In this document: positions 1 through 64,000 of the stretch, piece after piece | Layout: each line of letters begins with the position of its first letter | How positions within the stretch are numbered: position 1 is the stretch's first letter | Assembly (NCBI GenBank): GCA_016711605.1 | Contig: JADJSS010000009.1 | Span: 22,386 to 86,385 of the forward strand | From: Saprospirales bacterium | GTDB taxonomy: Bacteria > Bacteroidota > Bacteroidia > Chitinophagales > JADIYW01 | Direction: 5' to 3' | DNA length: 64,000 bases | Notes under the pieces: model-generated | Seen by the model: only the letters and a program-made list of their open reading frames with translations | What the model was told of the DNA's origin: nothing | Database searches by the model: none | Made by a program: the position numbers and the translations under genes

Positions 1-24
1 AAAGAATGTGGTTTTTAAGTTATA

Positions 25-1164
25 TTGTATTTTGATTTTCAGCTTATTATGATTACAAATAAAGCAAAATATTACCAACAACATGAAAATATTTCATCAT
101 TAATTGATTTGCATGAAAAATATATAGAAAACATACTTTTAAATAATGGAACAAATAGTTTTTCAGAGTATGATTTTACTAGTTTAATATCTAAAGAATC
201 ATCTATCAACTTAGAAAAATTAGTTCAATTAAGCCAGAAAATAACCAAAGAACGATTTGGTTCCACCATTCAAATATTTGCACCACTTTATTTGAGTAAT
301 GAATGTCAGAATATTTGTACCTATTGTGGTTTCAGCTTATCTAATAAAATTCCTAGAAAAACATTAACTGATAACGAAATTTTACAAGAAATTGAAGTAT
401 TAAAATCATTTGGTTTTGATGCAGTTTTATTAGTTACTGGTGAACATGACAAACGTGTCGGAATTGATTATTTAATTAATGCAGTTCAAATAGTAAAACA
501 ACATTTTTCGCAAGTTTCTATAGAAGTTCAACCTCTAGAAACCGACGATTATATAAAGTTAAAAAATGCTGGTGTTTATAGTGTTCTGGTCTATCAGGAA
601 ACTTACAATAAAAATGTTTACAAACAAACACATCCAAAAGGAAAGAAAGCAAATTTTGAATATCGACTGGCAACACCTGACAGAATTGGTGCTGCAGAAA
701 TGTATAAAATTGGGCTCGGTGTTTTGTTTGGTTTAAGTGATGATTGGCGCACAGAAGCTATTGAATTGGCAAATCATCTTTCACAATTACAGAAAAAATA
801 TTGGCAATCTAAATTTTCGATTTCATTTCCAAGATTGCGACCTTTTGAAGGCGAATTTGAACCGAAAGCACACCTTTCAGAAAAAGAATTACTGCAATTA
901 ATCTGTGCATTTCGTATTTGTTTTCCAGATGTTGAATTATCACTTTCCACGCGCGAACGACCTGCCTTTCGTGACATTGCAATTGAATGTGGAATTACAT
1001 CGATGAGTGCTGGCAGCAAAACTGAACCTGGTGGCTATTCCAATTCAGAAGCATTGAAACAATTTGAAATTCACGACGAACGCACACCACAACAAATTGC
1101 AGCGATGATTCAATCTAAAAATTATGAAGTGGTTTGGAAAGATTGGGACAGCGTTTTAATTTGA
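25..1164 (+). CDS. thiH: 2-iminoacetate synthase ThiH (radical SAM, thiamine biosynthesis)
   Basis: 379-aa ORF colinear with E. coli ThiH. It has the radical-SAM CxxxCxxC in PLYLSNECQNICTYCGF, then LLVTGEH, VYQETY, SFPRLRP, LSLSTRE and VWKDWDS. The track start is TTG at 25; ATG at 49 is an alternative. Confidence 0.9.
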   Translation: MYFDFQLIMITNKAKYYQQHENISSLIDLHEKYIENILLNNGTNSFSEYDFTSLISKESSINLEKLVQLSQKITKERFGSTIQIFAPLYLSNECQNICTYCGFSLSNKIPRKTLTDNEILQEIEVLKSFGFDAVLLVTGEHDKRVGIDYLINAVQIVKQHFSQVSIEVQPLETDDYIKLKNAGVYSVLVYQETYNKNVYKQTHPKGKKANFEYRLATPDRIGAAEMYKIGLGVLFGLSDDWRTEAIELANHLSQLQKKYWQSKFSISFPRLRPFEGEFEPKAHLSEKELLQLICAFRICFPDVELSLSTRERPAFRDIAIECGITSMSAGSKTEPGGYSNSEALKQFEIHDERTPQQIAAMIQSKNYEVVWKDWDSVLI

Positions 1165-1175
1165 AATAAAAATAA

Positions 1176-1305
1176 GCACTTAAGAAGCTCAAGGAACTTA
1201 AGTTTTCTTAATAGATATAAATTTAGAAAGACAGAACACAAAGCGCATTTAGTTTAAATAACTATCAAAACTTTATTTCTTTTGCTTCTTAAGTTTCTTA
1301 AGTGG
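1176..1305. repeat. Inverted repeat of CTTAAG-cored 9-mers around a ~80-nt loop
   Basis: Left arm is GCACTTAAG AAGCTCAAG GAACTTAAG (1176-1202). Right arm is GCTTCTTAAG TTTCTTAAG TGG (1284-1305). About 15 of the outer 19 positions are complementary. The loop contains ACACAAAG, a word also present in the GxxExxY flank at 17.7 kb. Confidence 0.6.
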
Positions 1306-1374
1306 TTAAATTTTTAGTTTAGACTGATTTGTATTTGTTAATCCAAATTTCTTGTCTTATTTTGTAACAGTATT

Positions 1375-2420
1375 TTGAAAAAATTATTAATCATATCATT
1401 TTTAGTTGTTTCTATACCATGTGCAAAAGCGCAACTTGGTGGAAGAAATGTATATGACTTTCTTTCGTTTCCAACTTCTTCTCGCATGGAAGGAATCAAC
1501 GGAACTTTGCAAAGCATGAAAGATGCTGATTTGTCGTTAGCTATTACTAATCCATGTTTTTTAGACAGCACTTATCACAAACAATTATCACTCACCAACT
1601 CATTTTATATTGACAAGATGAATGTAGGAAATATTGCATTTGCCTACACACATCCAAAGATAAAATCTACTATTGCTTATACGTTTCAATATGCATCCTA
1701 CGGTAAATTCGATGGTCGCGATGCTGCTGGAAATTCAACAGGCACGTTTCGTGCAAATGATTTCAACATGCAAGCTGGAATCGGCAGAAACTGGAAAAAT
1801 TTCTACTATGGTGTTAATTTAAAATTGATTGTATCGCAATTGGCAATGTATACGTCAGTCGGTTTTGCAACAGATGTTTCCTTAGCATATCATAGCGATA
1901 AAAAAATATTTCTGCGGTTGTTATTTTGCGAAATGCAGGCATGGAATTAAAACCTTACGACAAGCAAATTGGCAGAGAAAAATTGCCATTGCAACTCGAT
2001 GTTTCATTCTCAAAAAAATTCAAACATTTACCAATTACACTTTCTGTTACAGCGCATAATTTGCAAGTTTGGAAATTGACTTTTCCTGAGGAAGAACAGC
2101 AATCTATCTTGTTAGGTTCTACAAAAAAGAAAAGTAAAAGCACTGAAATAATTGATAATATTTTTCGCCATTTTGCTTTTGGTTTAGAAGCACAAGCAGG
2201 CAAACCAGTGCGTTTGCGTTTTGGATATAACCACATGCGCCGACAAGAATTAGGTGGTGTTGGAAAGAAGAAAGGTTTTTCAGGTTTTTCTGCAGGAATT
2301 GGTATCAACATCAAACAATTTGCATTCGATTATGCGTATGGCGCATATAGCAAAGTTGGCAGTGATCATCAATTAACTTTCAGAATTAAATTAGACGAAT
2401 TCGGACGAAAAGCGAAATAG
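1375..2420 (+). pseudogene. porQ: T9SS protein PorQ family, split by a frameshift in an A7 run
   Basis: Two overlapping ORFs (1375..1950 and 1926..2420) together read like one ~345-aa PorQ-type outer-membrane beta-barrel: a signal peptide, then AQLGGRNVYDFL, ending in GFSAGIGINIKQFAFDYAY. Frame 1 reads YHSDKK and frame 2 continues NISAVVILRNAGMELKPY. The switch lies at the A-run 1900-1906. Confidence 0.7.
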
Positions 2421-2423
2421 AAT

Positions 2424-2499
2424 AGTAGTAAGTCATAAGTTGTAAGTAGTTAGTATAACTTGCAAATAGAAAAAACTTACTACTCACTACATACTACTT
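2424..2499 (+). repeat. Phased-heptad hairpin between porQ and cmk, with its 3' arm ending at the cmk ATG
   Basis: AGTAGTA AGTCATA AGTTGTA AGTAGTT AGTATA (2424-2457) faces ACTTACT ACTCACT ACATACT ACTT (2475-2499). In-register complementarity is about 19 of 24. Confidence 0.6.
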
Positions 2500-3180
2500 A
2501 TGACTAATAAAATAAACATTGCCATCGATGGTTACTCAGCTTGCGGAAAATCATCAACTGCAAAACGAGTGGCAAAAAAACTCAGCTATATTTATATCGA
2601 TTCTGGTGCGATGTATCGTGCAGTAACACTTTATTTTCAACAGCATTTAATAGATTTAGATAATTTAGAAGGTATTGAAAATGCGTTGCCAAAAATTGAA
2701 ATAGATTTTAAAAAAGTGGGTGATGTACATCATACCTTTTTGAATGATGTTGATGTTGAAGATGAAATTCGCCAACCACGTGTGGCAGCTATTGTTTCCG
2801 AAGTAGCAGCGATGAGTAACGTGCGCAGAAAACTGGTGGAACAACAGCAAAAAATGGCGGCACAAAAAGGAGTAGTGATGGAAGGTCGCGATATTGGAAG
2901 CGTAGTCATTCCTGATGCTGAACTCAAATTTTTTATGACAGCAGATGTAGATGTGCGCACCAAACGCAGGCAAGATGAACTACTGAAAAAATCAGGAAAA
3001 TTATTTCCGTTGGAAGAACTAAAAGCCAATCTTTTGCATCGCGACAGAATTGATTCCACGCGCGAAGATTCACCATTAACAAAAGTTGTTGATGCAATAG
3101 AAATTGACACCACACATCTTACTTTAGAAAATCAAATTGATTTAATTTATAACAAAGCAATGCAGTTGGTTAACAATTGA
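2500..3180 (+). CDS. cmk: Cytidylate kinase
   Basis: 226 aa with the P-loop IAIDGYSACGKSSTAKRVAKKL, then IDSGAMYRA and GRDIGSVV blocks typical of Cmk. Confidence 0.9.
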   Translation: MTNKINIAIDGYSACGKSSTAKRVAKKLSYIYIDSGAMYRAVTLYFQQHLIDLDNLEGIENALPKIEIDFKKVGDVHHTFLNDVDVEDEIRQPRVAAIVSEVAAMSNVRRKLVEQQQKMAAQKGVVMEGRDIGSVVIPDAELKFFMTADVDVRTKRRQDELLKKSGKLFPLEELKANLLHRDRIDSTREDSPLTKVVDAIEIDTTHLTLENQIDLIYNKAMQLVNN

Positions 3181-3326
3181 TGTTTTGTCCTCGCTGTTAA
3201 ACTGAGCTTGTCGAAGTCCAATTAACGATTAACAATAGATAAATTCATACCTTTCTTAGTAAACTTTGCGTAAAATCCATTGCGCACTTTGCAGCTAAAT
3301 AACAAAAGTAATCGTAACTTTAGTAT

Positions 3327-4421
3327 ATGGAATTAGTAATAGACGATATTAAAATCAAAAACACTGCTGACGAATTAAAAACAAAAATAATTCGCAAAGA
3401 AGTGCAATTAGCAAGCAAAGAGTTTCGTGCAAAACATCCGATTTTACAGCATCAAAATGCCATCGGACTTTCTATTTTTTTAGTATGTGTTGCCATGATT
3501 ATTTTGTCCGCTTATTTATATTTAACACAAAAAATTGGTGTTATTGCGGTTATACTTTCTGTTGCATTCTGGACTTCATTTTTACATGAATTAGAACACG
3601 ATTTAATTCATTTCATGTACTTCAAAAAAAATAAATTCATCCAAAATTTAATGATGCTTGGTGTTTGGGTTTTTCGACCAATGACTATAAATCCGTGGTT
3701 GCGCAGAGAAATTCATTTTCATCATCATCGTGTTTCAGGCACCAAAACAGATATCGAAGAACGTGGTGTTACCAACGGTGAGAAATGGTCTTTCAAAAGA
3801 CTAATCACTACTGCAGATATTTTATTAGGTGGCGTTTTAAGAGGAGCCCGAATTCGCAAAGACATTATAGAAGCCGTAAAAAACGGAGAACTTCCAAGAG
3901 AACAAGCTCTTGAATTTAAGAAATTAAAAATCTATGGCATGTTGCCATTCACGCTTGGTTTATATTTAGTATGGTATTTATTTTTAGCGCATTATACAGT
4001 TCATTTTTTTACATCGATTTTAAATATAGACTACCAAAGTCCGGCAATTATACAAGCACAATTTAAATGGATAAATCCATTAGTAGCTATTTTAATTTTT
4101 CCAAATTTATTCCGAATGTTTTCGTTGCATTTTATTACTTCTAACATGCACTATTACGGCGATGTAGAAGCAGGAAATGTAATGCAACAAACGCAAGTGT
4201 TAAACAAGTGGTATTTCATTCCAATGCAATTATTTTGCTGCAATTTTGGTAGCACTCATGCTATACATCATTTTGTGGTCAACGAAACATTCTATGTTCG
4301 TCAATTCACCGCAGCTAAAGCTCATAAAGTAATGCAAGAGCAAGGTGTTCGATTCAATGATATTGCTTCTATTAAAAGAGCCAATCGTTTTTTTGAAACC
4401 AGTAGATTGAAAATAGCATAA
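3327..4421 (+). CDS. Fatty-acid-desaturase-like membrane di-iron protein
   Basis: 364 aa with several hydrophobic segments and three His boxes (HELEHDLIH, HFHHHRVSG, HAIHHF). Confidence 0.65.
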   Translation: MELVIDDIKIKNTADELKTKIIRKEVQLASKEFRAKHPILQHQNAIGLSIFLVCVAMIILSAYLYLTQKIGVIAVILSVAFWTSFLHELEHDLIHFMYFKKNKFIQNLMMLGVWVFRPMTINPWLRREIHFHHHRVSGTKTDIEERGVTNGEKWSFKRLITTADILLGGVLRGARIRKDIIEAVKNGELPREQALEFKKLKIYGMLPFTLGLYLVWYLFLAHYTVHFFTSILNIDYQSPAIIQAQFKWINPLVAILIFPNLFRMFSLHFITSNMHYYGDVEAGNVMQQTQVLNKWYFIPMQLFCCNFGSTHAIHHFVVNETFYVRQFTAAKAHKVMQEQGVRFNDIASIKRANRFFETSRLKIA

Positions 4422-4425
4422 CTAA

Positions 4426-5466
4426 ATGATGCTAAAAAGAGTCATTCAAAAATTTCTTGTTTTAGCATTTTATATGTTGTTTTTTGTGACAACAAATGCG
4501 CAATCTGCAATAGAATATTATAGAATTGGGAAACTTAATTACGACTCAAGTCAATATCAGTTGGCTATTTCCAATTTTAGTGAGTCAATATTATTATATC
4601 CAAATTTCGACAGTGCTTATTATTATCGTGGATATTGTTATTTACAACTAAAAGACACTATGAAGGCAGACAATGACTGGCAAACTGCCATCCAAATAAA
4701 TCCACGTTGTAATTTAGCAAGATTCTATCATGCTTCTGTAAAATATCATCATAATGACTTTTCCGGTTCTATAAATGAATTAGATACAATTTTATATTTG
4801 GATAAGAATGACAAAGAGGCATTATTTGCAAGAGCATATTTAAAACTGGAACTTAATGACAATGAAAATTCAGTAAAGGACTGGAATAAATATATACTCC
4901 TAAACAATAGGAATGACACTGCTTATTTTAACAGAGGTTTAGCATTTGAGAATCTTGAAAATTATAAACAAGCAGTAAAAGATTACAAGAAATCCATAGA
5001 AATAAATCCTCAGAATGCAAGTGCTTATTGCAACCTTGGAAATATTATGTACAATACAAAAAAATATAAGACCGCCTTATTGTATTTTGATAAAGCTATT
5101 CTATTTGATCCAAAATTAAAACAAGCTCATTATGGAAGAGGTTTAACAAACAATACAACTAATAATGATAAACTAGCAATAATTGATTTTAATAATGCAC
5201 TAACAATTGATCCAATATATGACAGAGCATATACAGGAAGAGGTGTGGCAAAATCACATCTTGGCAATTATAATGCAGCACTTCTTGATTATTCAAAATC
5301 TATTGAATTAAATTCTGGCAAATCAAATGCTGTTGCATACTATAATCGTGGCAATATGAAAGTAAAGCTGGCTGATATAGATGGTGCTTTACAAGATTAC
5401 AAAATTGCATTTAGTTATGACTATAAACCTGCAAAAAAAGAAATAGATGCACTTTTAAAGAAATAA
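4426..5466 (+). CDS. Secreted TPR-repeat protein
   Basis: 346 aa with an N-terminal signal peptide (AFYMLFFVTTNAQS). Repeated 34-aa TPR-like units carry AxxYxxRG and AIxxxP signatures throughout. It starts 4 nt after the upstream stop. Confidence 0.8.
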   Translation: MMLKRVIQKFLVLAFYMLFFVTTNAQSAIEYYRIGKLNYDSSQYQLAISNFSESILLYPNFDSAYYYRGYCYLQLKDTMKADNDWQTAIQINPRCNLARFYHASVKYHHNDFSGSINELDTILYLDKNDKEALFARAYLKLELNDNENSVKDWNKYILLNNRNDTAYFNRGLAFENLENYKQAVKDYKKSIEINPQNASAYCNLGNIMYNTKKYKTALLYFDKAILFDPKLKQAHYGRGLTNNTTNNDKLAIIDFNNALTIDPIYDRAYTGRGVAKSHLGNYNAALLDYSKSIELNSGKSNAVAYYNRGNMKVKLADIDGALQDYKIAFSYDYKPAKKEIDALLKK

Positions 5467-5681
5467 TTTTTTGTGTGATTTTAAATATCTTTTTCAAAAT
5501 AAAATCAGCATCATTGGCAACTTTGATACCGACATACACAACACACCTTTAGGCAAATCTTCAGCAAGCATCATATTGGCATTTGCCACATTTCTACTCA
5601 CTTTTCTGGAATATTTCACACCTAAAAATTACAAGAATGTGTAAAACTATTTCTGTATCTTTAGTAGTATAAAGCATTGCT

Positions 5682-7001
5682 ATGAAAAAGAGTTTATTAA
5701 TAAGTTTATTGATCCTAGTATCAATAGCTTCATTTGGTCAAGAAACAGATACTTCATTAGTAGTTACAAAATCAAACCTCAAGTTCGGAGATTATATCTA
5801 TGCAAACTTATTAGAATTTAAAGGATGGCACAATGAACGCGCAGGAAACTATGAGAAAGCAATGGAATATTATAAAAAAGCATTGGCAATTCATCCAAAC
5901 TCAGATGATATTCCATTTAAAATGGCAAGAACACAAAAGAAAATCCAACATGATATCACATTAGATAAATCGTCACCAGAAATACAATTATTAACTCCTA
6001 AAATTATTGGCTCGCTAACTGTAGAAGCAGATGACATTGGGCATCCTCATCTATTTATAAGTGGTATTGTAAAAGATTTAGCAGGTGTAGAATGGATTAA
6101 CATTAACGGAACAAATGTACCTGAAATAAAACCTGGTGGTTATTTTTCAGTAAATATTCCAGGAACTGCATCTAAATTGATTATTCAAGCTGCTGATAAA
6201 AAAGGCAATATCGGTACGCATACTTATGATATCGTTCAGCCACCTAAAACAACAATTGACAATATTGCTTCTGATAAAATTCCACTCATTACCATTGACG
6301 ATAATCCGGCATTTCATGCAATATTAATTGCATGTAGTGATTATAAAGGTGGTGGCTGGAATCCATTACCAACAACAATTAGTGAAGCCAAACAATTGAA
6401 AAGTGTATTGGTTAAAAAATATGGATTTGACAGCACTAATATTGTAGAATTGTATAACAAAGACTACATAAAGATTTTATCAACCATGAGTTCTATATTA
6501 GAATCGCTAAACGAAAATGACAACTTAGTTATTTATTTTGCTGGACACGGAACCTATAAAAATAAAGGAACTGAATTAGTTGGATATTGGGTGCCACTAA
6601 AAGCAACAAATATTGATGTTGATTATATTTCAAGCAAAAAATTAGATGAACTCGTTGCTGGCAGCAAAGCAAAACATATACTGATGTTATCAGATGCATG
6701 TTACAGTGCTGCAATGCGTGGCAGCGAAGAAGTAAGAACTCCAAGCAAATGGGAATATAAACTCAGAAGCCGACAAGTATTAACCAGCGGTGGCATGGAA
6801 AAAGTACCAGGCGAAAGTGTGTTTGTAAAAATGGTTTTAGAAGCATTGCAAAAAAATGAAGACACATTGTTGCCAGTTAGTGAGTTATATAGTATTATCT
6901 ATGGTGGTGTAAAAAAACAATCCAATACAGAACCTAAATTAAATGATTTTGGCAAAGATGGCAACGAAGGTGGTCAGTTTTATTTTATAAAGAAAAATTA
7001 A
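5682..7001 (+). CDS. Secreted caspase-family (peptidase C14) protein with an N-terminal TPR and a beta-sandwich region
   Basis: 439 aa with signal peptide MKKSLLISLLILVSIASFGQ. The C-terminal half has a caspase-like His/Cys dyad context (VIYFAGHGTY and ILMLSDACYSAAM). Confidence 0.75.
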   Translation: MKKSLLISLLILVSIASFGQETDTSLVVTKSNLKFGDYIYANLLEFKGWHNERAGNYEKAMEYYKKALAIHPNSDDIPFKMARTQKKIQHDITLDKSSPEIQLLTPKIIGSLTVEADDIGHPHLFISGIVKDLAGVEWININGTNVPEIKPGGYFSVNIPGTASKLIIQAADKKGNIGTHTYDIVQPPKTTIDNIASDKIPLITIDDNPAFHAILIACSDYKGGGWNPLPTTISEAKQLKSVLVKKYGFDSTNIVELYNKDYIKILSTMSSILESLNENDNLVIYFAGHGTYKNKGTELVGYWVPLKATNIDVDYISSKKLDELVAGSKAKHILMLSDACYSAAMRGSEEVRTPSKWEYKLRSRQVLTSGGMEKVPGESVFVKMVLEALQKNEDTLLPVSELYSIIYGGVKKQSNTEPKLNDFGKDGNEGGQFYFIKKN

Positions 7002-7011
7002 ACTAATAGCT

Positions 7012-8682
7012 GTGCAAAGAATTAGTTTACTCATTTTATTATCGCTTGTATTTGTCAATTTATTTAGCCAAAATATAGTAACCAAAGTTATCGGAAAAAT
7101 TAGAAAAGCAGATGGAACCGTAGTCAGAATAGGAACCAAACTTTCGGAAAAAGAAGTGCTCCAATTTTCTTCTAAACAAGATAAAATAAGAATGATTGTT
7201 CCAGAAAAAGGAACATTTGTGGTAGGTCCGAGCATCACCGCAGAAAAAAAAGATGATGTATGGATAGAACTATTATCCAAAACAATTAGAGTGCAAAGTT
7301 CTACAGCATCTTTAAGTGCTCGAAGTAAAATGTTTGAAAAAATTCCGGAAGCATTTCAAACAAACACAAACATCAATCAGCTCATATTAATAAGCAATAG
7401 CCAACCGAACAAATATCTATTCAATACTGCTGATTACGATTTGTCAAACGGAAGTCGATTTGTATTGCAAATAAATCAGAAAGACAATAAATCGGTGATT
7501 TATAAATTACGCACTTCTAAAGACACCTTATTGTTATATCGTTCAGATTTTCAAGTAGACGAAGACAATGGAAAGGAAAAAGAATATCTGATCGCATTTT
7601 ATGATAAACCTAAAAACAAGACAAATAATAAAGATTTCGCAAAAATAAAACCATACTTTGATGATGCTGGAGAAATGGAAGCAATTATTTATACCTTAAT
7701 AATTGGTAACAAAACAAAACCTAAAACCACACAAAAAGAACTGTGCTATAATGAAGTATATAAAGCACTTGGCAAACCTTCGGACCTCTTATTTTATTCA
7801 ACGTTCGATAAAATGATGCAGCAAATAAATAATCCAACCACAACTAATAAAAATTATAAAAAAGGATTAAAAGAAGATATTGCATCTTACCAAAAAGTAA
7901 CAAAACTTCCAACACCTAACATGCGAAGTGCAGAAGATTTGCCTCCACAGTTTTCATTAAGAAAATACACACCAACCGTTCAGTCTCAAGGCAATTACGG
8001 CACTTGTGTCGCATGGTCAACTGCTTATGCAGCGCGCACCATCGCTTGGTCTGTACGAAATAATTATAATAATATCGATAGTGCGGCAGCCATTTCAAAA
8101 CATTCATTTTCACCGCAGTTTTTATTCTTAAATATAAAATCGCAAAGCGATGCACAATGCCAAAATGGTTCAAGTTTGGTCGATGCGCTAAAATTTATGC
8201 AAGAAAAAGGTGTCATCGCTTGGGACAAATCTCCTTACAATTGCTCTACCATTTATTCTGAAGAAGATAAAAAAAATGCGTTCAATTATAAGATTCAAAA
8301 TTTCCAGCGACTTAGTTCTTGGTTCGAGATTGATGACAGCACTATCACCACTATGAAGCAAACGCTGACAGAAAAAAAATCAATTGTATTCAGCATGCAT
8401 CTGCCAAAAAGTTTTAATTATGTAGATACTAAAACTGGTATCTGGTATCCAAACGTCAAAGATTATATCGAAGCAAAAAATGCCAAAAAAATTTCAGATT
8501 TATATGTCGGCCACGCCATGTGCATAATCGGTTACAACGATGCCATTAACGGCGGCTCATTCGAAATCATGAATAGTTGGGGCACCTATGCTGGCAAAGA
8601 CGGCTTCTACTGGATCAGCTACGACGACATCAAAAAATTCGGCAGTCAGGTTTTGATTATTGAAGACTCAGAAACAAGGTAA
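7012..8682 (+). CDS. Secreted papain-family (peptidase C1) cysteine protease with a ~300-aa N-terminal domain of unknown function
   Basis: 556 aa, GTG start 10 nt after the caspase gene, signal peptide MQRISLLILLSLVFVNLFSQ. The C-terminal domain has the C1 catalytic contexts QGNYGTCVAWS (Cys), VGHAMCIIGY (His) and MNSWG (Asn/Trp). Confidence 0.8.
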   Translation: MQRISLLILLSLVFVNLFSQNIVTKVIGKIRKADGTVVRIGTKLSEKEVLQFSSKQDKIRMIVPEKGTFVVGPSITAEKKDDVWIELLSKTIRVQSSTASLSARSKMFEKIPEAFQTNTNINQLILISNSQPNKYLFNTADYDLSNGSRFVLQINQKDNKSVIYKLRTSKDTLLLYRSDFQVDEDNGKEKEYLIAFYDKPKNKTNNKDFAKIKPYFDDAGEMEAIIYTLIIGNKTKPKTTQKELCYNEVYKALGKPSDLLFYSTFDKMMQQINNPTTTNKNYKKGLKEDIASYQKVTKLPTPNMRSAEDLPPQFSLRKYTPTVQSQGNYGTCVAWSTAYAARTIAWSVRNNYNNIDSAAAISKHSFSPQFLFLNIKSQSDAQCQNGSSLVDALKFMQEKGVIAWDKSPYNCSTIYSEEDKKNAFNYKIQNFQRLSSWFEIDDSTITTMKQTLTEKKSIVFSMHLPKSFNYVDTKTGIWYPNVKDYIEAKNAKKISDLYVGHAMCIIGYNDAINGGSFEIMNSWGTYAGKDGFYWISYDDIKKFGSQVLIIEDSETR

Positions 8683-8806
8683 TAATTCAACATAATATAA
8701 TGAGCTTTAAGAAGAATTAGCCATTTTTTCTTGTTAAAAACCCATTAAATTGCTCAAAATCAGCAATTATTTCATTTTCAAATTTTCAAATTAACATATT
8801 AAATCC

Positions 8807-8828
8807 TATCTTTGCAGTCCAAAATTTT
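8807..8828 (+). promoter_or_regulatory. Candidate Bacteroidota -7 promoter element TAtcTTTG plus conserved CAGTCCAAAA, upstream of rpsA
   Basis: TATCTTTG at 8807-8814 fits TAnnTTTG. It is followed by CAGTCCAAAATTTT, nearly the same as the sequence after the -7 boxes of rpsL, infA and pckA. Confidence 0.5.
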
Positions 8829-8912
8829 GAATGCCTTGGTTCGTGTCGTCACGAAACAACCTCAAAAAAAGGAGAGATATTTTTATTTTTTAACCATTTA
8901 AATTAGTCAATT

Positions 8913-10799
8913 TTGACAGACAAACCAGAAATTCCGGCAATTGATGCAGTAGATGACATCATTACCGTACCTAAAGAAAAAGAAATTATCGAACAGGAAA
9001 CTATCGATTTAGTTATTCCTGCGATAAAAGCTGAAGAGTTCGATTGGAACGTAAGCAAACGTGGTGCTAACAAATACACCAAAGAAAAAATTGCAGAGTT
9101 AGAAACATTGTACGATCAAACGTTCAAACAAGTTGAAGACAATGAAATTGTAAAAGCAATTGTTACTGCAATTACAGACACAGATGTTATCTTAAACATC
9201 GGTTTTAAATCAGATGGTATGATCTCTAAATCAGAGTTCAAAGACACACCTGAATTAAAAGTTGGTGACGAAGTAGATGTGTATGTAGAAAACAAAGAAA
9301 ACAAAAAAGGTCAGTTAATTTTATCTCGTAAAAAAGCTAAGTTAACGAAAGCTTGGGATTACATCTGCGAAGCAAATGCGAACGATACCATCGTTAAAGG
9401 TCGTATCATCAGCAAAACAAAAGGTGGCTTAATCGTAGATTTATATGGAATGGAAACATTCTTACCAGGTTCTCAAATTGATGTAAAACCAATTACGGAT
9501 TACGATCAATTTGTTGGAAAAACAATGGAATTCAAAGTTGTAAAAATCAATGAAACTATCAAAAATGCAGTTGTATCACACAAAGCATTAATTGAAAGCG
9601 ATTTAGAATCTCAACGTCAAGAAATCATTGGTAAATTAGAGAAAGGTCAAGTATTAGAAGGAACTATCAAAAATATCACAGACTTCGGTGCATTCATCGA
9701 TTTAGGTGGTGTTGATGGTTTATTGTACATCACTGATATTTCTTGGGGTCGTATCAACCATCCAAATGAAGTGTTGAAAATGGATCAAAAATTACAAGTA
9801 GTTGTAATTGATTATGATGACAACAAAAAACGTATTTCATTAGGTTTAAAACAATTACAACCTCATCCTTGGGATTCTTTACCTGAAGGAATCGAAGTTG
9901 GTGCTAAAGTAAAAGGTAAAATCGTTAACATCGAAGATTACGGTTCTTTCTTAGAAATCGTACCAGGTGTTGAAGGTTTAATTCACGTTTCTGAAGTTAC
10001 ATGGAGCAATCAACCAATCAACTCACGCGATTATTTCAAATTAGGAGACGAGTTTGAAGCAATGGTGGTTACTTTAGACAAAGACGAACGCAAAATGTCG
10101 TTGAGTTTAAAACAAATGCAGGAAGATCCTTGGAAATTAATTGCTGAAAAATATCCTGTTGGAAGCAAATTAAAAGGACAAGTGAAAAACATCACACCTT
10201 ATGGCGTATTCGTTGAATTAGACGATGTTGTTGGTGGTATGGTTCACATTTCTGATTTATCTTGGACTAAACGTTACAATCATCCATCTGAGTTTACGAA
10301 AGTAGGCAATGAATTAGATGTAATTGTTTTAGAAATAGATGTAGAAAACAGAAAAATTGTTTTAGGACACAAACAATTAGAAGAAGACCCTTGGGACACA
10401 TTCGAAACATTGTTCCCAATTGGTTCTACGCACGAAGCAACCGTTTTAAAACGTGAAGACAAAGGCGCATTAGTTCAATTACCTTATGGAATCGAAGCAT
10501 TCGCTCCAACACGTCACATCAAAAAAGAAGACGGAAAATTAGCTGATGTGGAAGAAGTTTTACCTTTCAAAGTTTTAGAGTTTGACAGAGATGACAAACG
10601 TATTATCGTATCACATACTCGTGTAAACGAAGATGCTAAAATCGATGAGAAAAAAGCGGTAGAAGGCGAAAAGAAAAAAGAAGCTAAGAAAACAAAAGAA
10701 GCTGTAGAAAAAACGAACTCTAAAATAGAGAAATCTACATTAGGTGACTTAAGTTCTCTTTCTGATTTGAAAGCAAAAATGGAAGGAAACGGCGAATAA
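8913..10799 (+). CDS. rpsA: 30S ribosomal protein S1
   Basis: 628 aa with six S1 (OB-fold) repeats containing GxVxxIxxFGAFV-like cores, plus a K/E-rich tail. The start is TTG, because an in-frame TAG lies 9 nt upstream and there is no in-frame ATG nearby. Confidence 0.95.
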   Translation: MTDKPEIPAIDAVDDIITVPKEKEIIEQETIDLVIPAIKAEEFDWNVSKRGANKYTKEKIAELETLYDQTFKQVEDNEIVKAIVTAITDTDVILNIGFKSDGMISKSEFKDTPELKVGDEVDVYVENKENKKGQLILSRKKAKLTKAWDYICEANANDTIVKGRIISKTKGGLIVDLYGMETFLPGSQIDVKPITDYDQFVGKTMEFKVVKINETIKNAVVSHKALIESDLESQRQEIIGKLEKGQVLEGTIKNITDFGAFIDLGGVDGLLYITDISWGRINHPNEVLKMDQKLQVVVIDYDDNKKRISLGLKQLQPHPWDSLPEGIEVGAKVKGKIVNIEDYGSFLEIVPGVEGLIHVSEVTWSNQPINSRDYFKLGDEFEAMVVTLDKDERKMSLSLKQMQEDPWKLIAEKYPVGSKLKGQVKNITPYGVFVELDDVVGGMVHISDLSWTKRYNHPSEFTKVGNELDVIVLEIDVENRKIVLGHKQLEEDPWDTFETLFPIGSTHEATVLKREDKGALVQLPYGIEAFAPTRHIKKEDGKLADVEEVLPFKVLEFDRDDKRIIVSHTRVNEDAKIDEKKAVEGEKKKEAKKTKEAVEKTNSKIEKSTLGDLSSLSDLKAKMEGNGE

Positions 10800-10826
10800 T
10801 CGTATCTTACTTTTTTATACAAAAAA

Positions 10827-10853
10827 CTCGTTCAGCAATGAACGAGTTTTTTT
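10827..10853 (+). terminator. Rho-independent terminator after rpsA
   Basis: CTCGTTCA GCAA TGAACGAG followed by T7. Confidence 0.8.
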
Positions 10854-10931
10854 GTTTTAAATACTTTTGTTAGTAAAAAATAATAAATATAAAAATAAAA
10901 CATTGTAATTCCTTTTTATTATTATTGCATC

Positions 10932-11387
10932 ATGAAAAATATAAAAATAGCATCTATACTCTTTTTTGTAGGTATTTTACTTGGTTGTAATCGGCAAAAA
11001 GAATGCTTTTATCTAGATACTCGAATTGACATTCAATATAAAGACAACCTTGGTAGAGATTTATTAGATTCTTCAAAAGCATATGCTTTTAAGTATGACA
11101 GCATAAAACATTTTTATAAAAATGCAAACAATCAAATAGTAGAAGTATATTCTTTAAGTATGGATTATCCAAAAGCATTTGTGATTCATTTAGATGCAGA
11201 TTCTATTTACACACTAAGTTTAACTCCATATGGAACCGACATATTACAATTAAACAGTTCCATTTCAGATACTTTAGTTTCAGAAATAGTCAATAATACA
11301 TGTTCTACAATTACAAAGAAAGTATGGTATAATGGTGTTTTAGTATATGATGGAACTTCTCAAAGAAAATTTATAATCAATAAATAA
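10932..11387 (+). CDS. Hypothetical lipoprotein
   Basis: 151 aa with a lipobox-like FFVGILLGC. I recognise no domain. Confidence 0.5.
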   Translation: MKNIKIASILFFVGILLGCNRQKECFYLDTRIDIQYKDNLGRDLLDSSKAYAFKYDSIKHFYKNANNQIVEVYSLSMDYPKAFVIHLDADSIYTLSLTPYGTDILQLNSSISDTLVSEIVNNTCSTITKKVWYNGVLVYDGTSQRKFIINK

Positions 11388-11394
11388 GAAGTTC

Positions 11395-12029
11395 TTATTG
11401 TTTTTGTTTAATAAAAACATAAGCACCCTTTTTCGCGCCCCAAACTTGCAGATTATCTCTGTCCCAACCTCTGTCCCAACTGATAATTTTATCTTTATAA
11501 ATGGTCACTTCAGATGTTGCATAAGTTGCGCCACGCAAACTGCTTAAACATTCTTTTCCAGGCGTTTTACCAGAGAATGTACCATCCGTGTTTTTACGTA
11601 AATAAATAGCACAACCTTGTCTATCTACCAACGAATCGTTCGTGATTTTTTTTAATTTATCTAAATTATTCCATGCACCAATATATTGCTTGGTATTTTT
11701 CAGTTCATATACTTTACTCGCAATTACGGTATCATTTTCTAAATAAACATGGTAAACTCGTTGTCGATATGGTTTATCTAGTGCACTTACCAATGCTTGT
11801 TCTACATATAACCAATATCCATTTTTATTATTTTTCCAAAATTGTACCATATTTAAATGAACATCATAAAAATCGGTATCAGATTTTGCTTGTGCCTCAC
11901 TACTGAAACTTCCAGCCATGTTGGATACTACTTCTTTTAAATCTTTCTTTTTAGTTGAATGGATTGAGCAAACGAGAAAGGATTGCTGCAAAGTAAAATG
12001 AATAGAAAAATAATTTGCTGTTTTTTCAT
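11395..12029 (-). pseudogene. CpcT/CpeT-family (DUF1001) beta-barrel protein with its signal peptide in a different frame
   Basis: The body (GSFSSEAQAKSDTDFYDVHLNMV, GYWLYVEQA, KPYRQRVYHV) resembles the CpcT/CpeT family. A clean signal peptide, MKKQQIIFLFILLCSNPFSFAQS, starts at 12029 in another frame and stops after 30 codons. The frames meet at a T5 run (11948-11952, A5 on the coding strand). Confidence 0.55.
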
Positions 12030-12081
12030 GATAAGGTTTTATAAAAGTCAAAATAACACTAAAATATGAATTTCGACTTAT

Positions 12082-12462
12082 TTATTCGTAAAGAAATGGC
12101 TCATCAGCATGCACAAAAAAAACTTCATTGTCAGTTGAATCATAAGTTACGCCAATGTATAAATCATGATTCAACGACAAATTTGTTATTAGTGTTGCCG
12201 AGTTATTGACAAAAACCAATAAAGTATGAGTTCCTTCTTTTTTTGTAAGACGAACAATTCCACCATCACAAACACCAAGTAAATTATTAGTTGTAAGGCG
12301 TTTTATAATCAGTGGCTCATTATCCATAAATACCTCAACGCTGTCATTGACAAATTCAGATTGAACATCAATTCCAAGTGTGTATATTTTTTCTTTTTTG
12401 CAAGAAATTAGAACTGTTAGCGTTGATAAAAGAAAAACAAAAGATATTTTTTGCATATTCAA
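12082..12462 (-). CDS. Hypothetical lipoprotein
   Basis: 126 aa with lipobox LTVLISC. I recognise no domain. Confidence 0.5.
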   Translation of the reverse strand: MNMQKISFVFLLSTLTVLISCKKEKIYTLGIDVQSEFVNDSVEVFMDNEPLIIKRLTTNNLLGVCDGGIVRLTKKEGTHTLLVFVNNSATLITNLSLNHDLYIGVTYDSTDNEVFFVHADEPFLYE

Positions 12463-12572
12463 ATCTAAACAATGATTTTTATTATTGAAATAATGTTCCT
12501 AATCTTATTAACAATGTGCCTAAGTTCAATATTACCAAAACTTTAAGCACTTTCATTCAATGCAATTTTCCG

Positions 12573-12592
12573 TATTTTTGTAGTCCTAATTC
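12573..12592 (+). promoter_or_regulatory. Candidate -7 promoter element TATTTTTG plus TAGTCCTAATTC, upstream of pckA
   Basis: It fits TAnnTTTG and lies 26 nt before the ATG at 12606. It sits inside the over-extended track ORF that starts at 12516. Confidence 0.5.
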
Positions 12593-12605
12593 AAAACTCA
12601 AACAA

Positions 12606-14207
12606 ATGAATGATCAAGGCGTCAAGAATCCTACTGCAGATTTAACAAAAATTGGTTTCCAACATACAACAGCAAAATGGAATTCCACAAGAGAAGAGCT
12701 AATACAACGCACACTCGATTTAAATTTAGGTGAATTAAATGATGCTGGTGCGCTATGCATTAGTACAGGTGAGTTTACAGGAAGATCGCCGAAAGATAAA
12801 TTTACGGTGAAAGATGCATTAACAGAAAACGCAGTAGATTGGAATCATATTAATCAACCATATTCGCCTGAAGCATTTGATAAATTACAACACAAAGTAG
12901 TAGCACATTTAGATGCTCAAAAAGAAATTTTTGTTCGTGATGTTGTCGCATGTGCGGATACCAATTTTCAATTAAATATAAGAGTAGTTACAGAAACACC
13001 ATGGGCAAGTTTATTTGCTGATAATATGTTTATTCGTCCTAGCGAAAATGAAATCAAATCGTTTGAACCAGAATGGACTATTTTATGTGCTCCAAGTTTT
13101 ATGGCTAATGCAGCAGAAGATGGAACACGTCAGCATAATTTTTCTATCATTAATTTCACCAAAAAAGTAATATTAATTGGTGGTTCTGGTTATACAGGCG
13201 AAATAAAAAAAGGAATTTTTACGGTATTGAATTTTGTGTTGCCACATCAAAAAAATGTGTTGAGCATGCACTGTTCTGCAAACATTGGTGAAGACAATGA
13301 TACAGCGTTATTCTTTGGATTATCTGGAACTGGAAAAACTACACTTTCAGCAGATCCAAATAGAAAACTAATTGGCGACGATGAACACGGCTGGAGCGAT
13401 AATGGTGTGTTTAATTTTGAAGGTGGTTGCTATGCAAAATGTATCGACTTAACAGAAGAAAAAGAACCAGATATTTTTCACGCAATTAAACCTGGTGCAA
13501 TATTAGAGAATATTCGCTTTTTTGAAGGCACAAACAACGTAGACTTTGAAAATGTAAGTATTACTGAAAATACGCGTGTTTCTTATCCATTATATCACAT
13601 TAATAATATTGCTACACCTTCAGTAGGTACTACACCAAATAATATTTTCTTTTTGAGCTATGATGCATTCGGTGTGTTGCCTCCAATTACTAAATTAACA
13701 GAAGCACAGGCCATGTATTTATTTATTTCTGGCTATACTTCAAAAGTAGCAGGAACAGAAGCAGGTGTTACAGAACCACAAACTACGTTTTCAGCATGTT
13801 TTGGTGCAGCATTTTTACCATTGCATCCAACAAAATATGCAGAAATGTTAGGCAAAAAATTAAAAGAAAGCGGTGCAAATGTTTGGTTAATTAACACAGG
13901 TATGACTGGTGGTGTTTATGGTGTTGGCAAACGTATGAGTTTAAAATATACACGTGCATTAATTACAGAAGCATTAAATGGTGATTTAGAAAATGTAACC
14001 TACGAAACATTACCAATTTTTAATTTTCAAATTCCAACAACTTGTCCAGGTGTTCCAAGCGAAATATTAAATCCAAGAAATACTTGGTCTGATAAAGCAG
14101 CTTACGATGCAAAAGCAACAGAATTAGCTGCAAAATTCAATGATAATTTTAAAAAATATGCAGACCAAGCTAGTGCTGAAATTTTAGCAGCTGCACCTAA
14201 AGTATAA
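12606..14207 (+). CDS. pckA: Phosphoenolpyruvate carboxykinase (ATP)
   Basis: Kinase-1a motif GLSGTGKTTLS, plus IGDDEHGW and other PckA blocks. The start is moved to MNDQGVK (12606) because a promoter-like box lies inside the upstream extension. Confidence 0.93.
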   Translation: MNDQGVKNPTADLTKIGFQHTTAKWNSTREELIQRTLDLNLGELNDAGALCISTGEFTGRSPKDKFTVKDALTENAVDWNHINQPYSPEAFDKLQHKVVAHLDAQKEIFVRDVVACADTNFQLNIRVVTETPWASLFADNMFIRPSENEIKSFEPEWTILCAPSFMANAAEDGTRQHNFSIINFTKKVILIGGSGYTGEIKKGIFTVLNFVLPHQKNVLSMHCSANIGEDNDTALFFGLSGTGKTTLSADPNRKLIGDDEHGWSDNGVFNFEGGCYAKCIDLTEEKEPDIFHAIKPGAILENIRFFEGTNNVDFENVSITENTRVSYPLYHINNIATPSVGTTPNNIFFLSYDAFGVLPPITKLTEAQAMYLFISGYTSKVAGTEAGVTEPQTTFSACFGAAFLPLHPTKYAEMLGKKLKESGANVWLINTGMTGGVYGVGKRMSLKYTRALITEALNGDLENVTYETLPIFNFQIPTTCPGVPSEILNPRNTWSDKAAYDAKATELAAKFNDNFKKYADQASAEILAAAPKV

Positions 14208-14212
14208 TTTTA

Positions 14213-14243
14213 AACCTTGAAGGTTTTAAAAACCTTCAAGGTT
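14213..14243 (+). terminator. 13-bp perfect stem hairpin after pckA
   Basis: AACCTTGAAGGTT TTAAA AACCTTCAAGGTT. Confidence 0.6.
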
Positions 14244-14258
14244 TAAGCATAAATAAAA

Positions 14259-14286
14259 GGACGCATTTATTGCGTCTTTTTTTATA
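14259..14286 (+). terminator. Rho-independent terminator after pckA
   Basis: GACGCA TTTAT TGCGTC followed by a T-run. Confidence 0.7.
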
Positions 14287-14301
14287 CTTTTGATAAGCAT
14301 A

Positions 14302-14332
14302 ACTCACGACTTACGACTCACAACTCACGACT
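14302..14332 (+). repeat. Phased heptad tract ACTCACG ACTTACG ACTCACA ACTCACG ACT directly upstream of the queE ATG
   Basis: Read directly from the sequence. The period is 7 nt and the tract ends 3 nt before the ATG at 14336. A near-identical tract lies inside pyrD (20802-20832). Confidence 0.8.
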
Positions 14333-14335
14333 AAA

Positions 14336-14950
14336 ATGAACTTCGATATTACAACACAAATTCCTGTTATGGAACATTTTTACACCATTCAAGGTGAAGG
14401 TTTCTATACAGGAAATGCTGCGTATTTTATACGATTGGCTGGCTGCGATGTAGGTTGTGTTTGGTGCGACGTAAAAGAATCGTGGACAGTTTCTGAAAAC
14501 CAATTGATGCTGGTAGACGATTTAATTGCAGAAGTATTAAAATATAAAGGAAGATTAATCGTTATTACAGGTGGTGAACCATTGATGTATGATTTATCAT
14601 TTCTGACAAAAAAATTAAAAGAAAACGGATTTCAAATTAATATTGAAACATCAGGTGCATATCCAATTTCTGGCGAATTGGATTGGATTTGTGTTTCACC
14701 GAAAAAATTTAAACAACCATTAAGAGAAGTAGTGCTAAAAGCAAACGAACTGAAATGCATCATTTTTAATAAATCTGACTTTGATTTTGCAGAACAAAAC
14801 TGCCTACTTGCTACTAAAGACTGCTTACTATACCTGCAAACCGAATGGAGCAAGCAAGAACAAATGCTACCATTGATGATTGATTATGTAAAACAAAATC
14901 CGAAATGGAAAATATCGCTGCAAACGCATAAATATTTGAATATTCCATAA
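14336..14950 (+). CDS. queE: 7-carboxy-7-deazaguanine synthase (radical SAM)
   Basis: 204 aa. It has FYTIQGEG, the radical-SAM cluster RLAGCDVGCVWCD, and GGEPL. Confidence 0.85.
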   Translation: MNFDITTQIPVMEHFYTIQGEGFYTGNAAYFIRLAGCDVGCVWCDVKESWTVSENQLMLVDDLIAEVLKYKGRLIVITGGEPLMYDLSFLTKKLKENGFQINIETSGAYPISGELDWICVSPKKFKQPLREVVLKANELKCIIFNKSDFDFAEQNCLLATKDCLLYLQTEWSKQEQMLPLMIDYVKQNPKWKISLQTHKYLNIP

Positions 14951-14980
14951 AAATCTGACCGATTAAAAGCGTCTGATTTT

Positions 14981-15084
14981 AGTGAAAGTGAGAATGAAAG
15001 TGAAAGTGGTGTAATTTTTGATTAATTTAATTTAATGAGAAATAAAATATTAATATTACTTTCTTTTTACTTACTACTTTCCAC
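14981..15084 (+). repeat. Imperfect purine-arm / pyrimidine-arm inverted repeat enclosing the start codon of the OmpA-family gene
   Basis: AGTGAAAGTGAGAATGAAAGTGAAAGTGGTG (14981-15012) faces TTACTTTCTTTTTACTTACTACTTTCCAC (15056-15084, inside the signal-peptide codons). The ATG at 15035 is in the loop. Confidence 0.5.
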
Positions 15085-16912
15085 ATGCTACTCTTTCGCG
15101 CAGCAAGTGCCTGAGAAAGCAATGGCTGCTTATTTCAAAGCAAAAGATTTTGGTTCCAGAACACAATTTGAAGAAGGAATTGAAATGTTATTATTGGCTA
15201 TAAAAACATATCCAAAATACACACAAGCAAAAGAATTATTAGCAGAATATTATTTTGCCTTAAAAAAATATAATGATGCTATTGCTACCTTAGAAAGTTG
15301 CGCTAAAGAACCTGATTTTACTGCACGTTCAACGTATATGCTTTCAGAAGTTTATCTCAAAACTGGTAACGGTGAAAAAGCAAAAGTCTATGCAGAAAAA
15401 TATTTGTTGATGAGTAACAAAGCGCCAAACGCAACCGCAAAAGCTGAGCAAACCGTACGCAATGCAAACTTTGCGATTGAAGCAAAAAAACATCCAGTTC
15501 CTTTTAATCCAAAAAATTTAGGCGCAACTATCAATACAGTGAACAACGAGTATTTTCCGTACTTAACACCTGATGGAAAATTATTATCATTTACGCGCAT
15601 GCAAAATAATCAGGAAGATTTATACATTGCAAAAAAAACAGACACAGGTTTTGCAAATGCATTTTCTTTTGGTGCCAACATAAATTCGTATGAAAACGAA
15701 GGTGCGGAAACCATGAATTCAGAAGGCACTATTTTATTCTTTACTTCTTGTAATAAATTTGATGGTTATGGCAGCTGCGATATTTATTATTCAAGAAAAG
15801 ACAATGGTGGCTGGACAGACCCGCAAGGCATTGGAAAGCCAATAAACTCTGGTGCTTGGGAAGCTCAACCCAGTTTTTCATCAGATGCAAAAACTATGTA
15901 TTTTGCAAGCAACAGAGCTGGTGGTTTTGGTGGTCGAGATATTTGGGTAAGTTACTTAGATGAAAATATGAAGTTTGGCGAACCAGTAAATTTAGGTCCA
16001 AACATCAACACCAAATTAGATGACCAATGTCCATTTATTCATGCAGATAATCAAACTTTATATTTCACATCTAACGGTTGGCCAGGCATGGGAAACGCTG
16101 ATATTTTTATGGCAAGAAAAACTGATACTGGCTGGACAACAGCTGTAAACATTGGCTATCCAATCAATTCAGAAACAGATGACAATGCAATGACAGTTTC
16201 GTATGATGGCAAAACTGCATTCTTATCATCGAACAGAGCTGGTGGTTTTGGCGGCTTGGATTTGTATAGTTTTGATTTACCAGAAAACATGCAGCCAAAG
16301 AAAACAACTTATGTAAAAGCAATTGTAAAAAATGCAAAAACTAAACAGTTACTGAACGCAGCATATTCAATTGTTGACTTAGATTCAAAAAAAGAAATTT
16401 ACAAAGGAAATTCTATAGCAGGAAGCTTTTTTGTGAGCATTGAAGCCAATAAAAACTATGCGTTGAGTGTGCAAAAAGAAGCGTATTTATTTTATTCTCA
16501 GAACATAAACTTAGTTGTTTCTACTTCAACAAAACCTTATGAAATAGAAGTTTTATTGGAACCAATTTTAACCAACAATAAAATTGTATTGAACAATGTT
16601 TTCTTTGATTTTGATAAAGCAGAATTGAAACCAGAATCTTTTATTGAATTAGATAAATTAGTAGAACTACTTCAAAAAAATCCAACTATAAAAATTGAAA
16701 TTGCTGGACATACTGACAACAAAGGCGACAAAAAATACAATCAAACCTTATCGCAAAAGCGTGCTGAAACGGTAGTAAATTATATAGTAAAAAAAGGAAT
16801 TGCCATCACGCGATTAACAGCGAAAGGTTACGGCGACACAACGCCAATTGCACCAAACGACACAGAAGAAAACAAAGCGAAGAACAGAAGAACAGAATTG
16901 AAGGTTTTGTGA
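15035..16912 (+). CDS. OmpA-family outer-membrane/peptidoglycan-associated protein (TPR, TolB-like PD40 repeats, OmpA C-terminal domain)
   Basis: 625 aa with a signal peptide and repeated SNRAGGFGGxD PD40-type units. The C-terminal OmpA domain has FDFDKAELK, GHTDNKGDKKYNQTLSQKRA and NRRTE. Confidence 0.85.
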   Translation: MRNKILILLSFYLLLSTCYSFAQQVPEKAMAAYFKAKDFGSRTQFEEGIEMLLLAIKTYPKYTQAKELLAEYYFALKKYNDAIATLESCAKEPDFTARSTYMLSEVYLKTGNGEKAKVYAEKYLLMSNKAPNATAKAEQTVRNANFAIEAKKHPVPFNPKNLGATINTVNNEYFPYLTPDGKLLSFTRMQNNQEDLYIAKKTDTGFANAFSFGANINSYENEGAETMNSEGTILFFTSCNKFDGYGSCDIYYSRKDNGGWTDPQGIGKPINSGAWEAQPSFSSDAKTMYFASNRAGGFGGRDIWVSYLDENMKFGEPVNLGPNINTKLDDQCPFIHADNQTLYFTSNGWPGMGNADIFMARKTDTGWTTAVNIGYPINSETDDNAMTVSYDGKTAFLSSNRAGGFGGLDLYSFDLPENMQPKKTTYVKAIVKNAKTKQLLNAAYSIVDLDSKKEIYKGNSIAGSFFVSIEANKNYALSVQKEAYLFYSQNINLVVSTSTKPYEIEVLLEPILTNNKIVLNNVFFDFDKAELKPESFIELDKLVELLQKNPTIKIEIAGHTDNKGDKKYNQTLSQKRAETVVNYIVKKGIAITRLTAKGYGDTTPIAPNDTEENKAKNRRTELKVL

Positions 16913-16914
16913 TA

Positions 16915-17700
16915 TTAAAGCGCGATTTTAACCTTCAACAATTTTTCCAACAATCCTTTTACTTCACTCAACGCTAACATATTTGCGCCATCACTCAGTG
17001 CTTCTGAAGGATTTGGATGTGTTTCTAAGAAGATGCCATTTGCGCCAGCAACAATTGCACACTTTGCTAAATGCTCAATAAATTCTGGCTTTCCACCACT
17101 AACACCATCGCTTTTATTTGGTTGTTGCACTGAATGTGTTGCATCAAAAATTACAGGAAAACCAGTTTGTTGCATTAACGGAATATTTCTGAAATCAACA
17201 ATTAAATCATTATAACCAAACATCGTTCCGCGTTCTGTTAGCATAATATTTTTGTTTCCAGTTGAGAGAATTTTATCAACGGCAAACTGCATCATTTCTG
17301 CACTTACAAATTGTCCTTTTTTTATGTTAACCGTTTTTCCTGTTTTTCCAGCAGCCAATAATAATTCGGTTTGTCGACATAAAAATGCAGGAATCTGAAT
17401 TACATCAACAATATCTTTTACCAATTCGCAATCTGTCGTTTCATGCACATCCGTTAAAATTGGAATATTGAAATGCGATTTTACATCAGCTAAAATTTGC
17501 AATGCTTTTTCTTCACCAATCGTAGTAAACGAATCCAATTTTGTTCTGTTTGCTTTTTTATAAGAAGCTTTGAAAATAAACGGTATATTTAAATCCGTTG
17601 TAATAGCAACTAATTGTTCTGCAATCTCAAAACAAATTTCTTTCGACTCAACCACACAAGGTCCAGCAATTAAGAAAAATTTATCGGTTTGAAAGTTCAT
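16915..17700 (-). CDS. kdsA: 3-deoxy-8-phosphooctulonate synthase
   Basis: 261 aa. It has FFLIAGPCVVES, FKASYKKANRT and ATHSVQQP blocks typical of KdsA. Confidence 0.9.
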   Translation of the reverse strand: MNFQTDKFFLIAGPCVVESKEICFEIAEQLVAITTDLNIPFIFKASYKKANRTKLDSFTTIGEEKALQILADVKSHFNIPILTDVHETTDCELVKDIVDVIQIPAFLCRQTELLLAAGKTGKTVNIKKGQFVSAEMMQFAVDKILSTGNKNIMLTERGTMFGYNDLIVDFRNIPLMQQTGFPVIFDATHSVQQPNKSDGVSGGKPEFIEHLAKCAIVAGANGIFLETHPNPSEALSDGANMLALSEVKGLLEKLLKVKIAL

Positions 17701-17710
17701 AATAATATTT

Positions 17711-17737
17711 TAACCACTAAGACACTAAGTACACAAA
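17711..17737. repeat. Left inverted repeat flanking the GxxExxY gene
   Basis: AACCACTAAGACACTAAGTACACAAAG. Its reverse complement matches 18166-18194 at about 23 of 27 positions. Confidence 0.7.
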
Positions 17738-17739
17738 GA

Positions 17740-18147
17740 TTATTTAGGTAAAACTGAAAAATGTTCATTTACCATTGGCACTAAACTCTTCGTTATATTT
17801 TCTGTGTTAAAGTTAATTAATAAACCTTTTGGTTTTTCTAATAGTTTCATATAAGTTAATAATTGAGCTTTGTATAAAGGATGAATTTCTTCTACAGCTT
17901 TTAATTCCACAATTATTAAATCTTCTACTAAAACATCTAACCTTAAGTTACAATCTAAATATTCATCTTTATAATGTACAGGAATTTTTATTTGTTGCGT
18001 TGTTTTCAATCCTTTCAATTCTAACTCTTTAACGAAACATCTTTGATATATAGATTCTAATAAACCAGGTCCAAGTTCTTTGTGTACTTCAATTGCACAG
18101 CCAACAATTTTATAAGCAATATTATTTATATAGGTTTGTGTAATCAT
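17740..18147 (-). CDS. GxxExxY protein (PD-(D/E)XK nuclease-like, PDDEXK_3 family)
   Basis: 135 aa. It has the family signature IEVHKELGPGLLESIYQRCFVKEL and DVLVEDLIIVELKA. Confidence 0.8.
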   Translation of the reverse strand: MITQTYINNIAYKIVGCAIEVHKELGPGLLESIYQRCFVKELELKGLKTTQQIKIPVHYKDEYLDCNLRLDVLVEDLIIVELKAVEEIHPLYKAQLLTYMKLLEKPKGLLINFNTENITKSLVPMVNEHFSVLPK

Positions 18148-18165
18148 CGGTTTTAATTATTTAAT

Positions 18166-18194
18166 CACTAAGTGTTCTTAGTGTCTCAGTGGTT
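18166..18194. repeat. Right inverted repeat flanking the GxxExxY gene
   Basis: CACTAAGTGTTCTTAGTGTCTCAGTGGTT, the partner of 17711-17737. Confidence 0.7.
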
Positions 18195-18201
18195 TTAAAA
18201 T

Positions 18202-19458
18202 TTAGTAATTATACTTTTCTTTCCATCTGTCTTTCAAGAATTTCCGCAATTCGTTTTCTCTTGCATTATTATTCGGTTCATAGAATTTTGTTCCAGAAAT
18301 TTCTGTCGGCAAGTATTCTAAATCCACAAAATTATTTTCATACTGATGTGCGTATTGATAATCTTTTCCATAATTCAAATTCTTCATCAACTTTGTTGGC
18401 GCATTGCGCAAATGTAATGGAACTGATAAATCACTTGTTTTATCTGCTAAAGAAATGGCTTGTTCAATTCCAATATAACTAGCATTGCTTTTTGGTGAAG
18501 ACGCCAAATAAGTAACGCATTGTGCCAAAATAATTCTGCATTCTGGATAACCAATGGTTGTTACTGCTTGAAAACAAGCATTTGCCAACAACAACGCATT
18601 TGGATTTGCGTTGCCAATATCTTCTGAAGATAAGATCAATAAACGTCGAGCAATAAACTTTGGATCTTCGCCACCATTAATCATTCGCGCCATCCAATAC
18701 AAGGCAGCATTCGGGTCGCTGCCACGAATTGATTTTATAAACGCTGAAATAATATCGTAATGTTGCTCACCACTTTTATCATAACGCGCAATATAAGTTT
18801 GTATAATTTCTTCAACAAAAACATTCGTAATTGTTTTGTCTTCTTTTAAATTTTCAGTAACTAATTCTAAAACATTCAACAATTTTCTTGCATCACCACC
18901 AGAAAAATAAAACAATGCATCGTATTCTTTTACTATAATTTTTTCTTGTTTTAAAATTTCATCTTCTTCTAAAACATAATCCACAATTTTTTTTAAATCT
19001 TCAGCTTCTAATGATTTCAACACATACACTTGTGAACGTGACAGTAAAGCAGCATTCACTTCAAACGAAGGATTTTCTGTTGTAGCACCAATTAAAATCA
19101 ACGTTCCATTTTCAACGGCACCAAGTAGTGCATCTTGCTGCGATTTATTAAAGCGATGAATTTCATCAATAAATAAAACAGTTTGTCCAACTTCTTTTGC
19201 TTGCTCAATCACACTTCTTATCTCTTTTACACCAGCAGAAATTGCACTTAACTGTTCAATTGGCAAATTTGCATGATTAGCTAACACACGTGCTAATGTA
19301 GTTTTACCAACACCAGGTGGACCCCAAAAAATCATAGAATGCAGCTTGCCTTTTTCTATAATTTGTCGCAATGCTTTGCCATTTCCTAATAAATGATCTT
19401 GACCAATAATTTGATCAATCGTTTTCGGTCGCATTCGTTCGGCAAGTGGCTTTTGCAT
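18202..19458 (-). CDS. rarA: Replication-associated recombination protein A (AAA+ ATPase)
   Basis: 418 aa. It has Walker A GPPGVGKTT, Walker B LFIDEIHR, and the MgsA C-terminal region (YDxISAFIKSIRGSDPNAALYW). Confidence 0.9.
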   Translation of the reverse strand: MQKPLAERMRPKTIDQIIGQDHLLGNGKALRQIIEKGKLHSMIFWGPPGVGKTTLARVLANHANLPIEQLSAISAGVKEIRSVIEQAKEVGQTVLFIDEIHRFNKSQQDALLGAVENGTLILIGATTENPSFEVNAALLSRSQVYVLKSLEAEDLKKIVDYVLEEDEILKQEKIIVKEYDALFYFSGGDARKLLNVLELVTENLKEDKTITNVFVEEIIQTYIARYDKSGEQHYDIISAFIKSIRGSDPNAALYWMARMINGGEDPKFIARRLLILSSEDIGNANPNALLLANACFQAVTTIGYPECRIILAQCVTYLASSPKSNASYIGIEQAISLADKTSDLSVPLHLRNAPTKLMKNLNYGKDYQYAHQYENNFVDLEYLPTEISGTKFYEPNNNARENELRKFLKDRWKEKYNY

Positions 19459-19538
19459 GCAATAAAGATAAGCATCTAAGTTATTTATACCAACTAATCA
19501 ATTCGATAAAAAAGACTATATTTACTTTCAAAAAAATA

Positions 19539-20333
19539 ATGAAACATCTATTTATTATTCTGTTTTCTATTGTTTTATTTAGTTGTAAAAAAAAAGAAAA
19601 TGTAGCAAACTGCTATTTGCAGTTCGTGTCTACAGATACTACTATTAATATAAATAGTGGCACATCTATTAATAACTTAAGTACATTTATAAGATTTAAT
19701 AATGGTAATGCAGAAGATATTACGCTAACTTCGTCGAGTTTGCCAACTGGTGTTTCGTTTAATCCAACATTGCCAAAAACGTATAGTGCTTCGTTGTTTA
19801 CCTTGAACACAGCTACATCGATTACATTGCCTGTTTTAACAGTAGCAAATACAACACCAACTGGAACCTATCCTATTACCATTACTGCAACTGCAACTTC
19901 TGGACATACTTCTACTTTTACCATTAATTTAGTAGTTAGAAATTGTGTAACGCAAACAGAAAATTCATCACAAGGAACATACAAAGGAAGTTGGAATATA
20001 TTATCTATACCTGCATTGGCAGATACTATAACGATTTTGAACATTTTAAATATTCCAGATCAAAAAGTACTACTTAGTACAAAAGCTTTAAGTCCATTGG
20101 TTTTTGTTGCTACAATAAATGGCAATAATTTTACCATTGCAGATATTTCATTGCCATCATTACCGATTGGTCCAGTAACACTAACAAACGTTACTATAAA
20201 TGGAAGTGGTAGTTTTGATTGTACTGGAAAAATTATTTCACTTACGATGCGATTTGTAAGTGGAAATATTGTAGTTGGTTCAATACCATTAAATATTGCA
20301 GGACAATCATTTAGTGGTAATTTTACTAGATAG
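19539..20333 (+). CDS. Hypothetical lipoprotein
   Basis: The start is moved to MKHLFIILFSIVLFSCKKK (lipobox) at 19539, because the track start at 19446 overlaps the rarA start on the other strand. The protein is Thr/Ser/Asn-rich and I recognise no domain. Confidence 0.5.
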   Translation: MKHLFIILFSIVLFSCKKKENVANCYLQFVSTDTTININSGTSINNLSTFIRFNNGNAEDITLTSSSLPTGVSFNPTLPKTYSASLFTLNTATSITLPVLTVANTTPTGTYPITITATATSGHTSTFTINLVVRNCVTQTENSSQGTYKGSWNILSIPALADTITILNILNIPDQKVLLSTKALSPLVFVATINGNNFTIADISLPSLPIGPVTLTNVTINGSGSFDCTGKIISLTMRFVSGNIVVGSIPLNIAGQSFSGNFTR

Positions 20334-20376
20334 ATTCTTAATTATTTAGAAATTCTGCTTTTCGTATATTTGTATC

Positions 20377-21456
20377 ATGTACAAAATCCTGCGATTTTTT
20401 TTGTTCAAATTAGATGCTGAGAAAGCACATCATTTTACATTGCGTTTAATGAATTTTATTATTAAAATTCCGTTTGCAAAATATTTTCTTACTAAAATTT
20501 ATTCAATAGAAAATAAAAAACTTGAACGAAATTTATTTGGTTTAACCTTTAAAAATCCTGTTGGCTTAGCAGCTGGTTTAGATAAAAATGCGGAATGTAT
20601 TGATGCGTTTGCTGCTGTTGGTTTTGGCTTTATTGAAATTGGAACTGTAACACCTTTACCACAAGATGGAAATGAACAGCCACGTTTATTTCGCTTAATT
20701 GAAGACAAAGCTATTATAAATCGAATGGGTTTTAATAATGGTGGAATGGCTGCTGTGAAAAGTAATATAGTAAGCAGTAAACAGTATGCAGTAAAAAATA
20801 AACTCACGACTCACAACTCAAGAATCACGACTATCATTGGTGGCAACATTGGTAAAAACAAAAATACACCAAACGAAAACGCAGTTGATGATTACATAAA
20901 ATGTTTTAATGAATTGTATGATGTTGTAGATTATTTTGTAGTAAATGTAAGTTCACCAAACACACCGAATTTACGTGCTTTGCAAGAGAAAGAACCGTTG
21001 AAAAAAATCTTGTTTCAATTGCAGGAAATTAATCAACAAAAAACAAAACCGAAACCAATTTTATTAAAAATTGCGCCTGATTTAACTAACGAACAATTAG
21101 ATGATATTATCGAAATTGTTTTTGATACCAACTTAGCTGGAATTGTAGCAACAAATACTACTATTTCAAGAGAAAATTTATCGACAGAAAAAGAAAAAAT
21201 TGATGCAATTGGAAATGGTGGTTTGAGCGGAAAACCATTGACAAAAAAATCAACAGAAATAATAAAATATATTGCAGAAAAATCAGAACACAAAATTCCT
21301 ATTATTGCAGTTGGTGGAATTATGACTGCAGATGATGCGATAGAAAAGCTCAACGCTGGCGCAAGTTTAGTACAGTTATATACTGGTTTTATTTACGAAG
21401 GTCCGAGTTTGATAAAGGAAATTAATATACGCATTCTCAACTTTTCTAAAGTTTAA
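20377..21456 (+). CDS. pyrD: Dihydroorotate dehydrogenase (quinone), class 2
   Basis: 359 aa colinear with E. coli PyrD ([58 protein letters not shown]). A TATATTTG -7-like box lies at about 20359. Confidence 0.9.
20802..20832 (+). repeat. Phased heptad tract ACTCACG ACTCACA ACTCAAG AATCACG ACT inside the pyrD coding sequence
   Basis: It is the same word family as 14302-14332. It encodes [10 protein letters not shown] within a loop about 14 aa longer than in E. coli PyrD. Confidence 0.75.
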
Positions 21457-21471
21457 AACTTTAGAAAAGTT
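21439..21471. terminator. Bidirectional hairpin between convergent pyrD and the LytTR regulator
   Basis: A perfect 15-bp inverted repeat, AACTTTTCTAAAGTT TAA AACTTTAGAAAAGTT, spans the pyrD stop codon. Confidence 0.6.
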
Positions 21472-21472
21472 A

Positions 21473-22234
21473 TTACAAAGTATCAGAAATCTTCGCCAGC
21501 AAATCATCTTTTTTTCTACGCGAAACTTCTATTTCTGCACCATTCATCATAATTACTTGTCCACCATCACCGCGCACATATCTGCGAATATGTTTCAGGT
21601 TGATGATGTGTGATTGATGCACACGCACAAAATCAAAATCTTCGAGCAACTCTTCAAAATATTTTAATGGTTTTGAAGACATAATCATATCGCTGGTAGT
21701 TAAGTAAATTTTGGTATAAGAAGAATCTGCATCTACATGAATAATTTCATCTAATGAAGCAAAATAAATTCCTTCTAACGTAGAAATTGCGAGTTGTTTT
21801 TTTCCTACATCTTTATTGCTAATTTTTTGTTCCAACAACTCAAATTGTTTCGTTTTTATTTCGTCTGAAATTTTAACAGACAGCTTATGTACAGCTCGAA
21901 TTAATTCTTCTGGATCTACTGGTTTTAGTAAATAATCTAACGCACTAAAACGAATGGCTTTTACTGCGTATTGGCTGTAAGCAGTAGTAAATATTACTTC
22001 AAACGGACATTGATAATTATAATTAGCTAATAAATCAAATCCATTTTTTCCAGGCATTTCAACATCTAAAAAAACTACATCTGTTGCATTATTTTCAATA
22101 AACGAAATGGTATCATCAACACTTTCGCATTCAGCAATTACTGTTATCTGTGGACAAAATTTTTCAATCAATTTGCGTAAAACTAAACGATTGTTTTTTT
22201 CGTCATCAACAATAATTGCTTTTATCGAATTCAT
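21473..22234 (-). CDS. LytTR-family response regulator
   Basis: 253 aa. The receiver domain has IIVDDE and DVVFLDVEMPG; the C-terminal LytTR domain has VRVHQSHIINLKHI. Confidence 0.85.
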   Translation of the reverse strand: MNSIKAIIVDDEKNNRLVLRKLIEKFCPQITVIAECESVDDTISFIENNATDVVFLDVEMPGKNGFDLLANYNYQCPFEVIFTTAYSQYAVKAIRFSALDYLLKPVDPEELIRAVHKLSVKISDEIKTKQFELLEQKISNKDVGKKQLAISTLEGIYFASLDEIIHVDADSSYTKIYLTTSDMIMSSKPLKYFEELLEDFDFVRVHQSHIINLKHIRRYVRGDGGQVIMMNGAEIEVSRRKKDDLLAKISDTL

Positions 22235-22277
22235 GATTTTGATTTATTTAAAAATAAATTTTACTACAAGATACAAA

Positions 22278-25200
22278 CTAATTTAATTCCATTCTTATGA
22301 TTACTTTTGTTCCTTTTGACAAATTTGCATCATCATACAAATCAATAATTTCTACACTATAATCGGTGTCTTTAATCTTATGCAAAGTATCAAACATTTC
22401 TTGTGTAATTATAGTACCTAATGATTTGTGCTGTTTTTTTAAATTTAATTCACCAGCTTTTACGCGACCAATTCCATTATCTTCAATTTCACAAATTAGA
22501 TAATTAAAACTTCTGAAGAATTTTATATGAATATTTTTCTCGCCATTTTTTTTGAGCAAACCGTGCCAGATTGCATTTTCAACATATGGCTGAATTAACA
22601 TAGATGGCATTTCTATTGAATACACATCAATGTCATCTGTTCGAAAATCATAATTAAATTGTTGATCAAATCGCAAAGATTCTAACTCTAGATATAGTTT
22701 TAAATTTTCAATTACATCGTGCAATGGAATAAATGTTTTCACTGAATTTTCTAAAACAGAACGCACCAAACGCGATAATTTTGTTAAGTATGTTGATGCT
22801 TGCATATTCTGATCAGACAGAATCATAGCTTGAATAGAATTCATGCAATTAAAAATAAAATGAGGATTCATTTGTGCTACCAATGCTTTCAATTTTATTT
22901 CAGCTAATTGTTTTTCATAAATTGATTTTTGATTTTCGAGTCGCATTTTTTCTCGATGTTTGCTGCGTTCTTTTCGAATTCTGTTGGTAATAAAACGGTA
23001 TAAATAAAAAATTATCAATAGCGCTGCAAAGATTCTAAACAGCCAAGTTTGCCAAAATAATGGTTTTATTCGAAAAGGAAATACAGCAGCTTCAGAAGAA
23101 AAGACACCATCATTATTACTGGCGCGAACATAAAAAATATAATTGCCATGTGGCAATTTTGGATACGATGCGAAATTTCTATTTGTCCGAATCCAATTCT
23201 TATCATAACCATCTAGTTTATACTCAAATAAATTTTTCGGTGTGTTTGCAAAATCACTCGAAGCAAATTCAAATTCTATATTATTTTGATTGTTTGATAA
23301 CTTTACTTTATTGTTGTAAGCAGTGTAATTATGGTAGTCAAATTTTGTTTCATCAATTGATATTGACGTAATGTTTACAGTTGGTTTGTAATTATTGTAA
23401 GGAATATTAGTTGGGTCGATAATATTAAAACCATTAATTCCACCAAATAATAATTCATTGTTTTTGGTTTTTAAAAATGCACCATTATTAAACTCATTAC
23501 TTTGCAAACCATCATTAACATCATAACTTCTGATTTTATTTGTCGGTGGTTCGAAAGTAGTGATACCACGATTGGTACTCATCCAAAACTTGCCAGCTTC
23601 ATCTTGTAAAATTCCATAAATAAAATTATTACTGAGGCCATTTTTTTCAGAAATATTACGTTCTATTTTTTTTGTTCTTTTATTAAACAAATAGATTCCA
23701 TTGTTTCCGGTAGTAATCCAAAATCGATCAGTATCGTATTTTAAAAGTGAGTATAACTGATCTGTTTTAAAATAAGTTGAATTAATCATCTTTATTTTAT
23801 TTGCATCCAGGAAACCGTTTCTCATATCAACATGATATAAGCCAGTTGCAGATGCAATCCACCATGTATTGTCCTCATCTTCCAAAATATATCGTGTAGT
23901 TGTTGCAACATTAGTAAATTGAAATGAATCTAGCTCGAACTGATTTTTCTGGTTATTAAATGTATAGATAGATTTTTCATCGATTGCATATACTTTTCCA
24001 TTTTTTGATTCAAACAATCGAATATGAAAATAGCGTGGAATTTTTAAATTTTCTTTTGTGTTGTTTGCTGTAAAATAATATCTATAAAAAGCATTTTTTT
24101 CTGGAATAAATTTGCAAATTCCATTTAATGTGCCTACCCATAAATTATTATTGCTATCATTTAATAGATCTTGTATAATATCATTTGAAAGAGAATTGGA
24201 TGAGTTATTATTTCTCCAATTTGAAAAAATATTTTCTTTAGTATTATATTGAAACAAGCCACCACCATCTGTTCCAATCCAAATTATTTCATTATCATTG
24301 CTTTCAAAACATAAAATATATTTATTGGTAAGCCAAGTAGTTTTAAAGGGTTCTTGTGTGATGTGTTTAAATTTGTATTTAAATGGAGAAAACATCGCCA
24401 ATCCAGAACCTTTAGTACCTATCCAGAAGGTTCCGCTTTTATCAAAAAACAAACTAGTTGTTTTATTATCTGGCAAACCATTTAAATCATAAGCATCATA
24501 TTTGTATTCAGAAAACTGATTTTTACTGCTAACATAAATCAGTAATCCATTTTGGTACGATGCAATAAAAACATTACCATCGTTATCAATTTTAATATCG
24601 GCTGTTTTATCTTTTAAAGCGATAAACTGCTTCCTTTCTTCAGGAAATGAATCAATACTTACAAAATTTTTATCTGTTTTATAAATGCCAGATTCTGTTC
24701 CAATCCAATAATTACTTTGATTGTCTTTAACCATTGAATTAATTTTCTTTGGAATTAAATTTTGCCAGATATAAGATGCACTTTTTAACTTAAAGACTTT
24801 AGTTGAAATATTGTATACATATAATCTATTATCTCTTCCAGAAACCAAAAAATGTGAGTTTGAAATTTTAAACAAAACTTCTCTGTAATCTGGAAGTGCT
24901 TCTACTTTTAAATTATATTCTTCTTTATTTGAATTTAATTTTTCTACTAATCTTACTTTATACAAACTGTTCTCTGTTTGCAACCAAGTTGTCAACGAGT
25001 CTTCAACGAATATTTTAATTATTTTTAATGGATAAACAGCATTCACAAATTTCTTGCTGTCATAAAAATAAATACTCAATCCTTTTTCAGTTCCAAACCA
25101 AAATAATCCTGGTTTAGATTCTGCAATACAAGTGGTATAATTAGAGACTAAGCTATTCTTGTTTCCAATTTCTCTTTTTATTGAATTGAAAGAATATCCA

Positions 25201-25428
25201 TCATATCTGTTCAGTCCTTCTTGTGTGCAAAACCACATAAAACCTTTACTATCCTGAAATATTGAATATATACTGTTTTTGTGAGAGACCATTTTTAATA
25301 TCAATGTTGTCTAGCTTTAATTGAGATACGTCATTACTAAACAACATATTATTGTTAAGCAACAACAAATAAATCAAAATGCCTTTTAAAAAGGATAAAG
25401 AAAATATTTTGATTTTTGGGTTTTGCAT
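22278..25428 (-). pseudogene. Sensor histidine kinase (beta-propeller repeats, Y_Y_Y, TM, LytS-type His_kinase, HATPase) with its N-terminal signal-anchor exon out of frame
   Basis: The 1008-aa body is intact (propeller repeats with GLxxYD, AQMNPHFIFNCMNSI, IEDNGIG). An ATG at 25428 opens MQNPKIKIFSLSFLKGILIYLLLL...LDNIDIKNGLS in another frame. The frames meet at CACAAAAAC (T5 at 25276-25280). With one A fewer, the sequence reads GLSQNSIYSIFQD, which matches the family N-terminus. Confidence 0.7.
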
Positions 25429-25850
25429 TACTACAAAATATAAATAACTTAGGTATTAATACACTTTTTCGTAAAAAAAAATGGAATGCAAAAAAGCATC
25501 CCAAATAACATAGAAACATAAAAACCCACTTTCTTGTCTCAATTTTAATAAATAAATGAGAGCTAACTGATTAATTTCAAGACAAGTAATAAAATAAACA
25601 ACTATTAATCACAACACAAAAATATCTCTACTCTTTAACAATATATCAGTAACTAGAATTCGGTACTAAAATGACTTTAAATGGTAGAAACTATTTAGTA
25701 TTTGGTATTTAAAATCAAACACAACAAGTTCATAACCAACTGTAAATCAACAATATAATTTTAAAAACACAAATATCAAAATCTTATCAAAAATTTACAA
25801 TCTTATTAAAATTACTTTTTTACACATTATCTTATCATTACCACGCCAAA

Positions 25851-25949
25851 CAAACGTTTGATACAATGCATGCATTGATTATTTTTATGTTTAGATAATC
25901 TGAAATCATTTTCAAATTATAAAATTTATTCATTCTCAATTTGAAATTG
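25851..25949. promoter_or_regulatory. Three palindromes upstream of or overlapping the TetR gene start; candidate operators
   Basis: CAAACGTTTG (25851-25860), CAATGCATGCATTG (25864-25877, a perfect 14-mer) and CAATTTGAAATTG (25937-25949, overlapping the GTG start). Confidence 0.4.
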
Positions 25950-26533
25950 TGCCGAAGCAAAAAGTAAGTGTAGAAGAAATTTTAAAACATTCGTTGAAGT
26001 TATTTCGACAAAAAAGCTATCACAACACTTCAATTGCTGATATTGCTTCTGCTTGCGGTTTGCTAAAAGGAAGTTTATACCATTATTTTCCTTCAAAAGA
26101 AGCGTTGATGAGTGCTGTAATAAAATATGCACACGATTTTTTTCAGAAAGAAGTTTTTTCTATTGCTTACGACAAAACATTGTCACCACAGCAACGTATG
26201 GAAAAAATGTTTAAAAAATCAGAAAAAGCATTAATTTCTGATGGAAATATTATGGGAAATATTGGCGTAGAAACGGCGCGTGCCATTCCTGAATTTGCAG
26301 AACATATTCGCGATTTTTATAAAGAATGGTTAACTGCAGTTGAAACAGTTTTTATGGAAATCACCAACGCTGATGATGCGAAAAAATTAGCAGAACAAAC
26401 AGTTGCCGAATTTGAAGGTGCTGTTATGATGACACGAATTTTTAAAGACACCAAATATATCAAAAATGCATACGAACGATTGATGAATCGTTTTGCCGCA
26501 TTTACTTTAGCAGATTTAAAACAAAATCACTAA
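25949..26533 (+). CDS. TetR/AcrR-family transcriptional regulator
   Basis: 194 aa with an N-terminal HTH (FRQKSYHNTSIADIASACGLLKGSLYHYFPSKEAL). GTG start. It heads the beta-oxidation operon. Confidence 0.85.
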   Translation: MPKQKVSVEEILKHSLKLFRQKSYHNTSIADIASACGLLKGSLYHYFPSKEALMSAVIKYAHDFFQKEVFSIAYDKTLSPQQRMEKMFKKSEKALISDGNIMGNIGVETARAIPEFAEHIRDFYKEWLTAVETVFMEITNADDAKKLAEQTVAEFEGAVMMTRIFKDTKYIKNAYERLMNRFAAFTLADLKQNH

Positions 26534-26565
26534 TTTTTCATTATAAATTGTTCACTAAATAGTAT

Positions 26566-29500
26566 ATGGAAACTACAACAACACAACCAACAAGAGCTAT
26601 CAGAAAGGTAGCCGTTCTCGGTTCAGGTGTGATGGGTTCTGGTATCGCATTGCACTTTGCCAACATTGGCGTCGAAGTGCTTTTGCTCGATATCGTACCT
26701 TTTGATCTGAAAGAAGAAGAAAAAGCAAATCCGAAAATGCGCAACAAAATTGTAAATGATGCATTTGCATTTGCTTTAAAATCAAAACCTGCTCAAGCGT
26801 ACAATCCTGAATCGGCAAAAAAAGTTACGCTCGGAAATTTTGACGATGACATGCCGAAAATAAAAGATTGTGATTGGATTATTGAAGTTGTAATTGAAAG
26901 ATTAGACATTAAAAAACAAGTGTTTGAAAAGGTAGATAATCTTCGCAAGAAAGGTTCATTGGTTACCTCAAATACATCTGGTATTCCAATTCATTTAATG
27001 GCAGAAGGCAGAAGCGAAGATTTTCAACAAAATTTTTGTGGTACACACTTTTTCAATCCACCTCGCTACATGCGTTTATTGGAGATTATTCCTACCGCAA
27101 CAACTAGTCAAAGCGTAATTGATTTCTTAATGCATTACGGTGATGTTTTCTTAGGAAAAGAAACCGTGTTATGTAAAGACACACCAGCGTTTATTGCAAA
27201 TCGTGTTGGTGTTTATGCAATGGCAAAAATTTTCCAACTAACACAAGAATTAGGTTTAACTATTGAAGAAGTAGATAAATTAACTGGCTCTGCAATTGGT
27301 CGTCCTAACACAGGAACGTTCAAACTTTCTGATTTAGTTGGAAATGATACAGGAACAAAGGTAATGTTAGGTATCAAAGAAAATTGTCCGAATGACGAAC
27401 AAGCATCTGCATTCGATGTTCCAAAATATGTTCAGTTTTTGTTAGATAATAAATTTTTTGGCAATAAAACTAAAAAAGGATATTACTATAAAGATGAAAA
27501 ACGAAATTCGTTTTCACTTCGTTTAGATACATTAGTATATGAACCAACAGGAAAACCAAAATTTCCATCTTTAGACGCTTCAAATAAATCTGAAAATTTA
27601 GCAGGAAAAGTAAATGCATTTATTAATGCAGACGACAAAGGTGCACAATTAGTAAAACGTTCGTTGAGCGGTTTATTTGCTTATGTTTCTAATCGTGTTC
27701 CAGAAATTTCTGATGTGTTATATGCTGTCGATGATGCCTTACGCGCTGGTTTTGCTTGGGACATTGGTCCTTTCCAATATTGGGACATTGTTGGCATTGA
27801 AAAAGGTATCGAATTAGCAAAAGCAGATGGTTTATCCATTGGCACTTGGGTAACGGAAATGTTAGCAGCAGGCAATACTACTTTCTATAAAGTAGAAAAT
27901 GGTGTAAAAAAATATTACGATCAACAATCAAAATCATACAAAGCAATTCCAGGTGCTGAATCATTTATCATTTTAGATAATTTACGTAGCAATAAACCAG
28001 TTTGGAAAAACAGTGGTGGTACGTTACATGATATTGGCGATGGTGTTTTGAATTTAGAATTCACTTCAAAAATGAATTCATTAGGTGGTGATGTGTTAGC
28101 AGCTATTAATAAATCTATCGAAATTGCAGAAGGTGGTTACAAAGGCTTAGTAATCGGAAACGATGCTACCAATTTTTCTGTTGGCGCCAACTTAATGATG
28201 ATTTCCATGTTGGCAATGGATCAGGAATATGACGAATTAGATATGGCTGTTCGTCAGTTTCAGCAAACTACGATGCGCTGCAGATACTCAGCAATTCCAG
28301 TAGTTTCCGCACCACACGGCATGACACTTGGTGGTGGTTGCGAAGTAACCATGCACTCTAATGCAGTGGTAGCAGCAGCAGAAACTTATATTGGTTTAGT
28401 AGAAGTTGGTGTTGGTTTAATTCCAGCTGGTGGTGGCACTAAAGAATTGACTTTAAGAACTTCTGATAGTTTCAAAAATGGTGATCCGATGTTACAAACG
28501 TTGCAAGATAATTTCTTATCAATTGCAATGGCAAAAGTGGCAACTTCAGCAGCAGAAGCAATCGATTTAAACTTAATGCGCAAAGGTGTTGACAGAGTAG
28601 TTGTAAATGGCAAACGTGTAATTGCAGAAGCAAAACGCGAAGTGTTAGAATTATCTGCAAAAGGTTACACGCAAACTGCTCATAGAAATGACATCACTGT
28701 TTTAGGTAGAACTGGTTTAGGTACACTAACAGTTGGTGTAGAATCATTCGTAGCAGGTGGTTATATTTCAGCTCACGATGCAGTAATTGCTAAAAAAGTA
28801 GCATACGTAATGTGCGGTGGCGATTTATCAGCACCAACACAAGTAAACGAACAATATTTATTGGATTTAGAAAGAGAAGCATTCTTATCGCTTTGCGGTG
28901 AAAAGAAAACACTTGAAAGAATCCAGGCAATGTTGACAACTGGTAAACCATTGAGAAACAATTCAAAATCTAAAATTCAAAATACAATGCAAGAAGCATA
29001 TATAGTAGCAGGTTATCGCAGTGCGATAGGCAAAGCAAAAAAAGGCGGTTTCCGCTTTTATCGTCCAGATGATTTAGGTGCTGATGTGGTAAAACATTTA
29101 GTAGCATCAGTTCCACAATTAGATCCATCACGCATTGATGATTTAATTTGTGGAAACGCCATTCCAGAAGCAGAACAAGGTATGCAAATCGGTCGTATGA
29201 TCGTGTTACGTGCAGGTTTACCATTGTCAATTGGTGGTGTAACTGTTAATCGTTATTGCGCATCAGGTTTAGAAACCATTGCCATGGCAACAGCAAAAAT
29301 TAAAGCAGGAATGGCAGACTGTATCATCGCTGGTGGTGTAGAATCTATGTCTTTATTACCAATGACTGGCTGGAGAACGGTATTAAATTATGGCATCGCA
29401 TCAACCACACCAGATTACTATTCTTCAATGGGTTTAACAGCAGAAGCTGTTGCAACGCAATACGGAATTTCTCGTTTAGACCAAGATACGTTTGCATACA

Positions 29501-30165
29501 ACTCGCATGTAAAAGCAATTGCCGCAATAGAATCAGGAAAATTTAAAGATGAAATTGTACCTGTAACAGTGGAAGAAGTTTATTTGAAAGACAATAAAAG
29601 AAAAGTTCGTTCTACTATAGTGGATACAGATGAAGGTGCGCGTAAAGACACAACTGTAGAAGGCCTTGCAGCATTAAAAGCAGTATTTGCAGCAAAAGGT
29701 TCTGTAACTGCAGGTAACTCATCTCAAACATCTGATGGCGCAGCATTTGTGTTAGTGATGTCAGAAAAAATGGTAAAAGAACTAAACATCGAACCAATCG
29801 CAAGATTAGTAACAAGTGCAGTTGTTGGTTGCGAGCCACGCATCATGGGTATTGGTCCTGTAGTAGCAATACCACGTGCATTACAATTAGCAGGTTTAAA
29901 AATCGAAGACATTGAAATGATTGAATTAAACGAAGCATTTGCTGCACAATCATTAGCAGTAATTCGCACATTGGGTTTAAATCAGGATATCATTAATCCA
30001 AACGGTGGTGCCATTGCATTAGGTCATCCACTAGGTTGTTCAGGTGCAAAATTATCTGTACAATTAATTAATGAAATGCGTCGTCAAAACAAACGCTACG
30101 GTATGGTGTCAGCTTGTATAGGTGGTGGACAAGGTATCGCAGGAATTATAGAAAGACTTAAATAG
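26566..30165 (+). CDS. Fused 3-hydroxyacyl-CoA dehydrogenase / enoyl-CoA hydratase / acetyl-CoA C-acyltransferase (FadB-like plus FadA-like in one ORF)
   Basis: Residues 1-798 hold an NAD Rossmann fold (VAVLGSGVMGSGIA) and a crotonase-like region, ending TGKPLRN. A 9-aa linker, NSKSKIQNT, follows (28960-28986). Residues 808-1199 are a complete thiolase starting MQEAYIVAGYRSAIGKA, with NRYCASGL, GNSSQTSDGAA and CIGGGQG. The ORF track shows no in-frame stop between the parts. Confidence 0.85.
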   Translation: METTTTQPTRAIRKVAVLGSGVMGSGIALHFANIGVEVLLLDIVPFDLKEEEKANPKMRNKIVNDAFAFALKSKPAQAYNPESAKKVTLGNFDDDMPKIKDCDWIIEVVIERLDIKKQVFEKVDNLRKKGSLVTSNTSGIPIHLMAEGRSEDFQQNFCGTHFFNPPRYMRLLEIIPTATTSQSVIDFLMHYGDVFLGKETVLCKDTPAFIANRVGVYAMAKIFQLTQELGLTIEEVDKLTGSAIGRPNTGTFKLSDLVGNDTGTKVMLGIKENCPNDEQASAFDVPKYVQFLLDNKFFGNKTKKGYYYKDEKRNSFSLRLDTLVYEPTGKPKFPSLDASNKSENLAGKVNAFINADDKGAQLVKRSLSGLFAYVSNRVPEISDVLYAVDDALRAGFAWDIGPFQYWDIVGIEKGIELAKADGLSIGTWVTEMLAAGNTTFYKVENGVKKYYDQQSKSYKAIPGAESFIILDNLRSNKPVWKNSGGTLHDIGDGVLNLEFTSKMNSLGGDVLAAINKSIEIAEGGYKGLVIGNDATNFSVGANLMMISMLAMDQEYDELDMAVRQFQQTTMRCRYSAIPVVSAPHGMTLGGGCEVTMHSNAVVAAAETYIGLVEVGVGLIPAGGGTKELTLRTSDSFKNGDPMLQTLQDNFLSIAMAKVATSAAEAIDLNLMRKGVDRVVVNGKRVIAEAKREVLELSAKGYTQTAHRNDITVLGRTGLGTLTVGVESFVAGGYISAHDAVIAKKVAYVMCGGDLSAPTQVNEQYLLDLEREAFLSLCGEKKTLERIQAMLTTGKPLRNNSKSKIQNTMQEAYIVAGYRSAIGKAKKGGFRFYRPDDLGADVVKHLVASVPQLDPSRIDDLICGNAIPEAEQGMQIGRMIVLRAGLPLSIGGVTVNRYCASGLETIAMATAKIKAGMADCIIAGGVESMSLLPMTGWRTVLNYGIASTTPDYYSSMGLTAEAVATQYGISRLDQDTFAYNSHVKAIAAIESGKFKDEIVPVTVEEVYLKDNKRKVRSTIVDTDEGARKDTTVEGLAALKAVFAAKGSVTAGNSSQTSDGAAFVLVMSEKMVKELNIEPIARLVTSAVVGCEPRIMGIGPVVAIPRALQLAGLKIEDIEMIELNEAFAAQSLAVIRTLGLNQDIINPNGGAIALGHPLGCSGAKLSVQLINEMRRQNKRYGMVSACIGGGQGIAGIIERLK
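28960..28986 (+). repeat. Spacer-like phased tract (TTCAAAA TCTAAAA TTCAAAA TACA) translated as the FadB-FadA linker
   Basis: It has the same A/C/T-only heptad style as the leader tracts at 30211-30260 and 47092-47119, and it ends at the thiolase ATG (28987). Confidence 0.6.
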
Positions 30166-30172
30166 AATTATA

Positions 30173-30260
30173 GAGATGAGATCTGAGATGATGAAATAAA
30201 AAGATAATTATCTCTCATCTCTTTTCTCATTTCTCAAATCTAAAATCTAAACATCTCAAC
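30173..30260 (+). repeat. Phased-heptad hairpin between fadBA and the acyl-CoA dehydrogenase gene
   Basis: GAGATGA GATCTGA GATGATG (30173-30193) is followed by an A-rich loop. Then TCTCTCA TCTCTTT TCTCATT TCTCAAA TCTAAAA TCTAAAC ATCTCAAC (30211-30260) abuts the ATG at 30261. CTCATCTC and GAGATGAG give a perfect 8-bp core. Confidence 0.75.
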
Positions 30261-32039
30261 ATGGAAAAAATATTAGCACTTAAAGGTGGAGAATTTATTA
30301 TCAAAGATTCAACTACCGAAATGGTTTTCACGCCAGAAGACTATACCGAAGAACAACTCATGGTTCGCGCAATGGCATCTGATTTTATTGAGAAAGAAGT
30401 AATGCCACGCTGGAAAGAAATTGAAAAGCAAGAACCCAACGTAACTACCGATTTGCTGAGAAAAGCAGGTGAATTAGGTTTGCTTTCTACACCTATTCCA
30501 GAAGAATACGGTGGAATGCAACAAGATGTAATTACAGGTTGCATTTTAGCAGAAGAATATGGCAGAACAGGTTCTTTTGCTACCACAGTAATTTGCCATA
30601 TTGGTATAGGAACGTTACCAACTTTATATTTCGGTACGGAAGAACAAAAACAAAAGTATTTACCAAAATTAGGCAGTGGCGAATGGCCTGCGTCATATTG
30701 TCTTACGGAGCCAAGTTCTGGCTCAGATGCATTAGGAGCAAAAACAACAGCTACACTTTCTGAAGATGGAAAATCATGGATTCTGAACGGACAAAAAATG
30801 TGGATCACAAACGCAGGTTTTGCTGAATTATTTACGGTGTTCGCAAAAATTGATGGTAAAGAATTTACTGCATTTTATGTAGAAAAAGGAACGCCTGGTT
30901 TAACGTTGGGTGCCGAAGAAGATAAAATGGGTATCAAAGGTTCTTCTACAAGACAAGTGTTTTTTGAGAATTGTAAAATACCTGTAGAAAACATGTTAGG
31001 CGAACGTGGCAAAGGCCATTTAATTGCGTTTAATATTTTAAATATTGGTCGTTATAAATTAGCAGCAACTGCACTTGGTGGTGCTCGTGAAGCATTTAAT
31101 ATGGCTGTAAAATATGCTAATGAAAGAACACAATTTGGAAAATCGTTAGATACATTTGGTGCTATTCAATTTAAGATTGCAGAAATGGCAATCAAATTAT
31201 TTGCATTAGAAGTAGCAACTTACCGATGTGCAGAAGACATCGAAAACACGGAACATATTTTAAAAGAGCAAGGGTTGGATTTTGCGAAATCATTATTAGG
31301 TGGCGCAGAAGAGTTTGCAATTGAATGTTCAATTGTAAAAGTATATGGCTCTGAAGTGCTGGATTATATAGTAGATGAAAACGTACAGATTCACGGCGGA
31401 ATGGGTTACTCAGAAGAAACCAGTGCTGCGCGTGCATACAGAGATTCTCGTATTGCGCGTATCTACGAAGGCACGAGCGAAATCAATCGCTTGTTATCTA
31501 TCGATATGTTGTTGAAACGTGCAATGTCTGGCAAAATCGATTTGATGACTCCAGGCATGGCTATTCAAAAAGAATTGATGTCTGTTCCAGACTTTTCAGA
31601 CGATAGCGACTCTCAATTTGCAGCTGAAGAACGCGCAATGAAGAATGCGAAGAAGGCATTCTTGTTAGTAGCTGGTGGTGCTGTTCAAAAACTAATGGCA
31701 AAAATGAAAGACGAGCAGGAAATTATTATGAATGCGTCTGACATGTTGATCGATGTGTATGTAATGGAATCCTTATTGTTACGTGTGAAAAAGATCTATG
31801 AAAAAGGTGAAAAAAATGATCAGGTGTATATCGATATTTTAAAAGTATTTTTCAATGATGCATTAAATCGTATCAATACAAAAGGAAAAGATGCATTGCA
31901 ATCTTTTGCAGAAGGTGATGAATTGCGCATTATGCTGATGGGTTTGAAACGTTTTACAAAATACGAACCCGTAAATGTAAAAGAAGCACGCAGAAGAATT
32001 GCTGCAAAAGTTATTGAAGGTGGAAAATATAATTTGTAA
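30261..32039 (+). CDS. Acyl-CoA dehydrogenase (long form with C-terminal extension)
   Basis: 592 aa. It has ACAD blocks (CLTEPSSGSDA, WITNAG, YRDSRIARIYEGTSEINR). Confidence 0.9.
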   Translation: MEKILALKGGEFIIKDSTTEMVFTPEDYTEEQLMVRAMASDFIEKEVMPRWKEIEKQEPNVTTDLLRKAGELGLLSTPIPEEYGGMQQDVITGCILAEEYGRTGSFATTVICHIGIGTLPTLYFGTEEQKQKYLPKLGSGEWPASYCLTEPSSGSDALGAKTTATLSEDGKSWILNGQKMWITNAGFAELFTVFAKIDGKEFTAFYVEKGTPGLTLGAEEDKMGIKGSSTRQVFFENCKIPVENMLGERGKGHLIAFNILNIGRYKLAATALGGAREAFNMAVKYANERTQFGKSLDTFGAIQFKIAEMAIKLFALEVATYRCAEDIENTEHILKEQGLDFAKSLLGGAEEFAIECSIVKVYGSEVLDYIVDENVQIHGGMGYSEETSAARAYRDSRIARIYEGTSEINRLLSIDMLLKRAMSGKIDLMTPGMAIQKELMSVPDFSDDSDSQFAAEERAMKNAKKAFLLVAGGAVQKLMAKMKDEQEIIMNASDMLIDVYVMESLLLRVKKIYEKGEKNDQVYIDILKVFFNDALNRINTKGKDALQSFAEGDELRIMLMGLKRFTKYEPVNVKEARRRIAAKVIEGGKYNL

Positions 32040-32078
32040 AATACTCGTATCACGCTATTCGTGGCAAGATGTAATAAA

Positions 32079-32110
32079 AGCTGGAAAGGTTAAAATCTTT
32101 CCAGCTTTTT
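32079..32110 (+). terminator. Rho-independent terminator after the beta-oxidation operon
   Basis: AGCTGGAAAG GTTAAAAT CTTTCCAGCT followed by TTTT. Confidence 0.8.
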
Positions 32111-32187
32111 AATTAATAATGTTTTTTATAACTGATGATTAACAAAATACAACAATCTAAAAAAAACATTCATGTTATTTTTAACGA

Positions 32188-33027
32188 ATGAAAAAAATAG
32201 CAAAAAATAGTTTTCTATTTTTATTAATTAGTATACCAATTTATCTATTTGGATGCTGGTTTTTAGCAAGATTATTAATTCAATCGTACAACGAACCTGT
32301 GATTTATCAGAATTATTTTCCGAAAGAGAAAGTGCAGAATTGGAATTTAATTACTCAAGATAATCAGAAAATCTCTGCGTGGTTTATTAAAAAAGATACT
32401 TCAAAGGTGATTGTTTTATTGGCTGGAAAAGGTGGCAACAGATTAAGCATGATGGAGAAAGCTAAATTTTATTTAGATAAAAATTATTCAGTGGTGATGC
32501 CAGATTTACGTGGCACAGGAAACAGCAAAGCAGACTTTGTAACCATTGGCTATAATGAACGTTTTGATTTATTAGCATGTATTGATACCTTACAAAAATT
32601 GCATTATACAAAAATCGGCGCACAAGGTCATTCGCTTGGAGCAGCAACCATTGCTTATAGTTTCAAGGATTTTTCAGATTATAGCTTTGTTGTTTTAGAA
32701 TCTTGTTATGATAATATTGACCATGCATTTAAACATAGAATGCAACGGATGCATTTGCCAGCTTGGTTGATGTTTCCTGTGAAAAAATTTGCAGAAATGC
32801 GCTTAGGAATTTCATCACAAGAATTATATCCAGAAAATTATATGGCTAAAATAAATTGTCCAGCATTGTTTTTATGTGGTGATAATGAATGGCAAAATCC
32901 AATTGCAGAAAGTAAAAAATTGTATGACAATTGTTCATCATCAAAGAAATATTTTCACATCTTTAAAGGTGCAGCACATCAGGATTTTTTAAATTATTCA
33001 GCAACTGAATACAAAAAAATGAATTAA
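32188..33027 (+). CDS. Alpha/beta hydrolase with an N-terminal membrane anchor
   Basis: 279 aa. It has nucleophile elbow GHSLGA, and a TM segment FLFLLISIPIYLFGCWFLA. Confidence 0.7.
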   Translation: MKKIAKNSFLFLLISIPIYLFGCWFLARLLIQSYNEPVIYQNYFPKEKVQNWNLITQDNQKISAWFIKKDTSKVIVLLAGKGGNRLSMMEKAKFYLDKNYSVVMPDLRGTGNSKADFVTIGYNERFDLLACIDTLQKLHYTKIGAQGHSLGAATIAYSFKDFSDYSFVVLESCYDNIDHAFKHRMQRMHLPAWLMFPVKKFAEMRLGISSQELYPENYMAKINCPALFLCGDNEWQNPIAESKKLYDNCSSSKKYFHIFKGAAHQDFLNYSATEYKKMN

Positions 33028-33817
33028 ATAAGATAGTAGAATAATTTACGCAATGGTAGCTTTGCTTTTTTTCTAAAGAATCTAAGAATTCTTTTTTCTT
33101 GCGTTTTGAAATTTCAACTTTGCTGCCATCTGTCATTAAACAAAAGTTATCACCATGGTCAATTTCTTTCATGTGCGCCAAATTAATTAAATGCGACTGA
33201 TGGATGCGCAAGAAATTATACGGCAACAATTTATCTTCAAAATTTTTAAGTGTTTTTGACACCAACACTTTCTTTTGATTAATTAAAAAAAACAAGGTAT
33301 AATTACTTTCTGATTGTAAACGAATAATTTCATTTACTTTTAAAAAGATAACGCCATCTTTTGTAGGTACCATTAGTTTAGAATCCTGCTGCTGTTCCGA
33401 TTTTATTTTATCTAAATAACCTTGCACTTGTGCAGCTTGTTTCAGCGAATCTTTTTCTTCTAATCGCTTAGCAACTTTCTCAATAGCTTTTTTTAATTCA
33501 GTTTCTTTAATAGGTTTTAGCAAGTAATCTGCTGCATTATTTTTGATGGCACTAATCGCATATTTATCATGCGATGTGGTAAAAATAATTTCAAAATCCG
33601 TATTTTCTAATTCATTTAATAAATCAACACCTTTGCCATCTGCTAATTCAACATCTAGAAAAATAAGTTGAGGTTTTACCGTTGGTAAAACTTTCTTTGC
33701 CTCTCTTTTAGAATTACAAACACCATCAATTCTAATATTCAAACCAGTTTGAATGATAGCTTTTTTTAGTATTTCCTGAAAGATTGGCTCGTCTTCTATA
33801 ATCACTGAGCTAATCAT
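32963..33817 (-). CDS. LytTR-family response regulator with an atypical ~34-aa C-terminal extension
   Basis: 284 aa with a receiver domain (IIFLDVELADG) and a LytTR domain (LRIHQSHLINLAHM). The tail after FLDSLEKK overlaps the convergent hydrolase gene by 65 nt. An A7 run (T7 at 33066-33072) sits exactly where paralogues end. Confidence 0.8.
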   Translation of the reverse strand: MISSVIIEDEPIFQEILKKAIIQTGLNIRIDGVCNSKREAKKVLPTVKPQLIFLDVELADGKGVDLLNELENTDFEIIFTTSHDKYAISAIKNNAADYLLKPIKETELKKAIEKVAKRLEEKDSLKQAAQVQGYLDKIKSEQQQDSKLMVPTKDGVIFLKVNEIIRLQSESNYTLFFLINQKKVLVSKTLKNFEDKLLPYNFLRIHQSHLINLAHMKEIDHGDNFCLMTDGSKVEISKRKKKEFLDSLEKKQSYHCVNYSTILFNSFFCIQLLNNLKNPDVLHL

Positions 33818-33894
33818 AATTAATTGCGTACTCTAAAAATAAACAAATAATGTTTATTTTTAATACCTTTCAGTATATTTATTGTCAACAAAGA

Positions 33895-35964
33895 ATGTCT
33901 ATTAACACCAATAATAATTTAACAGAATTACAAAAAGCTGTTTTTGAGTCAATGTACGAAGAGGCATTCAACTTAAAATCAAAAAAAGAATATGTAAAAG
34001 CAATAGATTCATACATCAAAATAATCCAATTAAAACAAGATGAAGTTGACTGTTTAGAATGCGCAAAATTATACGAAGACGTTGGTGATATTTACTATGA
34101 ATTAAAGGAATACCAACAATCATTTGAATATTTACAAAAAGCAAATACTGTTTATTCTGAGAATAATAAAGTGGATTTGCTATTAGCATCTTATAGAAAA
34201 ATTGGTGGATTACAATTAGGTATTTGGCAATTTAAAAAAGCAATAGATTTATTTCAGGAAGGACTTTCATTATCAACAAGAACTGGCAACATGACTCAAA
34301 TTGTAGAGTTTGAATTATTGCTTGGTAACGCTTACAACTGGCAAGATGATTTTATAAATGCTGAAAGATATTTATTAAGTGCTCTGGAAAAAGAGAAACG
34401 AATTAATACACCATTAATTAGATTAAGAGCAAAAGTAAGCTTTGCCATCTTGTGTAGAAAAATGAAAAAATTTGAGCAAGCTGAAGCATTATTTATTGAA
34501 GGTATGGAATATTCGCGATTGAATAATAATGCATTTCATTTAGACATCACAAAGAGCTATGGAATTATGCAGTTTGATATTGGCAACTATGAAAAAGCAG
34601 AAGAATTATTAAAATCAGCCGAAAAACAATCTCAGGTAGAAGGTTTTGAAACAACGCGTGCCGTTATTTTAGAATATTTATACAAACTCTATTACGCAAA
34701 AAATGATTTTGAAAGAGCATACCTATACAGCGTTAAATTTTATGAACGAAAAATTGAATTATTAGAAAGAGGATTTTCTGATGCTAATAATATTTTACAA
34801 GCAAAAATTGGCTTAGCTGATGCCAAACGCGAACGCATTATTGCAGAAGAATCTGCGAGTGCTAAGAGTTTGTTTATTGCAACCATTAGCCATGAAATTC
34901 GCACACCAATGAATATCATTTTAGGTACAACTTCGTTAATGTTAAACGATAAACCTAAGAAAGAACATGAAAAATATTTAACTACACTAAAACGTTCTGG
35001 TGAAAATTTATTAGGTATCATAAATGATATTTTAGATATTTCGAAAATTGAAGCTGGCAGATTGGAAATAGAAATAGAACCAACAGATTTACACGAAGTG
35101 TTTGATAATATTTTCAATACGATGGAACAACCGGCAAATGACAAACAACTGGCTTTGACGTATAAAATTGATGATAAAATTAACTTCTTAATTCATTCAG
35201 ATCCATTGCGATTGACGCAAATTATTACCAATTTAATTAGCAATTCCACCAAATTTACAGCAAAAGGAAGTATTCATTTTGAAGCAAAATTAAAATCTAA
35301 AAACAAACTCGAAATTATTGTGCGCGACACAGGTATTGGAATTCCAAAAGATAAACTCGCTACTATTTTTGATCAGTATGAACAAGTGCGTACGAAAGTG
35401 CAAAAGAAATATAAAGGAACAGGTTTGGGTTTGGCAATTTCAAAAAAATTAGTGGAAATGCTGAATGGAACCATTCAAATAAAAAGCAAAATAAATGAAG
35501 GCACTTCGTTTGTTATTCAGTTGCCTTTTGAAAAAGCTGCAATGCAAAAAAATGTTGACGAAAGCGTTATCAAAAAAGATACTTCTTTCTTAACCAAGAA
35601 AACAATTTTGATTGTAGATGATTTAGAAGACAATCGTTTTATTTTGAAACAAACGTTATTGTTTTACAATAAAGACCTAACTATTTTAGAAGCAGAAAAT
35701 GGCTTGGTTGCAGTTGATTTTTGCAAGAAAAATAAAATTGATTTAGTCATCATGGATTTGGATATGCCTGAAATGAATGGCTTTGAAGCATTATCTGAAA
35801 TTAGAAAAAACAAAAAAACAAAAAACTTAATTGTTATTGCAAGCACCGCCAGTTTAATTACCAATGGCGATGATGAATTTATTGAATTTGGTTTTGATAC
35901 GTATTTGCCCAAACCATTTGAAATGGAAGATTTGTATAATTTGCTTGTGAAAACGTTAAAATAA
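33895..35964 (+). CDS. Cytoplasmic hybrid sensor histidine kinase (TPR region, HisKA, HATPase_c, receiver)
   Basis: H-box SHEIRTPMN, N/G boxes (RDTGIGIP, GTGLGLAISK) and a C-terminal receiver (ILIVDDLEDNR, DLVIMDLDMPEMNG). There are no TM segments. The start is placed at MSINTNNN (33895); the track start is 33850. Confidence 0.85.
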   Translation: MSINTNNNLTELQKAVFESMYEEAFNLKSKKEYVKAIDSYIKIIQLKQDEVDCLECAKLYEDVGDIYYELKEYQQSFEYLQKANTVYSENNKVDLLLASYRKIGGLQLGIWQFKKAIDLFQEGLSLSTRTGNMTQIVEFELLLGNAYNWQDDFINAERYLLSALEKEKRINTPLIRLRAKVSFAILCRKMKKFEQAEALFIEGMEYSRLNNNAFHLDITKSYGIMQFDIGNYEKAEELLKSAEKQSQVEGFETTRAVILEYLYKLYYAKNDFERAYLYSVKFYERKIELLERGFSDANNILQAKIGLADAKRERIIAEESASAKSLFIATISHEIRTPMNIILGTTSLMLNDKPKKEHEKYLTTLKRSGENLLGIINDILDISKIEAGRLEIEIEPTDLHEVFDNIFNTMEQPANDKQLALTYKIDDKINFLIHSDPLRLTQIITNLISNSTKFTAKGSIHFEAKLKSKNKLEIIVRDTGIGIPKDKLATIFDQYEQVRTKVQKKYKGTGLGLAISKKLVEMLNGTIQIKSKINEGTSFVIQLPFEKAAMQKNVDESVIKKDTSFLTKKTILIVDDLEDNRFILKQTLLFYNKDLTILEAENGLVAVDFCKKNKIDLVIMDLDMPEMNGFEALSEIRKNKKTKNLIVIASTASLITNGDDEFIEFGFDTYLPKPFEMEDLYNLLVKTLK

Positions 35965-35997
35965 AAAAGTGCGAAATATCTATTTCGCACTTTTTTA
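35965..35997. terminator. Bidirectional terminator between convergent genes
   Basis: AGTGCGAAATA TC TATTTCGCACT flanked by an A-run and a T-run. Confidence 0.75.
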
Positions 35998-36013
35998 TTT
36001 TTTATAAGCTCAA

Positions 36014-36502
36014 TTATTTTTGTGCTAATTGCTCCTTATATTTTTTTTCTTTTTTGCTTCCAATAATTGCCAATGAAATTCCTGGCCCAAGCAAAGCAGC
36101 TGTTAAAAATGTGCCGCCAACAGCCATGCCATAGGTTCTAAGAAAACTAGTACCATCGTCTTCATATAAATTTACTCGTCGTCCTAAAACAACGCTACCT
36201 GCAACCGTACCAACTAAAGCTGCACCACCTAGAGAAGCTAAAACAATACCTGCAATTTTCATCTTATGATATTTTTTTACTTTTTGTTCTAAATATGCTT
36301 TGCTTTTTGTTCCTGAACCGTAATTATAATTATTCATTAATGCATTTTCTTTGGTTAAAATGCTCGCACTTGCAGTTTTAAAATTGAAAGAAGTGCTGGT
36401 TTGTGTTGGTTGAAAAAATGTTTGTGAAGTAGCAGTTTGTGCTTGGCTACTAAACAAAGTTGCCATGATTAAGCAAATAGAAAGTACAATTGTTTTGCGC
36501 AT
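36014..36502 (-). CDS. Hypothetical secreted/membrane protein with glycine-zipper helices
   Basis: 162 aa with a signal peptide and two Gly/Ala-rich hydrophobic segments (IAGIVLASLGGAALVGTVAGSVVLG and GMAVGGTFLTAALLGPGISLAIIG). Confidence 0.5.
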   Translation of the reverse strand: MRKTIVLSICLIMATLFSSQAQTATSQTFFQPTQTSTSFNFKTASASILTKENALMNNYNYGSGTKSKAYLEQKVKKYHKMKIAGIVLASLGGAALVGTVAGSVVLGRRVNLYEDDGTSFLRTYGMAVGGTFLTAALLGPGISLAIIGSKKEKKYKEQLAQK

Positions 36503-36831
36503 AATTTTTTAATTTTTGTAAAGATAAAAATGTTTTTAATTTTAACAACAGTATATTTGATTTTACATACATATTATTTTGATGTTATAATAATTTAGAT
36601 TTTAAAACACTAATTCATTAATATAATAAATTTCACAGAAATACATAAACAATATTCAAATATTTACTCCATTGTATAGTTTAATAAAAGCTTTCTTTAC
36701 TACAAGAAATATTGAACAAAAAATGATATTAATCAATTTTTTTATTTTATTTCACTATTTAACTTAATTTTGCAGAGTTAAAATTTTATGTCTGTTTTAG
36801 ATAAATAGACTATAAATAAAAAAGAATTTAT

Positions 36832-38889
36832 ATGAGAAGAAAATTTTTCTTTTTATCTTTTATGGTAATTGCGGTTTTAAGTAAAGCACAGTTATTTACA
36901 GAAAGTTTCAGCACATACACGGTTGGTTCAAACTTAACTACCAACGGTTGGAGCCAGTGTGCTTCAGGTACAGTTCCTTTAACTATAAATGGAACAAACC
37001 TTACCTATCCAGGATATTATTCTACCAACACCAATAATTCCTTATATTTTAATTCCACTGCATCTAACTATGGTGGTTATTGTAAAACATGGACTGGTGT
37101 AAACAGCGGCTCCATCTATATGTCTTTCTTATTTAGAGATTCTGTAATTGCTGCAGCTGCAACATCAGGTGATTACTTCATAACTTTTGGTTCAGACTGG
37201 TTAAATAATGCTGGTCGTGTTTTATTTAAATCCAGCGGTGGTTCTTTTCAGTTTGGAACAAGAAAATCAACAGGTGCTGATGCGTATTCTACTACAACGT
37301 ATACACCTAATCAAACACATTTAGTTGTCTTAAAATATACTTTTAATACTGGTACAACTACAGATGACGTTGTTGGTATTTATGTCGATCCAACTTTGCC
37401 AAGCACAGAACCTGCAACGTTTACAGTTACTGCACCAGCAACTAATGATTTTACAAATTCAATCGGAAATGTTTTTTTACGTTTAAATATGTCAACAGCA
37501 AATGTTCCAAATGCACATATTGATGCTATTAAAGTAGCAACATCATGGTCTGATTTATTCGGAACCGCATGTACACCAACAACAACTAATCTGAATCAGG
37601 CAATTTGTCAAGGTGCAAGTATCGTGTTTAATGGAAATACAATCACTGGTGCTGGAACTTTTAGAGATACACTACAAACCACATTAGGTTGCGATAGCTT
37701 TATTGTGTTGAATGTATCTGTAAGACAAAGTCCGACTACAACATTAAATCAGGCAATTTGTCAAGGTGCAAGTATTGTGTTTAATGGAAATACAATCACT
37801 GGTGCTGGAACTTTCAGAGATACACTACAAACTTCATTTGGTTGCGATAGTTTTATTGTGTTTAATGTATCTGTACGACAAAGTCCGACTACAACATTAA
37901 ATCAGGCAATTTGTCAAGGTGCAAGTATTGTGTTTAATGGAAATACAATCACTGGTGCTGGAACTTTCAGAGATACCTTACAAACTTCATTTGGTTGCGA
38001 TAGCTTTATTGTGCTGAATGTATCTGTAAGACAAAGTCCGACTACAACATTAAATCAGGCAATTTGTCAAGGTGCAAGTATTGTGTTTAATGGAAATACA
38101 ATCACTGGTGCTGGAACTTTCAGAGATACACTACAAACTTCTTTAGGTTGCGATAGTTTTATTGTGTTAACAGTTGCAGTAACGTCTTTACCTAATATCA
38201 CCGTTAACTCACCTTCTATTTGCAGCGGACAAACAGCAACCTTAACGGCAAACAACGGCACAAGCTATACATGGACTGGTGGTTTAACAGGAAATCCTGC
38301 AACCACGCAAACATTGAATAGCAATGCATCATTCACAGTTACTGGAACGGTTGGAAATTGTTCAAATACAGCTGTTGCAACTGTAACCGTAAATTCAACA
38401 CCAGCGCAATCTTTTATTACACAAGGACACGATACATTATACTCAAGCACTGTAGTAGCAAACGCTACTTATAATTGGTATTTAAATGGAAATACGACTC
38501 CAATTGCAACCACCAATTCTTCTTTCTATAAATTTACTACACAAGGTACTTATACCGTTAAAGTAGTAAGCAACGATTGTTCTTCGCCAATATCAACAGG
38601 TTATCTAACAACATCATTAGGTGTTAGGAATAGCAGTTCTGTAAAATCATTTGCTATTTTTCCAAATCCTACTGATAGTAGATTGGTGTTAGATATTAGT
38701 TTGCTTAAAACTGCAAACGTTCAATTAAAAATATTCAGTACCGAAGGCAAAGAAATGTTGTATAAGAATTTTGGAACCGTTAAAGATTTGAATGAAACAT
38801 TAAACATCAGCGAATTTGCAAAAGGTATTTATATACTGAAATTACAGGTTGATGATGAAATTAATTATCAGAAAGTAGTGAAACAATAA
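36832..38889 (+). CDS. T9SS-secreted adhesin-like protein (LamG-like N-domain, 4 Cys-containing 51-aa repeats, type A C-terminal sorting domain)
   Basis: 685 aa with a signal peptide. The C-terminus FAIFPNPTDSRLVLDI...GIYILKLQVDDEINYQKVVKQ fits the Por_Secre_tail type. Confidence 0.8.
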   Translation: MRRKFFFLSFMVIAVLSKAQLFTESFSTYTVGSNLTTNGWSQCASGTVPLTINGTNLTYPGYYSTNTNNSLYFNSTASNYGGYCKTWTGVNSGSIYMSFLFRDSVIAAAATSGDYFITFGSDWLNNAGRVLFKSSGGSFQFGTRKSTGADAYSTTTYTPNQTHLVVLKYTFNTGTTTDDVVGIYVDPTLPSTEPATFTVTAPATNDFTNSIGNVFLRLNMSTANVPNAHIDAIKVATSWSDLFGTACTPTTTNLNQAICQGASIVFNGNTITGAGTFRDTLQTTLGCDSFIVLNVSVRQSPTTTLNQAICQGASIVFNGNTITGAGTFRDTLQTSFGCDSFIVFNVSVRQSPTTTLNQAICQGASIVFNGNTITGAGTFRDTLQTSFGCDSFIVLNVSVRQSPTTTLNQAICQGASIVFNGNTITGAGTFRDTLQTSLGCDSFIVLTVAVTSLPNITVNSPSICSGQTATLTANNGTSYTWTGGLTGNPATTQTLNSNASFTVTGTVGNCSNTAVATVTVNSTPAQSFITQGHDTLYSSTVVANATYNWYLNGNTTPIATTNSSFYKFTTQGTYTVKVVSNDCSSPISTGYLTTSLGVRNSSSVKSFAIFPNPTDSRLVLDISLLKTANVQLKIFSTEGKEMLYKNFGTVKDLNETLNISEFAKGIYILKLQVDDEINYQKVVKQ
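37582..38193 (+). repeat. Four tandem, near-identical 153-bp (51-codon) repeats inside the adhesin gene
   Basis: The unit ACTACAACATTAAATCAGGCAATTTGTCAAGG... recurs at 37735, 37888 and 38041, and the first copy begins near 37582. The protein unit is TTLNQAICQGASIVFNGNTITGAGTFRDTLQTSFGCDSFIVLNVSVRQSP, with only a few substitutions between copies. Confidence 0.9.
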
Positions 38890-38916
38890 ATACAGAAATA
38901 TTTAATTATTATAAAA

Positions 38917-38945
38917 ACAGCTCAGGATTTTCTGAGCTGTTTTTT
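38917..38945 (+). terminator. Rho-independent terminator after the adhesin gene
   Basis: ACAGCTCAG GATTTT CTGAGCTGT followed by T5. Confidence 0.8.
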
Positions 38946-39086
38946 GTTTATGCTATTTGCTTAAAATTCTCTATCAGTTATTGAACTATTTTTATAGTAT
39001 TATACAAATACTTTACCTTTTCTATAAATTTTATTTTTGGCTTACCATTCGTTTAATAAAAAAGTTTTTTATATTTATACAAATAA

Positions 39087-42000
39087 ATGAAATACTGTAA
39101 CTTAAAATATAGTCTTTTTAAATCATTATGGATGATACTGATTTTGTGTTGTAGTGCCAACATGCACGCAGCCATTACTATCGACTCTGTAAAAACAACC
39201 ATTAGCCGTTGTCCAAATAACGGAACAATTACGGTGTTTGCCAGCAGCAACCAATCAAGCATTTTATATTCTATTTTATCTGGTCCGGAAATTCGACCTT
39301 ACCAAAGCGGTAATTTATTTAATGGTTTATTTCCTGGAACGTATGTAGTTTCAGCAACCAATGTGACTGGCGAAAAATATTCACAAACCGTTATTGTTAA
39401 AGGTTCAAATTATGTTGAACCTGATTTTGCACCAACTTCTAAAGAGCCAACCTGCTTTGGTGGTAGTGATGGACAAATTATTGGACGGCCAATTTTAGCA
39501 AATAGCAGACCGCCATTTACTTGGGTTTTAACCAATACACAAACCAATGTGGTTACTACTCAAAGCAATGATACTTTTAATAATTTAAAAGCAAGTACTT
39601 ATACGTTGCGCATGTACGATTCCTGTCAAAATTTTGTAACAAGGACCATTTTTATAAATAATGATGATACGATTTTTAAGGAAATAAATATTTTTCCCAA
39701 CATTAAAATATCAAAGATTGGTTGTGATACAATGAGATTGAATTTCTATTTTTATACATCAAACCAAAATTATACAGGAACTTATAAACTTACTATGCAT
39801 AGTAATAATGATACTATTATCAAATTCGTCAAGCCAAAAATATATGGTACAAATTATCCATTTTCTGGCGTTAATACTTATGAGATTATAGATACATTTC
39901 CTAATATAAATTATGGCGAAGATTTTCATTATATATTAGAAAATAATTGTGGCAAAAAAATATTTTCAAAAGAAAAAAGAATTGATCCATTTATGTTTAC
40001 TGTATATTTATGGTATAATGACACAACTGACTGTACAGGAAACTTAGGTGCCATTTTGGATATATATCATAACAAAGTCAGATTTGAAGATTATTTATTT
40101 AGTTCCTAAATATCCATTAACTATGACTGTAAAAGATATTGCAACAAACATTGTTGTACAGACTTCTCAAATAAACAATGGATATTTAAATATTACACCA
40201 AAGATTGCAGGCAGAAATTATTTAATTACAATTTCAGATGCTTGTGGTGATATTTATGCTTTGATACCATCTGGCCATTCCTGGAAAGCCAAATGTTTCC
40301 TTTAAAGAACTACAGGTTGCATAGATTCAACTACTACAGTTATTTTAGACTTATATGGATTTAGTAAAGGATTAAAGTTAGAAATAATTTCAGGAACAAA
40401 ATTTTTAGAAAGTACAAAACCAAATTACTCATATTTTGATTCCATAAAATATCCGAAAATTTATACAAAATTTGAATCTTATACTGTATCTGCTGGTAAT
40501 ATAAATGTTACATTATTATTTAGATAATTTTTAAAAATTTACCTGCTGGAATTTATCATTATAAAGTAACCGATTCATGTGGAAATGAAATTATAGATTC
40601 ATTTTTTATTAGAGACTGATTTAACCATTCTAAATCACCAAACATATTTTAAGAGAGGATGCTTAGGTCAAAATATTTTATATTACAAACTGAATTGTAA
40701 AAAATCTTATAGAAAATATATAACACTTAAGAACTTGACCACTAATACCACTGATAATATTTTTGATTCTATAACTTCTATTCCATCTGCAAAATATGAA
40801 GTTACGATTTCATATTATATTTATGCTACAGCTATCAACGAAAACATTAAAGATTGCTGGACGGTAAAAGATACAGTTGAAATTCCACCATATGAACGAC
40901 CTCAAACAGCAAGTGTTTCTATCATTTATTGCAACGGCAACCGCTATGCAGAACTGCATCCAGACAGCACCAAAGGTATTGCTCCATATCAATATGAAGT
41001 AATTTCCGGTCCGCGATTGTATCCTTTGCAAACGTCTAATCTATTTACATTTATTCCTGTTGGCAATTATGTGTCGCGTATTGTAGATGCTTGTGGCAAT
41101 TCCAATATTTTAGATTTTGGTGTGGATACGCTTATTTTTCCTCCTATCAATAAAATCGGTTCTTCGTGCTTAAATGGTTCTGTCACTTTATATTATCAGC
41201 CATCACCATTTTATACCTATCAATGGACAAAACCCAATGGCAGCATTTATATTGGTGATTCTTTATCTATCAATGGCGTTGTGTATGCTGATACAGGTTT
41301 GTACCAGATAAAAGATTTGTAAATATTAATGGCTGCAAAGATACTGCAGAAACTACTTACCGACTTACGAGCACTACCGAATACACGCGTGATGCTCGCA
41401 TTTGCGAAGGCGAAAGCATTACTGTCGGCACGCATACATATACACAAACTGGTATTTATATAGATACAATTCCTTCGCTTTTTTGTGACACGATTTATAG
41501 ATTAAATTTAACGGTGTTGCCAATTCTTAGAAAAACGATTGATACCACTATTTGTTTTGGAAAAGGCATTCAAATTGGAAATCATTTTTACAATCAAACC
41601 GGTACATACGTTGATACGCTAGTATCTATCAATGCTTGCGATAGTATTATCACATTAAAACTTACCATTACACAAGGTATAACTTTACAAATTACTGCTT
41701 CTAAAACCATAGTGTTTCCTGGCGATACGGTGCAATTGCATGCAATTTCCACACAACCAATTGGTAGTTATATTTGGACAAGCATTGCAACTTTAAACAA
41801 CAATACTATCCAAAATCCAATTGCAACGATTACACAACCAAGTTGGATTTATTTAAATGTTACTGGTGATAGTTTGTTTAGAGGTTGCAAAAACAACGAT
41901 TCTATTTTTATTGATTTGATTAAAGATTGTAAAGCAGAAAATGTATTTATTCCAAATGCATTTTCACCAAATAACGATGGTTATAATGATGTATTTAAAG

Positions 42001-42209
42001 TTAGAAGTTCCACTTTATTAAGCGGCACTCTTTTAATTTATGATCGTTGGGGCAACAAAGTATTTGAATCAGATGATTTAAGCAAAGGTTGGAACGGAAC
42101 TTACAAAGGACAACCTGCGCAAGTGGAAGTATATGGTTATTATTTCGAAGGCAAATGCCTGAACGAAGAATCCATTATATTAAAAGGAAATGTTACGTTG
42201 TTGAGATAG
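39087..42209 (+). pseudogene. Large T9SS adhesin (type B / gliding-motility C-terminal sorting domain) broken at five or more positions
   Basis: Four track ORFs (39087..40109, 40048..40305, 40735..41322, 41514..42209) plus unlisted open segments (about 40306-40527, 40533-40619, 40618-40734 and 41318-41513) read as one protein. That protein has a signal peptide, repeated CxxxxxG...GxYxxxxxDxCG modules, and the terminal domain VFIPNAFSPNNDGYNDVFKV...IYDRWGNKVFES...GWNGTYKG. Disruptions lie near 40.09, 40.30 (in-frame TAA), 40.53, 40.62 and 41.31 kb. Confidence 0.75.
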
Positions 42210-42237
42210 AATTTATTTGTTTTTAGTTTAGATAAAT

Positions 42238-42882
42238 TCATCGTTCAATATCATCAATCACAAATTTTTGGTCTAAATTACTCATCGAAGCAACGTATTG
42301 TTTTAATTCTTCTTTAGTATAATAAACTATTTCTTCAGACCATTTTTCGTCTTCAGGTTTTCTTTTAATTTCATCGCGTTTGCCAACTGTTGCTTCGTAT
42401 AGGCATTTCTTAAAACCAATTCTATCGCCAACAATAGTATCTACTTTCATGTAAGAATAATAATCTTTCTTACTAAACAAACCACTTTTTTCTGTTTTGG
42501 TTTCGTAGATATCTCCAATTTTCGGATCATCAATATATTTTTTAAATTTTCCATTATCTAAGGTTGTACTAATCGAAACCCAAATCATCATTACCACCAT
42601 AAAATAAGAAAAAGTATATATCCAAATGGATGGTTTTTTAGTAGCAACCAACGTATCATGTTTATCAATGGCGAAATTTGGCGCATTTCGAAATGGAATA
42701 CTATTTTTGCAAGTAGTACAAGTAATTTCACTTTTTTTTGAAGTTGGAAAAAGTGGAAATCCGATGACAAATGTTCCTTGATATAATGCGATTTCCAACT
42801 CAGTTAGTTTATTACAAAGTGGACATTTGTCAGCAACTGTATCACTCGCATATTTAACTTGTATGATTCCTATTCTTGCCAT
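42238..42882 (-). CDS. Hypothetical membrane protein with an N-terminal zinc-ribbon
   Basis: 214 aa. It has CPLCN...CTTCKN Cys pairs, one TM segment (IWIYTFSYFMVVMMIWVSI) and a C-terminal soluble domain. Confidence 0.5.
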   Translation of the reverse strand: MARIGIIQVKYASDTVADKCPLCNKLTELEIALYQGTFVIGFPLFPTSKKSEITCTTCKNSIPFRNAPNFAIDKHDTLVATKKPSIWIYTFSYFMVVMMIWVSISTTLDNGKFKKYIDDPKIGDIYETKTEKSGLFSKKDYYSYMKVDTIVGDRIGFKKCLYEATVGKRDEIKRKPEDEKWSEEIVYYTKEELKQYVASMSNLDQKFVIDDIER

Positions 42883-42901
42883 TAGTTTGGACGATTGCCT
42901 T

Positions 42902-43543
42902 TTACTTTTTCAATAACGATAGTGTTAAAAATTTTGTCGTATAGATTTTGTTTTTTTCATCAAAAAACAACCAGATATTTGGAATAATAAACCAGCAACA
43001 AATCAGTTTTATTGGTTCACGAAAAAAACCTATCACAGGATTTTTGCAATCTGCTTCGGTATCTGCTTTTATTACTTTTAATTTTAGAATTTTATGTCCA
43101 ATATTTCCACTCCAAAAATAATAGGAAATAGCAGAAAAAACACACATGATAAATAGCGAAGTTCCACCACTTGCCTTTGGAAAAAATATAGTTACAACAA
43201 CCAATGCGATAAACCAATGCAATAAACATGCAGCAAATCTTCGTGCTGGTGTTGCCATTTTATAACCTGAAAACGTTACACCTTTTGCGCCGCTTAAAAT
43301 GGCTTCGTGGTTATTGGTATTATTTTGTTTGGTGTTTTGAAGTCGCGTATTCAATTCTGCTAAATCATTTTTTGCAGATTCAATTTTATTGTAAACGTCT
43401 TCCATATTGGAAACAGGAATCCAGTCGGACATGCCATTTACCCAAATTAAATTTTCGTTTTGAAAATTTAATTTCGTTAATTCAACAATGGAAAATGGAC
43501 CAAATTGGCGACCACTTTGTATAACGTAATATCTATTTGGCAT
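42902..43543 (-). CDS. GYF_2 (DUF4339) plus RDD-family membrane protein
   Basis: 213 aa. The N-terminus YYVIQSGRQFGPFSIVELTKL...LIWVNGMSDWIPV is GYF-like. The C-terminal half is RDD-like with TM segments. Confidence 0.55.
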   Translation of the reverse strand: MPNRYYVIQSGRQFGPFSIVELTKLNFQNENLIWVNGMSDWIPVSNMEDVYNKIESAKNDLAELNTRLQNTKQNNTNNHEAILSGAKGVTFSGYKMATPARRFAACLLHWFIALVVVTIFFPKASGGTSLFIMCVFSAISYYFWSGNIGHKILKLKVIKADTEADCKNPVIGFFREPIKLICCWFIIPNIWLFFDEKNKIYTTKFLTLSLLKK

Positions 43544-43571
43544 GATTAAAAAAAAGAGACAAATGTATTAA

Positions 43572-44660
43572 TTAAATCATCATTTTTATAAAATCATCGA
43601 ACAAATATCTTGAATCGTGTGGACCTGGTGCTGCTTCCGGATGGTATTGAACTGAGAATGCTTTTTTACCAATAATTTCTAAACCTTCTACCGAATTATC
43701 ATTTAAATTGATGTGTGTGAGTGCTGCTTTATCTGAATTTTTGAGTGCTTCCATATCCACAGCGAAACCGTGATTTTGAGTTGTGATTTCGCATTTGCCA
43801 GTTTTTAAATTTTTTACTGGATGATTGCCGCCGCGATGTCCGTGATGCAATTTATAAGTTGGAATACCAACAGCTCTTGCTAAGATCTGGTTGCCAAGGC
43901 AAATACCAAATAATGGTTTATCTGCATTTAAAATTTGCTTCACGGTTTCTACTGCGTAATCCATCGCTGCTGGATCGCCTGGTCCGTTGGAAATAAAATA
44001 ACCGTCAGCATTGAAATCCTGCATTTCGGCAAAGGTTGTTTTTGCTGGAAAAACTTTAATAAAACAATCTCTTGAAACAAAATTTCTTAAAATATTTTTT
44101 TTGATTCCGAAATCCAATGCAGCAATTTTATATTTTGCATCTGCTTCGCCAATGGTATACGTTGTGTCGGTTGTTACTTTTGAAGAAAGCTCCAAACCTT
44201 CCATATTTGGAATAGCATGAAGCTGATTTGTTAATGCTGTAATATCTGAAATTTCCGAAGAAACAATCGCATTCATCGCACCTTTTTCACGTACATGACG
44301 AACTACTGCGCGCGTATCAATTCCAGTGATACCAACTAAATTATTTTGTATGAAATAATCTTCAATAGAACTGTCGGCTTGTTTGCGCGAATATTGATTG
44401 GTATATTCTCTGCAAATTAAACCAGCAATTTGGATTTTATCAGATTCGCTTTCGCTTTCTTTAATTCCATAATTTCCAACATGCACATTGGTAGAAATTA
44501 ATAATTGGCCGAAATAACTCGGATCGGTAAATAATTCCTGATAACCTGTCATCGAAGTATTGAAACAGATTTCGCCTGTTGCCGTTCCAATTTTTCCACA
44601 TGCTTGTCCAGTGAAAGTGGTTCCGTCTTGAAGTAGTAAAATGGCTGTAGTATTTGGCAT
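43572..44660 (-). CDS. carA: Carbamoyl-phosphate synthase small (glutaminase) subunit
   Basis: 362 aa. It has FNTSMTGYQELFTDPSY, the GATase triad context GICLGNQ, and HHGHRGGNHPV. Confidence 0.92.
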   Translation of the reverse strand: MPNTTAILLLQDGTTFTGQACGKIGTATGEICFNTSMTGYQELFTDPSYFGQLLISTNVHVGNYGIKESESESDKIQIAGLICREYTNQYSRKQADSSIEDYFIQNNLVGITGIDTRAVVRHVREKGAMNAIVSSEISDITALTNQLHAIPNMEGLELSSKVTTDTTYTIGEADAKYKIAALDFGIKKNILRNFVSRDCFIKVFPAKTTFAEMQDFNADGYFISNGPGDPAAMDYAVETVKQILNADKPLFGICLGNQILARAVGIPTYKLHHGHRGGNHPVKNLKTGKCEITTQNHGFAVDMEALKNSDKAALTHINLNDNSVEGLEIIGKKAFSVQYHPEAAPGPHDSRYLFDDFIKMMI

Positions 44661-44682
44661 GATAGTTTAATTTCTCGCTAAG

Positions 44683-44712
44683 GCGCTTCCGAATTTTCGG
44701 AAGAGCGGAATT
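44683..44712 (-). promoter_or_regulatory. Hairpin in the carA leader
   Basis: On the coding strand, CGCTCTTCCGAAAATTCGGAAGCGCC lies about 25 nt before the carA ATG. A second CGGAATTTTCG copy is adjacent. Confidence 0.35.
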
Positions 44713-44728
44713 TTCGATTCTCAAAAAT

Positions 44729-44762
44729 AAAAAAAAAGGTTCGCAATAATGCGAACCTTTTG
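44729..44762 (-). terminator. Rho-independent terminator after rplQ
   Basis: On the minus strand, GGTTCGCA TTAT TGCGAACC is followed by T9. Confidence 0.8.
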
Positions 44763-44787
44763 TATGTGTTGAAAAAATCATTTCTTA

Positions 44788-45330
44788 TTATTCTTCTGTT
44801 TTTTCTTCTGCTGTTGGTGTTACGTCTTCTACCGTATCTTTCACTTCTTCTACTTCTGCTGCTTTTTCTTCTAATACTTCTTCTTTTGCAGTTTCTACTT
44901 TTTTTGCAGCACCAGCACGACGTGTTTTCTTTTTCGGTTCTGCAGCAACTGCAGTTTTTGGTTTGTACACTTCGTTGAAGTCAACTAACTCAATCATTGA
45001 CATTTCTGCTGCATCACCTTGACGTTGACCTAAACGCACAATTCGAGTATAACCACCAGGACGATCACCTACTTTTGGTGCAACTACATCAAACAATTCT
45101 TTCGCTGCAAATTTATCTTGTAAGTAAGAGAATGCATCACGACGAGAGTGCGTAGTATTGCTTTTTGCTTTTGTAATTAATGGTTCAACATAACCACGTA
45201 ATTCTTTTGCTTTTGCTAAGGTAGTTTCAATGCGTTTGTGCGTAAACAAAGCAACTGCTAAGTTTTTTAACAACGCTGCACGATGTCCTGTTTTTCTACC
45301 TAAATGATTTATTTTATTTCCGTGTCTCAT
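44788..45330 (-). CDS. rplQ: 50S ribosomal protein L17 with a K/E/A-rich C-terminal extension
   Basis: [25 protein letters not shown] is the canonical bL17 N-terminus. It is the last gene of the alpha operon. Confidence 0.95.
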
Positions 45331-45371
45331 TTTACTATTTTTAATATGAAGTAATTTAGTATGCGGTGTGC

Positions 45372-45406
45372 AGTTACTGTTTACTGCCTACTTTTTACTA
45401 AATTCT
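45372..45406 (-). repeat. Phased heptads (AGTAnnn x5 on the coding strand) between rpoA and rplQ
   Basis: On the plus strand: AGTTACT GTTTACT GCCTACT TTTTACT AAATTCT. A partial complementary arm lies at about 45346-45366. Confidence 0.6.
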
Positions 45407-45411
45407 ACCAT

Positions 45412-46407
45412 TTAATCTTCTAATTTAAATTTTGATAAATCCATACCGAAGTGCATTCCTTTTTCGATAATCAATTCTTCGATTTCTACTAAAGATTTGC
45501 GACCAAAGTTTCTGAATTTTAATAATTCATTCGTATCGTACTGAACTAATTCTGATAATGAATTAATTTTTGCTGCTTTTAAACAGTTGTAAGCACGAAC
45601 TGACAAATCTAAATCTTCTAAAGGTGTTTTCAAGATTTTACGCATGTGTAAGATGTGTTCATCTACTACTTCTTCTTGTCCTTTTTCTTCAGAGTTGAAA
45701 GTGATGTTTTCGTCAGACACCAACATTAAATGTTGAATTAATATTTTTGCAGCTTCTTTCACAGCATCTTCAGGATGAATAGTGCCGTCAGTTTTTACAT
45801 CAATAATTAATTTTTCAAAATCTGTACGTTGTTCAACACGCGTATTTTCGATTTTGTAACGAACGTTTTTAATTGGTGTATAGATTGAATCTACAGGAAT
45901 TAAACCAACGATTGAGCTATCTACATAGTGCTCTTCAGCAGCTACATAACCACGGCCTTTACCGATAGAAATTTCTAATTCTAAGTGTACATTTTTTTCC
46001 ATGTTGCAAATCACTAAATCAGGATTTGTAACAGCGAAAACATTGGTATGTGCTTCAATATCACCAGCAGTAAATTGATCTTTACCTTTTAATGAAATAT
46101 AGATTTTTTCAAATCCAGCATCTACGTCTTGTAATACTCTTTTCAAACGAACTTGTTTGATATTTAACACCATTTCTGTAACGTCTTCGATAACGCCTTT
46201 AATGGTAGAAAATTCGTGATTAACACCAGCAATTTTGATTGCAGTGATTGCATAACCTTCCAAAGAAGATAATAATACACGGCGAAGTGCATTACCGATT
46301 GTGTTTCCAAAACCAGGTTCTAGCGGTGCGAATTCGAATGTACCTTCGAAGTCGGTTGCTTTCTGTAGAAGAATTTTGTCTGGTTTCTGAAATGATAAAA
46401 TTGCCAT
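45412..46407 (-). CDS. rpoA: DNA-directed RNA polymerase subunit alpha
   Basis: 331 aa. It has [18 protein letters not shown] and the C-terminal domain [12 protein letters not shown]. Confidence 0.95.
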
Positions 46408-46474
46408 AATTAGTTATTTATTTTTAAAGGTTAATTCTGAATATCCATAAAGGACTTCGCTTCAAAAAAAATTA

Positions 46475-47083
46475 TTATTTAGAATAAAGTTCGACGATCA
46501 ATTGTTCTTTAATATTTTCAGGAATTTGATCTCTGTTTGGAATTTCAAGATATTTTCCTTCTAATTTTTCCGTATTCAATTCTAACCAGCCGTATCTTTT
46601 TACACTGTTTGATTTTAATGTATCTTGAACAACATCTAAGTTTTTAGATTTTTCACGGATACTAACGATATCACCAACTTTAATAGTACAAGAAGGAATA
46701 TTTAAAATTCTTCCGTTTACTGTAATGTGTTTGTGACTTACTAATTGACGAGCAGCACTACGTGTTGGTGCAAAACCTAAACGAAAAACGGTATTATCTA
46801 AACGTTGTTCTAATAAACGTAATAAGTTTTCACCTTTTACACCATGTTTACGAGAAGCTTCTTCGAATGTTTTGTAAAATTGTCTTTCTAAAACACCGTA
46901 AGTATATTTTGCTTTTTGTTTTTCTTTTAACTGAACTGCATACTCAGATTTAGTTCCTTTTTTTCTAGAATTTCCATGCTGACCTGGAGCATATTTTCTT
47001 TTTTCAAATGCTTTGTCATATCCGAAGATTGGTTCTCCGAAAGTTCTTGATTTTTTGGTACGAGGTCCTGTATATCTTGCCAT
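46475..47083 (-). CDS. rpsD: 30S ribosomal protein S4
   Basis: [19 protein letters not shown] matches the uS4 N-terminus. Confidence 0.95.
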
Positions 47084-47091
47084 TTTTATTT

Positions 47092-47119
47092 AAGATTTGA
47101 GATTTAAGATTTGAGATTT
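47092..47119 (-). repeat. Phased heptads AAATCTC AAATCTT x2 (coding strand), 8 nt upstream of the rpsD ATG
   Basis: On the plus strand: AAGATTT GAGATTT AAGATTT GAGATTT. Confidence 0.75.
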
Positions 47120-47151
47120 AAAGTTCAAATACTAATCTATTATTTTATTTA

Positions 47152-47544
47152 TTATACTCTACGTTTTTTAGGTGGACGACAACCATTGTGCGGCAATGGT
47201 GTTACATCGCGTATTACGGTAACTTCGATTCCAGCGTTTCCGATTGTACGAATTGCTGATTCACGACCACCGCCTGGACCTTTCACAAATACTTCTACTT
47301 TTCTTAAACCAGCTTCGTATGCTTTAGTTCCAGCATCTTGTGCTGCCATCTGTGCTGCATAAGGTGTGCTTTTTTTAGAGCCTCTGAAACCACATTTACC
47401 AGCGCTACTCCAAGAAATAACTTGACCTGATTTATTGGTATAAGAAATGATTATGTTGTTGAAAGATGCTTTGATGTAAGTATAACCTTCGGCTTCTACT
47501 TTCACTACTCTTTTCTTTGCTGCTTTTTTTGTTGCTTGTGCCAT
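47152..47544 (-). CDS. rpsK: 30S ribosomal protein S11
   Basis: [14 protein letters not shown]...[13 protein letters not shown] matches uS11. Confidence 0.95.
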
Positions 47545-47563
47545 TATATTAGCTTCAATTTTA

Positions 47564-47941
47564 TTATTTAGTTACTTTCTTTTTACCTGCAACCGTTTTA
47601 CGTTTTCCTTTACGTGTACGAGCATTACGTTTAGTGCTTTGTCCGTTTACTGGTAAACCTTTACGATGACGAATACCTCTGTAAGAACCGATATCCATTA
47701 AACGTTTGATGTTTAATTGAACTTCAGAACGTAAAGCACCTTCTACTTTGAATTCAGACGTGATGGCATTACGAATAGCAGTTGCTTCATCGTCATTCCA
47801 TTCGTGTACTTTTTTTTGTGGATCTACATTTGCAGTTGCTAAGATAGCTGCAGCCGATGATCTGCCGATTCCATAGATGTAAGTTAACGCTATGAAACCT
47901 CTTTTGTTTTTGGGTAGATCTATACCTGATACTCTTGCCAT
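47564..47941 (-). CDS. rpsM: 30S ribosomal protein S13
   Basis: [26 protein letters not shown] matches uS13. Confidence 0.95.
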
Positions 47942-47945
47942 TGTA

Positions 47946-48062
47946 TTATCCTTGTCTTTGTTTAAATTTTGGATTCTTTTTATTCACTACATACACTCTG
48001 CCCTTTCTGCGCACAATGATGCAGTCTTCGCTTCGTTTTTTTACGGATGCTTTTACCTTCAT
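47946..48062 (-). CDS. rpmJ: 50S ribosomal protein L36
   Basis: Hand translation of the gap between infA and rpsM gives [38 protein letters not shown] (38 aa). It is too short for the ORF track. Confidence 0.9.
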
Positions 48063-48083
48063 GGTATTTAATTCTTTAAAAAG

Positions 48084-48302
48084 TTATTTATATCTAAATG
48101 TTATTCTTCCTCTGGAGAGATCATACGGAGAAATTTCAACCGCGACTTTGTCGCCTGGCAGAATACGAATGTAGTTCATTCTCATCTTGCCAGATATTGT
48201 AGCTAAAATTTCGTGACCGTTTTCCAACTTTACTCTGAACATTGCGTTCGATAAAGCTTCTGTGATCGTACCATCCAATTTTATTAAATCTGTCTTACCC
48301 AT
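48084..48302 (-). CDS. infA: Translation initiation factor IF-1
   Basis: 72 aa. It has [33 protein letters not shown]. Confidence 0.95.
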
Positions 48303-48309
48303 AATTTTC

Positions 48310-48323
48310 GGACTGCAAATATC
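48310..48323 (-). promoter_or_regulatory. Candidate internal -7-like box GATATTTG plus CAGTCCGAAAATT directly upstream of infA
   Basis: The coding strand reads GATATTTGCAGTCCGAAAATTATG. It shares the TTTGCAGTCCRAAA word with the rpsA and rpsL upstream regions. Confidence 0.35.
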
Positions 48324-48330
48324 GTTATAA

Positions 48331-49131
48331 TTATCTAAAATCCTTAATATATTCTGACTTTTTTATAGCGTCGAATATTAAATTATGGTCACTAAGTATG
48401 TCGGCCTTTCCTCTTTTCACAACAATTGTATGTTCAAAGTGTGCGGATGGCTTTCCATCTTTAGTAATAATCGTCCATTTGTCTGCTAATGTGCGTACTT
48501 CAAAAGTACCCATATTAATCATTGGTTCAATAGCAATTACTAAACCTTCTTGCAACAATGGACCTTTTCCTCTTTTGCCGTAATTCGGAACTTGTGGATC
48601 TTCGTGTAAATCTTTTCCAACACCATGACCAACTAAATCTCTTACCACTCCATATTTATGAGTAAACTCACAATAATTTTGTATGGCATAAGCAACATCA
48701 CCAACACGATTTCCAACTACTGCTTTTTCAATTCCTAAATACAAAGAATTCAGTGTTACCTGAAGCAATTTCTTTGCTTCAGCTGAAATCTCACAGATTG
48801 GAAACGTAAAGGCAGAATCGCCATGAAATCCATCTTTATAAACACCGCAATCTATAGATAGAATATCTCCTTCTTTTATTTCTCTTTCCGATGGAAAACC
48901 ATGCACAACCTGTTCATTTATAGAAATGCAAAGAGTTGCTGGAAATCCACCATATCCTTTGAAGGATGGCTTACCACCATTATCGTTAATAAACTCTTCT
49001 GCAATTTCATCTAATTTAGATGTTTTTACACCTGGTTTTATATATTCTACCAAAAGCGCGTGCGTTTGGCTAACTAACAAAGAACTTTTACGTATATATT
49101 CAATTTCTTCTGGAGTTTTTAAATGTATCAT
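48331..49131 (-). CDS. map: Methionine aminopeptidase, type I
   Basis: 266 aa. It has metal-ligand contexts ([26 protein letters not shown]). Confidence 0.93.
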
Positions 49132-49145
49132 TTTCTCCTTTAGAA

Positions 49146-50483
49146 CTATTGATAATCGTTTGCAATGACATTTCTTCCTCTAATCTTCGCTCCGGATTTT
49201 GTCAAGCCATCATAATGACGACTCAATAAATGTGAGTTAATTTGCTGCATGGTATCTAAAACAACCGATACTAGAATCAGTAAAGAAGTACCGCCGAAGA
49301 AATAAGCAAATTGACTATTTACGCCTAAAACTTTAGCAAAAGCAGGCATAATTGCAATCAAACCTAAAAATATAGAACCTGGTAATGTAATTCTAGATAA
49401 AACAGTATCTATATATTCTGCTGTATTCGCACCTGGTTTTATACCAGGAATAAAGCCATTGCTTCGTTTTAAATCATCTGCCATTTGTACTGGATTCATG
49501 ATTAAAGCTGTATAAAAATATGTAAATAGAACTACCATTAAGAACATAATGATATTGTAAGGTAAAGATGTAAAATCTGTAACAGAACGTAAGAAGCCAG
49601 ATGCTGGACTATCCGGAAATAATTGCAAAATGGTAGTTGGAATAAATAAAAATGCTTGAGCAAAAATAATTGGCATTACACCAGCAATATTAACTTTTAA
49701 AGGTAAAAAACCTCTACGTTGCGCTGCAGCAGCATTACCACCACCAGACATTTGTTTTGCATATGTTAAAGGAACTTTTCTTATTGCTTGAATAAGCATA
49801 ATAGTTGCCATTACAACTCCAGCTAATAATGCTAATTCTAGTATAAACATTAAGATACCACTACCTGATGAGATACGTGCCTTTGCTTCTGCCCAAAATG
49901 AACCAGGTAGACGAGAAATAATGTTAGACATGATAATAATAGAAGTACCATTACCAAGTCCGCGTTCTTGAATTTGTTCACCTAACCACATAACAAAAAT
50001 AGTACCTGCGACTAAGATGAACATTGTAGAAATCGTAACTAGTGCAGTTGAAACACCTGGAGAAACAATACCTTGAGAATATAAAAACTTAGTATAAGCA
50101 AAACCTTGAACAGCTGCAACAATAACTGCTAAGTATCTTGTCCATTGATTGATTTTTTTTCTACCGGTTTCTCCTTCTTTTTGAATTTTTTGAAATTGAG
50201 GTACTGCTAAGGTTAGCAATTGCATAACGATAGAAGCGGAAATATAAGGCATAATACCTAAAGCGAAAATAGATGCTTTCGTAAAAGCACCACCTGCAAA
50301 CAAGTCAAAAACTTGGAAAATACCTTTTGCTGATCCAGCAGATAATTTCAATGGAATTACTCCAGGTAAAACTACAAAACACCCTAAACGATAGATAAAT
50401 AACAAACCTAAGGTCAAGAAAATTCTTTTTCTTAAGTCTTCTATGCTGAAGATGTTTTTTAATGTATCAAAAAATTGTTTCAT
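49146..50483 (-). CDS. secY: Preprotein translocase subunit SecY
   Basis: 445 aa, polytopic, with SIFALGIMPYISASI and other SecY blocks, at the conserved position after rplO. Confidence 0.95.
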   Translation of the reverse strand: MKQFFDTLKNIFSIEDLRKRIFLTLGLLFIYRLGCFVVLPGVIPLKLSAGSAKGIFQVFDLFAGGAFTKASIFALGIMPYISASIVMQLLTLAVPQFQKIQKEGETGRKKINQWTRYLAVIVAAVQGFAYTKFLYSQGIVSPGVSTALVTISTMFILVAGTIFVMWLGEQIQERGLGNGTSIIIMSNIISRLPGSFWAEAKARISSGSGILMFILELALLAGVVMATIMLIQAIRKVPLTYAKQMSGGGNAAAAQRRGFLPLKVNIAGVMPIIFAQAFLFIPTTILQLFPDSPASGFLRSVTDFTSLPYNIIMFLMVVLFTYFYTALIMNPVQMADDLKRSNGFIPGIKPGANTAEYIDTVLSRITLPGSIFLGLIAIMPAFAKVLGVNSQFAYFFGGTSLLILVSVVLDTMQQINSHLLSRHYDGLTKSGAKIRGRNVIANDYQ

Positions 50484-50515
50484 TTCTTAAATTATAACAT
50501 TTAGTATATTGCAAA

Positions 50516-50974
50516 CTATGCAATAATGGTTGTTGTTCCACTGTTTGCTTCAATTGCTTCTTTAGCTTTAGAACTGAATGCATGTGCAGTTACATTAAAA
50601 GCACCTTTCAATTCACCATTTGCTAAGATTTTAATTTTATCTGATTTACGAACTAATTTTAAAGTTCTGTATGTTTCAAAATTGAAATCTTTGATGTTAT
50701 TTTTTTCAGCTAATTCGCTTAATTCAGCCAAATTTAAAGTTCTAAATTCAACTCTGTTGTTATTTTTGAAACCACGTTTTGGTAGTCGACGTTGTAAAGG
50801 CATTTGACCACCTTCAAAACCTCTTTTAGATTTGTAACCAGAACGAGATTTTGCACCTTTGTGACCTTTGCCAGCTGTACCACCTGAACCAGAACCTTCA
50901 CCACGAGCAATTCGTTTGCGGTTTTTAGTAGATCCTTTTGCAGGTTTTAAATTCGTTAAACTAATGATGCTCAT
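50516..50974 (-). CDS. rplO: 50S ribosomal protein L15
   Basis: [32 protein letters not shown] matches uL15. Confidence 0.95.
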
Positions 50975-50975
50975 A

Positions 50976-51155
50976 TTAAATATTTTCTACCGTTACTAAA
51001 TGTTTTACTTTAGCTACCATTCCTAATACTTGTGGTGTAGCCTCTTTTTCAACGCTTCTATTTACTTTTTGGATACCTAATGCTTTAATAGTATCTTTTT
51101 GACGTTGACTTCTATCGATTGTACTCTTAACTTGAGTGATTTTTATTTTAGACAT
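50976..51155 (-). CDS. rpmD: 50S ribosomal protein L30
   Basis: Hand translation of the rplO-rpsE gap gives [11 protein letters not shown]...[47 protein letters not shown] (about 59 aa). It is below the track cutoff, and the coordinates are good to within 1 nt. Confidence 0.8.
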
Positions 51156-51159
51156 ACTC

Positions 51160-51681
51160 TTATCCGTTAAATACTTTAGTTAATTTAATTCCTCTATCTC
51201 TTGCTACTCGGAAAGGATCTCTTAATAAAGTTAATGCGTAAATAGTAGCTTTTACAACGTTATGAGGATTTGCAGAACCTAATGATTTTGCTAATACATC
51301 ATGAACACCAGCGCTTTCCAATACTGCACGCATAGAACCTCCAGCAATAACACCTGTACCTTGAGATGCAGGTTTGATTAAAACTTTTGCACCATCTGAT
51401 TCTGCTAATTGTTCGTGAGGTATTGTTCCTTTTAAAATTGGAACTTTTACCAAATTCTTTTTAGCATCATCAATTCCTTTTTGAATTGCTTCTTGTACTT
51501 CACGTGCTTTACCAAGACCGTGACCAACAGTACCATGACCATCACCAACTACTACCAATGCAGAGAAGCTAAATGTACGACCACCTTTTGTAACCTTAGC
51601 AACACGTTGGATACCTACCACTTTTTCTTTAAGCTCAAGGTCGCCTGCTGTTCTTACTTTATTTTCTTTTACTTTTGACAT
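51160..51681 (-). CDS. rpsE: 30S ribosomal protein S5
   Basis: [33 protein letters not shown] matches uS5. Confidence 0.95.
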
Positions 51682-51702
51682 ATTTTTTATTTCTTATTGA
51701 AA

Positions 51703-52047
51703 TTAGAATTGTAAACCATTTTCTCTAGCAGCATCAGCTAATGCTTTTACTCTACCGTGATATAAAAATCCGTTTCTATCAAAAACCACTGATGTAATGT
51801 TTGCTTCTTTCGCTTTTCCAGCGATAGCTGCACCAACTGCTTTTGCTTTTTCGGTTTTTGTTCCTTTTTCTTTAAGAGAAGAAACGGAAACTACTGTTTT
51901 TTGTGTAGTATCATCAATAATTTGAGCATAGATTTCGCTGTTGCTTCTAAATACTGTTAATCGCGGACGACCAGTTGTACCAGAAAACTTTTTGCGAATG
52001 CTAAATTTTATTCTTTCTCTTCGAGATAATTTATTTGTTACTGCCAT
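51703..52047 (-). CDS. rplR: 50S ribosomal protein L18
   Basis: [20 protein letters not shown]...[21 protein letters not shown] matches uL18. Confidence 0.95.
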
Positions 52048-52098
52048 GACAATACTTTTTATTTTTTATGGTTACACGTTATTTGGCGTGCTTACCGA

Positions 52099-52656
52099 TT
52101 ATTTTTTACCTGCAGATTTACCTGCTTTTTTACGCAATACTTCACCTTGGTATTTGATACCTTTTCCTTTGTAAGGTTCAGGTTTTCTTAAGCTTCTGAT
52201 TTTAGCAGCCACTTGACCGATAAGTTGTTTGTCGTTACTTTCTAAAACTATTCGAGGTGGCTGTCCTTTTTCAGAAACAGTTGATACTTTAATTTCGTCA
52301 GGTAATAAAACATAAATTGGATGAGAGAAACCTATAGATAATTCTAACAATTGTCCTTGGTTACTAGCACGAAAACCTACACCGACAACATCTAATGTTT
52401 TGGTATAACCGGTACTAGCACCAACTACCATATTGTTTATAAGTGAACGATATAAACCGTGTAATGCTTTATGACGCTTTTGCTCTGTTGGACGTTCCAA
52501 CGTAATTTTTCCGTCTTCAACTTTAACGATGATATCTCTATCAATTTTTTCGGTTAAGGTACCTCTTGGTCCTTTTACAGTGACAACGCCATTATCTGCA
52601 ACGCTCACTTCAGTTTTTGCCGGTATTGTTATTGGTAATTTTCCTACGCGTGACAT
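52099..52656 (-). CDS. rplF: 50S ribosomal protein L6
   Basis: MSRVGKLPITIPAKTEV...VKGPRGTL matches uL6. Confidence 0.95.
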   Translation of the reverse strand: MSRVGKLPITIPAKTEVSVADNGVVTVKGPRGTLTEKIDRDIIVKVEDGKITLERPTEQKRHKALHGLYRSLINNMVVGASTGYTKTLDVVGVGFRASNQGQLLELSIGFSHPIYVLLPDEIKVSTVSEKGQPPRIVLESNDKQLIGQVAAKIRSLRKPEPYKGKGIKYQGEVLRKKAGKSAGKK

Positions 52657-52666
52657 GACTTTAATT

Positions 52667-53065
52667 TTAAGATACTATGCAAATAATTTCACCACCTACT
52701 TTTAAGTTTTTAGCTTGTTTATCCGTTAAAATTCCTTTTGACGTTGATAATATAGCTACACCTAAACCATTTTTTACTCTTGGAATGCCAGCCACGTGTG
52801 CATAACGACGCAAACCTGGTTTTGACACTCTGATTAATTCTCTGATGGCTGGTTCTTTGGTTTCAGGATTGTATTTTAATGCAATCTTGATTGTTCCTTG
52901 TGGACCATCTTCTTCGAATTTGAATTTTAAGATATAACCGTTATCATGTAGGATTTCGGTTAATTTCTTTTTCATGTTAGAAGCAGGAATGTCAACGATG
53001 GTGTGCCCAGCGAGTTGTGCATTTCTGATTCTAGTTAAGAAATCTGCTATTGGATCTGTAACCAT
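52667..53065 (-). CDS. rpsH: 30S ribosomal protein S8
   Basis: [16 protein letters not shown] matches uS8. Confidence 0.95.
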
Positions 53066-53160
53066 TTTATTTTTTTTGTTTAGACCGCTTAGATGTGCGA
53101 CTTAAATTGTTGTCAATTCAGTTTCCCACCTTCACTTTAATTTTTAAACTAATTTATTTA

Positions 53161-53430
53161 CTACCAGCTTGCTTTGGATAATCCTGGAATTAAACCGTAG
53201 CTTGCTAAATCACGGAATTGTATTCTTGACAATCCGAAGAAGCCCATGTATCCACGTGGACGACCTGTGATTTTACATCTGTTTCTATAGCGAACTGGTG
53301 AAGCATTTTTCGGAAGCTTGTCCAATGCTGCATAGTCGCCTTCTTTTTTTAACTGATCGCGTTTTGATTTATACTTAGTGATTAATTTTAATCTCTTAGC
53401 ATCGCGTGCTTTCATTGATTCTTTTGCCAT
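53161..53430 (-). CDS. rpsN: 30S ribosomal protein S14
   Basis: [13 protein letters not shown]...[27 protein letters not shown]...SW matches uS14. Confidence 0.95.
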
Positions 53431-53433
53431 GTT

Positions 53434-53985
53434 TTATTTTTTCTTGAATGGTAAACCAATTTCTTTTAATAATGAGTGTGCTTCGTCGTCAGTATTAGCT
53501 GTAGTCACAAAAGTGATATCCATACCGCTAATTTTAGAAATTTTATCGATATCAATTTCTGGAAAAATGATGTGCTCTGTAATACCTAATGTATAGTTAC
53601 CACGACCATCAAATGATTTCTCGTTGATGCCTTTAAAATCACGTACTTGTGGTAGTGCAACAGCCATTAATCTTTCCAAGAATTCATACATTCTTTCGCC
53701 TCTCAATGTTACACGAACACCGATTGGTAAGTCTTCTCTAAGTTTAAAGTTAGAGATAGCTTTTTTAGATTTGGTAGCTACTGCTTTTTGTCCTGCAATT
53801 CTTGATATTTCATCAATCGCGTTATCGATTAACTTTTTATCGCCAACTGCTGCGCCAACACCTTGATTGATTACAATCTTAGTCAATTTAGGCACTTGCA
53901 TTACTGATTTGTAGTTGTATTGCTTTTTCAAAGCATCTACTACTTGTTCAGTATATTTTTTCTTTAATGTAGGAATATAACTCAT
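53434..53985 (-). CDS. rplE: 50S ribosomal protein L5
   Basis: [21 protein letters not shown]...GRGNYTLGI matches uL5. Confidence 0.95.
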
Positions 53986-54323
53986 TACTTAACTATTTCT
54001 CCTGTTTTTTTAGCAATTCTTACTGTTTTTCCATCTTCAACTTTTCTACCAACACGAGTAGCGTTTCCGCCAATTGATAGCATTAAGTTAGAGATGTTAA
54101 TTGGTGCTTCTTTTTTAATGATACCACCTTGTTGGTTTGCAGCATTTGGTTTAGTGTGACGAGAAACGATACGAATTCCTTCAACCAATGCTCTGTTTTC
54201 TTTAGGAAACACTTCTAATACTTTACCACTTTTACCACGGTAATCACCTGCGATAACGATAACGGTATCTCCTTTTTTTATTTTTAATTTTGGCGCAAAA
54301 CGCTTTTGTGCTTGTGTGCTCAT
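53985..54323 (-). CDS. rplX: 50S ribosomal protein L24
   Basis: [25 protein letters not shown] (KOW motif) matches uL24. Confidence 0.93.
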
Positions 54324-54327
54324 AATA

Positions 54328-54696
54328 TTATAATACTTCTGGTGCTAATGAAATAATTTTCATAAAATCTTTATCTCTCAATTCTCTTGCAACAGGTCCG
54401 AAGATACGTGTGCCACGTGGCTCATCGTTGTTATTTAACAATACAACTGCATTGTCATCAAAACGGATATAAGTTCCATCTTTGCGTTTGATTTCTTTTG
54501 TTACACGAACAACTACCGCTTTAGATACTTGTTTCTTTTTTACGTTTCCACCTGGCATCGCATCTTTAACAGAAACTACGATTTTATCACCAATAGAAGC
54601 ATAACGTGCTTTTGTGCCTTTCAATACTCTGATGCAAAGTACTTCTTTGGCGCCGCTGTTATCAGCTACTCTTAATCTTGATTCTTGTTGTACCAT
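54328..54696 (-). CDS. rplN: 50S ribosomal protein L14
   Basis: [27 protein letters not shown] matches uL14. Confidence 0.95.
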
Positions 54697-54698
54697 TT

Positions 54699-54977
54699 TT
54701 ATTTAGCTTTTTCAACGATTTCTACTAATCTCCATCTTTTTGTTGCACTTAATGGACGAGTTTCCATAATTTTTACGGTATCGCCGATATTGCATTCATT
54801 TTTTTCATCATGAGCATGGAATTTTTTAGTTTTCTTTAAAAACTTACCATACTTAGGATGTTTTAGCTTACGAACTACAGAAACTGTAATTGTTTTTTCC
54901 ATTTTATTAGAAGAAACTACTCCAATTCTTGTTTTTCTTAATTGTCTTTCTTTTGTTATCTCAGTTGACATTTGCAT
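54699..54977 (-). CDS. rpsQ: 30S ribosomal protein S17
   Basis: [32 protein letters not shown] matches uS17. Confidence 0.93.
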
Positions 54978-54981
54978 TTAT

Positions 54982-55194
54982 TTATGCTTGTTTTGATAAT
55001 TGTCTTTTTCTCAATTCTGTTTGGATGCGAGCAATGTGTTTCTTAGTTTCACCTAACACATTTGTGTTTTCCAATGGAGTGATTGCATGGTTGAAACGCA
55101 ATTTTGTTAGTTTCATTTTTGTTGCTAACAATTCGTCGTTTAAAGCTTCGTCGCTCCAAGATGTAATTTCGCTGTATGCTATTTCTGTTGCCAT
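54982..55194 (-). CDS. rpmC: 50S ribosomal protein L29
   Basis: 70 aa. LRFNHAITPLENTNVLGETKKHIARIQTELRKR sits at the uL29 position between rplP and rpsQ. Confidence 0.9.
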   Translation of the reverse strand: MATEIAYSEITSWSDEALNDELLATKMKLTKLRFNHAITPLENTNVLGETKKHIARIQTELRKRQLSKQA

Positions 55195-55208
55195 CTTTTT
55201 AATTTTTA

Positions 55209-55631
55209 TTAGTTACCGTCGTAATCTCTTCTTACAACAACTTTAGTTAATACAGGTAATTTTTGTGCTGCTAATCTCAATGATTCTTCAGCGATTTGTT
55301 TAGATACGCCTTCAATTTCAAAGATGATTCTTCCTGGTTTTACCACTGCAACCCAATGATCTAAAGAACCTTTACCTTTACCCATACGAACTTCGGCTGG
55401 TTTTTTAGTGATTGGTTTGTCGGGAAATATATTAATCCAAACTTTACCTTCACGTTTCATGTGTCTTGTTAGTGCGATACGTGCAGCTTCAATCTGACGG
55501 TCGGTTACCCAACTTTCTTCTAAAGATTTCAATCCGAATGAACCGAAAGATAATTGCGAACCTTTGTACGCAAGACCTTTCATTTTCATTTTATGAACTC
55601 TTCTAAATTTTACTCTTTTCGGTTGTAACAT
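55209..55631 (-). CDS. rplP: 50S ribosomal protein L16
   Basis: [19 protein letters not shown]...RMGKGKG matches uL16. Confidence 0.95.
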
Positions 55632-55654
55632 GATACTAAATTATAATCTTGTTA

Positions 55655-56464
55655 TTATTTTTTTCTTGGTCCTCTATTATCTGATTTTTCACCTCTTGGT
55701 TTACCTGCTCCAGCTCCGCCTCTTCTGTCATTTCCACCACCACGTCTGTCGTCTCTTCTATCGCTACCGCGTCTTTCGCTGCTACCACCACCTTTTTTAT
55801 TCGCTTCGTCCATACCTACATTAGGTGTTAAATCGCGTTTTGTTAAGATTTCTCCTTTGCAAATCCAAACTTTTACACCGATTTTACCATAGATAGTTTC
55901 TGCTTCTTTCCAAGCGTAGTCAATATCAGCACGGAATGTATGTAATGGTGTTCTTCCTTCTTTGTATTCTTCGCTTCTAGCCATCTCAGCACCACCTAAA
56001 CGACCTGAACATTTGATTTTGATACCTTCAACACCTAAACGCATAGCTGATGCGATTGCCATTTTCACTGCACGGCGGAAATTAACACGCGCTTCTAATT
56101 GTTTGCAAACTGTTTCACCAACAATAGCTGCGTCAACTTCTGGTCTTCTTATCTCAACGATATTGATTTGAACATCTTTTTTCGTTAATTTTTTAATTTC
56201 TTCTTTAATTCGGTCAACTTCACCACCACCTTTACCGATGATGATTCCAGGACGAGCAGTATTGATAGAGATAGTAATTCTATTCAGTGTTCTTTCAATA
56301 ATAATTTTTGAAATACCGCCTTTTTGGATACGTGCATTTAAGTATTTTCGAATTTTTTGATCTTCAATCAATTTATCGCTAAAATCTTTTCCACCATACC
56401 AATTAGAATCCCATCCTCTGATGATACCTAATCTGTTTGCTATCGGGTTTGCCTTTGTGCCCAT
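55655..56464 (-). CDS. rpsC: 30S ribosomal protein S3 with an Arg/Gly-rich C-terminal tail
   Basis: [23 protein letters not shown] matches uS3. The tail reads [45 protein letters not shown]. Confidence 0.95.
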
Positions 56465-56477
56465 TAATTAATCTATT

Positions 56478-56915
56478 TTAATTTTCGTTAGTTGAATCTT
56501 CAATTGTTGTTTCTGCATTTGCTGCATTTCTGCTAGCTAAATTCAAAGTTAAGTGGTTAGAACGTTTACGAATTCTATATGCTCTACCTTGTGGAGCTGG
56601 TTGAAATCGTTTAAGCATTCTTCCGCTATCAACTTTAATTTCTTTAATAAACAACTCGCTTTCGTCTGCTTTAGCGTTGAATTTTTGTTCCCAATTTGCT
56701 ATTGCTGAACGAAGTAATTTTTCTACCGTTTTAGACGCATGTTTGGTAGAGAAAGTTAAGATGTTAAGTGCATCAAGGATGTCTTTACCTCTTAAGATAT
56801 CTGCCAGCAATCTCATTTTTCTTGGAGAAGTTGGTACTGCTACAGCTTTCGCTTCACATGTCAACTTTTTTGCTTCTTTTCTTGCGTCTGCAACTAATTT
56901 TTTTCTTGCGCCCAT
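56478..56915 (-). CDS. rplV: 50S ribosomal protein L22
   Basis: [18 protein letters not shown]...[14 protein letters not shown] matches uL22, with the N-terminal extension I recall as typical of Bacteroidota. Confidence 0.93.
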
Positions 56916-56923
56916 TTTACTCT

Positions 56924-57190
56924 TTATTTTCTATTACCTGAATGTCCTTTGAATTGTCTGGTTGGAGAAAACTCGCCCAATTTGTGACCTACCATATTTT
57001 CAGTTACATAAACCGGTATAAATTTATTTCCGTTGTGTACCGCAAACGTATGTCCTACGAAATCAGGTGTAATCATTGATGCTCTAGACCATGTTTTGAT
57101 TACTGTTTTTTTGCTTGCAGCATTCATAGCATCTACTTTACCTTGTAAATGGTATGCTATGTAAGGACCTTTTTTTAAACTTCTTGCCAT
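56924..57190 (-). CDS. rpsS: 30S ribosomal protein S19
   Basis: [10 protein letters not shown]...[29 protein letters not shown] matches uS19. Confidence 0.95.
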
Positions 57191-57202
57191 TCTCTTAATC
57201 TA

Positions 57203-58027
57203 TTATTTTGATTTTTTTGAGATTATGTATTTACTCGATGCTTTGTTTTTGTTTCTTGTTTTGTAACCTTTAGAAGGAATACCTTTACGAGAACGTGGAT
57301 GACCACCTGAAGCTCTACCTTCACCACCACCCATTGGATGATCTACTGGATTCATCACTACTGGTCGAGTACGAGGTCTTCTGCCTTTCCAACGGTTTGC
57401 ACCTGCTTTTCCTTTAACTAATAAATTGTGATCTGAATTAGAAACCGTACCAATTGTAGCAAGACAAGTACCTAAAACCATACGTGCTTCACCTGATGGT
57501 AATTTTACAGTAACAAATTTACCATCTTTACCAGTTAACTGAGCAAAAGTACCAGCACTTCTACAAATAGAAGCACCTTTTCCAGGTTGTAATTCAATAT
57601 TGTGAACAACAGAACCTAAAGGCATTTTTGCAATTGGCAATGTGTTTCCAACTTCTGGTGCAACAGCTAAACCAGATACAATTTCTTGTCCAACTTTTAT
57701 TCCTTCTGGTGCAATGATGTATGCTTTTTCACCATCTTTATAAACCACTAATGCAATGAAAGCTGAACGGTTTGGATCGTATTCAATTGTTTTAACAGTT
57801 GCTGGAATATCGAATTTGTTTCTTTTAAAATCAACAATACGATACTGTTTTTTGTGACCGCCACCAATATAACGCATTGTCATCTCACCTTTTTGATTAC
57901 GACCACCAGAGCGTCTATTTGGAGCTAATAATGATTTTTCAGGAACATTAGTAGTAATCTCAGCGTACGAATTTGTAATTCTTGTTCGTAAACTTGGCGT
58001 TATCGGATTATATTTTTTAGTTGCCAT
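57203..58027 (-). CDS. rplB: 50S ribosomal protein L2
   Basis: [15 protein letters not shown]...[14 protein letters not shown] matches uL2. Confidence 0.95.
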
Positions 58028-58052
58028 TTTTTGTGCTTTCTCGCTTTAAATA

Positions 58053-58343
58053 TTATATCTCGTTGTAGAAATCAATGATTTCGCCTTGAGCAATTTTCAC
58101 TATTGCTTTTTTATAAATTCCTTTTCTACCAGTAACAATTGCTTTTTTGGTGCTACGGTTTTTTGGTTTAGAAGCCATGATTGCGGTGTTTACTTGTTCT
58201 ACATTAACACCATACATTTTTTCTACTGCTTTTTTAATTTCTACTTTATTTGCCTTGTTACTTACCAAGAAAGTATATTTGCCAGCTTTTTCTGACAATG
58301 CAGATGCTTTTTCGGTGATCAAAGGTTTTTTTAGAATATCCAT
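58053..58343 (-). CDS. rplW: 50S ribosomal protein L23
   Basis: ILKKPLITEKAS...KVEIKKAVEKMYGVNV matches uL23. Confidence 0.93.
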   Translation of the reverse strand: MDILKKPLITEKASALSEKAGKYTFLVSNKANKVEIKKAVEKMYGVNVEQVNTAIMASKPKNRSTKKAIVTGRKGIYKKAIVKIAQGEIIDFYNEI

Positions 58344-58354
58344 TCTATTTTATT

Positions 58355-58975
58355 TTAAGAATTTGCAATTACTTCTATCGATTTTTCACTAATCAAAATC
58401 GTACTGTTGTTCATTAATTCGTATGTATTCAAGTTATCTGCAGTTGCTACGTTAGCACCTTGTACATTTCTACTTGATAGATATACGTTTTCATTTAAAT
58501 CAGGTAAAATCAATAATGATTTTTTATTTTCTAAACCAAAGTTTTTTAAGAATGTGATATATTCTTTAGTTTTTGGTGATTCAAAATTAAAGTCTTCAAC
58601 AATTTTGATTGAGTTGCCTTGTACTTTTGTAGAAAGTGCAGAATATTTAGCCAACGTTTTTACTTTTTTATTTAATTTAAAATCGTAAGAACGAGGACGT
58701 GGTCCAAATATACGTGCACCACCTTTAAACAATGGATTTTTAATACTACCTTTTCTTGAGCCACCAGTTCCTTTTTGTTTGTGCAATTTTCTTGTAGATC
58801 CTGATAATTCAGATTTTTCTAATGTTTTGTGTGTACCACTTCTTCTGCCAGCTAAGTATTGCTTAACTGCTAAGTAAACAACATGCTCATTTGGTTCGAT
58901 TCCAAAAACTGCGTCTGGAAGCTCAATTGTTCTTCCTGTTGCCTGACCACTTATATTATATACTTCTGCTTTCAT
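58355..58975 (-). CDS. rplD: 50S ribosomal protein L4
   Basis: GRRSGTHKTLEKSELSGSTRKLHKQKGTGGSR matches uL4. Confidence 0.93.
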   Translation of the reverse strand: MKAEVYNISGQATGRTIELPDAVFGIEPNEHVVYLAVKQYLAGRRSGTHKTLEKSELSGSTRKLHKQKGTGGSRKGSIKNPLFKGGARIFGPRPRSYDFKLNKKVKTLAKYSALSTKVQGNSIKIVEDFNFESPKTKEYITFLKNFGLENKKSLLILPDLNENVYLSSRNVQGANVATADNLNTYELMNNSTILISEKSIEVIANS

Positions 58976-59006
58976 TTTGATTTATTAATCAATCCCAATT
59001 GGGAAA

Positions 59007-59630
59007 TTATTTATTTTTTTTCTCGATTACAATGTAAGAACCGTTGTGACCAGGTATGCTACCTTTAACGATAATTAGATTTTCATCAGGAATCATTTTT
59101 ACAATTTTGATGTTCAATTCTTTTACTTGATCGCCACCCATTCGGCCACCCATTTTCATGCCTTTGAATACACGTGCTGGTGTAGAGCAAGCTCCTAATG
59201 AACCTGGTGCACGTAAACGATTGTGCTGACCATGAGTTTGTCCACCAACACCACCAAATCCGTGACGTTTTACAACACCTTGGAAACCTTTTCCTTTAGA
59301 TGTGCCAGTAATTGTTATTTTGTCTCCTTCTTTTAATAACTCAGAAGAAACAATATCACCAACATTTAAGTTATCCATTCCTTTGAATTCCACCAATTTT
59401 GCTTTTGGAGCAGCACCAGATTTTTCAAAGTGTTTTTTCATCGGTTTAGTGGTGTTTTTTTCTTTTTTATCACCATAACCCAATTGTACTGCATCGTAAC
59501 CATCTTTATCTTTCGATTTCTTTTGAGTTACTACGCATGGACCAGCTTGAATAACTGTGCAAGGAATAATTGCACCGCCTTCGCCGAAAATACTGGTCAT
59601 ACCTATTTTTGTTCCTATTAATCCTGCCAT
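59007..59630 (-). CDS. rplC: 50S ribosomal protein L3
   Basis: [15 protein letters not shown]...[13 protein letters not shown] matches uL3. Confidence 0.95.
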
Positions 59631-59636
59631 GACTTG

Positions 59637-59942
59637 TTATACTTTAATTTCTACGTCAACACCACTTGGTAATTCTAATTTCATCAATGCGTCTACCGTT
59701 TTTGGTGTTGCACTATAAATGTCTAATAATCTTTTATACGTACACAATTTGAATTGCTCACGTGCTACTTTGTTTACGTGCGGCGATTTTAATACTGTAA
59801 AAATCTTTTTGTGTGTAGGTAATGGAATTGGACCAGTAACTACAGCACCTGCAGCGCGTACTGTTTTTACGATTTTCTCAGCAGACTTATCTACTAAGTT
59901 GTGATCGTATGATTTTAATTTTATTCTAATTTTTTGTGCCAT
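59637..59942 (-). CDS. rpsJ: 30S ribosomal protein S10
   Basis: [23 protein letters not shown]...GPIPLPT matches uS10. Confidence 0.95.
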
Positions 59943-59957
59943 GATATATACTATCTA

Positions 59958-62060
59958 TTAATCAGCTTTTACTTTAGATTTTGCTTTTACAATTTGTTCT
60001 GTAATGTTATTTGGAGCTTGTGCATAGTGAGAGAATTCCATGATAGAAGTTGCTCTACCAGATGTAATTGTTCTCAAATCTGTTACGTAACCAAACATTT
60101 CTGACAAAGGAACTTTTGCTTTAATCACATTTGCATTATGTTTCATTTCCATTCCTTCCATCATACCACGACGACGGTTCAAGTCACCTACCACATCACC
60201 TGTATTTTCTTCTGGAGTGATTACTTCCAACTTCATGATAGGTTCTAACAAGATAGGATTTGCTTTTCTACATGCTTCACGGAATGCAAATTTAGCAGCT
60301 TGTTCAAAAGAGAAAGAATCTGAATCCACTTGGTGGAAAGAGCCGTCAAATAAACGTACTTTCAAGCTTGGCACTTCATATCCAGCCAACACACCAGTTT
60401 TCATTGCTTCTTTAAATCCTTTTTCTACTGATGGAATAAATTCACGAGGAATTGCACCACCAAAAATGTCATTTATGAAAGTTAAACCTTCTTTTTCTTC
60501 ATCACCAGGTCCGATTTCTATTTGAATATCTGCAAATTTACCACGACCACCTGATTGTTTAGCGTATTTTTCTCTATGATCAATTGTTTGAGTAATCGTT
60601 TCTTTATAGTTTACCTGAGGTGCACCTTGATTACACTCTACTTTAAATTCACGTAATAAACGGTCAACGATAATTTCTAAGTGAAGTTCACCCATTCCAG
60701 AGATAACAGTCTGAGCAGTATCTTCGTCATATCTTACTTTAAATGTTGGATCTTCTTCAGCTAATTTACCTAAAGCCATACCTAATTTATCAGCGTCTTT
60801 TTGAGTTTTAGGTTCGATAGCCAAACCAATAACTGGATCTGGAAATTTCATTGATTCTAACACAATTGGATTTGCTTCAGCACATAAAGTATCACCTGTT
60901 CTAATATCTTTGAAACCAACAACAGCACCAATATCACCAGCTCCTAATCTTTCGATTGGATTTTGTTTATTAGCATGCATTTGGAAGATACGAGAAATAC
61001 GTTCTTTATTTCCGCTTCTAGTATTTAATACGTAAGAGCCAGCTTCTAAAACACCAGAATAAGCGCGTGTGAAAGCTAAACGACCAACATAAGGATCCGT
61101 TGCAATTTTAAATGCTAAAGCTGCAAATGGTTCGTCATAACTTGGTTTACGAATAACTTCTGCACCAGTATCAGGATTTGTACCAATGATATTTGGTCTA
61201 TCCATAGGTGATGGCATTAATTCCATAACCAAATCTAACATTGTTTGAACACCTTTATCTTTGAAAGAAGAACCGCATAACATCGGTACAATTTTCATAT
61301 CTAAGCATGCTGCTCTTAATGCATCTAATATTTCTCTTTCTGAAATTGAAGTTGGATCATCAAAAAATTTCTCCATCAATTTATCATCATATTCAGAAAC
61401 TGCTTCTAATAATTTTTCTCTCCACATAGTAGCTTCTTCCACCATATCAGCTGGAATATCTACAGTTTGGAAAGTCATACCTCTATCATGGTCGTTCCAA
61501 ACGATACCACGGAAGTTGATTAAATCTACAACACCTTTAAATGTATCTTCTGAACCGATTGGCAATTGCAAAGGAACTGCATTAGAACCCAACATTTTTT
61601 TAACTTGCTCAACCACCATTAAAAAATCAGCGCCAGCTCTATCCATTTTATTTACGAAACCTAAACGGGCTACATTATAATTATTAGCTAAACGCCAGTT
61701 TGTTTCAGATTGTGGTTCAACACCATCAACGGCTGAAAATAAAAACACCAAACCATCTAATACACGTAGTGAACGATTTACCTCAACCGTAAAGTCAACG
61801 TGTCCTGGTGTATCGATAATATTAACGTGATAATCTTCTCCTCTGTATTTCCAACCCACAGTTGTAGCAGCAGAAGTGATTGTTATACCACGCTCAGCTT
61901 CCTGTACCATCCAGTCCATTGTAGAAGCACCATCATGTACTTCACCAATTTTGTGGTTTACACCAGCATAATACAAAATACGTTCAGTCGTAGTTGTTTT
62001 ACCAGCATCAATGTGAGCTGCAATACCAATGTTTCTTGTATATTTTAAATCGCGTGCCAT
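59958..62060 (-). CDS. fusA: Elongation factor G
   Basis: 700 aa. It has G-domain motifs [14 protein letters not shown] and NKMD, plus EF-G domains II-V. Confidence 0.97.
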
Positions 62061-62116
62061 TTTATTTTTTGTTGTGGTTCATAGTTACGAACCATTGCTT
62101 AATTATATTTTTGTTT

Positions 62117-62584
62117 TTATGCTTTGAAATGTGAGAATGCTTTATTTGCTTCTGCCATTTTGTGCGTATCTTCTTTTCTTTTTACTGCTGCACCTTCACC
62201 TTTAGAAGCTGCAATTAATTCTGCTGCTAATTTATCACCCATTGATTTTCCGTTTCTTTTGCGAGAATACTGAATTAACCAACGAATCGTCATAAATAAT
62301 TTTCTGTCTTCACGTATTGGCGTTGGAATTTGGAAAGTAGCACCACCAATTCTTCGGCTTTTAACTTCAACAGCAGGCATTGCATTATCCATTGCTTTCT
62401 TCCATATTTCGTAACCTTCTTCTTTAGTAGTAGCTTTAATACGATCTAATGCTTCGTAAAACGCTGTGTAAGCAGTACTCTTTTTACCACCAATCATTAA
62501 ATTATTCACAAAACGTGTAATTAATGGATCACCGTAAACTGGATCTGGTGCTAAATATCTTTTCTTTGCTTTTTGCTTTCTCAT
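62117..62584 (-). CDS. rpsG: 30S ribosomal protein S7
   Basis: MRKQKAKKRYLAPDPVYGD...VEVKSRRIGGATFQIP matches uS7. Confidence 0.95.
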   Translation of the reverse strand: MRKQKAKKRYLAPDPVYGDPLITRFVNNLMIGGKKSTAYTAFYEALDRIKATTKEEGYEIWKKAMDNAMPAVEVKSRRIGGATFQIPTPIREDRKLFMTIRWLIQYSRKRNGKSMGDKLAAELIAASKGEGAAVKRKEDTHKMAEANKAFSHFKA

Positions 62585-62614
62585 GCTTTTATTCTATTTT
62601 CTGTATTACAGATA

Positions 62615-63028
62615 TTATTTTTTCTTGCCTTTAGCTGGTGCTGCTGGTGCTGCTCCAGCTTTTGCTTTTTTAGTTCCGTATTTAGAACGACTTTTCTGAC
62701 GGTTGTTTACACCAGCAGTATCCAAAGCGCCACGAACAATGTGATAACGCACACCTGGTAAATCTTTCACACGACCTCCACGAATCATTACGATAGAGTG
62801 TTCTTGTAAATTATGTCCTTCACCAGGAATATAAGCAATTACCTCAAACTTGTTGGTTAAACGCACTTTCGCTACTTTACGCAACGCAGAATTTGGTTTC
62901 TTTGGTGTTGTAGTATACACCCGTGTACACACACCTCTACGTTGTGGACATGCATCTAACGCTCTAGATTTTGAGCTGTATTGAAGCTCTTGTCTTCCTT
63001 TTCTTACTAATTGTTGAATTGTAGGCAT
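62615..63028 (-). CDS. rpsL: 30S ribosomal protein S12 with a K/A-rich C-terminal extension
   Basis: [12 protein letters not shown]...[11 protein letters not shown]...[14 protein letters not shown] matches uS12. Confidence 0.95.
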
Positions 63029-63030
63029 TC

Positions 63031-63048
63031 GTTACTTTCGTTACTTTT
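63031..63048 (-). repeat. Tandem 9-mers AAAAGTAAC GAAAGTAAC abutting the rpsL start codon
   Basis: On the plus strand, GTTACTTTC GTTACTTTT lies 2 nt from the ATG. Confidence 0.6.
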
Positions 63049-63057
63049 TTAAAATTT

Positions 63058-63096
63058 CGGACTGCAAAGGTAGAGATAAGAGGTAAGAATACCAAA
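63058..63096 (-). promoter_or_regulatory. Candidate str-operon promoter (-33 TTTG, -7 TACCTTTG, then CAGTCCGAAATTTT)
   Basis: The coding strand reads TACCTTTGCAGTCCGAAATTTT (-7 box at 63065-63072), with a TTTG about 20 nt upstream (63093-63096). Confidence 0.5.
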
Positions 63097-63716
63097 CATA
63101 AACTTAAAAAAGTTATGTTTTTTTTGTAGTCTTACCTTCCCTGCGAAGGCAGTAACTACAAGAAGAATTTGTTCTAAAAACGGAACGTTCCTCCTGAAGT
63201 GGGCGCAAAGATAGTAATTTATTCTCAATTGTGGAAAATTATTGCATATTAATTTCGGGTTAAGATTGTGTTTGGTAAGTGATAAGGAATGAGTTGTTAG
63301 TAAAATATTACTTAATCTATTGATTATCAATTTGAATTAAAGTAATACTATAGTAGATTTTTTAAAAAATTAATCTTTTTTTTAATTTATTAAGCAGCCA
63401 AATGCATAATCTATTAAAAGAGTTTATGTTTTTCTAACGAACAACGATATGCAGATTGAACTAAAATTAAGAAGTACAAAATATTTTATAATATGTTGAT
63501 TTTGTAAAATCGGTCAGGAGACCGAGTGAATTAGTACACACGAGTGATACTGCTGAAGACTAACGCGAAAATTGAATTTGCTAAAATGAACTCTTCAGTT
63601 ATTCATTACAACCATAATATTGAAAATTATATTCTGACAATCCGGCCTGGTTAACGTATATACATACCTTACCATTTTAAAATCTTGATTCCATCTAATG
63701 TTTGTATTAATATCTT

Positions 63717-64000
63717 TTATTTCTCTTCCAAAAACTTCAAATTCCATAGTTTTTCGGCACGGCTGCCGATAAACCAGAAGATAAATGCCAAAATCATAAA
63801 GAAAATAGATTTATGCAATGGAATCCAGAAAAATTCAAAATATCTTGTTACTAAGTTCAAAATAAAAAATACTAATCCAATATTGCCTAATATATGGTCA
63901 TTCTGTTTTAAACCAATGTACATTGCAAGTAAAGAAACAGCGAACAAAAATATAGACCAGCCAATAAAATGGTATTGTTTAACTTCGTTCCATTTATCTA
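63717..64000 (-). CDS. Integral membrane protein, 5' end beyond the window
   Basis: The reading frame stays open from 63717 to the window edge (the track lists only 63717..63947 from an internal TTG). The product is hydrophobic, and I cannot assign a family. Confidence 0.4.
   Translation of the reverse strand, partial: DKWNEVKQYHFIGWSIFLFAVSLLAMYIGLKQNDHILGNIGLVFFILNLVTRYFEFFWIPLHKSIFFMILAFIFWFIGSRAEKLWNLKFLEEK

Follow-up and report, generated by a model that had tools for sequence, protein, structure and literature searches.

A caspase-papain gene pair with a CHASE2 relic points to an undescribed cell-envelope protease system in Bacteroidota

The locus and its two cysteine proteases

The window, i.e. 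the whole stretch of DNA that was analysed, comprises 64,000 nt of contig JADJSS010000009.1 from a Saprospirales bacterium, and the locus described here (3327-8682) carries four + strand ORFs at 3327-4421, 4426-5466, 5682-7001 and 7012-8682, spaced in order by 4, 215 and 10 nt. On rechecking, the ORFs, spacing, domain calls and catalytic residues given in a preliminary description of this DNA were all confirmed. The features are as follows.

3327..4421, + strand: fatty-acid-desaturase-like gene (PF00487, E 7.8e-17)
4426..5466, + strand: exported TPR protein, 346 aa (TPR_1 in seven stretches)
4426-4500, + strand: signal-peptide-like N-terminus of the TPR protein (aa 1-25)
5471..5644, + strand: relic of a CHASE2 membrane-sensor gene, 57-codon ORF (matches to the CHASE2 of locus L010)
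5682..7001, + strand: exported orthocaspase-like protein, 439 aa (PF00656)
5682-5738, + strand: signal peptide of the caspase protein
5808-5900, + strand: its single TPR (aa 43-73)
5946-6266, + strand: its β-sandwich region
6267-6998, + strand: its C14 domain
6546..6548, + strand: codon of catalytic His289 (alignment with metacaspase-4)
6693..6701, + strand: codons of D338-A339-C340, i.e. Asp338 and catalytic Cys340 (alignment with metacaspase-4)
7012..8682, + strand: exported two-module protein, 556 aa, GTG start, consisting of signal peptide, N-terminal module (NTD), linker/pro-segment and C1 domain
7069..7830, + strand: NTD (aa 20-273), autonomous family without a Pfam model
7321..7323, + strand: Arg104 codon, in the least confident (lowest-pLDDT) loop of the NTD model
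7831..7938, + strand: linker/short pro-segment (aa 274-309), NPTTTNKNYKKGLKEDIASYQKVTKLPTPNMR followed by SAED
7924-7926, + strand: Arg305 codon, within the linker/short pro-segment
7939..8679, + strand: C1 catalytic domain (aa 310-556; PF00112)
7987-7989, 8005-8007, 8512-8514, 8572-8574 and 8578-8580, + strand: C1 catalytic codons Q326, C332, H501, N521 and W523

The desaturase-like gene had been counted as a member of the unit, but it is only a syntenic neighbour, accompanying the protease pair in the window and in the related loci L001 and L010 and missing beside it in other contexts. The TPR gene at 4426..5466 is a lineage-specific accessory, and L001 has a 60% identical orthologue in the corresponding place; TPRs themselves are a recurring component, as first proposed, with arrays fused to the caspase in many relatives instead of being encoded separately. 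A second frameshifted gene is present in the window at 1375-2420. The C14 and C1 genes had been called translationally coupled, which is at most a possibility: their ORFs do not overlap and are separated by a 10-nt spacer.

Signal peptides were judged by a crude charge-plus-hydrophobicity test, which the N-termini of the TPR, caspase and C1 proteins pass and those of the cytoplasmic neighbours cmk, rpsA and pckA fail; signal-peptide-like N-termini are common to the homologues too, in keeping with the original view that both proteases are exported. No NCBIfam or Pfam model for a T9SS C-terminal domain matched the caspase or the C1 protein; such N-termini, combined with the lack of a T9SS tail, would place the action of both proteases in the periplasm or at the envelope.

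The caspase protein belongs to Peptidase C14, matching PF00656 over aa 212-367 with 48.9 bits (cut-off 21.4), and in an alignment with Arabidopsis metacaspase-4 (AtMC4, PDB 6w8s) its FAGH289G and SDAC340YS motifs fall on His86 and Cys139. Across its family (n = 55) the catalytic His is found in 55/55 members and the Cys in 52/55; we know of no studied member of this subfamily. Asp338, two residues before Cys340, aligns with AtMC4 Asp137 and is conserved in the family, and we take the resulting 'D-x-C' to be the motif of Arg/Lys-specific metacaspases, with the metacaspase-type S1 Asp. Metacaspases and orthocaspases cut after basic residues (PMC6426788), and from the match at Asp338 alone among the S1 pocket residues the window caspase is predicted to be Arg/Lys-specific. 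The NCBIfam model NF047832 (caspase, EACC1-associated type) was rejected as an assignment, the protein scoring 61.8 bits against a cut-off of 140 and having no EACC1-type neighbour.

The papain-family domain is a member of Peptidase C1, matching PF00112 over aa 311-539 with 42.6 bits (cut-off 20.7), and Q326, C332, H501, N521 and W523 are invariant across 10 full-length homologues; on alignment the active sites of both proteases are intact and their catalytic residues correctly assigned. A Pfam search found no I29-type inhibitor prodomain ahead of the C1 domain, where there is only a linker of ~36 aa, so that the protein is not a classical papain zymogen. Within this linker, Arg305 lies five residues ahead of the start of the catalytic domain (LPPQF motif). 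Among solved sequences, xylellain (PDB 3OIS, E 1.9e-8) and Legionella Lpg2622 (6A0N, E 9.5e-7) come nearest to the C1 domain; they share the catalytic Gln/Cys/His/Asn and the short N-terminal segment replacing an I29 prodomain but have no NTD or DUF4384, and no caspase partner is known for either.

The N-terminal module and its CHASE2 neighbours

The ~280-300 aa ahead of the C1 domain had been proposed as a long prodomain, an assignment that we reject: they form an autonomous family of mostly separate secreted proteins of ~270 aa, and the majority of relatives of the window's C1 subfamily have no NTD. The region, which the preliminary description could not assign to any domain, has no Pfam model; its structure model consists of two β domains and a helical bundle (β domain aa 21-87, flexible loop, Ig-like sandwich aa 124-217, three-helix bundle aa 221-273). 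A search of 1.84 billion cluster representatives with the NTD returned 268 matches, mostly stand-alone proteins of 255-285 aa; one stand-alone homologue of 322 aa (P0013) is 42% identical over aa 5-271, and in L095 the NTD and C1 are separate adjoining genes. Often the NTD continues into a papain-family C1 protease, a DUF4384 domain or both.

The 215-nt gap ahead of the caspase gene, previously described simply as a gap, contains a component that had been overlooked, namely the CHASE2 relic. Compared with the CHASE2 of L010, which is intact and 394 aa long, positions 5483-5581 match aa 258-290 (79% identity, E 2e-10) and positions 5567-5635, in unchanged frame, aa 370-392; ~257 codons at the start and ~80 internal codons for a transmembrane segment are missing. 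The 57-codon relic itself has no Pfam match, and an intact CHASE2 domain flanked by TM helices is not present in the window. L010, the C1 of which is 83% identical to that of the window, has the gene order DES, CHASE2, C14, NTD-C1, rpsA. CHASE2 is an adjoining gene in L003, L005, L006, L010, L088, L094, L095 and L097, with intact copies in L010, L005, L006, L088 and L094, and in the stand-alone proteins the extracytoplasmic CHASE2 domain lies between one N-terminal TM helix and C-terminal TM helices, without a cytoplasmic output domain. Since the window copy is without CHASE2, either CHASE2 is dispensable or the window copy is decaying.

A CHASE2 neighbour occurs at 6/7 informative stand-alone NTD loci, and one distant NTD homologue adjoins a cytoplasmic AraC regulator; on balance, we lean towards the NTD being a CHASE2-partner module. 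The best PDB match of the NTD model in Foldseek was MtxA of magnetotactic bacteria (PDB 4Z29; PMC4439547), a weak fold match (E 0.012, probability 0.96, TM-score 0.28 for the query and 0.40 for the target) with no detectable sequence similarity, a profile search of PDB sequences with the NTD having given nothing. MtxA, likewise secreted and ~300 aa long, starts with a β region and ends in a helical domain, with a protease-sensitive linker and an Ig-like domain between them, and its gene adjoins a CHASE2-domain gene; however, that CHASE2 partner has an adenylate cyclase output and the MtxA system contains no proteases.

These observations bear on a rival reading in which there is no cascade: the NTD would dock onto, or co-sense with, CHASE2, and the TPR-caspase and C1 protease would be independent outputs, both recruited to one envelope complex, that act on third-party substrates (for example envelope proteins, incoming foreign proteins or a protein signal) without processing each other. 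NTD plus CHASE2 is the most frequently recurring core, found even without the caspase (L097) or without C1 (L006, L088, L094), and C1 and DUF4384 look like optional additions to the NTD. A secreted protein partnering a CHASE2 receptor has a precedent in MtxA and its CHASE2 cyclase, and the signal to which CHASE2 cyclases respond is a protein (PMC13001267). At Arg104, speculatively a protease-sensitive site, 94 of the 102 family members examined have R and 3 have K; the residue is also kept in the NTD of L097, where CHASE2 is the sole visible partner on a contig without a caspase, so that it is not specific to loci with a caspase next door. We nevertheless consider parallel, uncoupled outputs somewhat unlikely, in view of two features of the C1 proteins given below.

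Conservation of the caspase-papain pairing

A same-strand C14 gene adjoins 20 of 84 related C1 loci, with a gap of ≤68 nt in 18 of the 20 pairs and with C14 upstream of C1 in 9 and downstream in 11. In a neighbour-joining tree of the 84 C1 domains all 20 C14-linked C1s fall in one clade; 20 members of a 23-member C1 subclade adjoin C14 or CHASE2, the three exceptions including two short contigs (1.6 and 3.8 kb), and C14/CHASE2 linkage is found in 0 of the remaining 59. The flanking context of the pair varies, as between L002 and the window, L001 and L010. Neighbourhood conservation, set beforehand as the refutation test, thus came out positive, with 20 loci, both gene orders and several contexts; C14-C1 adjacency is far above chance and supports the proposed functional link between the two cysteine proteases. 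The three exported proteins belong together genetically, and very probably the locus represents a conserved functional module of the envelope.

The two features that weigh against uncoupled outputs concern the C14-C1 link itself. An Arg exactly 6 residues ahead of the first conserved catalytic-domain Pro is present in 19/24 members of the C14-linked clade versus 0/59 of the unlinked clade, the other linked members having an Arg shifted by two residues (2) or a Lys (3); a basic residue at the boundary is not in itself unique to the linked clade, because the unlinked clade also has one near the domain boundary ('KNPLPE' motif). Furthermore, C1-DUF4384 proteins without an NTD are still tightly paired with C14 (L008, L013-L025), making the C14-C1 link independent of the NTD.

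It is very improbable that the genes are ordinary degradative enzymes, i.e. unrelated exported proteases for scavenging or turnover that share an operon with TPR chaperones. Exported peptidases are numerous in Chitinophagales, and a large C1-DUF4384 sister group has no caspase neighbour and lies in housekeeping synteny (thioredoxin-like, DUF4442, malic enzyme, MlaE), but the pairing persists through inverted gene order, changed context and C1 divergence to about 32-40% identity, it comes linked with a membrane protein of sensor type and a non-catalytic module, and neither protease has the T9SS tail for release outside the cell.

Caspase-like proteases also recur in bacterial conflict systems (PMC7159879, PMC8195603), and CHASE2 and the NTD could sense envelope damage or an invader (phage, predator, toxin) upon which the protease pair would destroy envelope proteins and kill or arrest the cell, a counterpart of caspase-based abortive infection outside the cytoplasm. 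The module occurs patchily and varies in make-up: genes have been lost, domains shuffled, and L001 has caspase paralogues in tandem. The triad in L094 adjoins AbiJ-like and KAP-NTPase genes. Against this, PADLOC returned a weak generic caspase match (E 6.7e-5) and nothing for C1, NTD, CHASE2 or TPR; the window, L001 and L010 loci lie among housekeeping genes (cmk, rpsA, pckA) rather than within a defence island; the usual partners in conflict systems, such as an NTPase, a nuclease or gasdermin, were not found; and near the window locus there were no CHAT, gasdermin or Cas genes and no match to known PADLOC systems, including gasdermin-caspase and Craspase. Envelope-triggered suicide or defence seems a decidedly unlikely role.

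An ancestral unit, a possible cascade and related systems

Because the NTD is autonomous, the gap holds a CHASE2 relic and the desaturase is merely syntenic, the ancestral unit is CHASE2, a (TPR)-orthocaspase and then the NTD with or without C1 and DUF4384. In full form it consists of a stand-alone CHASE2 membrane protein without an output domain, a secreted orthocaspase that usually has a TPR array at its N-terminus and a β-sandwich, and a secreted NTD protein, often with C1 and/or DUF4384 added; in the window version CHASE2 is reduced to a relic and a separate TPR gene lies upstream. Our tentative reading, to which we give slightly less than even confidence, is that Bacteroidota, mainly Chitinophagales, have a conserved protease module in the cell envelope, that the window copy of it is partly decayed and that it works by the cascade proposed here.

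In this cascade the NTD would dock the C1 protease onto a CHASE2/TPR-caspase assembly, and the Arg/Lys-specific orthocaspase would cut the NTD-C1 protein at Arg305, with Arg104 in the NTD loop as a second possible site, thereby releasing or activating the papain-like effector. Activation of the papain by the orthocaspase would be plausible, and this direction agrees with Asp338 and the clade-specific Arg305; processing of the C1 protein by the caspase is possible, if rather doubtful. A proteinaceous input cue or product is a reasonable guess because all CHASE2 receptors characterised so far respond to a protein. The complete scheme, in which CHASE2 and the MtxA-like module sense a protein cue, the TPR-orthocaspase cuts at Arg and a papain executioner remodels or destroys the envelope, is an unlikely one as it stands.

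The nearest relatives of the caspase are the prokaryotic orthocaspases/metacaspases (MEROPS C14B; PMC3501461), which share the C14 fold by Pfam, the His/Cys dyad, the Asp, TPRs and a hydrophobic leader. Asplund-Samuelsson et al. (2012) catalogued TPR-, Sel1- and signal-peptide-bearing prokaryotic metacaspases and noted Bacteroidetes operons with more than one metacaspase or with other proteolysis domains (PMC3501461); as signal-peptide, membrane and extracellular forms were included, the preliminary characterisation of bacterial caspase homologues as cytoplasmic was too strong. Our literature search found no description of a C14 protease in conserved company with a papain-family protease, a stand-alone CHASE2 protein and the NTD family. 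Genetic coupling of a caspase to a CHASE2 sensor domain is seen in the Trichodesmium metacaspase-CHASE2 (PMC3501461) and EACC2-caspase-CHASE2 (PMC8195603) proteins, but there the caspase is fused and predicted to be cytoplasmic, whereas the present module has a separate, output-less CHASE2 gene and a caspase with its own signal peptide, which should therefore share a membrane side with the CHASE2 domain. Craspase (bioRxiv 10.1101/2022.08.17.504292) similarly encodes a TPR-bearing clan-CD protease (TPR-CHAT Csx29) beside its proteolytic target (Csx30), and DUF4384, which in relatives of the window locus is fused to C1, forms the C-terminal domain of some Csx30 proteins. Craspase is, however, cytoplasmic and RNA-guided, has CHAT instead of C14 and is without a papain protease, CHASE2 or signal peptides, and the window locus has no CRISPR components.

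Taken together, the pairing of a caspase and a papain with CHASE2 and the NTD points to an undescribed envelope protease system. Bacterial caspase homologues are abundant, yet to our knowledge hardly any has an established substrate or trigger, and those that have been studied are cytoplasmic. The module offers an exported orthocaspase genetically tied to a candidate substrate or effector, papain-like and with a clade-specific boundary Arg, as well as a candidate sensor in CHASE2 and a ~270-aa family without a Pfam model. Even if the cascade were false, the annotation of Bacteroidota would gain a conserved gene neighbourhood and a new domain family. If true, it would constitute an extracytoplasmic relay between cysteine proteases of two clans, with initiator/executioner logic and a new domain family, and would give a first functional handle on output-less CHASE2, suggesting a role for stand-alone CHASE2 and MtxA-like proteins.

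Gene layout, active sites and export signals

Four same-strand open reading frames, separated by spacers of 4, 215 and 10 nt, lie in the window exactly where a preliminary description had placed them, and its desaturase, TPR, caspase-family (C14) and papain-family (C1) domain calls agree with Pfam. The observation thus stood and its interpretation did so in part: the real unit is larger and differs in composition.

Features of the window (Pfam calls; the CHASE2 relic was matched to the related locus L010)
3327-4421, + strand, desaturase gene (PF00487, E 7.8e-17)
4426-5466, + strand, TPR gene (seven TPR_1 stretches)
5471-5644, + strand, CHASE2 relic, a 57-codon ORF (L010 CHASE2 aa 258-290, 79% identity, E 2e-10)
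5682-7001, + strand, caspase gene (one TPR at aa 43-73 plus Peptidase_C14, 48.9 bits vs a cut-off of 21.4)
7012-8682, + strand, papain gene (Peptidase_C1 in the C-terminal 250 aa, 42.6 bits vs a cut-off of 20.7)

Housekeeping genes lie on either side of the cluster, with cmk upstream and rpsA, a CpeT-like gene and pckA downstream, and the nearest homologues of its proteins come from Chitinophagales/Saprospirales MAGs. Promoter and terminator scans, using a consensus that is not that of Bacteroidota, gave counts not clearly above those of shuffled sequence. The desaturase had been grouped with the protease genes, but it accompanies the unit solely in three syntenic loci (the window, L001 and L010) and was therefore placed outside it. 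Derivation of the TPR gene from the TPR array of a caspase was considered, but the two share only the 27-28% similarity generic to TPRs; L001 has an orthologue of the gene, 60% identical, in the corresponding position.

The ‘D-x-C’ arrangement marks the Arg/Lys-specific branch of metacaspases and orthocaspases, a family in which the role of the Asp in specificity is established. Aligned to Arabidopsis metacaspase-4 (PDB 6w8s), the FAGH289G and SDAC340YS motifs of the window caspase fall on His86 and Cys139, and Asp338 on Asp137; the match to the EACC1-associated caspase type (NCBIfam) was sub-threshold (61.8 bits vs a cut-off of 140). Of 55 homologous caspase domains, some of them in 1,300-aa TPR proteins not called C14 by Pfam, all keep the His and 52 the Cys. 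Two such TPR proteins of ~1,300 aa (L006:4081-8004 and L088:3150-6995) end in a caspase domain, its His/Cys dyad intact, that matches the window caspase at a phmmer E of about 1e-87; since PF00656 was not reported for either at E<0.01, the subfamily is under-annotated. In the papain protein, residues Q326, C332, H501, N521 and W523 are invariant among ten full-length homologues, and among solved sequences the closest are xylellain (3ois, E 1.9e-8) and Legionella Lpg2622. The intact catalytic contexts first read from the sequence (caspase His/Cys, papain Cys/His/Asn) held up on alignment, and the active sites of both proteases are intact.

A charge-plus-hydrophobicity heuristic agrees with the signal peptides proposed for the TPR, caspase and C1 proteins, each of which begins with charged residues and then runs into a strongly hydrophobic stretch, a pattern that the cytoplasmic neighbours lack. 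The same pattern was found in 10 of 12 C1 homologues, in complete caspase homologues and in 86 of 99 stand-alone proteins of the N-terminal module described below. No T9SS sorting domain occurred among the NCBIfam matches of the window proteins, so that the components carry predicted export signals without T9SS tails.

Adjacency of caspase and papain genes in relatives

Loci of this C1 subfamily were collected by contig look-up and by scanning one genome per GTDB species, which yielded a non-redundant set of 84; their genes were annotated with profiles made from the window proteins and relatives of these. The neighbourhood conservation proposed earlier as a check was borne out: a C14 gene adjoins the C1 gene in 20 of the 84, always on the same strand, with gaps of ≤68 nt in 18 pairs and the C14 gene upstream in 9 and downstream in 11. 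All 20 C14-linked loci fall within one clade of a neighbour-joining tree of C1 domains, and every member of that clade is of MAG or metagenome origin. In a 23-member subclade, 20 adjoin C14 or CHASE2, and of the three that do not, two come from short contigs (1.6 and 3.8 kb). The remaining 59 loci form a separate C1-DUF4384 group, including cultured Ferruginibacter, Pinibacter and Filimonas, no member of which (0/59) has a C14 neighbour; the neighbours in this Ferruginibacter-type group are housekeeping genes (thioredoxin-like, DUF4442, malic enzyme and MlaE), a case of plain synteny.

Inherited synteny alone does not explain the pairing, because it is found in differing contexts: L002 (C1 72% identical) has a bare C14-C1 pair amongst unrelated genes, whilst L001 (C1 66% identical) keeps the window's synteny with two tandem TPR-caspase genes. 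These L001 paralogues (L001:2950-7990; 919 and 743 aa) precede the papain gene; the window has a single short caspase there. C14, C1 and the other components are genetically coupled.

The N-terminal module and its probable CHASE2 partner

The ~300 aa ahead of the C1 domain had been read as a possible long prodomain. Residues 1-280 match a 322-aa protein without a protease domain (42% identity over aa 5-271), and a profile of this ~270-aa module (NTD) retrieved 268 proteins from 1.84 billion cluster representatives, most of them 255-285 aa long and consisting of a signal peptide and the NTD alone; a metagenome scan with the profile gave just 3 loci. In L095 NTD and C1 are separate adjacent genes, and most C1 relatives lack the NTD, the C1 domain directly following the signal peptide with DUF4384 at the C-terminus. 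The prodomain reading was therefore rejected in favour of an autonomous module. The L095 genes (L095:1239-4118) run CHASE2, stand-alone NTD and C1 peptidase consecutively, a split form of the window's NTD-C1 fusion.

No Pfam model matched the NTD family in scans of ten and then 102 members, and members are annotated at source as ‘hypothetical protein’ (e.g. in Ekhidna sp.). An N-terminal β-strand motif had suggested a FecR-like domain, but FecR too was absent from the Pfam results for the 102 members; a BLAST hint of kinship to DUF4384 (E 0.04) fell to a probability of 0.2% when hhalign was run against 73 DUF4384 tails. The AlphaFold model from the 102-sequence alignment is confident (pLDDT 88.5, pTM 0.83) and predicts a β domain at 21-87, a loop of lower confidence, an Ig-like sandwich at 124-217 and a three-helix bundle at 221-273. 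Foldseek returned no significant PDB relative for the model, the best match being the C-terminal Ig-like plus helical domain of MtxA (4z29; E 0.012, probability 0.96, TM-score 0.28/0.40). MtxA is a secreted ~313-aa magnetobacterial protein with a β region at its N-terminus and a linker sensitive to trypsin; a conserved CHASE2-domain gene comes after the MtxA gene (PMC4439547). Architecture and CHASE2 gene context are thus alike, whereas a profile search of PDB sequences with the NTD did not find MtxA, and we treat the modelled resemblance as a lead rather than as homology.

Genes for stand-alone CHASE2 membrane proteins of about 390-440 aa adjoin NTD genes in eight loci (L003, L005, L006, L010, L088, L094, L095 and L097). 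These proteins have one TM helix at the N-terminus and further ones at the C-terminus, and lack an output domain. In L003 the NTD-C1 gene has no C14 gene beside it. The recurrent unit is CHASE2, (TPR)-β-sandwich-C14 and NTD, permuted in order in L094 and with C1 and/or DUF4384 appended elsewhere. The L094 triad (L094:4825-8648) lies beside CoiA_N, AbiJ_NTD5 and KAP-NTPase genes, reminiscent of defence islands. An exception to the CHASE2 link is a distant NTD homologue in a 56% GC organism (L098:7001-8742, also L099 and L100; profile E 7e-9), the gene of which overlaps by 4 nt that of a cytoplasmic cupin/AraC-type regulator.

L010, the C1 of which is 83% identical to that of the window, has the order desaturase, CHASE2, C14, NTD-C1, rpsA. 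The 215-nt gap first noted in the window contains the CHASE2 relic, which besides residues 258-290 matches, in the same frame, the last ~23 codons of the L010 gene (residues 370-392); the pieces meet at an internal deletion. Since only a relic of the L010-type gene is left, the window copy has evidently lost CHASE2. The window TPR gene lies directly upstream of the relic, and L001, which has the TPR orthologue, has no relic; CHASE2 may have been displaced by the TPR gene, or the two may once have coexisted. Further upstream, overlapping + strand ORFs at 1375-1950 and 1926-2420 (191 and 164 aa, no Pfam match) are one uninterrupted gene in L010 (87% and 98% identity). The window therefore has a frameshift, close to an A-run at about 1901, reflecting either a pseudogene or an assembly error. 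Together with the relic, this raises the possibility of decay, or of assembly errors, in the window copy.

Candidate cleavage sites and comparison with known systems

An orthocaspase would cut after Arg or Lys. The catalytic domain opens with a conserved Pro, and C1 proteins of the linked clade have an Arg exactly six residues before it (...PNMR305|SAEDLPPQFSL in the window). This Arg is present in 19 of 24 scorable linked members, two others being shifted by two residues and three having Lys, and in none of the 59 unlinked proteins, which have ‘KNPLPE’ instead. This clade-specific Arg, together with the Arg/Lys specificity, supports the earlier idea that the caspase would mature the papain. 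A conserved short segment (KGLKEDIxSYxK...) precedes the boundary Arg and could serve as a mini-propeptide; we hypothesise that the regulated element would be the ~36-residue linker rather than a 300-aa prodomain. The unlinked group has its own boundary motif, ‘(V/I)YE(P/G)L.D...KNPLPE’ with a conserved Lys, in L028 and about 58 other loci (e.g. L038, L041 and L059). A second candidate site would be Arg104 of the NTD, which falls in the loop modelled with least confidence; of 102 NTDs, 94 have R and 3 have K there. It is tied only weakly to the caspase, since it is kept in L097, where CHASE2 but no caspase was seen on the contig.

A 2012 catalogue of prokaryotic metacaspases already lists forms with TPR repeats, N-terminal leaders or CHASE2 fusions, and operons that contain proteases (PMC3501461), so that the earlier view of bacterial caspase systems as cytoplasmic was too broad. 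In the caspase-CHASE2 fusions the caspase is predicted to be cytoplasmic, whereas here the two are separate genes and both domains are predicted to be extracytoplasmic. PADLOC found no defence-system match in the window, and no account of a C14, C1, CHASE2 and NTD module was found in the full texts searched, a coverage that takes in few subscription journals. The only CHASE2 receptors to have been characterised sense a protein signal (PMC13001267). DUF4384 is often fused to proteases and forms the C-terminal domain of some Csx30 proteins, Csx30 being cleaved by the TPR-CHAT protease Csx29 (bioRxiv 10.1101/2022.08.17.504292). The logical site of action would be the periplasm or the inner face of the envelope, on the side of the CHASE2 domain, and the proposed maturation mechanism is a reasonable hypothesis, not a result. 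The locus belongs with orthocaspase operons and CHASE2-coupled caspases, kinds already known, and includes a new domain family, the NTD.

Follow-up and report, generated by a model that had tools for sequence, protein, structure and literature searches.

The rarA-kdsA spacer in the 64,000-nt stretch of DNA analyzed here (the window) is occupied by an inverted-repeat cassette, at positions 17704-18202, in which a gene for a small GxxExxY protein is enclosed by two arms built of short tandem words. The state of the same junction in related genomes indicates that this unit behaves as a mobile insertion cassette. The stem-bracketed architecture is not a local oddity; it is the rule for the GxxExxY family across phyla. 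We believe that the 499-nt unit is probably a promoterless mobile cassette of the type of rRNA intervening sequences (IVS), whose stem would form in read-through RNA and would be cut there by RNase III.

A GxxExxY gene between inverted word arrays

The 135-aa ORF (17740-18147, minus strand) lies between rarA (MgsA/RarA AAA+ ATPase, 18202-19458, minus strand) upstream and kdsA (DAHP_synth_1 family, 16915-17700, minus strand) downstream, both co-oriented with the cassette; the first-pass annotation had described this arrangement, and ORF coordinates and HMM matches bear it out. The protein matches TIGR04256 with 143.4 bits (cut-off 35, E 3.7e-42) and PF13366, PDDEXK_3, with 137.1 bits (cut-off 22, E 4.5e-40). 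An alignment with 24 homologs shows no variation at the predicted nuclease residues E20, D71, E81 and K83, and the order of secondary structure elements in the AF2 model (pLDDT 94.7) fits the alpha-beta-beta-beta-alpha-beta core of PD-(D/E)XK enzymes. Both the PD-(D/E)XK catalytic constellation (helix-1 Glu, Asp, ExK) and the core are thus present in the 135-aa protein. A Foldseek search with the model returned weak matches to lambda exonuclease, Cas4 and splicing endonuclease.

In transcript sense, the 5′ arm is AATTTTAAAACCACTGAGACACTAAGAACAC (18172-18202, minus strand). It is purine-rich, consists of 8-nt CACTRAG words and begins at the last base of the rarA stop codon, which is part of the outermost stem pair. 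The 3′ arm, GTGTACTTAGTGTCTTAGTGGTTAAAATATT (17704-17734, minus strand), is rich in pyrimidines, and 3 nt separate its end from the kdsA ATG. The arms are 31 nt each, 84% complementary and separated by 437 nt, so that the unit measures 499 nt from inverted repeat to inverted repeat in a rarA-kdsA spacer of 501 nt. Tandem words in the arm region were also detected by TRF, as three copies of CACTAAGA at 17715-17739. The inverted repeats of about 27 bp made of CACTAAG-type words that had been noticed at first reading are therefore real, and their coordinates were off by no more than 1 nt, the left block beginning at 17712 instead of 17711.

The arm score is 18.5-21 in the window, and it stayed below 14 for each of 400 displaced pseudo-genes with identical geometry at related loci. 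Folding of the full 516-nt RNA gave the terminal stem in the MFE structure and again in the centroid (z = -3.2, 0 of 100 shuffles). The arms are kept at the orthologous loci L001-L016.

An additional pairing, over 10 bp, had been proposed between the 3′ flank and the codons of the EVHKE motif near the 5′ end of the gene. It exists and is longer than claimed, since a coding 13-mer over these codons (18077-18089, minus strand) has its perfect complement at 17727-17739, in the flank on the 3′ side; a complement of 13 nt arose in only 5 of 2000 shuffles of this flank. It did not hold beyond the window's own lineage: pairing of at least 8 nt at the motif was found at 6 of 155 loci, and at L011 a synonymous change breaks it without compensation. 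The 13-nt pairing is, on this comparison, lineage-specific and probably coincidental. We also considered VH(K/R)E codons as a source of the arm words. The own-locus effect was tiny (4.04 vs 4.27 mismatches, p = 0.0075), which is what shared base composition would give, and a codon origin of the words was therefore rejected.

Presence and absence of cassettes and hairpins

Among relatives, the rarA-kdsA junction is empty, or houses an ORF-less word hairpin, an ortholog of the window gene or a divergent GxxExxY gene. It is empty in L097 and L098, where the spacer is 14 or 27 nt long; these relatives, with RarA 89-90% identical to that of the window, are the nearest ones by RarA identity. An ORF-less word hairpin is found in L102. 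The junction is occupied in the window, L001, L011, L099 and L101, and in the last two the GxxExxY protein is 64-67% identical to that of the window, although RarA is 86% identical. This is the occupied-versus-empty pattern by which IS elements and MITEs are recognized. Since the junction is empty in close relatives, the unit, as far as comparison of genomes can tell, behaves as a mobile insert, in agreement with the insertion-cassette reading that the first-pass annotation had proposed to check at this very junction.

At codons with identical amino acids, third-position identity between the window and L001 is 82% for the cassette and 66% for rarA, and between the window and L011 it is 75% and 62%, respectively; the lower synonymous divergence of the cassette could reflect constraint, not transfer. 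Target-site duplications were not detected: the longest direct match between an element's own flanks averaged 3.96 nt vs 3.72 nt for unrelated pairs.

The window contains four word hairpins, and their words differ from one another. The one between thiH and the next gene (1168-1313, plus strand) has 35-nt arms (1168-1202 and 1279-1313) of CTTAAG-type words, 74% complementary, around a 76-nt loop; it folds with z = -3.1, is present in L193 and is absent in L194 and L195. The spacer at 1176-1305 had been taken for an ORF-less version of the cassette, and this inverted repeat, with its word arms and its presence or absence among relatives, justifies that view. Another hairpin (2431-2505, plus strand) has 25-nt arms, 88% complementary, of CATAAG/TGTAAG words, and relatives carry variant words or the left array alone at this place. 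A hairpin with GAGATGA-type words (30163-30242, plus strand) lies between two co-oriented genes. The ORF-less loops might be what deletion left of the gene, but this was rejected, as neither blastn nor blastx revealed similarity. For comparison, pyrD carries a small palindromic in-frame insertion at 20769-20832.

Stem-bracketed genes across phyla and in rRNA

A flank inverted-repeat score of at least 12 was reached at 61% of 80 genome loci and at 0.7% of 400 displaced controls (Mann-Whitney p = 1e-26), and in a replication set flank inverted repeats were found at 78% of 67 metagenome loci; about one quarter to one third of GxxExxY genes have no detectable arms. Looking for inverted repeats at other GxxExxY and four-helix-bundle genes, as had been suggested from the window alone, thus uncovered flanks of the same kind. 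A collection of 83 non-redundant stems has a median arm length of 30 nt; in 72 of them the coding strand carries the purine-rich arm on the 5′ side. These 72 canonically oriented stems have the outer consensus TTAACCAY..AG, and 59 of them have a word period of 8-9 nt. The words vary by locus (CACAGAG, CATTAAG, CACATAG and others), and the arms, beginning ACCAY...RTGGT, remain complementary. At orthologous Chryseobacterium loci, a triple compensated change from AAGTTAAG to TTTTTAAG is present in both arms. Two cassettes 700 nt apart at L091 have different words. Arms are duplicated at L011, L017, L081 and L101, and at L031, L048 and L184 the genes are flanked by complete hairpins or direct arrays, not by half-arms.

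The genes around the cassettes are mostly co-oriented with them: the upstream neighbor at 62 of 71 loci, the downstream neighbor at 58 of 66, and both at 48 of 61, with both opposed at 3. From the upstream stop codon to the 5′ arm the median distance is 8 nt, and from the end of this arm to the ATG it is 14 nt; the arm often includes Shine-Dalgarno-like words (GGAG, GAGG), whose pairing partner in the 3′ arm is CTCC. Cassettes are found in unrelated junctions of different taxa, within CRISPR-Cas operons and within 23S rRNA.

A tblastn search of 50,697 phage records for a phage origin gave no match, and eight plasmid records were matched. PADLOC, searched for defense systems, returned weak Cas4-like matches only. 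Rfam, run at the gathering threshold on the window and in E-value mode on 15 loci, contained no family for the stems and gave only spurious miRNA-hairpin matches. In the literature on GxxExxY, PF13366, TIGR04256 and S23p, we did not find flanking repeats described outside rRNA IVS.

The organization of the unit had been likened to that of rRNA intervening sequences, and the resemblance is real. The Coxiella IVS has a 28-bp stem with tandem GACAGAT heptamers and is cut by RNase III within the stem (PMC4990558). At L192 (Azospirillum), a 23S rRNA segment (RF02541, 708 bits) is broken by an insert in which inverted arms of the word type enclose a TIGR02436 ORF; this is a genuine 23S helix-45 IVS with a four-helix-bundle ORF. 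Like the window cassette, a 23S IVS is a patchily distributed unit of 400-500 nt with terminal inverted repeats, a stem of about 28-36 bp and one small sense ORF in the loop (the S23p ORF in Coxiella, Leptospira and Azospirillum). The arms of both are made of tandem 7-10-nt words, GACAGAT in Coxiella (PMC4990558) and CAGAGGACGG-type words in L192. While the window unit shares with IVS the closing stem (31 nt, 84%) and the tandem short repeats in the arms, it is not inserted in 23S helix 25 or 45: it lies between the protein genes rarA and kdsA, and no rRNA was detected by Rfam anywhere in the window. Its loop ORF is a GxxExxY protein of the PD-(D/E)XK type in place of S23p or another four-helix bundle, and RNase III cleavage, demonstrated for IVS, is presumed for the window cassette. 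Flanks of 23S helix 45 were found at none of about 160 GxxExxY loci, and a motif search for GxxExxY inside rRNA gave none either.

Outside rRNA, a four-helix-bundle gene lies between inverted heptamer arrays at L042, and the same is seen for such genes on cyanobacterial plasmids; three of the eight plasmid four-helix-bundle genes with annotated neighbors have these neighbors antisense to them. These arrays recall the cyanobacterial STRR, or contiguous heptamer repeats, which are also short tandem words, intergenic and near start codons, and whose function is unresolved (bioRxiv 10.1101/2022.06.06.494920). The inverted heptamer arrays around the four-helix-bundle genes of L185, L187, L188 and L190 add to the likeness, whereas at L184 the arrays are direct. 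The words in the window differ from STRR in being 8-9 nt long and in occurring in Bacteroidota, and STRR have been described as repeats, not as gene brackets.

Proposed read-through, mobility and competing explanations

The only σ70-like match found by a promoter scan overlaps the 3′ end of rarA; its consensus is not the one that Bacteroidota use, and it tells little about a promoter belonging to the cassette. An intrinsic terminator at the arms was rejected: the terminator scan found none there, and because T-runs precede and A-runs follow the stems, they are not intrinsic terminators in either direction. For the probable IVS-type cassette we propose that read-through from rarA would transcribe the unit and that the long-range stem of about 30 bp would form in this RNA. 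By analogy with IVS stems, for which such cleavage has been demonstrated, RNase III may then cut the stem. A stem-capped cassette RNA would be freed, the rarA portion of the transcript would come apart from that of kdsA, and an insert in a tight operon junction or in rRNA would thereby become tolerable. The intact nuclease active site suggests that the GxxExxY protein takes part in movement, for example, by homing or by cutting word hairpins. Mobilization in trans or through recombination by the host is no less possible, because equivalent cassettes carry a four-helix-bundle protein that is not a nuclease.

The level at which the arms pair was approached by two tests. At isolated mismatches in strong stems, G-U was not enriched on the sense strand (22 G-U vs 42 A-C), and sense and antisense arm pairs folded with equal stability (p = 0.10). 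The sequences therefore favor neither RNA over DNA pairing nor the sense strand. Arm complementarity could also persist through templated quasi-palindrome correction instead of selection. Other observations that weigh against the proposed reading are the antisense neighbors of three plasmid four-helix-bundle genes, the GxxExxY genes that have no arms and the genes with complete hairpins or direct arrays.

The most serious alternative is a DNA-level element, in which the word arrays would be terminal sites for recognition or recombination, as ssDNA hairpins or cruciforms, cut by the GxxExxY nuclease for homing or transposition into other word hairpins, with the RNA stem as a by-product. The invariant nuclease residues, the weak Foldseek matches and a weak Cas4 HMM match would suit such an element, and so would the lack of a wobble signature of RNA selection and the outer ACCAY..AG/RTGGT, conserved across phyla beyond what pairing needs. 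ORF-less hairpins, present or absent among relatives, could be its targets or remnants, and the duplicated arms at four loci point the same way. We nevertheless consider this explanation rather unlikely. There are no target-site duplications, equivalent cassettes encode a four-helix-bundle protein without a nuclease fold, and a strong sense-orientation bias is unexpected for a purely DNA-level element. Words differ between hairpins in the same 64 kb and between the two L091 cassettes, so a single recognition sequence per genome is unlikely, and a 440-nt loop makes cruciform extrusion improbable. A vertically inherited, immobile host gene, whose stem acts in cis on mRNA stability, translational masking or coupling, is less probable still: the nearest RarA relatives are empty, two divergent cassette types share the junction, synonymous divergence of the cassette is below that of rarA, and cassettes sit in unrelated junctions, in CRISPR-Cas operons and in 23S rRNA. 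Such a gene would account for the conservation of the locus in many metagenomes (P0001 in 142 blocks), for a 5′ arm near the ATG with Shine-Dalgarno-like words paired to CTCC and for the upstream stop codon abutting the stem.

We give very little credence to a system of the integron or REP/RAYT type, with attC-like or REP-like hairpins served by a dedicated recombinase or transposase. Judged from the neighboring genes in the window and at orthologous loci (rarA, kdsA, pyrD and an OmpA-like gene), there is no integrase, attC array or HUH transposase near the cassette, which is solitary in a conserved housekeeping junction. Integron cassettes likewise carry promoterless small sense ORFs, associated with imperfect hairpins that preserve their structure despite changes of sequence. 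The outer TTAAC/GTTAA bears a loose likeness to attC core sites, and hairpins of 75-150 nt sometimes form tandem arrays with genes between them (L021, L048, L072). In the window, however, the ORF is within the hairpin loop, not between complete sites, and the tandem-word arms are unlike attC or REP. One small nuclease-type gene between inverted copies of a dispersed hairpin, with ORF-less hairpins elsewhere, is the layout of a REPtron (RAYT with inverted REP, REPINs being dispersed), but the enzyme in the window is PD-(D/E)XK and not HUH (Y1), hairpin sequences in this genome are non-uniform, and the GxxExxY family is often multi-copy and horizontally patchy. Rickettsia palindromic elements and MITEs are likewise short palindromic insertions at gene junctions, some of them in frame inside genes; the elements described here differ in having no target-site duplication, no sequence-uniform family and many copies with an ORF. 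Chance or low-complexity complementarity might be suspected in an AT-rich genome (33% GC) with simple words, but it is refuted by the controls, none of the 400 displaced ones attaining the window score, and by arms that recur in two independent locus sets and are conserved in orthologs.

To our knowledge, the GxxExxY and four-helix-bundle proteins are very large families without known function; in the first homolog search, 7950 of 8000 candidates scored with E <= 0.001. The origin of rRNA IVS and the role of cyanobacterial heptamer repeats are questions that have been open for decades. We tentatively put forward, as a possibility, that 23S IVS, cyanobacterial STRR arrays and the word hairpins seen between genes in Bacteroidota and other phyla could be one class of mobile elements, for which we found no name in the literature searched. 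Inverted arrays of 7-10-nt words would close a loop that is short or carries a GxxExxY or an Avd/S23p-like four-helix-bundle gene; insertion would be in the sense orientation immediately behind stop codons or in rRNA helix tips, and excision from the RNA by RNase III would render it harmless. In the strongest form of the proposal, the GxxExxY nuclease would move or maintain the elements. If most such genes are stem-bracketed cassettes riding on host transcripts, three puzzles would become one testable problem, and the word stem would be a concrete substrate for the biochemistry of these proteins and of RNase III. For annotation, it matters that operon junctions are split by such units, with or without an ORF, and that insertion may even happen in frame within a gene.

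GxxExxY unit at the rarA-kdsA junction

The window is AT-rich (33% GC). A 135-aa ORF (17740-18147, minus strand) lies in it between the upstream rarA (18202-19458) and the downstream kdsA (16915-17700), both also on the minus strand, and profile matches place its product clearly in PF13366 PDDEXK_3 and TIGR04256 "GxxExxY protein". The PD-(D/E)XK constellation E20, D71, E81 and K83 is invariant in an alignment of 24 homologs. The AlphaFold model of the protein is confident (pLDDT 94.7). A PDB sequence search returned no match, and Foldseek retrieved only weak matches to lambda exonuclease, Cas4 and splicing endonuclease; the protein is thus without a close solved relative.

The ORF is enclosed by inverted repeat arms (17704-17734 and 18172-18202) of 31 nt that are 84% complementary and separated by 437 nt, which agrees to within one base with the coordinates of the first-pass annotation. 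Read in transcript sense, the arm on the 5′ side is AATTTTAAAACCACTGAGACACTAAGAACAC and that on the 3′ side GTGTACTTAGTGTCTTAGTGGTTAAAATATT; both are made up of CACTRAG words, 8 nt long. The unit takes up 499 of the 501 nt of the rarA-kdsA spacer: the last base of the rarA stop codon is part of its outermost pair, and the kdsA ATG begins 3 nt past its end. The terminal stem is present in both the MFE and the centroid structure of the whole 516-nt RNA (z = -3.2).

The ortholog and its arms are present at this position in close relatives, with GxxExxY proteins 96% identical to that of the window in loci L001-L010 and 87% identical in L011-L016. With RarA homologs as anchors, three further states of the junction were identified. 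It is empty in L097 (RarA 90% identical; 14-nt spacer) and L098 (RarA 89%; 27-nt spacer), while L102 (RarA 81% identical by global alignment, 84% in the search table) carries a 76-nt ORF-less hairpin of GAATGAT words (z = -4.0). L099/L100 and L101 (RarA 86%) contain GxxExxY proteins just 64-67% identical to that of the window, and their words are different ones (ACTTAAG, CACTGAG). Between the window and L001, protein identity is 96% for the cassette, 88% for RarA and 83% for KdsA. Where the amino acid is the same, the third codon position matches in 82% (cassette) versus 66% (rarA) of codons for L001, and in 75% versus 62% for L011. Occupancy is patchy, the one junction holds two types of cassette, and the cassette looks younger than the genes around it; together, this speaks for recurrent gain, loss or replacement at this site, and supports the insertion cassette proposed from the sequence at first pass. 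No target-site duplication was detectable. Since the nuclease site is intact, the GxxExxY protein may take part in DNA movement.

The region from kdsA to an OmpA/PD40 gene is variable among near-identical strains (L001-L010 versus L004/L006/L010): a 124-aa ORF and an HTH gene occur in some and not in others, and a ParE toxin gene is intact or truncated beside a retained Unstab_antitox gene. Upstream of rarA is a PIN-domain pair.

Word arms across the GxxExxY family

We collected 80 diverse GxxExxY loci from a set of genomes with one per species, among them Bacteroidota, Ignavibacteriota, Planctomycetota, Acidobacteriota and Pseudomonadota. The score of a locus was the highest ungapped complementarity found between the two 120-nt flanks of its gene, upstream and downstream. 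Same-length pseudo-genes displaced within the same loci (400 in total) served as controls. A score of at least 12 was found in 61% of the loci and in 0.7% of the controls (Mann-Whitney p = 1e-26), and the pattern was repeated in 78% of 67 loci of an independent metagenome set. None of the 400 controls reached 14, so the bracketing of the window's gene, as first noticed there, is far beyond chance. The idea that other GxxExxY and four-helix-bundle genes carry such repeats held for most of these loci and for most of ten plasmid four-helix-bundle genes described below.

Arm length has a median of 30 nt in 83 non-redundant strong stems, and the median distance is 14 nt from the end of the 5′ arm to the ATG and 11 nt from the stop codon to the 3′ arm. 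In 72 of them, the purine-rich arm is the 5′ one as read on the coding strand. The tandem-word period is 8-9 nt in 59 of 72 canonically oriented stems, whose outer ends share a consensus TTAACCAY-NN-AG, with RTGGTTAA mirroring it at the other arm. The words themselves vary between lineages (CACAGAG, CACATAG, CATTAAG, CACTAAG, CACGGAG, CATATAAG and others), and still the arms match within each locus; between orthologous Chryseobacterium loci, an inner word AAGTTAAG is replaced by TTTTTAAG on both sides.

Neighbouring genes in the genome set are mostly co-oriented with the cassette: upstream in 62 of 71 loci, downstream in 58 of 66, and on both sides in 48 of 61, with both opposed in only 3. A co-oriented ORF of 100 aa or longer terminates no more than 150 nt away for 55 of 71 stems, the median distance from its stop to the 5′ arm being 8 nt; the arm overlaps the upstream stop codon in 14 cases. 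Cassettes thus fill tight junctions of co-directional genes in the sense orientation, as would be expected of a promoterless insert relying on read-through and as is the case for intervening sequences (IVSs) in rRNA.

It had also been claimed that the 3′ flank can pair with the codons of the EVHKE motif. Such pairing is present, 17727-17739 being perfectly complementary to 18077-18089 over 13 nt, a rare match that 5 of 2000 shuffles of this flank reach. Of 155 loci, 8 nt or more at the motif occur just in the lineage of the window and in two others; in L011, the pairing is broken by a synonymous GTA to GTT change that has no compensating counterpart, and the general similarity of arm words to EVHKE codons is marginal. 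Because one 13-mer in 155 loci is close to chance and CACAAAG is a usual word, we regard the pairing as a probable coincidence, helped by that word.

A Planctomycetota genome has two GxxExxY cassettes separated by 700 nt (L091:212-742 and 1438-1857) that use different words (CGCGGAG versus CACAAAG), and arms therefore appear cassette-specific, not genome-specific. In some loci, arms are duplicated. A degenerate second copy of the 5′ arm directly follows the rarA stop codon at L011:2876-3000; in the upstream flank of L017, the 5′ arm is duplicated in tandem over 27 nt; the 3′ arm is repeated with ~60 nt of flank downstream in L081; and the GTGGTAAAA end is repeated at L101:4225-4270. In a Lentimicrobiaceae MAG (L021:1184-2007), two 97%-identical ORF-less hairpins are followed by an arm-GxxExxY-arm unit and an orphan 5′ arm, 3′ and 5′ arms being joined by a conserved 14-nt spacer TTATTTCTTCAARG; a tandem array of 14-nt period and at least 16 copies lies at L021:189-518.

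Four-helix-bundle cargo and the proposed RNA stem

At L042, a TIGR02436 four-helix-bundle (S23p-type) gene bracketed by its own word-type arms adjoins a GxxExxY gene. Of ten four-helix-bundle genes fetched from plasmids, most are surrounded by inverted heptamer arrays (TAGGGAG/CTCCCTA in Nostoc, AGGTGAC in Anabaena, AAAAGGG in Geminocystis, CAGAGGG in Stanieria); one has direct arrays and two lack paired arms. Such heptamers are known in the cyanobacterial literature as STRR or contiguous heptamer repeats, their role being unresolved there (bioRxiv 10.1101/2022.06.06.494920). Annotated genes of this type stand between cas6 and cas4 and between cas10 and cmr3, and three others are antisense to their neighbours. 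The insertions within CRISPR-Cas operons are at L184 (a Pseudanabaena plasmid), L186 and L187; the flanks at L184 are long direct, not inverted, arrays, (AAAAGCT)n upstream and (AAAAGCC)n downstream. These four-helix-bundle cassettes show that movement of the DNA need not depend on a nuclease encoded in cis.

Among the ten is L192, on an Azospirillum plasmid. It is a bacterial LSU rRNA (RF02541, 708 bits, model positions 774-1755) that is split by the four-helix-bundle ORF with 36-nt word arms on either side (TCAGAGGACGGATGACAGAGGACGGAGGACAGAAAG). L192 is thus a genuine helix-45 IVS, and the likeness to rRNA IVSs seen at first pass goes beyond loose resemblance to shared architecture. The window's unit would work alike but by definition is not an IVS, being outside rRNA and with a different ORF. 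It differs from IS elements and MITEs (no transposase, no target-site duplication), from integron cassettes (no integrase or array here, the ORF inside the loop) and from REPtrons (another enzyme class, non-uniform hairpins). The cassette interpretation is supported, and we classify the unit as an IVS design outside rRNA with nuclease cargo, following a family-wide rule. No Rfam family covers word stems. In the literature searched, which lies mostly outside subscription journals and database family descriptions, we found no account of inverted word arrays at GxxExxY genes, or at four-helix-bundle genes outside rRNA, so earlier notice is possible. The finding links three long-standing unexplained features and opens direct experiments.

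RNA stems commonly close loops of 440 nt, and those of rRNA processing enclose kilobases; a DNA cruciform with such a loop is improbable. Beyond the architecture, generality, strand polarity and polymorphism documented for the cassettes, we infer from this loop size, and from the identical design of IVSs with demonstrated cleavage, that the stem would form in read-through RNA and be an RNase III site. Cleavage in the stem by RNase III was demonstrated for the Coxiella IVS (PMC4990558). Alternatively, the arms could act at the DNA level. Isolated mismatches in strong stems gave no sign of RNA-level selection, sense-strand G-U (22) not exceeding A-C (42), and arm pairs fold equally well as sense and antisense RNA. 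Since sequence gives no signal of RNA-level selection, the RNA-processing step stays a plausible inference. Isolated mismatches of the 83 stems (L017-L182) are biased to an A on the 5′ side facing a C on the 3′ side (34 of 155), and the excess of A-C over G-U on the sense strand has p = 0.017.

ORF-less hairpins and other repeats in the window

The spacer at 1176-1305, taken at first pass for an ORF-less version of the cassette, is indeed a word hairpin of the same style (1168-1313; 35-nt arms, 74% complementary, CTTAAG words, z = -3.1), with the same polarity to flanking genes. It is present and more perfect, beginning AACCACTTAAG, in a relative with ThiH 91% identical, and missing in relatives with ThiH 86% and 80% identical. 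Its loop resembles neither GxxExxY nor four-helix-bundle genes, and the hairpin thus cannot be recognised as a deletion remnant of either. Further ORF-less word hairpins are located at 2431-2505, varying among the same relatives, and at 30163-30242. A near-perfect palindrome at 14208-14246 (TTTAAACCTTGAAGGTTTT/AAAACCTTCAAGGTTTAA), followed by a classical terminator (~14260-14283), and another at 35958-36001, a perfect 21-nt inverted repeat that has T/A runs, lack words; unlike the word hairpins, they are ordinary terminator-like hairpins.

Word arrays are also found in and around genes. In pyrD (dihydroorotate dehydrogenase; ORF 20377-21456, plus strand), in-frame arrays at 20769-20832 (AGTAAGC x4, then ACTCACG x4) add 9-12 residues missing from three orthologs; a fourth, in L102, has another and longer insertion in the same loop. 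The sense RNA of these arrays does not form a hairpin (-1.9 kcal/mol), and the antisense does so weakly (-9.1 kcal/mol). The ACTCACG word (20802-20832 in pyrD) recurs in a one-sided array (x4.4) at 14302-14332 that ends 3 nt before the start of a 204-aa ORF (14336-14950). A partly complementary AGTGAA/AGTGAGA array lies past the stop of this ORF (14981-15008; predicted duplex -17.7 kcal/mol), and the host gene may be bracketed in the manner of a cassette. Short tandem arrays occupy spacers at 47088-47121 (ATTTAAG/ATTTGAG x5), 45374-45399 (TTACTGT x3.7) and 25692-25711 (TATTTAG x2.9), with no obvious inverted partner; two of them lie between minus-strand genes of the gene cluster at 44.8-47.5 kb. 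A coding tandem repeat at 37594-38168 (153-nt unit x3.8, 95% identity) is part of a 685-aa ORF (36832-38889).

Follow-up and report, generated by a model that had tools for sequence, protein, structure and literature searches.

A TetR-family regulator gene stands upstream of an operon of fadB/fadN-like, fadA-like and acyl-CoA dehydrogenase (fadE-like, ACAD) genes in the window, by which we mean the whole 64,000-nt stretch of DNA analysed here (Table 1). The order tetR-fadB-fadA-ACAD is conserved in relatives. The ORF listing and the sequence of the window give a single open frame of 1199 aa across fadB and fadA (26566..30165, plus strand), uninterrupted as an earlier note on this DNA had described it, in which a FadN-type dehydrogenase/hydratase, a 9-codon linker and a thiolase follow one another; the position and peptide of the linker, the internal ATG and the completeness of both halves are also exactly as written there. 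The junction is assembled as CCA TTG AGA AAC / AAT TCA AAA TCT AAA ATT CAA AAT ACA / ATG CAA GAA, and its letters read AGAAACAATTCAAAATC (also given as AACAATTCAAAATC), and the peptide predicted from the fused frame is ...PLRNNSKSKIQNTMQEAY... (also LRNNSKSKIQNTMQEAYIVAGYR).

The FadB part has the FadN-type domain order at full length (~750-800 aa), with Pfam domains 3HCDH_N at residues 14-206, 3HCDH at 209-307 and the crotonase domain ECH at 493-629. NF052272, the FadB profile, aligns from one end to the other (residues 11-798, profile positions 2-752 of 752) with 604.7 bits, which is under the cut-off of 999 of this strain-specific model. A motif scan located GSGVMGSG (19-26), HFFNP (161-165), GGGCE (589-593) and GLVEVGVGLIPAGGGT (610-625); we presume catalytic roles for the GxGxxG motif, the histidine of HFFNP, the crotonase GGGxE motif and the second glutamate. 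The closest FadB homologues are 792-818 aa long, and the 798-aa FadB of conspecifics is 99-100% identical. The dN/dS ratio is low in both halves (0.03-0.07 for fadB against relatives).

Thiolase_N and Thiolase_C (PF00108, PF02803) extend over residues 812-1197, and TIGR01930, whose cut-off is 240.55 bits, reaches 450 bits across positions 1-385 of its 385. With full domains above threshold and all four motifs present (NRYCASG 895-901, NEAFA 1122-1126, GHPLGCSG 1153-1160 and CIGGGQG 1184-1190), this part belongs with the degradative, FadA-like thiolases, and from about position 29000 on its identity with the 392-aa thiolase of conspecifics is 99-100%. A structure search found it homologous to 1wdk_C (E 3e-80) and 4b3h_C (E 1e-69); the matches listed are thiolases throughout, and a FadN-type complex is not among them. 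A rate check on the window branch gave no sign of decay in either half. As a separate observation, the thiolase gene of the conspecific MAG L084 is split by a private 1-nt insertion.

The linker is recognisable as an intergenic spacer that still contains the translation-initiation region of fadA. A residues occur at -3, -6, -12 and -13 upstream of the fadA ATG, positions at which A has been reported as a determinant of translation initiation (PMC6847099), and the start region is unstructured, as are those of fadB and the ACAD gene. Given the frame, 39% of shuffled 27-nt spacers of the same composition are free of stop codons, so the open frame of the linker is statistically unremarkable. Promoter and terminator scans gave scores not above those of shuffles, and the window gave no matches in scans for Rfam families and tRNAs.

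Table 1. Features of the fadB-fadA locus and of other genes carrying private frame-breaking changes, with positions in the window.
Feature	Position	Strand	Evidence or comparison
A7 run splitting porQ	1900..1906	+	A8 in 4/4 conspecific contigs
T5 (+ strand) vs T4 in 10/10 conspecifics	25276..25280	-	Sensor kinase N-terminus frameshifted
TetR-family regulator gene, upstream of operon	25949..26533	+	Pfam TetR_N + TetR_C_13_2
fadB/fadN-like part, codons 1-798, complete, ends ...TGKPLRN	26566..28959	+	Pfam, NCBIfam
AAT codon in place of TAA/TAG/TGA of relatives	28960..28962	+	Stop after N798 in 67 + 2 + 10 loci
Linker NSKSKIQNT, 27 nt, A/T-rich, a cassette-free intergenic spacer	28960..28986	+	Flanks as in L018/L019/L031/L080/L081 allele
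fadA-like thiolase, codons 808-1199 + stop, complete, own ATG at 28987	28987..30165	+	Pfam, TIGR01930
Acyl-CoA dehydrogenase (fadE-like, ACAD), third operon gene	30261..32039	+	Pfam Acyl-CoA_dh_N/M/1, Acyl-CoA-dh_C
T9SS cargo gene (signal peptide to CHU_C), 7 frame-breaking deletions + 2 TTA>TAA	39087..42209	+	Intact in conspecifics

The fadB stop codon in related and conspecific loci

A stop codon stands immediately after the residue aligned with N798 (...PLRN) in 67/67 species representatives, and the statement in the earlier note that homologues end at about ...GKPLRN is therefore right. The same stop follows PLRN in both metagenome contigs with the short-spacer allele (2/2) and in 10/10 conspecific contigs from at least nine assemblies, that is, in 79/79 independent junctions. 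The conspecific contigs were retrieved by exact look-up of the TetR protein, which is present in 88 blocks of public assemblies and identical in these contigs; they are 99.2-99.4% identical to the window over 8 kb including fadB. The comparison with orthologues that the earlier note had rightly proposed thus speaks against a biological fusion.

The fused architecture, seen in 0/67 species representatives, 0/2 metagenome contigs and 0/10 conspecific contigs, is private to one assembly. The best matches of the protein searches include nothing of ~1200 aa: the best 120 of each search of 5.8 billion proteins are standalone proteins of ~795 aa or 354-406 aa, and the best 150 from 1.84 billion representatives are 481-861 aa long. 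Exact look-ups found neither the fused protein nor the thiolase on record, and those of three other neighbouring proteins returned nothing. The exact junction sequence had 0 matches in metagenome contigs; a loose pattern had two, and each of these has a TAA stop. Literature searches turned up no report of FadB and FadA being naturally fused. Recurrence in independent genomes, which we took as the mark of a natural composite, is thus not observed.

These comparisons bear on the proposal that the frame is an evolved, selected fusion, or a case of programmed internal re-initiation, with covalent trifunctional channelling as a lineage trait. The open frame itself and the intact internal initiation region agree with it, and nothing more. 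Against it, no second occurrence appeared in any search, conspecifics more than 99% identical have separate genes plus a whole extra gene between them, and the linker is recognisably intergenic. Other relatives have fadB-fadA spacers of 0.4-2.4 kb, including one with a 792-aa gene, indicating that tight fadB-fadA coupling is not a trait of the clade. The conspecific comparison effectively refutes the proposal, and we regard it as very improbable.

A single base presumed missing

In conspecifics a 463-nt cassette carrying a 23S-rRNA-IVP gene lies between fadB and fadA, whereas the spacer of the window is without the cassette. Deletion of this IVP cassette was considered as the cause of the stop loss and rejected, because the flanks in the window (TTG AGA AAC ... 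ATG CAA) differ from those of the cassette allele (TTA CGT AAT ... ATG AGT) and match the cassette-free allele of other species. They equal those of the short spacer of relatives (...AGAAAC TAATC...), with one base fewer. The nearest short-spacer alleles read AGAAAC TAATC...AAAATACA ATG, with fadA in the +1 frame, and the window spacer is 27 nt long versus a phase-equivalent length of 28 (34 minus 6). Because fadA lies in a different frame from fadB in 34/67 relatives, loss of one base at the stop suffices for the fusion; one base is enough to create it. The earlier note had argued that a simple indel does not explain the shared frame, which is wrong: losing the T of TAA both deletes the stop and puts fadA in frame. 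The AAT codon at 28960..28962 is the presumed site of the lost base (AAC[T]AATTC).

It is proposed that the real allele of the strain would read CCA TTG AGA AAC TAA TTC AAA ATC TAA AAT TCA AAA TAC A ATG and would have fadA in the +1 frame, and that one base dropped out of the consensus, the T of TAA or an A from the run at 28965-28968. Such a loss would remove the stop and bring fadA into the fadB frame. The strain would then make separate products, a 798-aa FadN-type dehydrogenase/hydratase (802 aa if an A was lost) and a 392-aa thiolase; as in all relatives, the thiolase would start from an A-rich initiation region of its own, at ATG 28987.

A chimeric assembly offers another way to open the frame, in which the stretch of about 28953-28995 would derive from reads of another co-occurring strain or species. 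Identity to conspecifics, 99-100% on either side, dips only within the ~40 nt that surround the junction, the codons that flank it are L018-type, unlike those of the conspecifics, and the conspecific contigs derive from mixed wastewater metagenomes. However, both flanks and the spacer are of one allele type, which leaves no join inside the stop codon; short patches of synonymous change like this one elsewhere in fadB and fadA resemble ordinary recombination tracts, and no known allele has exactly the spacer of the window. We consider a chimera unlikely.

Consensus error or real mutation

Beyond the junction, the window contains private indels that break reading frames and that independent assemblies of the species lack, which we took as the mark of an assembly artefact. 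Private 1-nt indels of this kind hit porQ (intact in L100 and L102, 348 aa), the sensor kinase gene (1049 aa in conspecifics), a GYF-domain gene and the T9SS cargo gene, whose product is 1036 or 1051 aa in conspecifics and whose seven private deletions fall in 40102-41310. Private indels also occur at 43555 (A8 vs A7 in 4/5 conspecifics), at 42954/7 (5/5 conspecifics differ), at 33013 and at 33066. Of 22 private substitutions in the three operon genes (fadB, fadA and ACAD), 21 are synonymous; substitutions are thus filtered by selection and indels are not, a pattern expected of consensus indel errors. No window-specific amino-acid changes lie near the junction and the window branch lacks rate acceleration, so nothing suggests adaptation to a fused state. 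Taken together, these observations make it probable, though only by a modest measure, that a consensus indel error in or beside the fadB stop codon, in a cassette-free spacer allele, produced the fusion, and we infer that the junction base reflects such an error and not a real mutation.

Several observations stand against an artefact. The presumed lost T lies outside any homopolymer, in contrast to the majority of the clear private indels. About 100 homopolymer runs of at least 7 nt are present in the window, the great majority within intact ORFs, and a 9.7-kb ribosomal-protein stretch contains no private indel; the window is thus free of gross systematic error. Overall there are 115 private substitutions and 5 private indel columns, a ratio that fits real divergence. 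The cargo gene, with two nonsense substitutions and an indel:substitution ratio of ~1:14, fits a real, neutrally decaying pseudogene, so the lineage may truly accumulate 1-nt deletions. Its stops were considered as proof of a pseudogene and dropped as such: the frame is lost mostly through 1-nt deletions that lie in clusters, alongside two genuine TTA>TAA changes, and for this reason the cargo gene cannot settle the choice between error and real mutation.

If the sequence is correct, the window would record a very recent, strain-private stop loss that yields a true translational fusion, neutral or mildly harmful and not spread. The product would be a ~129.5-kDa alpha-beta chain read through NSKSKIQNT and dimerising via the thiolase domain, and some free thiolase could still arise from ATG 28987; the fadA initiation region is intact. 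In keeping with this, the window comes from a real distinct strain, as its private substitutions are not only largely synonymous but also clustered in recombination tracts; the cargo gene, with its deletion bias and nonsense codons, suggests that real 1-nt deletions occur; and both halves retain all catalytic motifs and low dN/dS, with no decay. The solved thiolases 2wu9 and 2iik have N-terminal extensions of ~30 residues, which suggests that an N-terminal tether is tolerable, and three relatives (L006, L007 and L014) need just one substitution for the same fusion. On the other side, the fusion is missing from every conspecific contig and from all 69 other junctions, and the invariant position of the FadB C-terminus among relatives of 55-99% identity suggests constraint against extension. 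If the stop loss is real, ~10% of the genes in the window would also have to be true private pseudogenes, an unusual share in a free-living wastewater bacterium. The GC content gives no hint that the genome is reduced or degenerating. The AF2 model of the whole fusion (pLDDT 62.9, pTM 0.39, below 50 at the junction) is too poor to back a compatible geometry. We therefore see a real stop loss as a serious possibility that falls short of an even chance. Of the unusual covalent alpha-beta fusion that the earlier note had put forward, the open frame stands; as a biological fusion it would at most be a mutation private to one strain, and it is more probably a consensus error.

Comparison with known systems and implications

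We take the operon to be of the Bacillus type, fadN-fadA-fadE with a TetR-family repressor (yusL-yusK-yusJ under FadR/YsiA in B. subtilis). Both comprise a TetR regulator, a FadN-type protein with N-terminal dehydrogenase and C-terminal hydratase, a thiolase and an acyl-CoA dehydrogenase; in the Bacillus-type operon and in all relatives examined fadN and fadA are separate, whereas in the window the intervening stop is missing. The bacterial and mitochondrial trifunctional enzymes, or fatty-acid oxidation complexes, of alpha2beta2 composition, such as those of Pseudomonas fragi (1WDK) and M. tuberculosis (4B3H), share the three activities and a homologous thiolase or beta subunit, but in their alpha chains the domain order is reversed, with the hydratase first, and the beta chain is a polypeptide of its own. 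"Rosetta-stone" composites arise by the same mechanism, in which adjacent, co-oriented and functionally linked genes are joined through a former intergenic spacer; unlike the fusion in the window, which occurs in one assembly and is absent from its conspecifics, they recur across genomes. Artefacts of long-read or mixed-strain metagenome assembly likewise consist of private 1-nt indels, often homopolymeric, that split or merge genes intact elsewhere in the species, although the suspected junction base here lies outside a long homopolymer.

The case cautions that an eye-catching "fusion protein" known from one assembly may stem from one base missing in a strain-variable spacer. The probable artefact was exposed through exact-protein look-ups of neighbours, which fetched independent conspecific assemblies. 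If the fusion is real, it would be a ~130-kDa single-chain FadN-thiolase and a "Rosetta-stone" hint that FadN-type proteins work beside FadA. It would then be the first natural case met in this analysis of a covalent bond joining the two subunits of a bacterial beta-oxidation enzyme, and may serve as a ready construct for testing substrate channelling.

The ORF and its two halves

The 1199-codon frame described in the earlier note is present and uninterrupted, and its linker and internal thiolase ATG lie where that note had placed them (see the table). Across the junction the window reads ...CCA TTG AGA AAC / AAT TCA AAA TCT AAA ATT CAA AAT ACA / ATG CAA GAA GCA.... An end-to-end profile match of the FadN-type 3-hydroxyacyl-CoA dehydrogenase/enoyl-CoA hydratase spans residues 11-798, full-length thiolase profiles match residues 806-1198 (TIGR01930, 450 bits on this part with a cut-off of 240.55), and the cofactor and catalytic motifs of both halves form a complete set. 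Each half is an ordinary representative of its family; the computed masses are 87.1 and 41.5 kDa for the halves and 129.5 kDa for the whole ORF. The ORF is flanked by a TetR-family regulator gene upstream and an acyl-CoA dehydrogenase (ACAD) gene downstream, which is the layout of the Bacillus-type fadN-fadA-fadE operon.

Features of the junction and sites of private differences (window coordinates unless a locus from a relative or conspecific, L-number, is named)
Feature	Location	Strand	Remark
fadB-thiolase ORF	26566..30165	+	single and unbroken in the ORF listing of the window
Linker	28960-28986	+	between fadB part and thiolase part
Internal thiolase ATG	28987	+	window sequence
IVP gene copies	L084-L099 (e.g. 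L085 8012-8490); L015, L022, L025-L030, others		between fadB and fadA
porQ (type IX secretion component)	1375-2420, A7 run 1900-1906	+	split; A8 in 4/4 conspecific contigs
Y_Y_Y/His_kinase sensor	22278-25427, site 25276-25280	-	T5 vs T4 in 10/10 conspecifics
GYF_2-domain gene	42902-43564; 43548-43555 and 42951-42957	-	private indels near both ends
Homopolymer sites in 32963-33072	33013; 33066		A7 vs A5; T7 vs T6 (comparison with conspecific L082)
T9SS cargo gene (signal peptide, PKD, CHU_C)	39087-42209	+	broken in window

The junction in other species

Scanning a single genome for each species gave 79 loci, 67 of which contain both gene ends. Whether relatives have a stop after LRN, the check suggested in the earlier note, has a uniform answer: a stop codon directly follows the residue aligned to N798 in all 67, at 12-2424 nt from the thiolase start. 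The frame of fadA differs from that of fadB in 34 of them, and in three (L006, L007 and L014) an in-frame fusion is only one substitution away. FadB ends at the same aligned position in all relatives, which hints that its extension is not favoured.

No fusion occurs among the best 120 matches to the whole ORF (standalone proteins, nearly all of 792-818 aa, with a few shorter fragments), the best 120 matches to the thiolase half (354-406 aa) or the best 150 of 1.84 billion cluster representatives (481-861 aa, only the FadB part being matched), the last search being blind to distant fusions below 477 bits or clustered under a shorter representative. Protein look-ups gave no record of the exact fused protein or of the exact thiolase, and no natural FadB-FadA fusion was found in the literature searched. 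Since recurrence of the fused architecture was tested and none was found, the composite is placed outside any recurring fused family; it resembles 'Rosetta-stone' composites in mechanism only.

Strain-variable spacer and a presumed missing base

An identical copy of the window TetR protein occurs in 88 blocks of public assemblies. Ten conspecific contigs were compared, drawn from nine or more assemblies, among them two NCBI MAGs and a number of wastewater metagenomes; over window 20948-28952, which takes in the whole of fadB, their identity to the window is 99.2-99.4%. All ten have a separate 798-aa fadB ending CCA TTA CGT AAT TAG, then a 117-aa 23S-rRNA-IVP family gene between inverted repeats, and then a separate 392-aa thiolase starting ATG AGT GAA. 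On either side the window and the contigs are 99-100% identical, the drop being confined to about 40 nt at the junction.

Genes of the IVP type (about 117-122 aa, four-helix bundle) occupy the fadB-fadA spacer in the conspecifics and in many relatives, the L015 copy matching PF05635 with an E-value of 4e-37. The inverted repeats around this cassette differ in sequence among lineages, and the final three codons of fadB and codon 2 of fadA come in versions particular to the cassette allele, as though cassette and flanks moved jointly by homologous recombination. In L020/L021 the spacer holds a whole 792-aa membrane-protein gene (L021 3642-6020), and in L017 the gene directly upstream of fadA (27-2165) encodes a T9SS-cargo-like protein of 712 aa or more. 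The spacer is an insertion hot-spot.

The window junction was ruled out as a deletion derivative of the cassette allele, as it has the flanking codons of the cassette-free allele, TTG AGA AAC ... AAAATACA ATG CAA GAA; the same flanks occur in L018, L019, L031 and L047, which are other species, and in two metagenome contigs. The cassette-free allele reads AGAAAC TAATCTAATTACTAAAATTTAAATTTAAAATACA ATG, with fadA in the +1 frame. The window spacer is 27 nt and the phase-equivalent of L018 is 28 nt (34 minus 6). With the T restored, the 28-nt version reads AAC TAA TTC AAA ATC TAA ..., which has two stops in frame and leaves fadA as a gene of its own. Loss of a single base thus accounts for both the stop loss and the shared frame, and the earlier argument that a simple indel does not explain the fusion is wrong. 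An alternative one-base repair, a fifth A at 28965-28968, would give FadB plus four residues (NSKI) and then a stop.

The fadA-ACAD intergenic region (window 30166-30260) contains TCTCAAATCTAAAATCTAAA, which is similar both to the fadB-fadA spacer (TCAAAATCTAAAATTC) and to the right-hand end of the cassette in L015; the likeness may come from an A-rich motif common to start regions or from a remnant of the cassette.

Private indels and substitutions

A base-level audit was made of private indels, at which the conspecifics agree among themselves against the window. About one window gene in ten is affected. Such a share is unusual in a free-living wastewater bacterium, yet common in consensus sequences from long reads or mixed strains. 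Intact porQ (348 aa) is present in L100 and L102. The extra base at 25276 frameshifts the sensor kinase, cutting off about 45 N-terminal codons (1049 aa, or 1022 aa, in conspecifics). The indels of the GYF_2 gene (43555, A8 vs A7, 4/5 conspecifics; 42954/7, 5/5) leave a 213-aa ORF with a changed C-terminus where conspecifics have 220 aa. The differences at 33013 and 33066 alter the 3' ends of two convergent genes, whose ORFs (alpha/beta-hydrolase, 32188-33027; LytTR regulator, 32963-33817) have a 65-nt tail-to-tail overlap, the regulator having 284 aa vs 256 aa and an odd C-terminal tail. In the conspecific MAG L084/L090 (GCA_964269335.1), a private 1-nt insertion at the equivalent of window 29971 splits the thiolase into 336 and 64 aa, so frame errors also occur in other assemblies of the species.

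In the cargo gene, seven frame-breaking deletions fall within 40102-41310, besides a 24-nt deletion and two TTA>TAA changes; the conspecific gene, from which it is 3.2% diverged, is intact (1036 or 1051 aa). Either the gene is a pseudogene in real decay or the consensus is poor over this stretch. Taken with the split porQ, its state could signal T9SS decay in the window strain.

Private substitutions in fadB, fadA and ACAD are synonymous in 21 of 22 cases and grouped in short tracts. The window thus represents a genuine strain of its own, in which substitutions passed selection and indels are frame-blind. The synonymous third-position clusters in fadB and fadA (26919-26931, 28080-28107 and 30018-30024) resemble short stretches brought in by recombination from a divergent, functional allele. 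Some conspecifics have two further genes, for a 278-aa protein and a 246-aa DUF5131 protein (L105 11754-13334, L109 3187-4767), in the interval from rplQ to the gene for the small subunit of carbamoyl-phosphate synthase (about window 44661-44787); their absence from the window and other conspecifics marks another strain-variable spot.

Consensus error or private mutation

A consensus error at the fadB stop is, on balance, probable. Against it, the suspected T lies outside any homopolymer, the great majority of the roughly 100 homopolymer runs of at least 7 nt in the window lie within intact ORFs, the 9.7-kb ribosomal-protein stretch has no private indels, and private substitutions outnumber private indel columns by 115 to 5; the nonsense codons of the cargo gene and its indel:substitution ratio of about 1:14 would likewise fit a real, neutrally decaying pseudogene. 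A real stop-loss private to the window strain, that is, a natural fusion in a single strain, is accordingly a possibility of some weight, though not one that we favour. In that case, ribosomes would read through the former spacer to give FadB-NSKSKIQNT-thiolase. Among the structure-search hits are solved thiolases extended at the N-terminus by some 30 residues (2wu9 and 2iik), which makes an N-terminal tether plausible, and the retained start region could give some free thiolase despite the fusion. The AF2 model of the fused chain is of too poor a quality to be used. A chimeric join at the junction is considered very improbable.

An evolved fusion is hardly credible. Neither window-specific amino-acid changes near the junction nor a rate change on the window's branch were found. 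Lineage-specific changes in the comparison of that branch number 7 versus 5 in fadA and 2 versus 5 in fadB, dN/dS is 0.03-0.07 for both halves, and nothing in these sequences suggests adaptation to fusion. The unusual covalent alpha-beta enzyme of the earlier note is not supported as a lineage trait and would at best be a private, unselected mutation.

The ATG at 28987 is preceded by A at -3, -6, -12 and -13 in an unstructured, A-rich region; A at these positions is reported as a positive determinant in Flavobacterium johnsoniae (PMC6847099). We consider the window ORF more likely to result from a consensus error of one base within a strain-variable spacer than from a private mutation. With such an error the arrangement would be the ordinary one, the operon mRNA yielding separate FadN-type and thiolase proteins, with the thiolase initiated at its own ATG.

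Follow-up and report, generated by a model that had tools for sequence, protein, structure and literature searches.

What kind of element fills the spacer behind the thiolase gene of a fatty-acid operon when 7-nt words recur there in phase, as one arm of a hairpin, as the other, and then as an unpaired run that reaches the next start codon? The question arises at positions 30173-30260 of a 64,000-nt stretch of a Saprospirales bacterium genome (the whole stretch is called the window here), between fadA and the acyl-CoA dehydrogenase gene acd. In cyanobacteria and giant sulfur bacteria, heptamer repeats beside start codons have lacked an explanation since 1990. A preliminary description of the window knew of no described element of this build, and in this it was mistaken, as heptamer repeats upstream of starts have been published (PMC4679880; bioRxiv 10.1101/2022.06.06.494920). 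The spacer at 30173-30260 is an intercistronic inverted repeat of 7-nt units followed by a G-free heptad run that is the acd leader, and it is one member of an extensive family of heptanucleotide tandem repeats, quick to evolve, that pervades Bacteroidota spacers and is of one kind with the cyanobacterial STRR/heptamer repeats. New here are the order of the arms, with the G-containing arm first and the C-containing arm adjoining the ATG; the small co-oriented genes (four-helix-bundle S23p/Avd-like or GxxExxY) that heptad arms flank in relatives; and the gain, loss and re-wording of tracts among close relatives.

Heptad tracts and hairpins in the window

The features are collected in Table 1, with genes named by NCBIfam (cmk, queE, FadB plus thiolase, FadE-type acyl-CoA dehydrogenase, S12, S4 and L17). 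All six sites quoted in the preliminary description carry the sequences it reported, where it placed them. Its term "phased heptads" suits every one except rpsL, which has two copies of a 9-mer; with another period and only 2.2 copies, the rpsL repeat is a weak family member at best. Its term "hairpin" suits the fadA-acd, cmk and rpoA-rplQ spacers; the tracts of queE, rpsD and rpsL stand alone and form little structure.

Table 1. Coordinates of repeat tracts, hairpins and the small-gene cassette in the window
Feature	Position	Strand	Sequence or parts	Context
fadA-acd, G-containing 5' arm	30172..30193	+	A GAGATGA GATCTGA GATGATG	paired in MFE fold
fadA-acd, hairpin loop	30194..30210	+	17 nt, A-rich
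fadA-acd, C-containing 3' arm, paired portion	30211..30234	+	TCTCTCA TCTCTTT TCTCATT TCT
acd leader, G-free unpaired heptad tract	30235..30260 (26 nt)	+	CAAATCTAAAATCTAAACATCTCAAC	runs into acd ATG 30261
cmk spacer	2424..2499	+	AGTAnnn G arm 2424-2457, loop, ACTnACT C arm 2475-2499	adjoins cmk ATG 2500
queE single C-type tract	14302..14332	+	ACTCACG ACTTACG ACTCACA ACTCACG ACT	queE ATG 14336
G-type hexamer tract	14981..15008	+	(AGTGAA)n	~30 nt past queE stop codon
GxxExxY (TIGR04256) cassette	17713..18194	-	gene 17740-18147; 8-nt-repeat inverted arms 17713-17736, 18166-18194
pyrD in-frame tract	20769..20832	+	AGTAAGC AGTAAAC AGTATGC AGTAAAA, AATAA, then ACTCACG ACTCACA ACTCAAG AATCACG ACT
fadB-fadA junction tract	28960..28990 (31 nt)	+	AATTCAA AATCTAA AATTCAA AATACAA
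rpoA-rplQ hairpin	45346..45411	-	with AGTAAAA AGTAGGC AGTAAAC AGTAACT
rpsD leader	47088..47121	-	AAATCTC AAATCTT AAATCTC AAATCTT AAAT	stops 5 nt before ATG
rpsL repeat	63029..63047	-	9-mer x2 (AAAGTAAC G/A)	before ATG

The first base of the fadA-acd G-containing arm lies 6 nt past the thiolase stop codon, and the full run from 30211 to 30260 reads TCTCTCA...ATCTCAAC. This hairpin (30172-30234) folds at -24.4 kcal/mol (z = -3.5 vs shuffles), the rpoA-rplQ hairpin (45411-45346) at -16.8 kcal/mol (z = -3.46) and the cmk spacer (2424-2484) at -17.6 kcal/mol (z = -1.85; DNA stem score 16). No partner arm accompanies the tracts of queE (no structure, z = +0.6 vs shuffles), rpsD (z = -1.0, no better than shuffles) or rpsL (unstructured, z = +1.8), and the pyrD copy is not palindromic (-2.7 kcal/mol, z = +1.7). 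The queE tract occupies the stretch from a TAnnTTTG match at 14285-14292 to the ATG. We take this match to be the Bacteroidota -7 promoter box; since such matches are not enriched in the window (106 observed vs 115 expected), the box is cited for queE only, and none was found on the plus strand of the fadA-acd spacer. The hexamer tract behind queE fits the G-rich tendency of stop-proximal tracts. A tRNA scan of the window returned nothing, and Rfam covariance models run over the whole window gave no match at gathering score.

Period 7 in spacers

Self-matches were scored at shifts of 4-12 nt in 6.2 kb of window spacers against dinucleotide shuffles (n = 200). Only period 7 is enriched among periods 4-12, with 7 tracts observed where 1.62 were expected (a count reached in 1/200 shuffles) and, at a stricter threshold, 4 where 0.45 were expected (0/200). 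The excess over shuffled spacers that the preliminary description had proposed to look for is present, and chance or a compositional artefact is ruled out by the shuffles as the source of the tracts. Window coding DNA yields periods 6, 9 and 12 only, plus two period-7 cases in pyrD and at the fadB-fadA junction. Across 80 Bacteroidota/Ignavibacteriota loci (1.3 Mb), period-7 tracts number 63, against 2-16 for any other period. Of 136 tracts, 108 are not in called ORFs, and 52 have a start no more than 25 nt away. A scan with the acyl-CoA dehydrogenase gave this survey breadth and no close relatives, the best loci among the matches listed being 64% identical; close relatives were gathered through protein searches and exact-protein look-ups. 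One locus, L002, shares its MAG with L082, whose acd copy is syntenic, so L002 is probably a paralogue.

The units are imperfect, and in the 64 kb of the source genome and its relatives they form recurring word families (TCTCAAA, TACTCAA, ACTCACG and AGTANGC); the same few heptad words come back in distant genomes. Of 100 intergenic tract regions, roughly two thirds consist of a single arm without a partner. Window tracts have 4-5 units. The idea of five units for a pentamer was set aside, tract length peaking at 4 units, a peak that is confounded by the detection threshold.

Polarity beside start codons

Of the tracts within 25 nt of a start in 1.6 Mb of related loci, 42 are poorer in G than in C on the sense strand, against 8, so that the G-poverty noticed at first in a few start-adjacent tracts generalises; after very conservative clustering (any shared 12-mer) the counts are 18 vs 6 (p = 0.02). 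Tracts that lie near a stop codon and not near a start show G>C in 17 cases vs 8, and in hairpins it is the 5' arm that has G>C (20/21). Start-proximal tracts stop 0-11 nt before the ATG. Their units give a meta-consensus of WCTNAAW with the last CTNA core mostly at -7 to -12, and the phase of this core relative to the ATG shows a weak preference around -9 that is inflated by orthologues. The polarity rule bears on start-codon finding in phyla where Shine-Dalgarno pairing is little used.

These positions are what would be expected if the tracts were cis-acting translation elements, in which G-poor arrays are selected to bind an OB-fold single-stranded RNA binder (S1 or a cold-shock protein), each domain taking roughly one heptad, and replace the Shine-Dalgarno interaction, with the upstream G arm tuning access by partial pairing. 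The unstructured leader or enhancer of translation that the preliminary description had already considered is compatible with our data because of the strong sense-strand polarity, the conservation of the rpsD tract (mean identity 0.84 between lineages vs 0.53 at four-fold degenerate sites) and the positive folding z of single tracts, which fold worse than shuffles. [quoted passage not shown] Close relatives nevertheless have tract-less orthologues of queE (L085, a single relative), acd (L082), rpsD (L095) and rplQ (L087, L088 and L096); the same tracts stand in frame in pyrD, G-type arrays stand past stop codons, and the phase preference is too weak and orthologue-laden to help. We consider it unlikely that translation elements are what the tracts primarily are.

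Turnover among relatives

L081 has the fadA-acd hairpin unchanged, L082 lacks it (a 5-nt spacer instead), the same-species L097 has it re-worded, and in L100 and L101 it is made of other sequences. In five lineages a hairpin stands directly past the fadA stop codon although its sequence changes, and in L097, L100, L101 and L055 it is likewise followed by 25-35 unpaired G-poor nt. The Pedobacter-like L055 and L075, whose hairpins belong to the same word family as that of the window, share one hairpin between them, with a 20-nt loop in L055 and a four-helix-bundle ORF (~480 nt) in L075. The same spacer slot among relatives holds GAGAT/ATCTC-type hairpins in two different orders. When four orthologous fadA-acd spacers were aligned, RNAalifold predicted no pairs in common and there was no alignment-level covariation, because the hairpins occupy different registers.

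An intrinsic terminator (GC-rich stem plus U run) is ruled out for the fadA-acd hairpin, the tail after its stem being AAAUCUAAAAUC, and 29800-30500 contains no terminator-like site. With no terminator tail, read-through is expected, as it would be if such hairpins were selected as processing or stabilising sites, where RNase III cuts or a 3' exonuclease is halted so that fadBA and acd mRNA decay separately, and if the heptads were incidental. This possibility, likewise raised in the preliminary description, is suggested by analogy with 23S rRNA intervening sequences, whose stems RNase III cuts (PMC4990558), and it would suit stems of ~20 bp that are significantly stable at three window sites and that reappear just past fadA in five lineages. 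Selection at the RNA level should show in G-U pairs, yet the sense strand is no better folded than the antisense strand (more stable in 5/12 cases, less in 7/12). The lack of shared pairs, the loss in L082 and the many tracts lacking a partner arm also speak against it, and period 7, the in-frame copies and the ORF cargo would be left unexplained. Processing hairpins seem to us a quite improbable account of the family.

At the other sites turnover takes several forms. The queE tract of L082 is the same but for concerted C-to-T unit changes, and L085 has none. The rpoA-rplQ hairpin is kept in L090 and L095, with (TACTCAN)n or a 20-nt spacer elsewhere, and the r-protein spacers of relatives form a presence/absence mosaic of tracts in which rplQ lacks one in L087, L088 and L096. 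The rpsD tract is found in 8/9 relatives and missing in L095; its conservation, together with the GAGAT/ATCTC slot filled in two orders, looks more like function than selfish drift.

Tracts can also enter a tolerant protein loop in frame or replace a stop codon. The pyrD tract codes for a 21-residue stretch in a hypervariable loop that is short in distant PyrD and carries heptad-encoded inserts in close relatives, variously (TCTCAAA)n, (TCCACAG)n or AGTAAGC/ACTCACG, with (TCTCAAA)4 in L085. Two substitutions separate the window from L081 in this loop; they copy the adjacent 14-nt double unit and resemble conversion. At the fadB-fadA junction the tract takes the place of the fadB stop codon and spacer, giving a FadB-thiolase fusion in one 1199-aa ORF; L100 and L101 have the stop codon, and the same-species L081 and L097 hold an entire arm-ORF-arm unit, a four-helix-bundle cassette, where the window holds the 31-nt tract only. 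Cassettes and hairpins are gained and lost as indels, and units are re-worded in concert. Heptad tracts in this way cause indels between strains, add residues in frame to proteins and fuse genes, all of which can mislead annotation and assembly.

Small-gene cassettes

The loci hold 15 TIGR02436 and 4 TIGR04256 genes. Inverted repeats scoring >10, with tandem heptads as arms, flank 13/18 non-redundant genes of these families; among control small genes (n = 427) the score is 10 at the 95th percentile and never exceeds 14. Wherever two neighbours are known, the gene is co-oriented with both (17/17). A period-7 tract lies within 100 nt of 11/18 cassette genes vs 9.1% of other genes (Fisher p = 1e-7), an association that draws on partly orthologous loci and hence on events that are not independent. 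No window hairpin contains a four-helix-bundle ORF; the window holds the GxxExxY gene instead, which is absent from L082 and whose inverted-repeat score is 18.5. No transposase or target-site duplication was seen for the heptad cassettes, and their arm words differ so greatly that no single transposing sequence is defined. In the literature covered, which is incomplete, no report connects inverted heptad arms with TIGR02436 or GxxExxY genes. The association hints at what two "hypothetical" gene families, both very abundant, may do.

If the tracts were pure slippage microsatellites, the replisome would favour 7-nt units, tracts would appear wherever they are tolerated, and small selfish genes would merely enter the same permissive spacers. 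According to PMC4679880, Mrazek et al. (2007) found that in most repeat-rich prokaryote genomes surveyed no class of long simple sequence repeats is as common as heptanucleotides, and proposed polymerase-linked slippage for them. Concerted unit changes agree with this, as does the fadA-acd spacer of L097, which has also gained an unrelated RAMA+GmrSD cassette and so appears to be a general insertion hotspot. Slippage, however, yields direct repeats and not complementary arms, yet there are 21 hairpins, and the flanks of 13/18 small ORFs bear inverted heptad arms; arms and ORF are gained and lost together within one species, and a few identical words recur in distant genomes. Slippage as the whole explanation is, in our judgement, very improbable.

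Origin of the tracts

Three readings had been offered at the outset, and the decayed small hairpin-type mobile element is the best supported, because the fadA-acd hairpin is absent in L082 and differs in sequence within a species, and because relatives' hairpins carry a four-helix-bundle ORF, the arm-ORF-arm unit being a within-species indel. The explanation that we put forward, at about even chances and from sequence comparison, is that the tracts are ORF-less derivatives of intervening-sequence-like selfish cassettes together with slippage-driven repeats, filtered for a G-poor unstructured leader at the start codon. The fuller form, seen in relatives, is a cassette of G arm, small ORF and C arm whose layout resembles that of a 23S rRNA intervening sequence, with a four-helix-bundle S23p/Avd-like or a GxxExxY PD-(D/E)XK-like gene always co-oriented with the host operon. 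The window hairpins would then be cassettes that have no ORF, and single tracts would be solo arms or products of local slippage, the latter probably driving the re-wording as well. The lineage is poor in Shine-Dalgarno sites. Selection at the start codon may set the polarity, if only a G-poor arm of the WCTNAAW type is tolerated beside the ATG as an unstructured leader, and the stem, by its likeness to rRNA intervening sequences, may serve for RNase III cleavage or stabilise the mRNA. Several observations tell against this explanation, among them the differing arm words, the conserved rpsD tract and the partly orthologous loci behind the gene association. Most tracts are single arms, whose putative derivation from cassettes plain slippage could mimic by making them independently. 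The C-rich arm comes first in the window GxxExxY cassette, and the polarity is weaker once clustered (18 vs 6).

A bolder version is tentative and somewhat unlikely. The heptad-armed hairpins would be the termini of undescribed intervening-sequence-like mobile cassettes, serving as putative recognition arrays for the cassette protein or RNase III, with the G-poor arm co-opted as a Shine-Dalgarno-independent leader. The genes, pentamer-forming four-helix-bundle (S23p/Avd-like) or GxxExxY PD-(D/E)XK nuclease-like, would travel within host operons and spread to mRNA spacers and to protein loops that tolerate them, in Bacteroidota and perhaps cyanobacteria, leaving ORF-less miniature derivatives behind.

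Comparison with known systems

A role in stabilising upstream mRNA has been suggested for REPs. Like REP/REPIN elements, which are extragenic palindromes mobilised by RAYT transposases (PMC3116915, PMC3733652), the hairpins are short extragenic palindromes in transcribed spacers and are present or absent between strains. REPs, however, are high-copy and near-identical, with a GTAG or CGTC tag and a Y1 transposase, whereas the sequences here are internally periodic, and their arms differ by site and share no constant tag. A Y1_Tnp gene occurs once each in L092 and L094, and none was noticed on inspection of the 64-kb window. As in MITEs, inverted arms are present; no target duplication was seen by eye between the window and the empty site of L082, where the flanks have diverged. 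Rickettsia palindromic elements, reportedly described by Ogata et al. in 2000, are likewise small repeats in frame in protein-coding genes, tolerated as extra loops, but the pyrD copy is non-palindromic and lineage and sequences are unrelated.

In layout the elements resemble 23S rRNA intervening sequences (Coxiella, Leptospira). The Coxiella element is selfish and has an S23p ORF, and its inverted repeats pair into a 28-bp stem that RNase III cleaves (PMC4990558). In both, terminal inverted repeats form a long stem (here in 13/18 cassettes and in the window hairpins) that may enclose a small ORF, from one and the same protein family (TIGR02436/PF05635); both are co-transcribed with the host RNA and have a sporadic, selfish distribution. 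The S23p ORF is found in relatives at the same slots and at no window site. Intervening sequences sit in a 23S rRNA helix, whereas every copy here lies in mRNA spacers or the pyrD coding loop, with tandem heptads as arms, and the window has no rRNA genes.

By kind, the tracts are heptanucleotide tandem repeats, with head-to-tail 7-nt copies above chance at many, mainly intergenic loci, often upstream of starts. The cyanobacterial STRR repeats were reportedly described by Mazel et al. in 1990. Heptamer direct repeats of unknown function lie few nt upstream of starts in Beggiatoaceae, cyanobacteria and five Bacteroidetes (PMC4679880), and in Nostoc heptamer repeats are placed upstream of starts (bioRxiv 10.1101/2022.06.06.494920). 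All have in common with ours the 7-nt unit, few copies per tract, many loci and unknown function, an intergenic position often few nt before the start in "forward" orientation, occasional in-frame ORF copies and a sporadic presence among relatives. What sets the present family apart is that each genome appears to have many different, imperfect words in place of one or a few exact words (such as TAACTGA or CCCCAGT), and that hairpins of G arm and C arm in fixed order are linked to four-helix-bundle/GxxExxY genes, neither the fixed order nor the gene link being reported in the STRR/TAACTGA/Nostoc literature compared. The Bacteroidota-wide order of G arm before C arm and the association with small genes, in a layout like that of intervening sequences, offer a concrete, testable origin for the heptamer puzzle.

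Period-7 repeats in the spacers

The window is a Bacteroidota segment of 32% G+C whose proteins have their closest named counterparts in Chitinophagales/Saprospirales MAGs. The repeat sequences quoted in the preliminary description were all located in it at the coordinates given there, and NCBIfam identifies the genes beside them as cmk, queE, a FadB-thiolase fusion, a FadE-type acyl-CoA dehydrogenase (acd), and the genes for S12, S4, and L17. When self-similarity at shifts of 4-12 nt in the 6.2 kb of window spacers was compared with dinucleotide-preserving shuffles (n=200), 7 was the sole enriched period, bearing out the claimed phasing: 7 tracts (tandem runs of 7-nt units) were observed versus 1.62 expected, a count reached by 1 of 200 shuffles, and a stricter threshold gave 4 versus 0.45 expected, reached by 0 of 200. 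Tandem Repeats Finder, run independently, returned the same tracts, and window coding DNA showed periods of 6, 9, and 12, as expected for coding sequence.

Heptad tracts are not peculiar to the window. Among the matches listed, 80 loci (1.33 Mb) spanning diverse Bacteroidota and a few Ignavibacteriota contain 63 strong period-7 tracts, with each other period from 4 to 12 yielding 2-16, and the window's words ACTCACG/ACTTACG, AGTAAGC/AGTATGC, and TCTCAAA recur in distant genomes.

The proposal that these repeats form hairpins held at three window sites (table) and failed for the single arms at queE, rpsD, and rpsL, which fold equally to or worse than shuffles; the rpsL site, a 9-mer repeated twice, is at best a marginal family member. 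Sense transcripts folded no better than antisense ones, no terminator-like tail was found at the fadA-acd hairpin, and RNAalifold found no shared pairs in orthologous fadA-acd spacers. These results did not support an RNA-structure function.

Repeat features of the window and the evidence for each
Feature	Position	Strand	Evidence
cmk spacer hairpin	2424-2484	+	RNA fold -17.6 kcal/mol, z = -1.85
GxxExxY (TIGR04256) gene with inverted arms of 8-nt repeats on both sides	17740-18147	-	Absent in L082, a relative
In-frame heptad tract within pyrD	20769-20832	+	PyrD protein alignment (A1) and DNA comparison
Heptad tract in place of fadB stop codon and spacer	28960-28990 (junction 28957-28990)	+	ORF and relative comparison
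fadA-acd hairpin	30172-30234	+	RNA fold -24.4 kcal/mol, z = -3.5
rpoA-rplQ hairpin	45411-45346	-	RNA fold -16.8 kcal/mol, z = -3.46

Two other spacer elements, in S14-S8 (AAGTGAAGGTGGGAAACTGA...TTAAGTCNCACATCTAAGCGGTCTAAA, 53066-53160, minus strand) and S4-rpoA (a hairpin at 46408-46474), are each conserved in ten relatives, the arms of the latter varying by lineage while self-complementarity, judged by eye, is kept. Both may be ribosomal-protein autoregulatory leaders. Rfam had no match for either, nor for a stretch 5' of rpsL (63100-63215, minus strand) that may be a small RNA or leader: a TATCTTTG match lies at 63206-63213, and the next 110 nt or so, which appear structured by eye (...CCCACTTCAGGAGGAACGTTCC...GCCTTCGCAGGGAAGG...), finish with a hairpin and T run, after which comes a second match (TACCTTTG, 63065-63072). 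Separately, a 153-nt unit repeated 3.8 times at 95% identity (37594-38168) lies within a 685-aa ORF (36832-38889) that probably encodes a repeat-domain surface protein.

Turnover among relatives

Close relatives were obtained via PyrD, InfA, and acyl-CoA dehydrogenase. The fadA-acd hairpin differs by one base in L081, is wholly missing from L082 (stop-to-start distance 5 nt), has a counterpart of other sequence and the same word type in L097 (acyl-CoA dehydrogenase 99% identical), and is found again with different sequences in L100 and L101. Every version places the stem directly 3' of the stop codon and leaves 25-35 unpaired G-poor nt 5' of the ATG. The queE tract is retained in L082 with all units shifted from ACTCACG towards ACTTACG; queE of L085 has no tract, and near its ATG is a match to TAnnTTTG, the Bacteroidota -7 promoter box.

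The fadA-acd spacer of L097, a genome of the window's species, carries a two-gene cassette (RAMA/DUF4357 and GmrSD_N, presumably defence-related; 2145-4500, about 30166 in the window) between fadA and the acd hairpin, which makes it a strain-level insertion hotspot. In two Pedobacter-like genomes (L076 9805-9885, L077 9800-9870), it holds a GC-rich near-perfect palindrome (GCGCATCGTCATTGCGAGGCACGAAGCAATCT...) similar to CGTC-tagged REP elements, so several hairpin families share such spacers. At one position 3' of acd, L064 has (ATCCTAA)8 (11866-11922) and L077 has (ACCCTAA)7 (11866-11915), the latter the same as the plant telomere repeat; the word has clearly been replaced throughout the array.

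Ribosomal-protein operon spacers are each a presence/absence mosaic of tracts, built of (AAATCTN)n, (TACTCAN)n, or (AAATCGT)n. The (AAATCTN)4 tract of the rpsD leader averages 84% identity over six lineages, versus 53% at four-fold degenerate sites of the flanking rpsK and rpsD, which suggests constraint, with the caveat that repeated words inflate ungapped identity. This conservation is best fitted by a serious rival reading, that the tracts are dedicated translation enhancers.

Tracts inside genes

Across 40 aligned PyrD proteins, the distant ones have a short loop C-terminal to NRMGFNN, and close relatives have 10-30 residues more that are literally translated heptad tracts: KSQISNLKSQI is (TCTCAAA)n, STVHSPQ is (TCCACAG)n, and the window's insert of about 20 residues is AGTAAGC-type and then ACTCACG-type units. 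The DNA confirms this, with (TCTCAAA)4 in L085 at the position of the window's insert. Two substitutions between the window and L081 copy the adjacent 14-nt double unit and look like conversion. Some PyrD proteins of this alignment (P0011, P0012, P0015) end in ETRDKRQEN, apparently translated (AGAGACA)n; if so, the ORF continues into a downstream heptad tract.

FadB and thiolase form a single continuous 1199-aa ORF (26566-30165) because a tract substitutes for the fadB stop codon and spacer. They are two genes in L100, L101, and L082, with the fadB stop codon kept at the tract site in L100 and L101. Since the fusion ORF retains the fadA ATG, separate thiolase initiation is still possible.

Association with small selfish genes

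The fadB-fadA spacer of L081 and L097, both of the window's species, contains a 117-aa gene of TIGR02436, the Avd-like "four helix bundle" or 23S rRNA intervening-sequence protein family, between inverted heptad-like arms (GTATTGCGTA... / ...CGCAATACGCAATACG); the window lacks this whole arm-ORF-arm unit. When all loci were searched, 15 genes proved to be of the four-helix-bundle type and 4 of the GxxExxY type. Flanking inverted repeats exceed the 95th percentile of 427 small control genes in 13 of 18 non-redundant cases and the control maximum in 10 of 18. Tandem heptads make up the arms, as in AGATGGG AGATAGT AGATGTG AGATTTG AGAC, the ORF, and GTCTCAA ATCTCAA ATCTCAT TTCTCAA ATCT. Where both neighbours are known (17 genes), the gene always has the same orientation as they do. 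Period-7 tracts lie ≤100 nt from 11 of 18 cassette genes versus 9.1% of other genes (Fisher p = 1e-7, the events being non-independent because loci are partly orthologous). L055 and L075 share one fadA-acd hairpin, its loop 20 nt in L055 versus about 480 nt including an ORF in L075; its spacer and GAGAT/ATCTC word type are those of the window's feature.

In one Chitinophagales MAG (L007 1887-3723, 11874-13441), near-identical tract-bearing units (AAAATTAAAAGTTAAAAGTACGAAGTACGAA, GAGATATGAGAGGTGAAATGTAAAATGAAAAA) occur several times, in some cases spaced about 200-300 nt, and may be an array of small cassettes.

Polarity and origin

The 5' arm has G>C in 20 of 21 heptad-armed hairpins, an order that persists under reverse complementation and is thus a property of the element, independent of the strand chosen. 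The G-poor character of start-adjacent tracts, proposed from the window, extends to related loci: tracts ≤25 nt 5' of a start have sense-strand G<C in 42 cases versus 8 (18 versus 6, p = 0.02, when tracts with any 12-mer in common are clustered, a very conservative treatment), those near stops only lean oppositely (17 versus 8), and background leaders are only mildly skewed (G 0.127, C 0.166). G-rich tracts adjoining start codons are mostly G arms 5' of four-helix-bundle ORFs.

The fadA-acd feature most likely combines slippage-driven heptad arrays with an ORF-less version derived from a selfish cassette whose layout is that of an rRNA intervening sequence. Selection, the putative cause of the polarity, would permit solely the G-poor arm beside a start codon, where it would act as an unstructured leader. 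Solo tracts may likewise originate from cassettes, and the tracts may have a role in RNase III processing or in translation.

Comparison with known repeats and elements

The fadA-acd feature genuinely belongs to a known repeat class, and the earlier statement that no such element had been described is incorrect because heptamer repeats by start codons are already in the literature. In Beggiatoaceae, 15 cyanobacteria, and five Bacteroidetes, TAACTGA direct repeats lie a few nt 5' of start codons, with further heptamer repeats adjoining them, in-frame copies within ORFs, and S1, Csp, or CsrA put forward as binders (MacGregor 2015, PMC4679880). As cited there, Mrazek et al. 2007 place heptanucleotides as the top class of long simple-sequence repeats in most repeat-rich genomes of their survey. 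In Nostoc, contiguous heptamers of unclear effect lie close to the start codons of dozens of genes (bioRxiv 10.1101/2022.06.06.494920). The start-proximal units here align to a consensus WCTNAAW, with which a rotation of TAACTGA agrees at most positions.

In the literature searched, no paper describes an intervening-sequence-like layout within mRNA spacers or one that has heptad arms. The 23S rRNA intervening sequence of Coxiella is selfish, carries an S23p ORF, and has bordering inverted repeats, its stem cut by RNase III (PMC4990558), and the arm-ORF-arm architecture of the Coxiella/Leptospira elements matches that of the heptad-armed cassettes.
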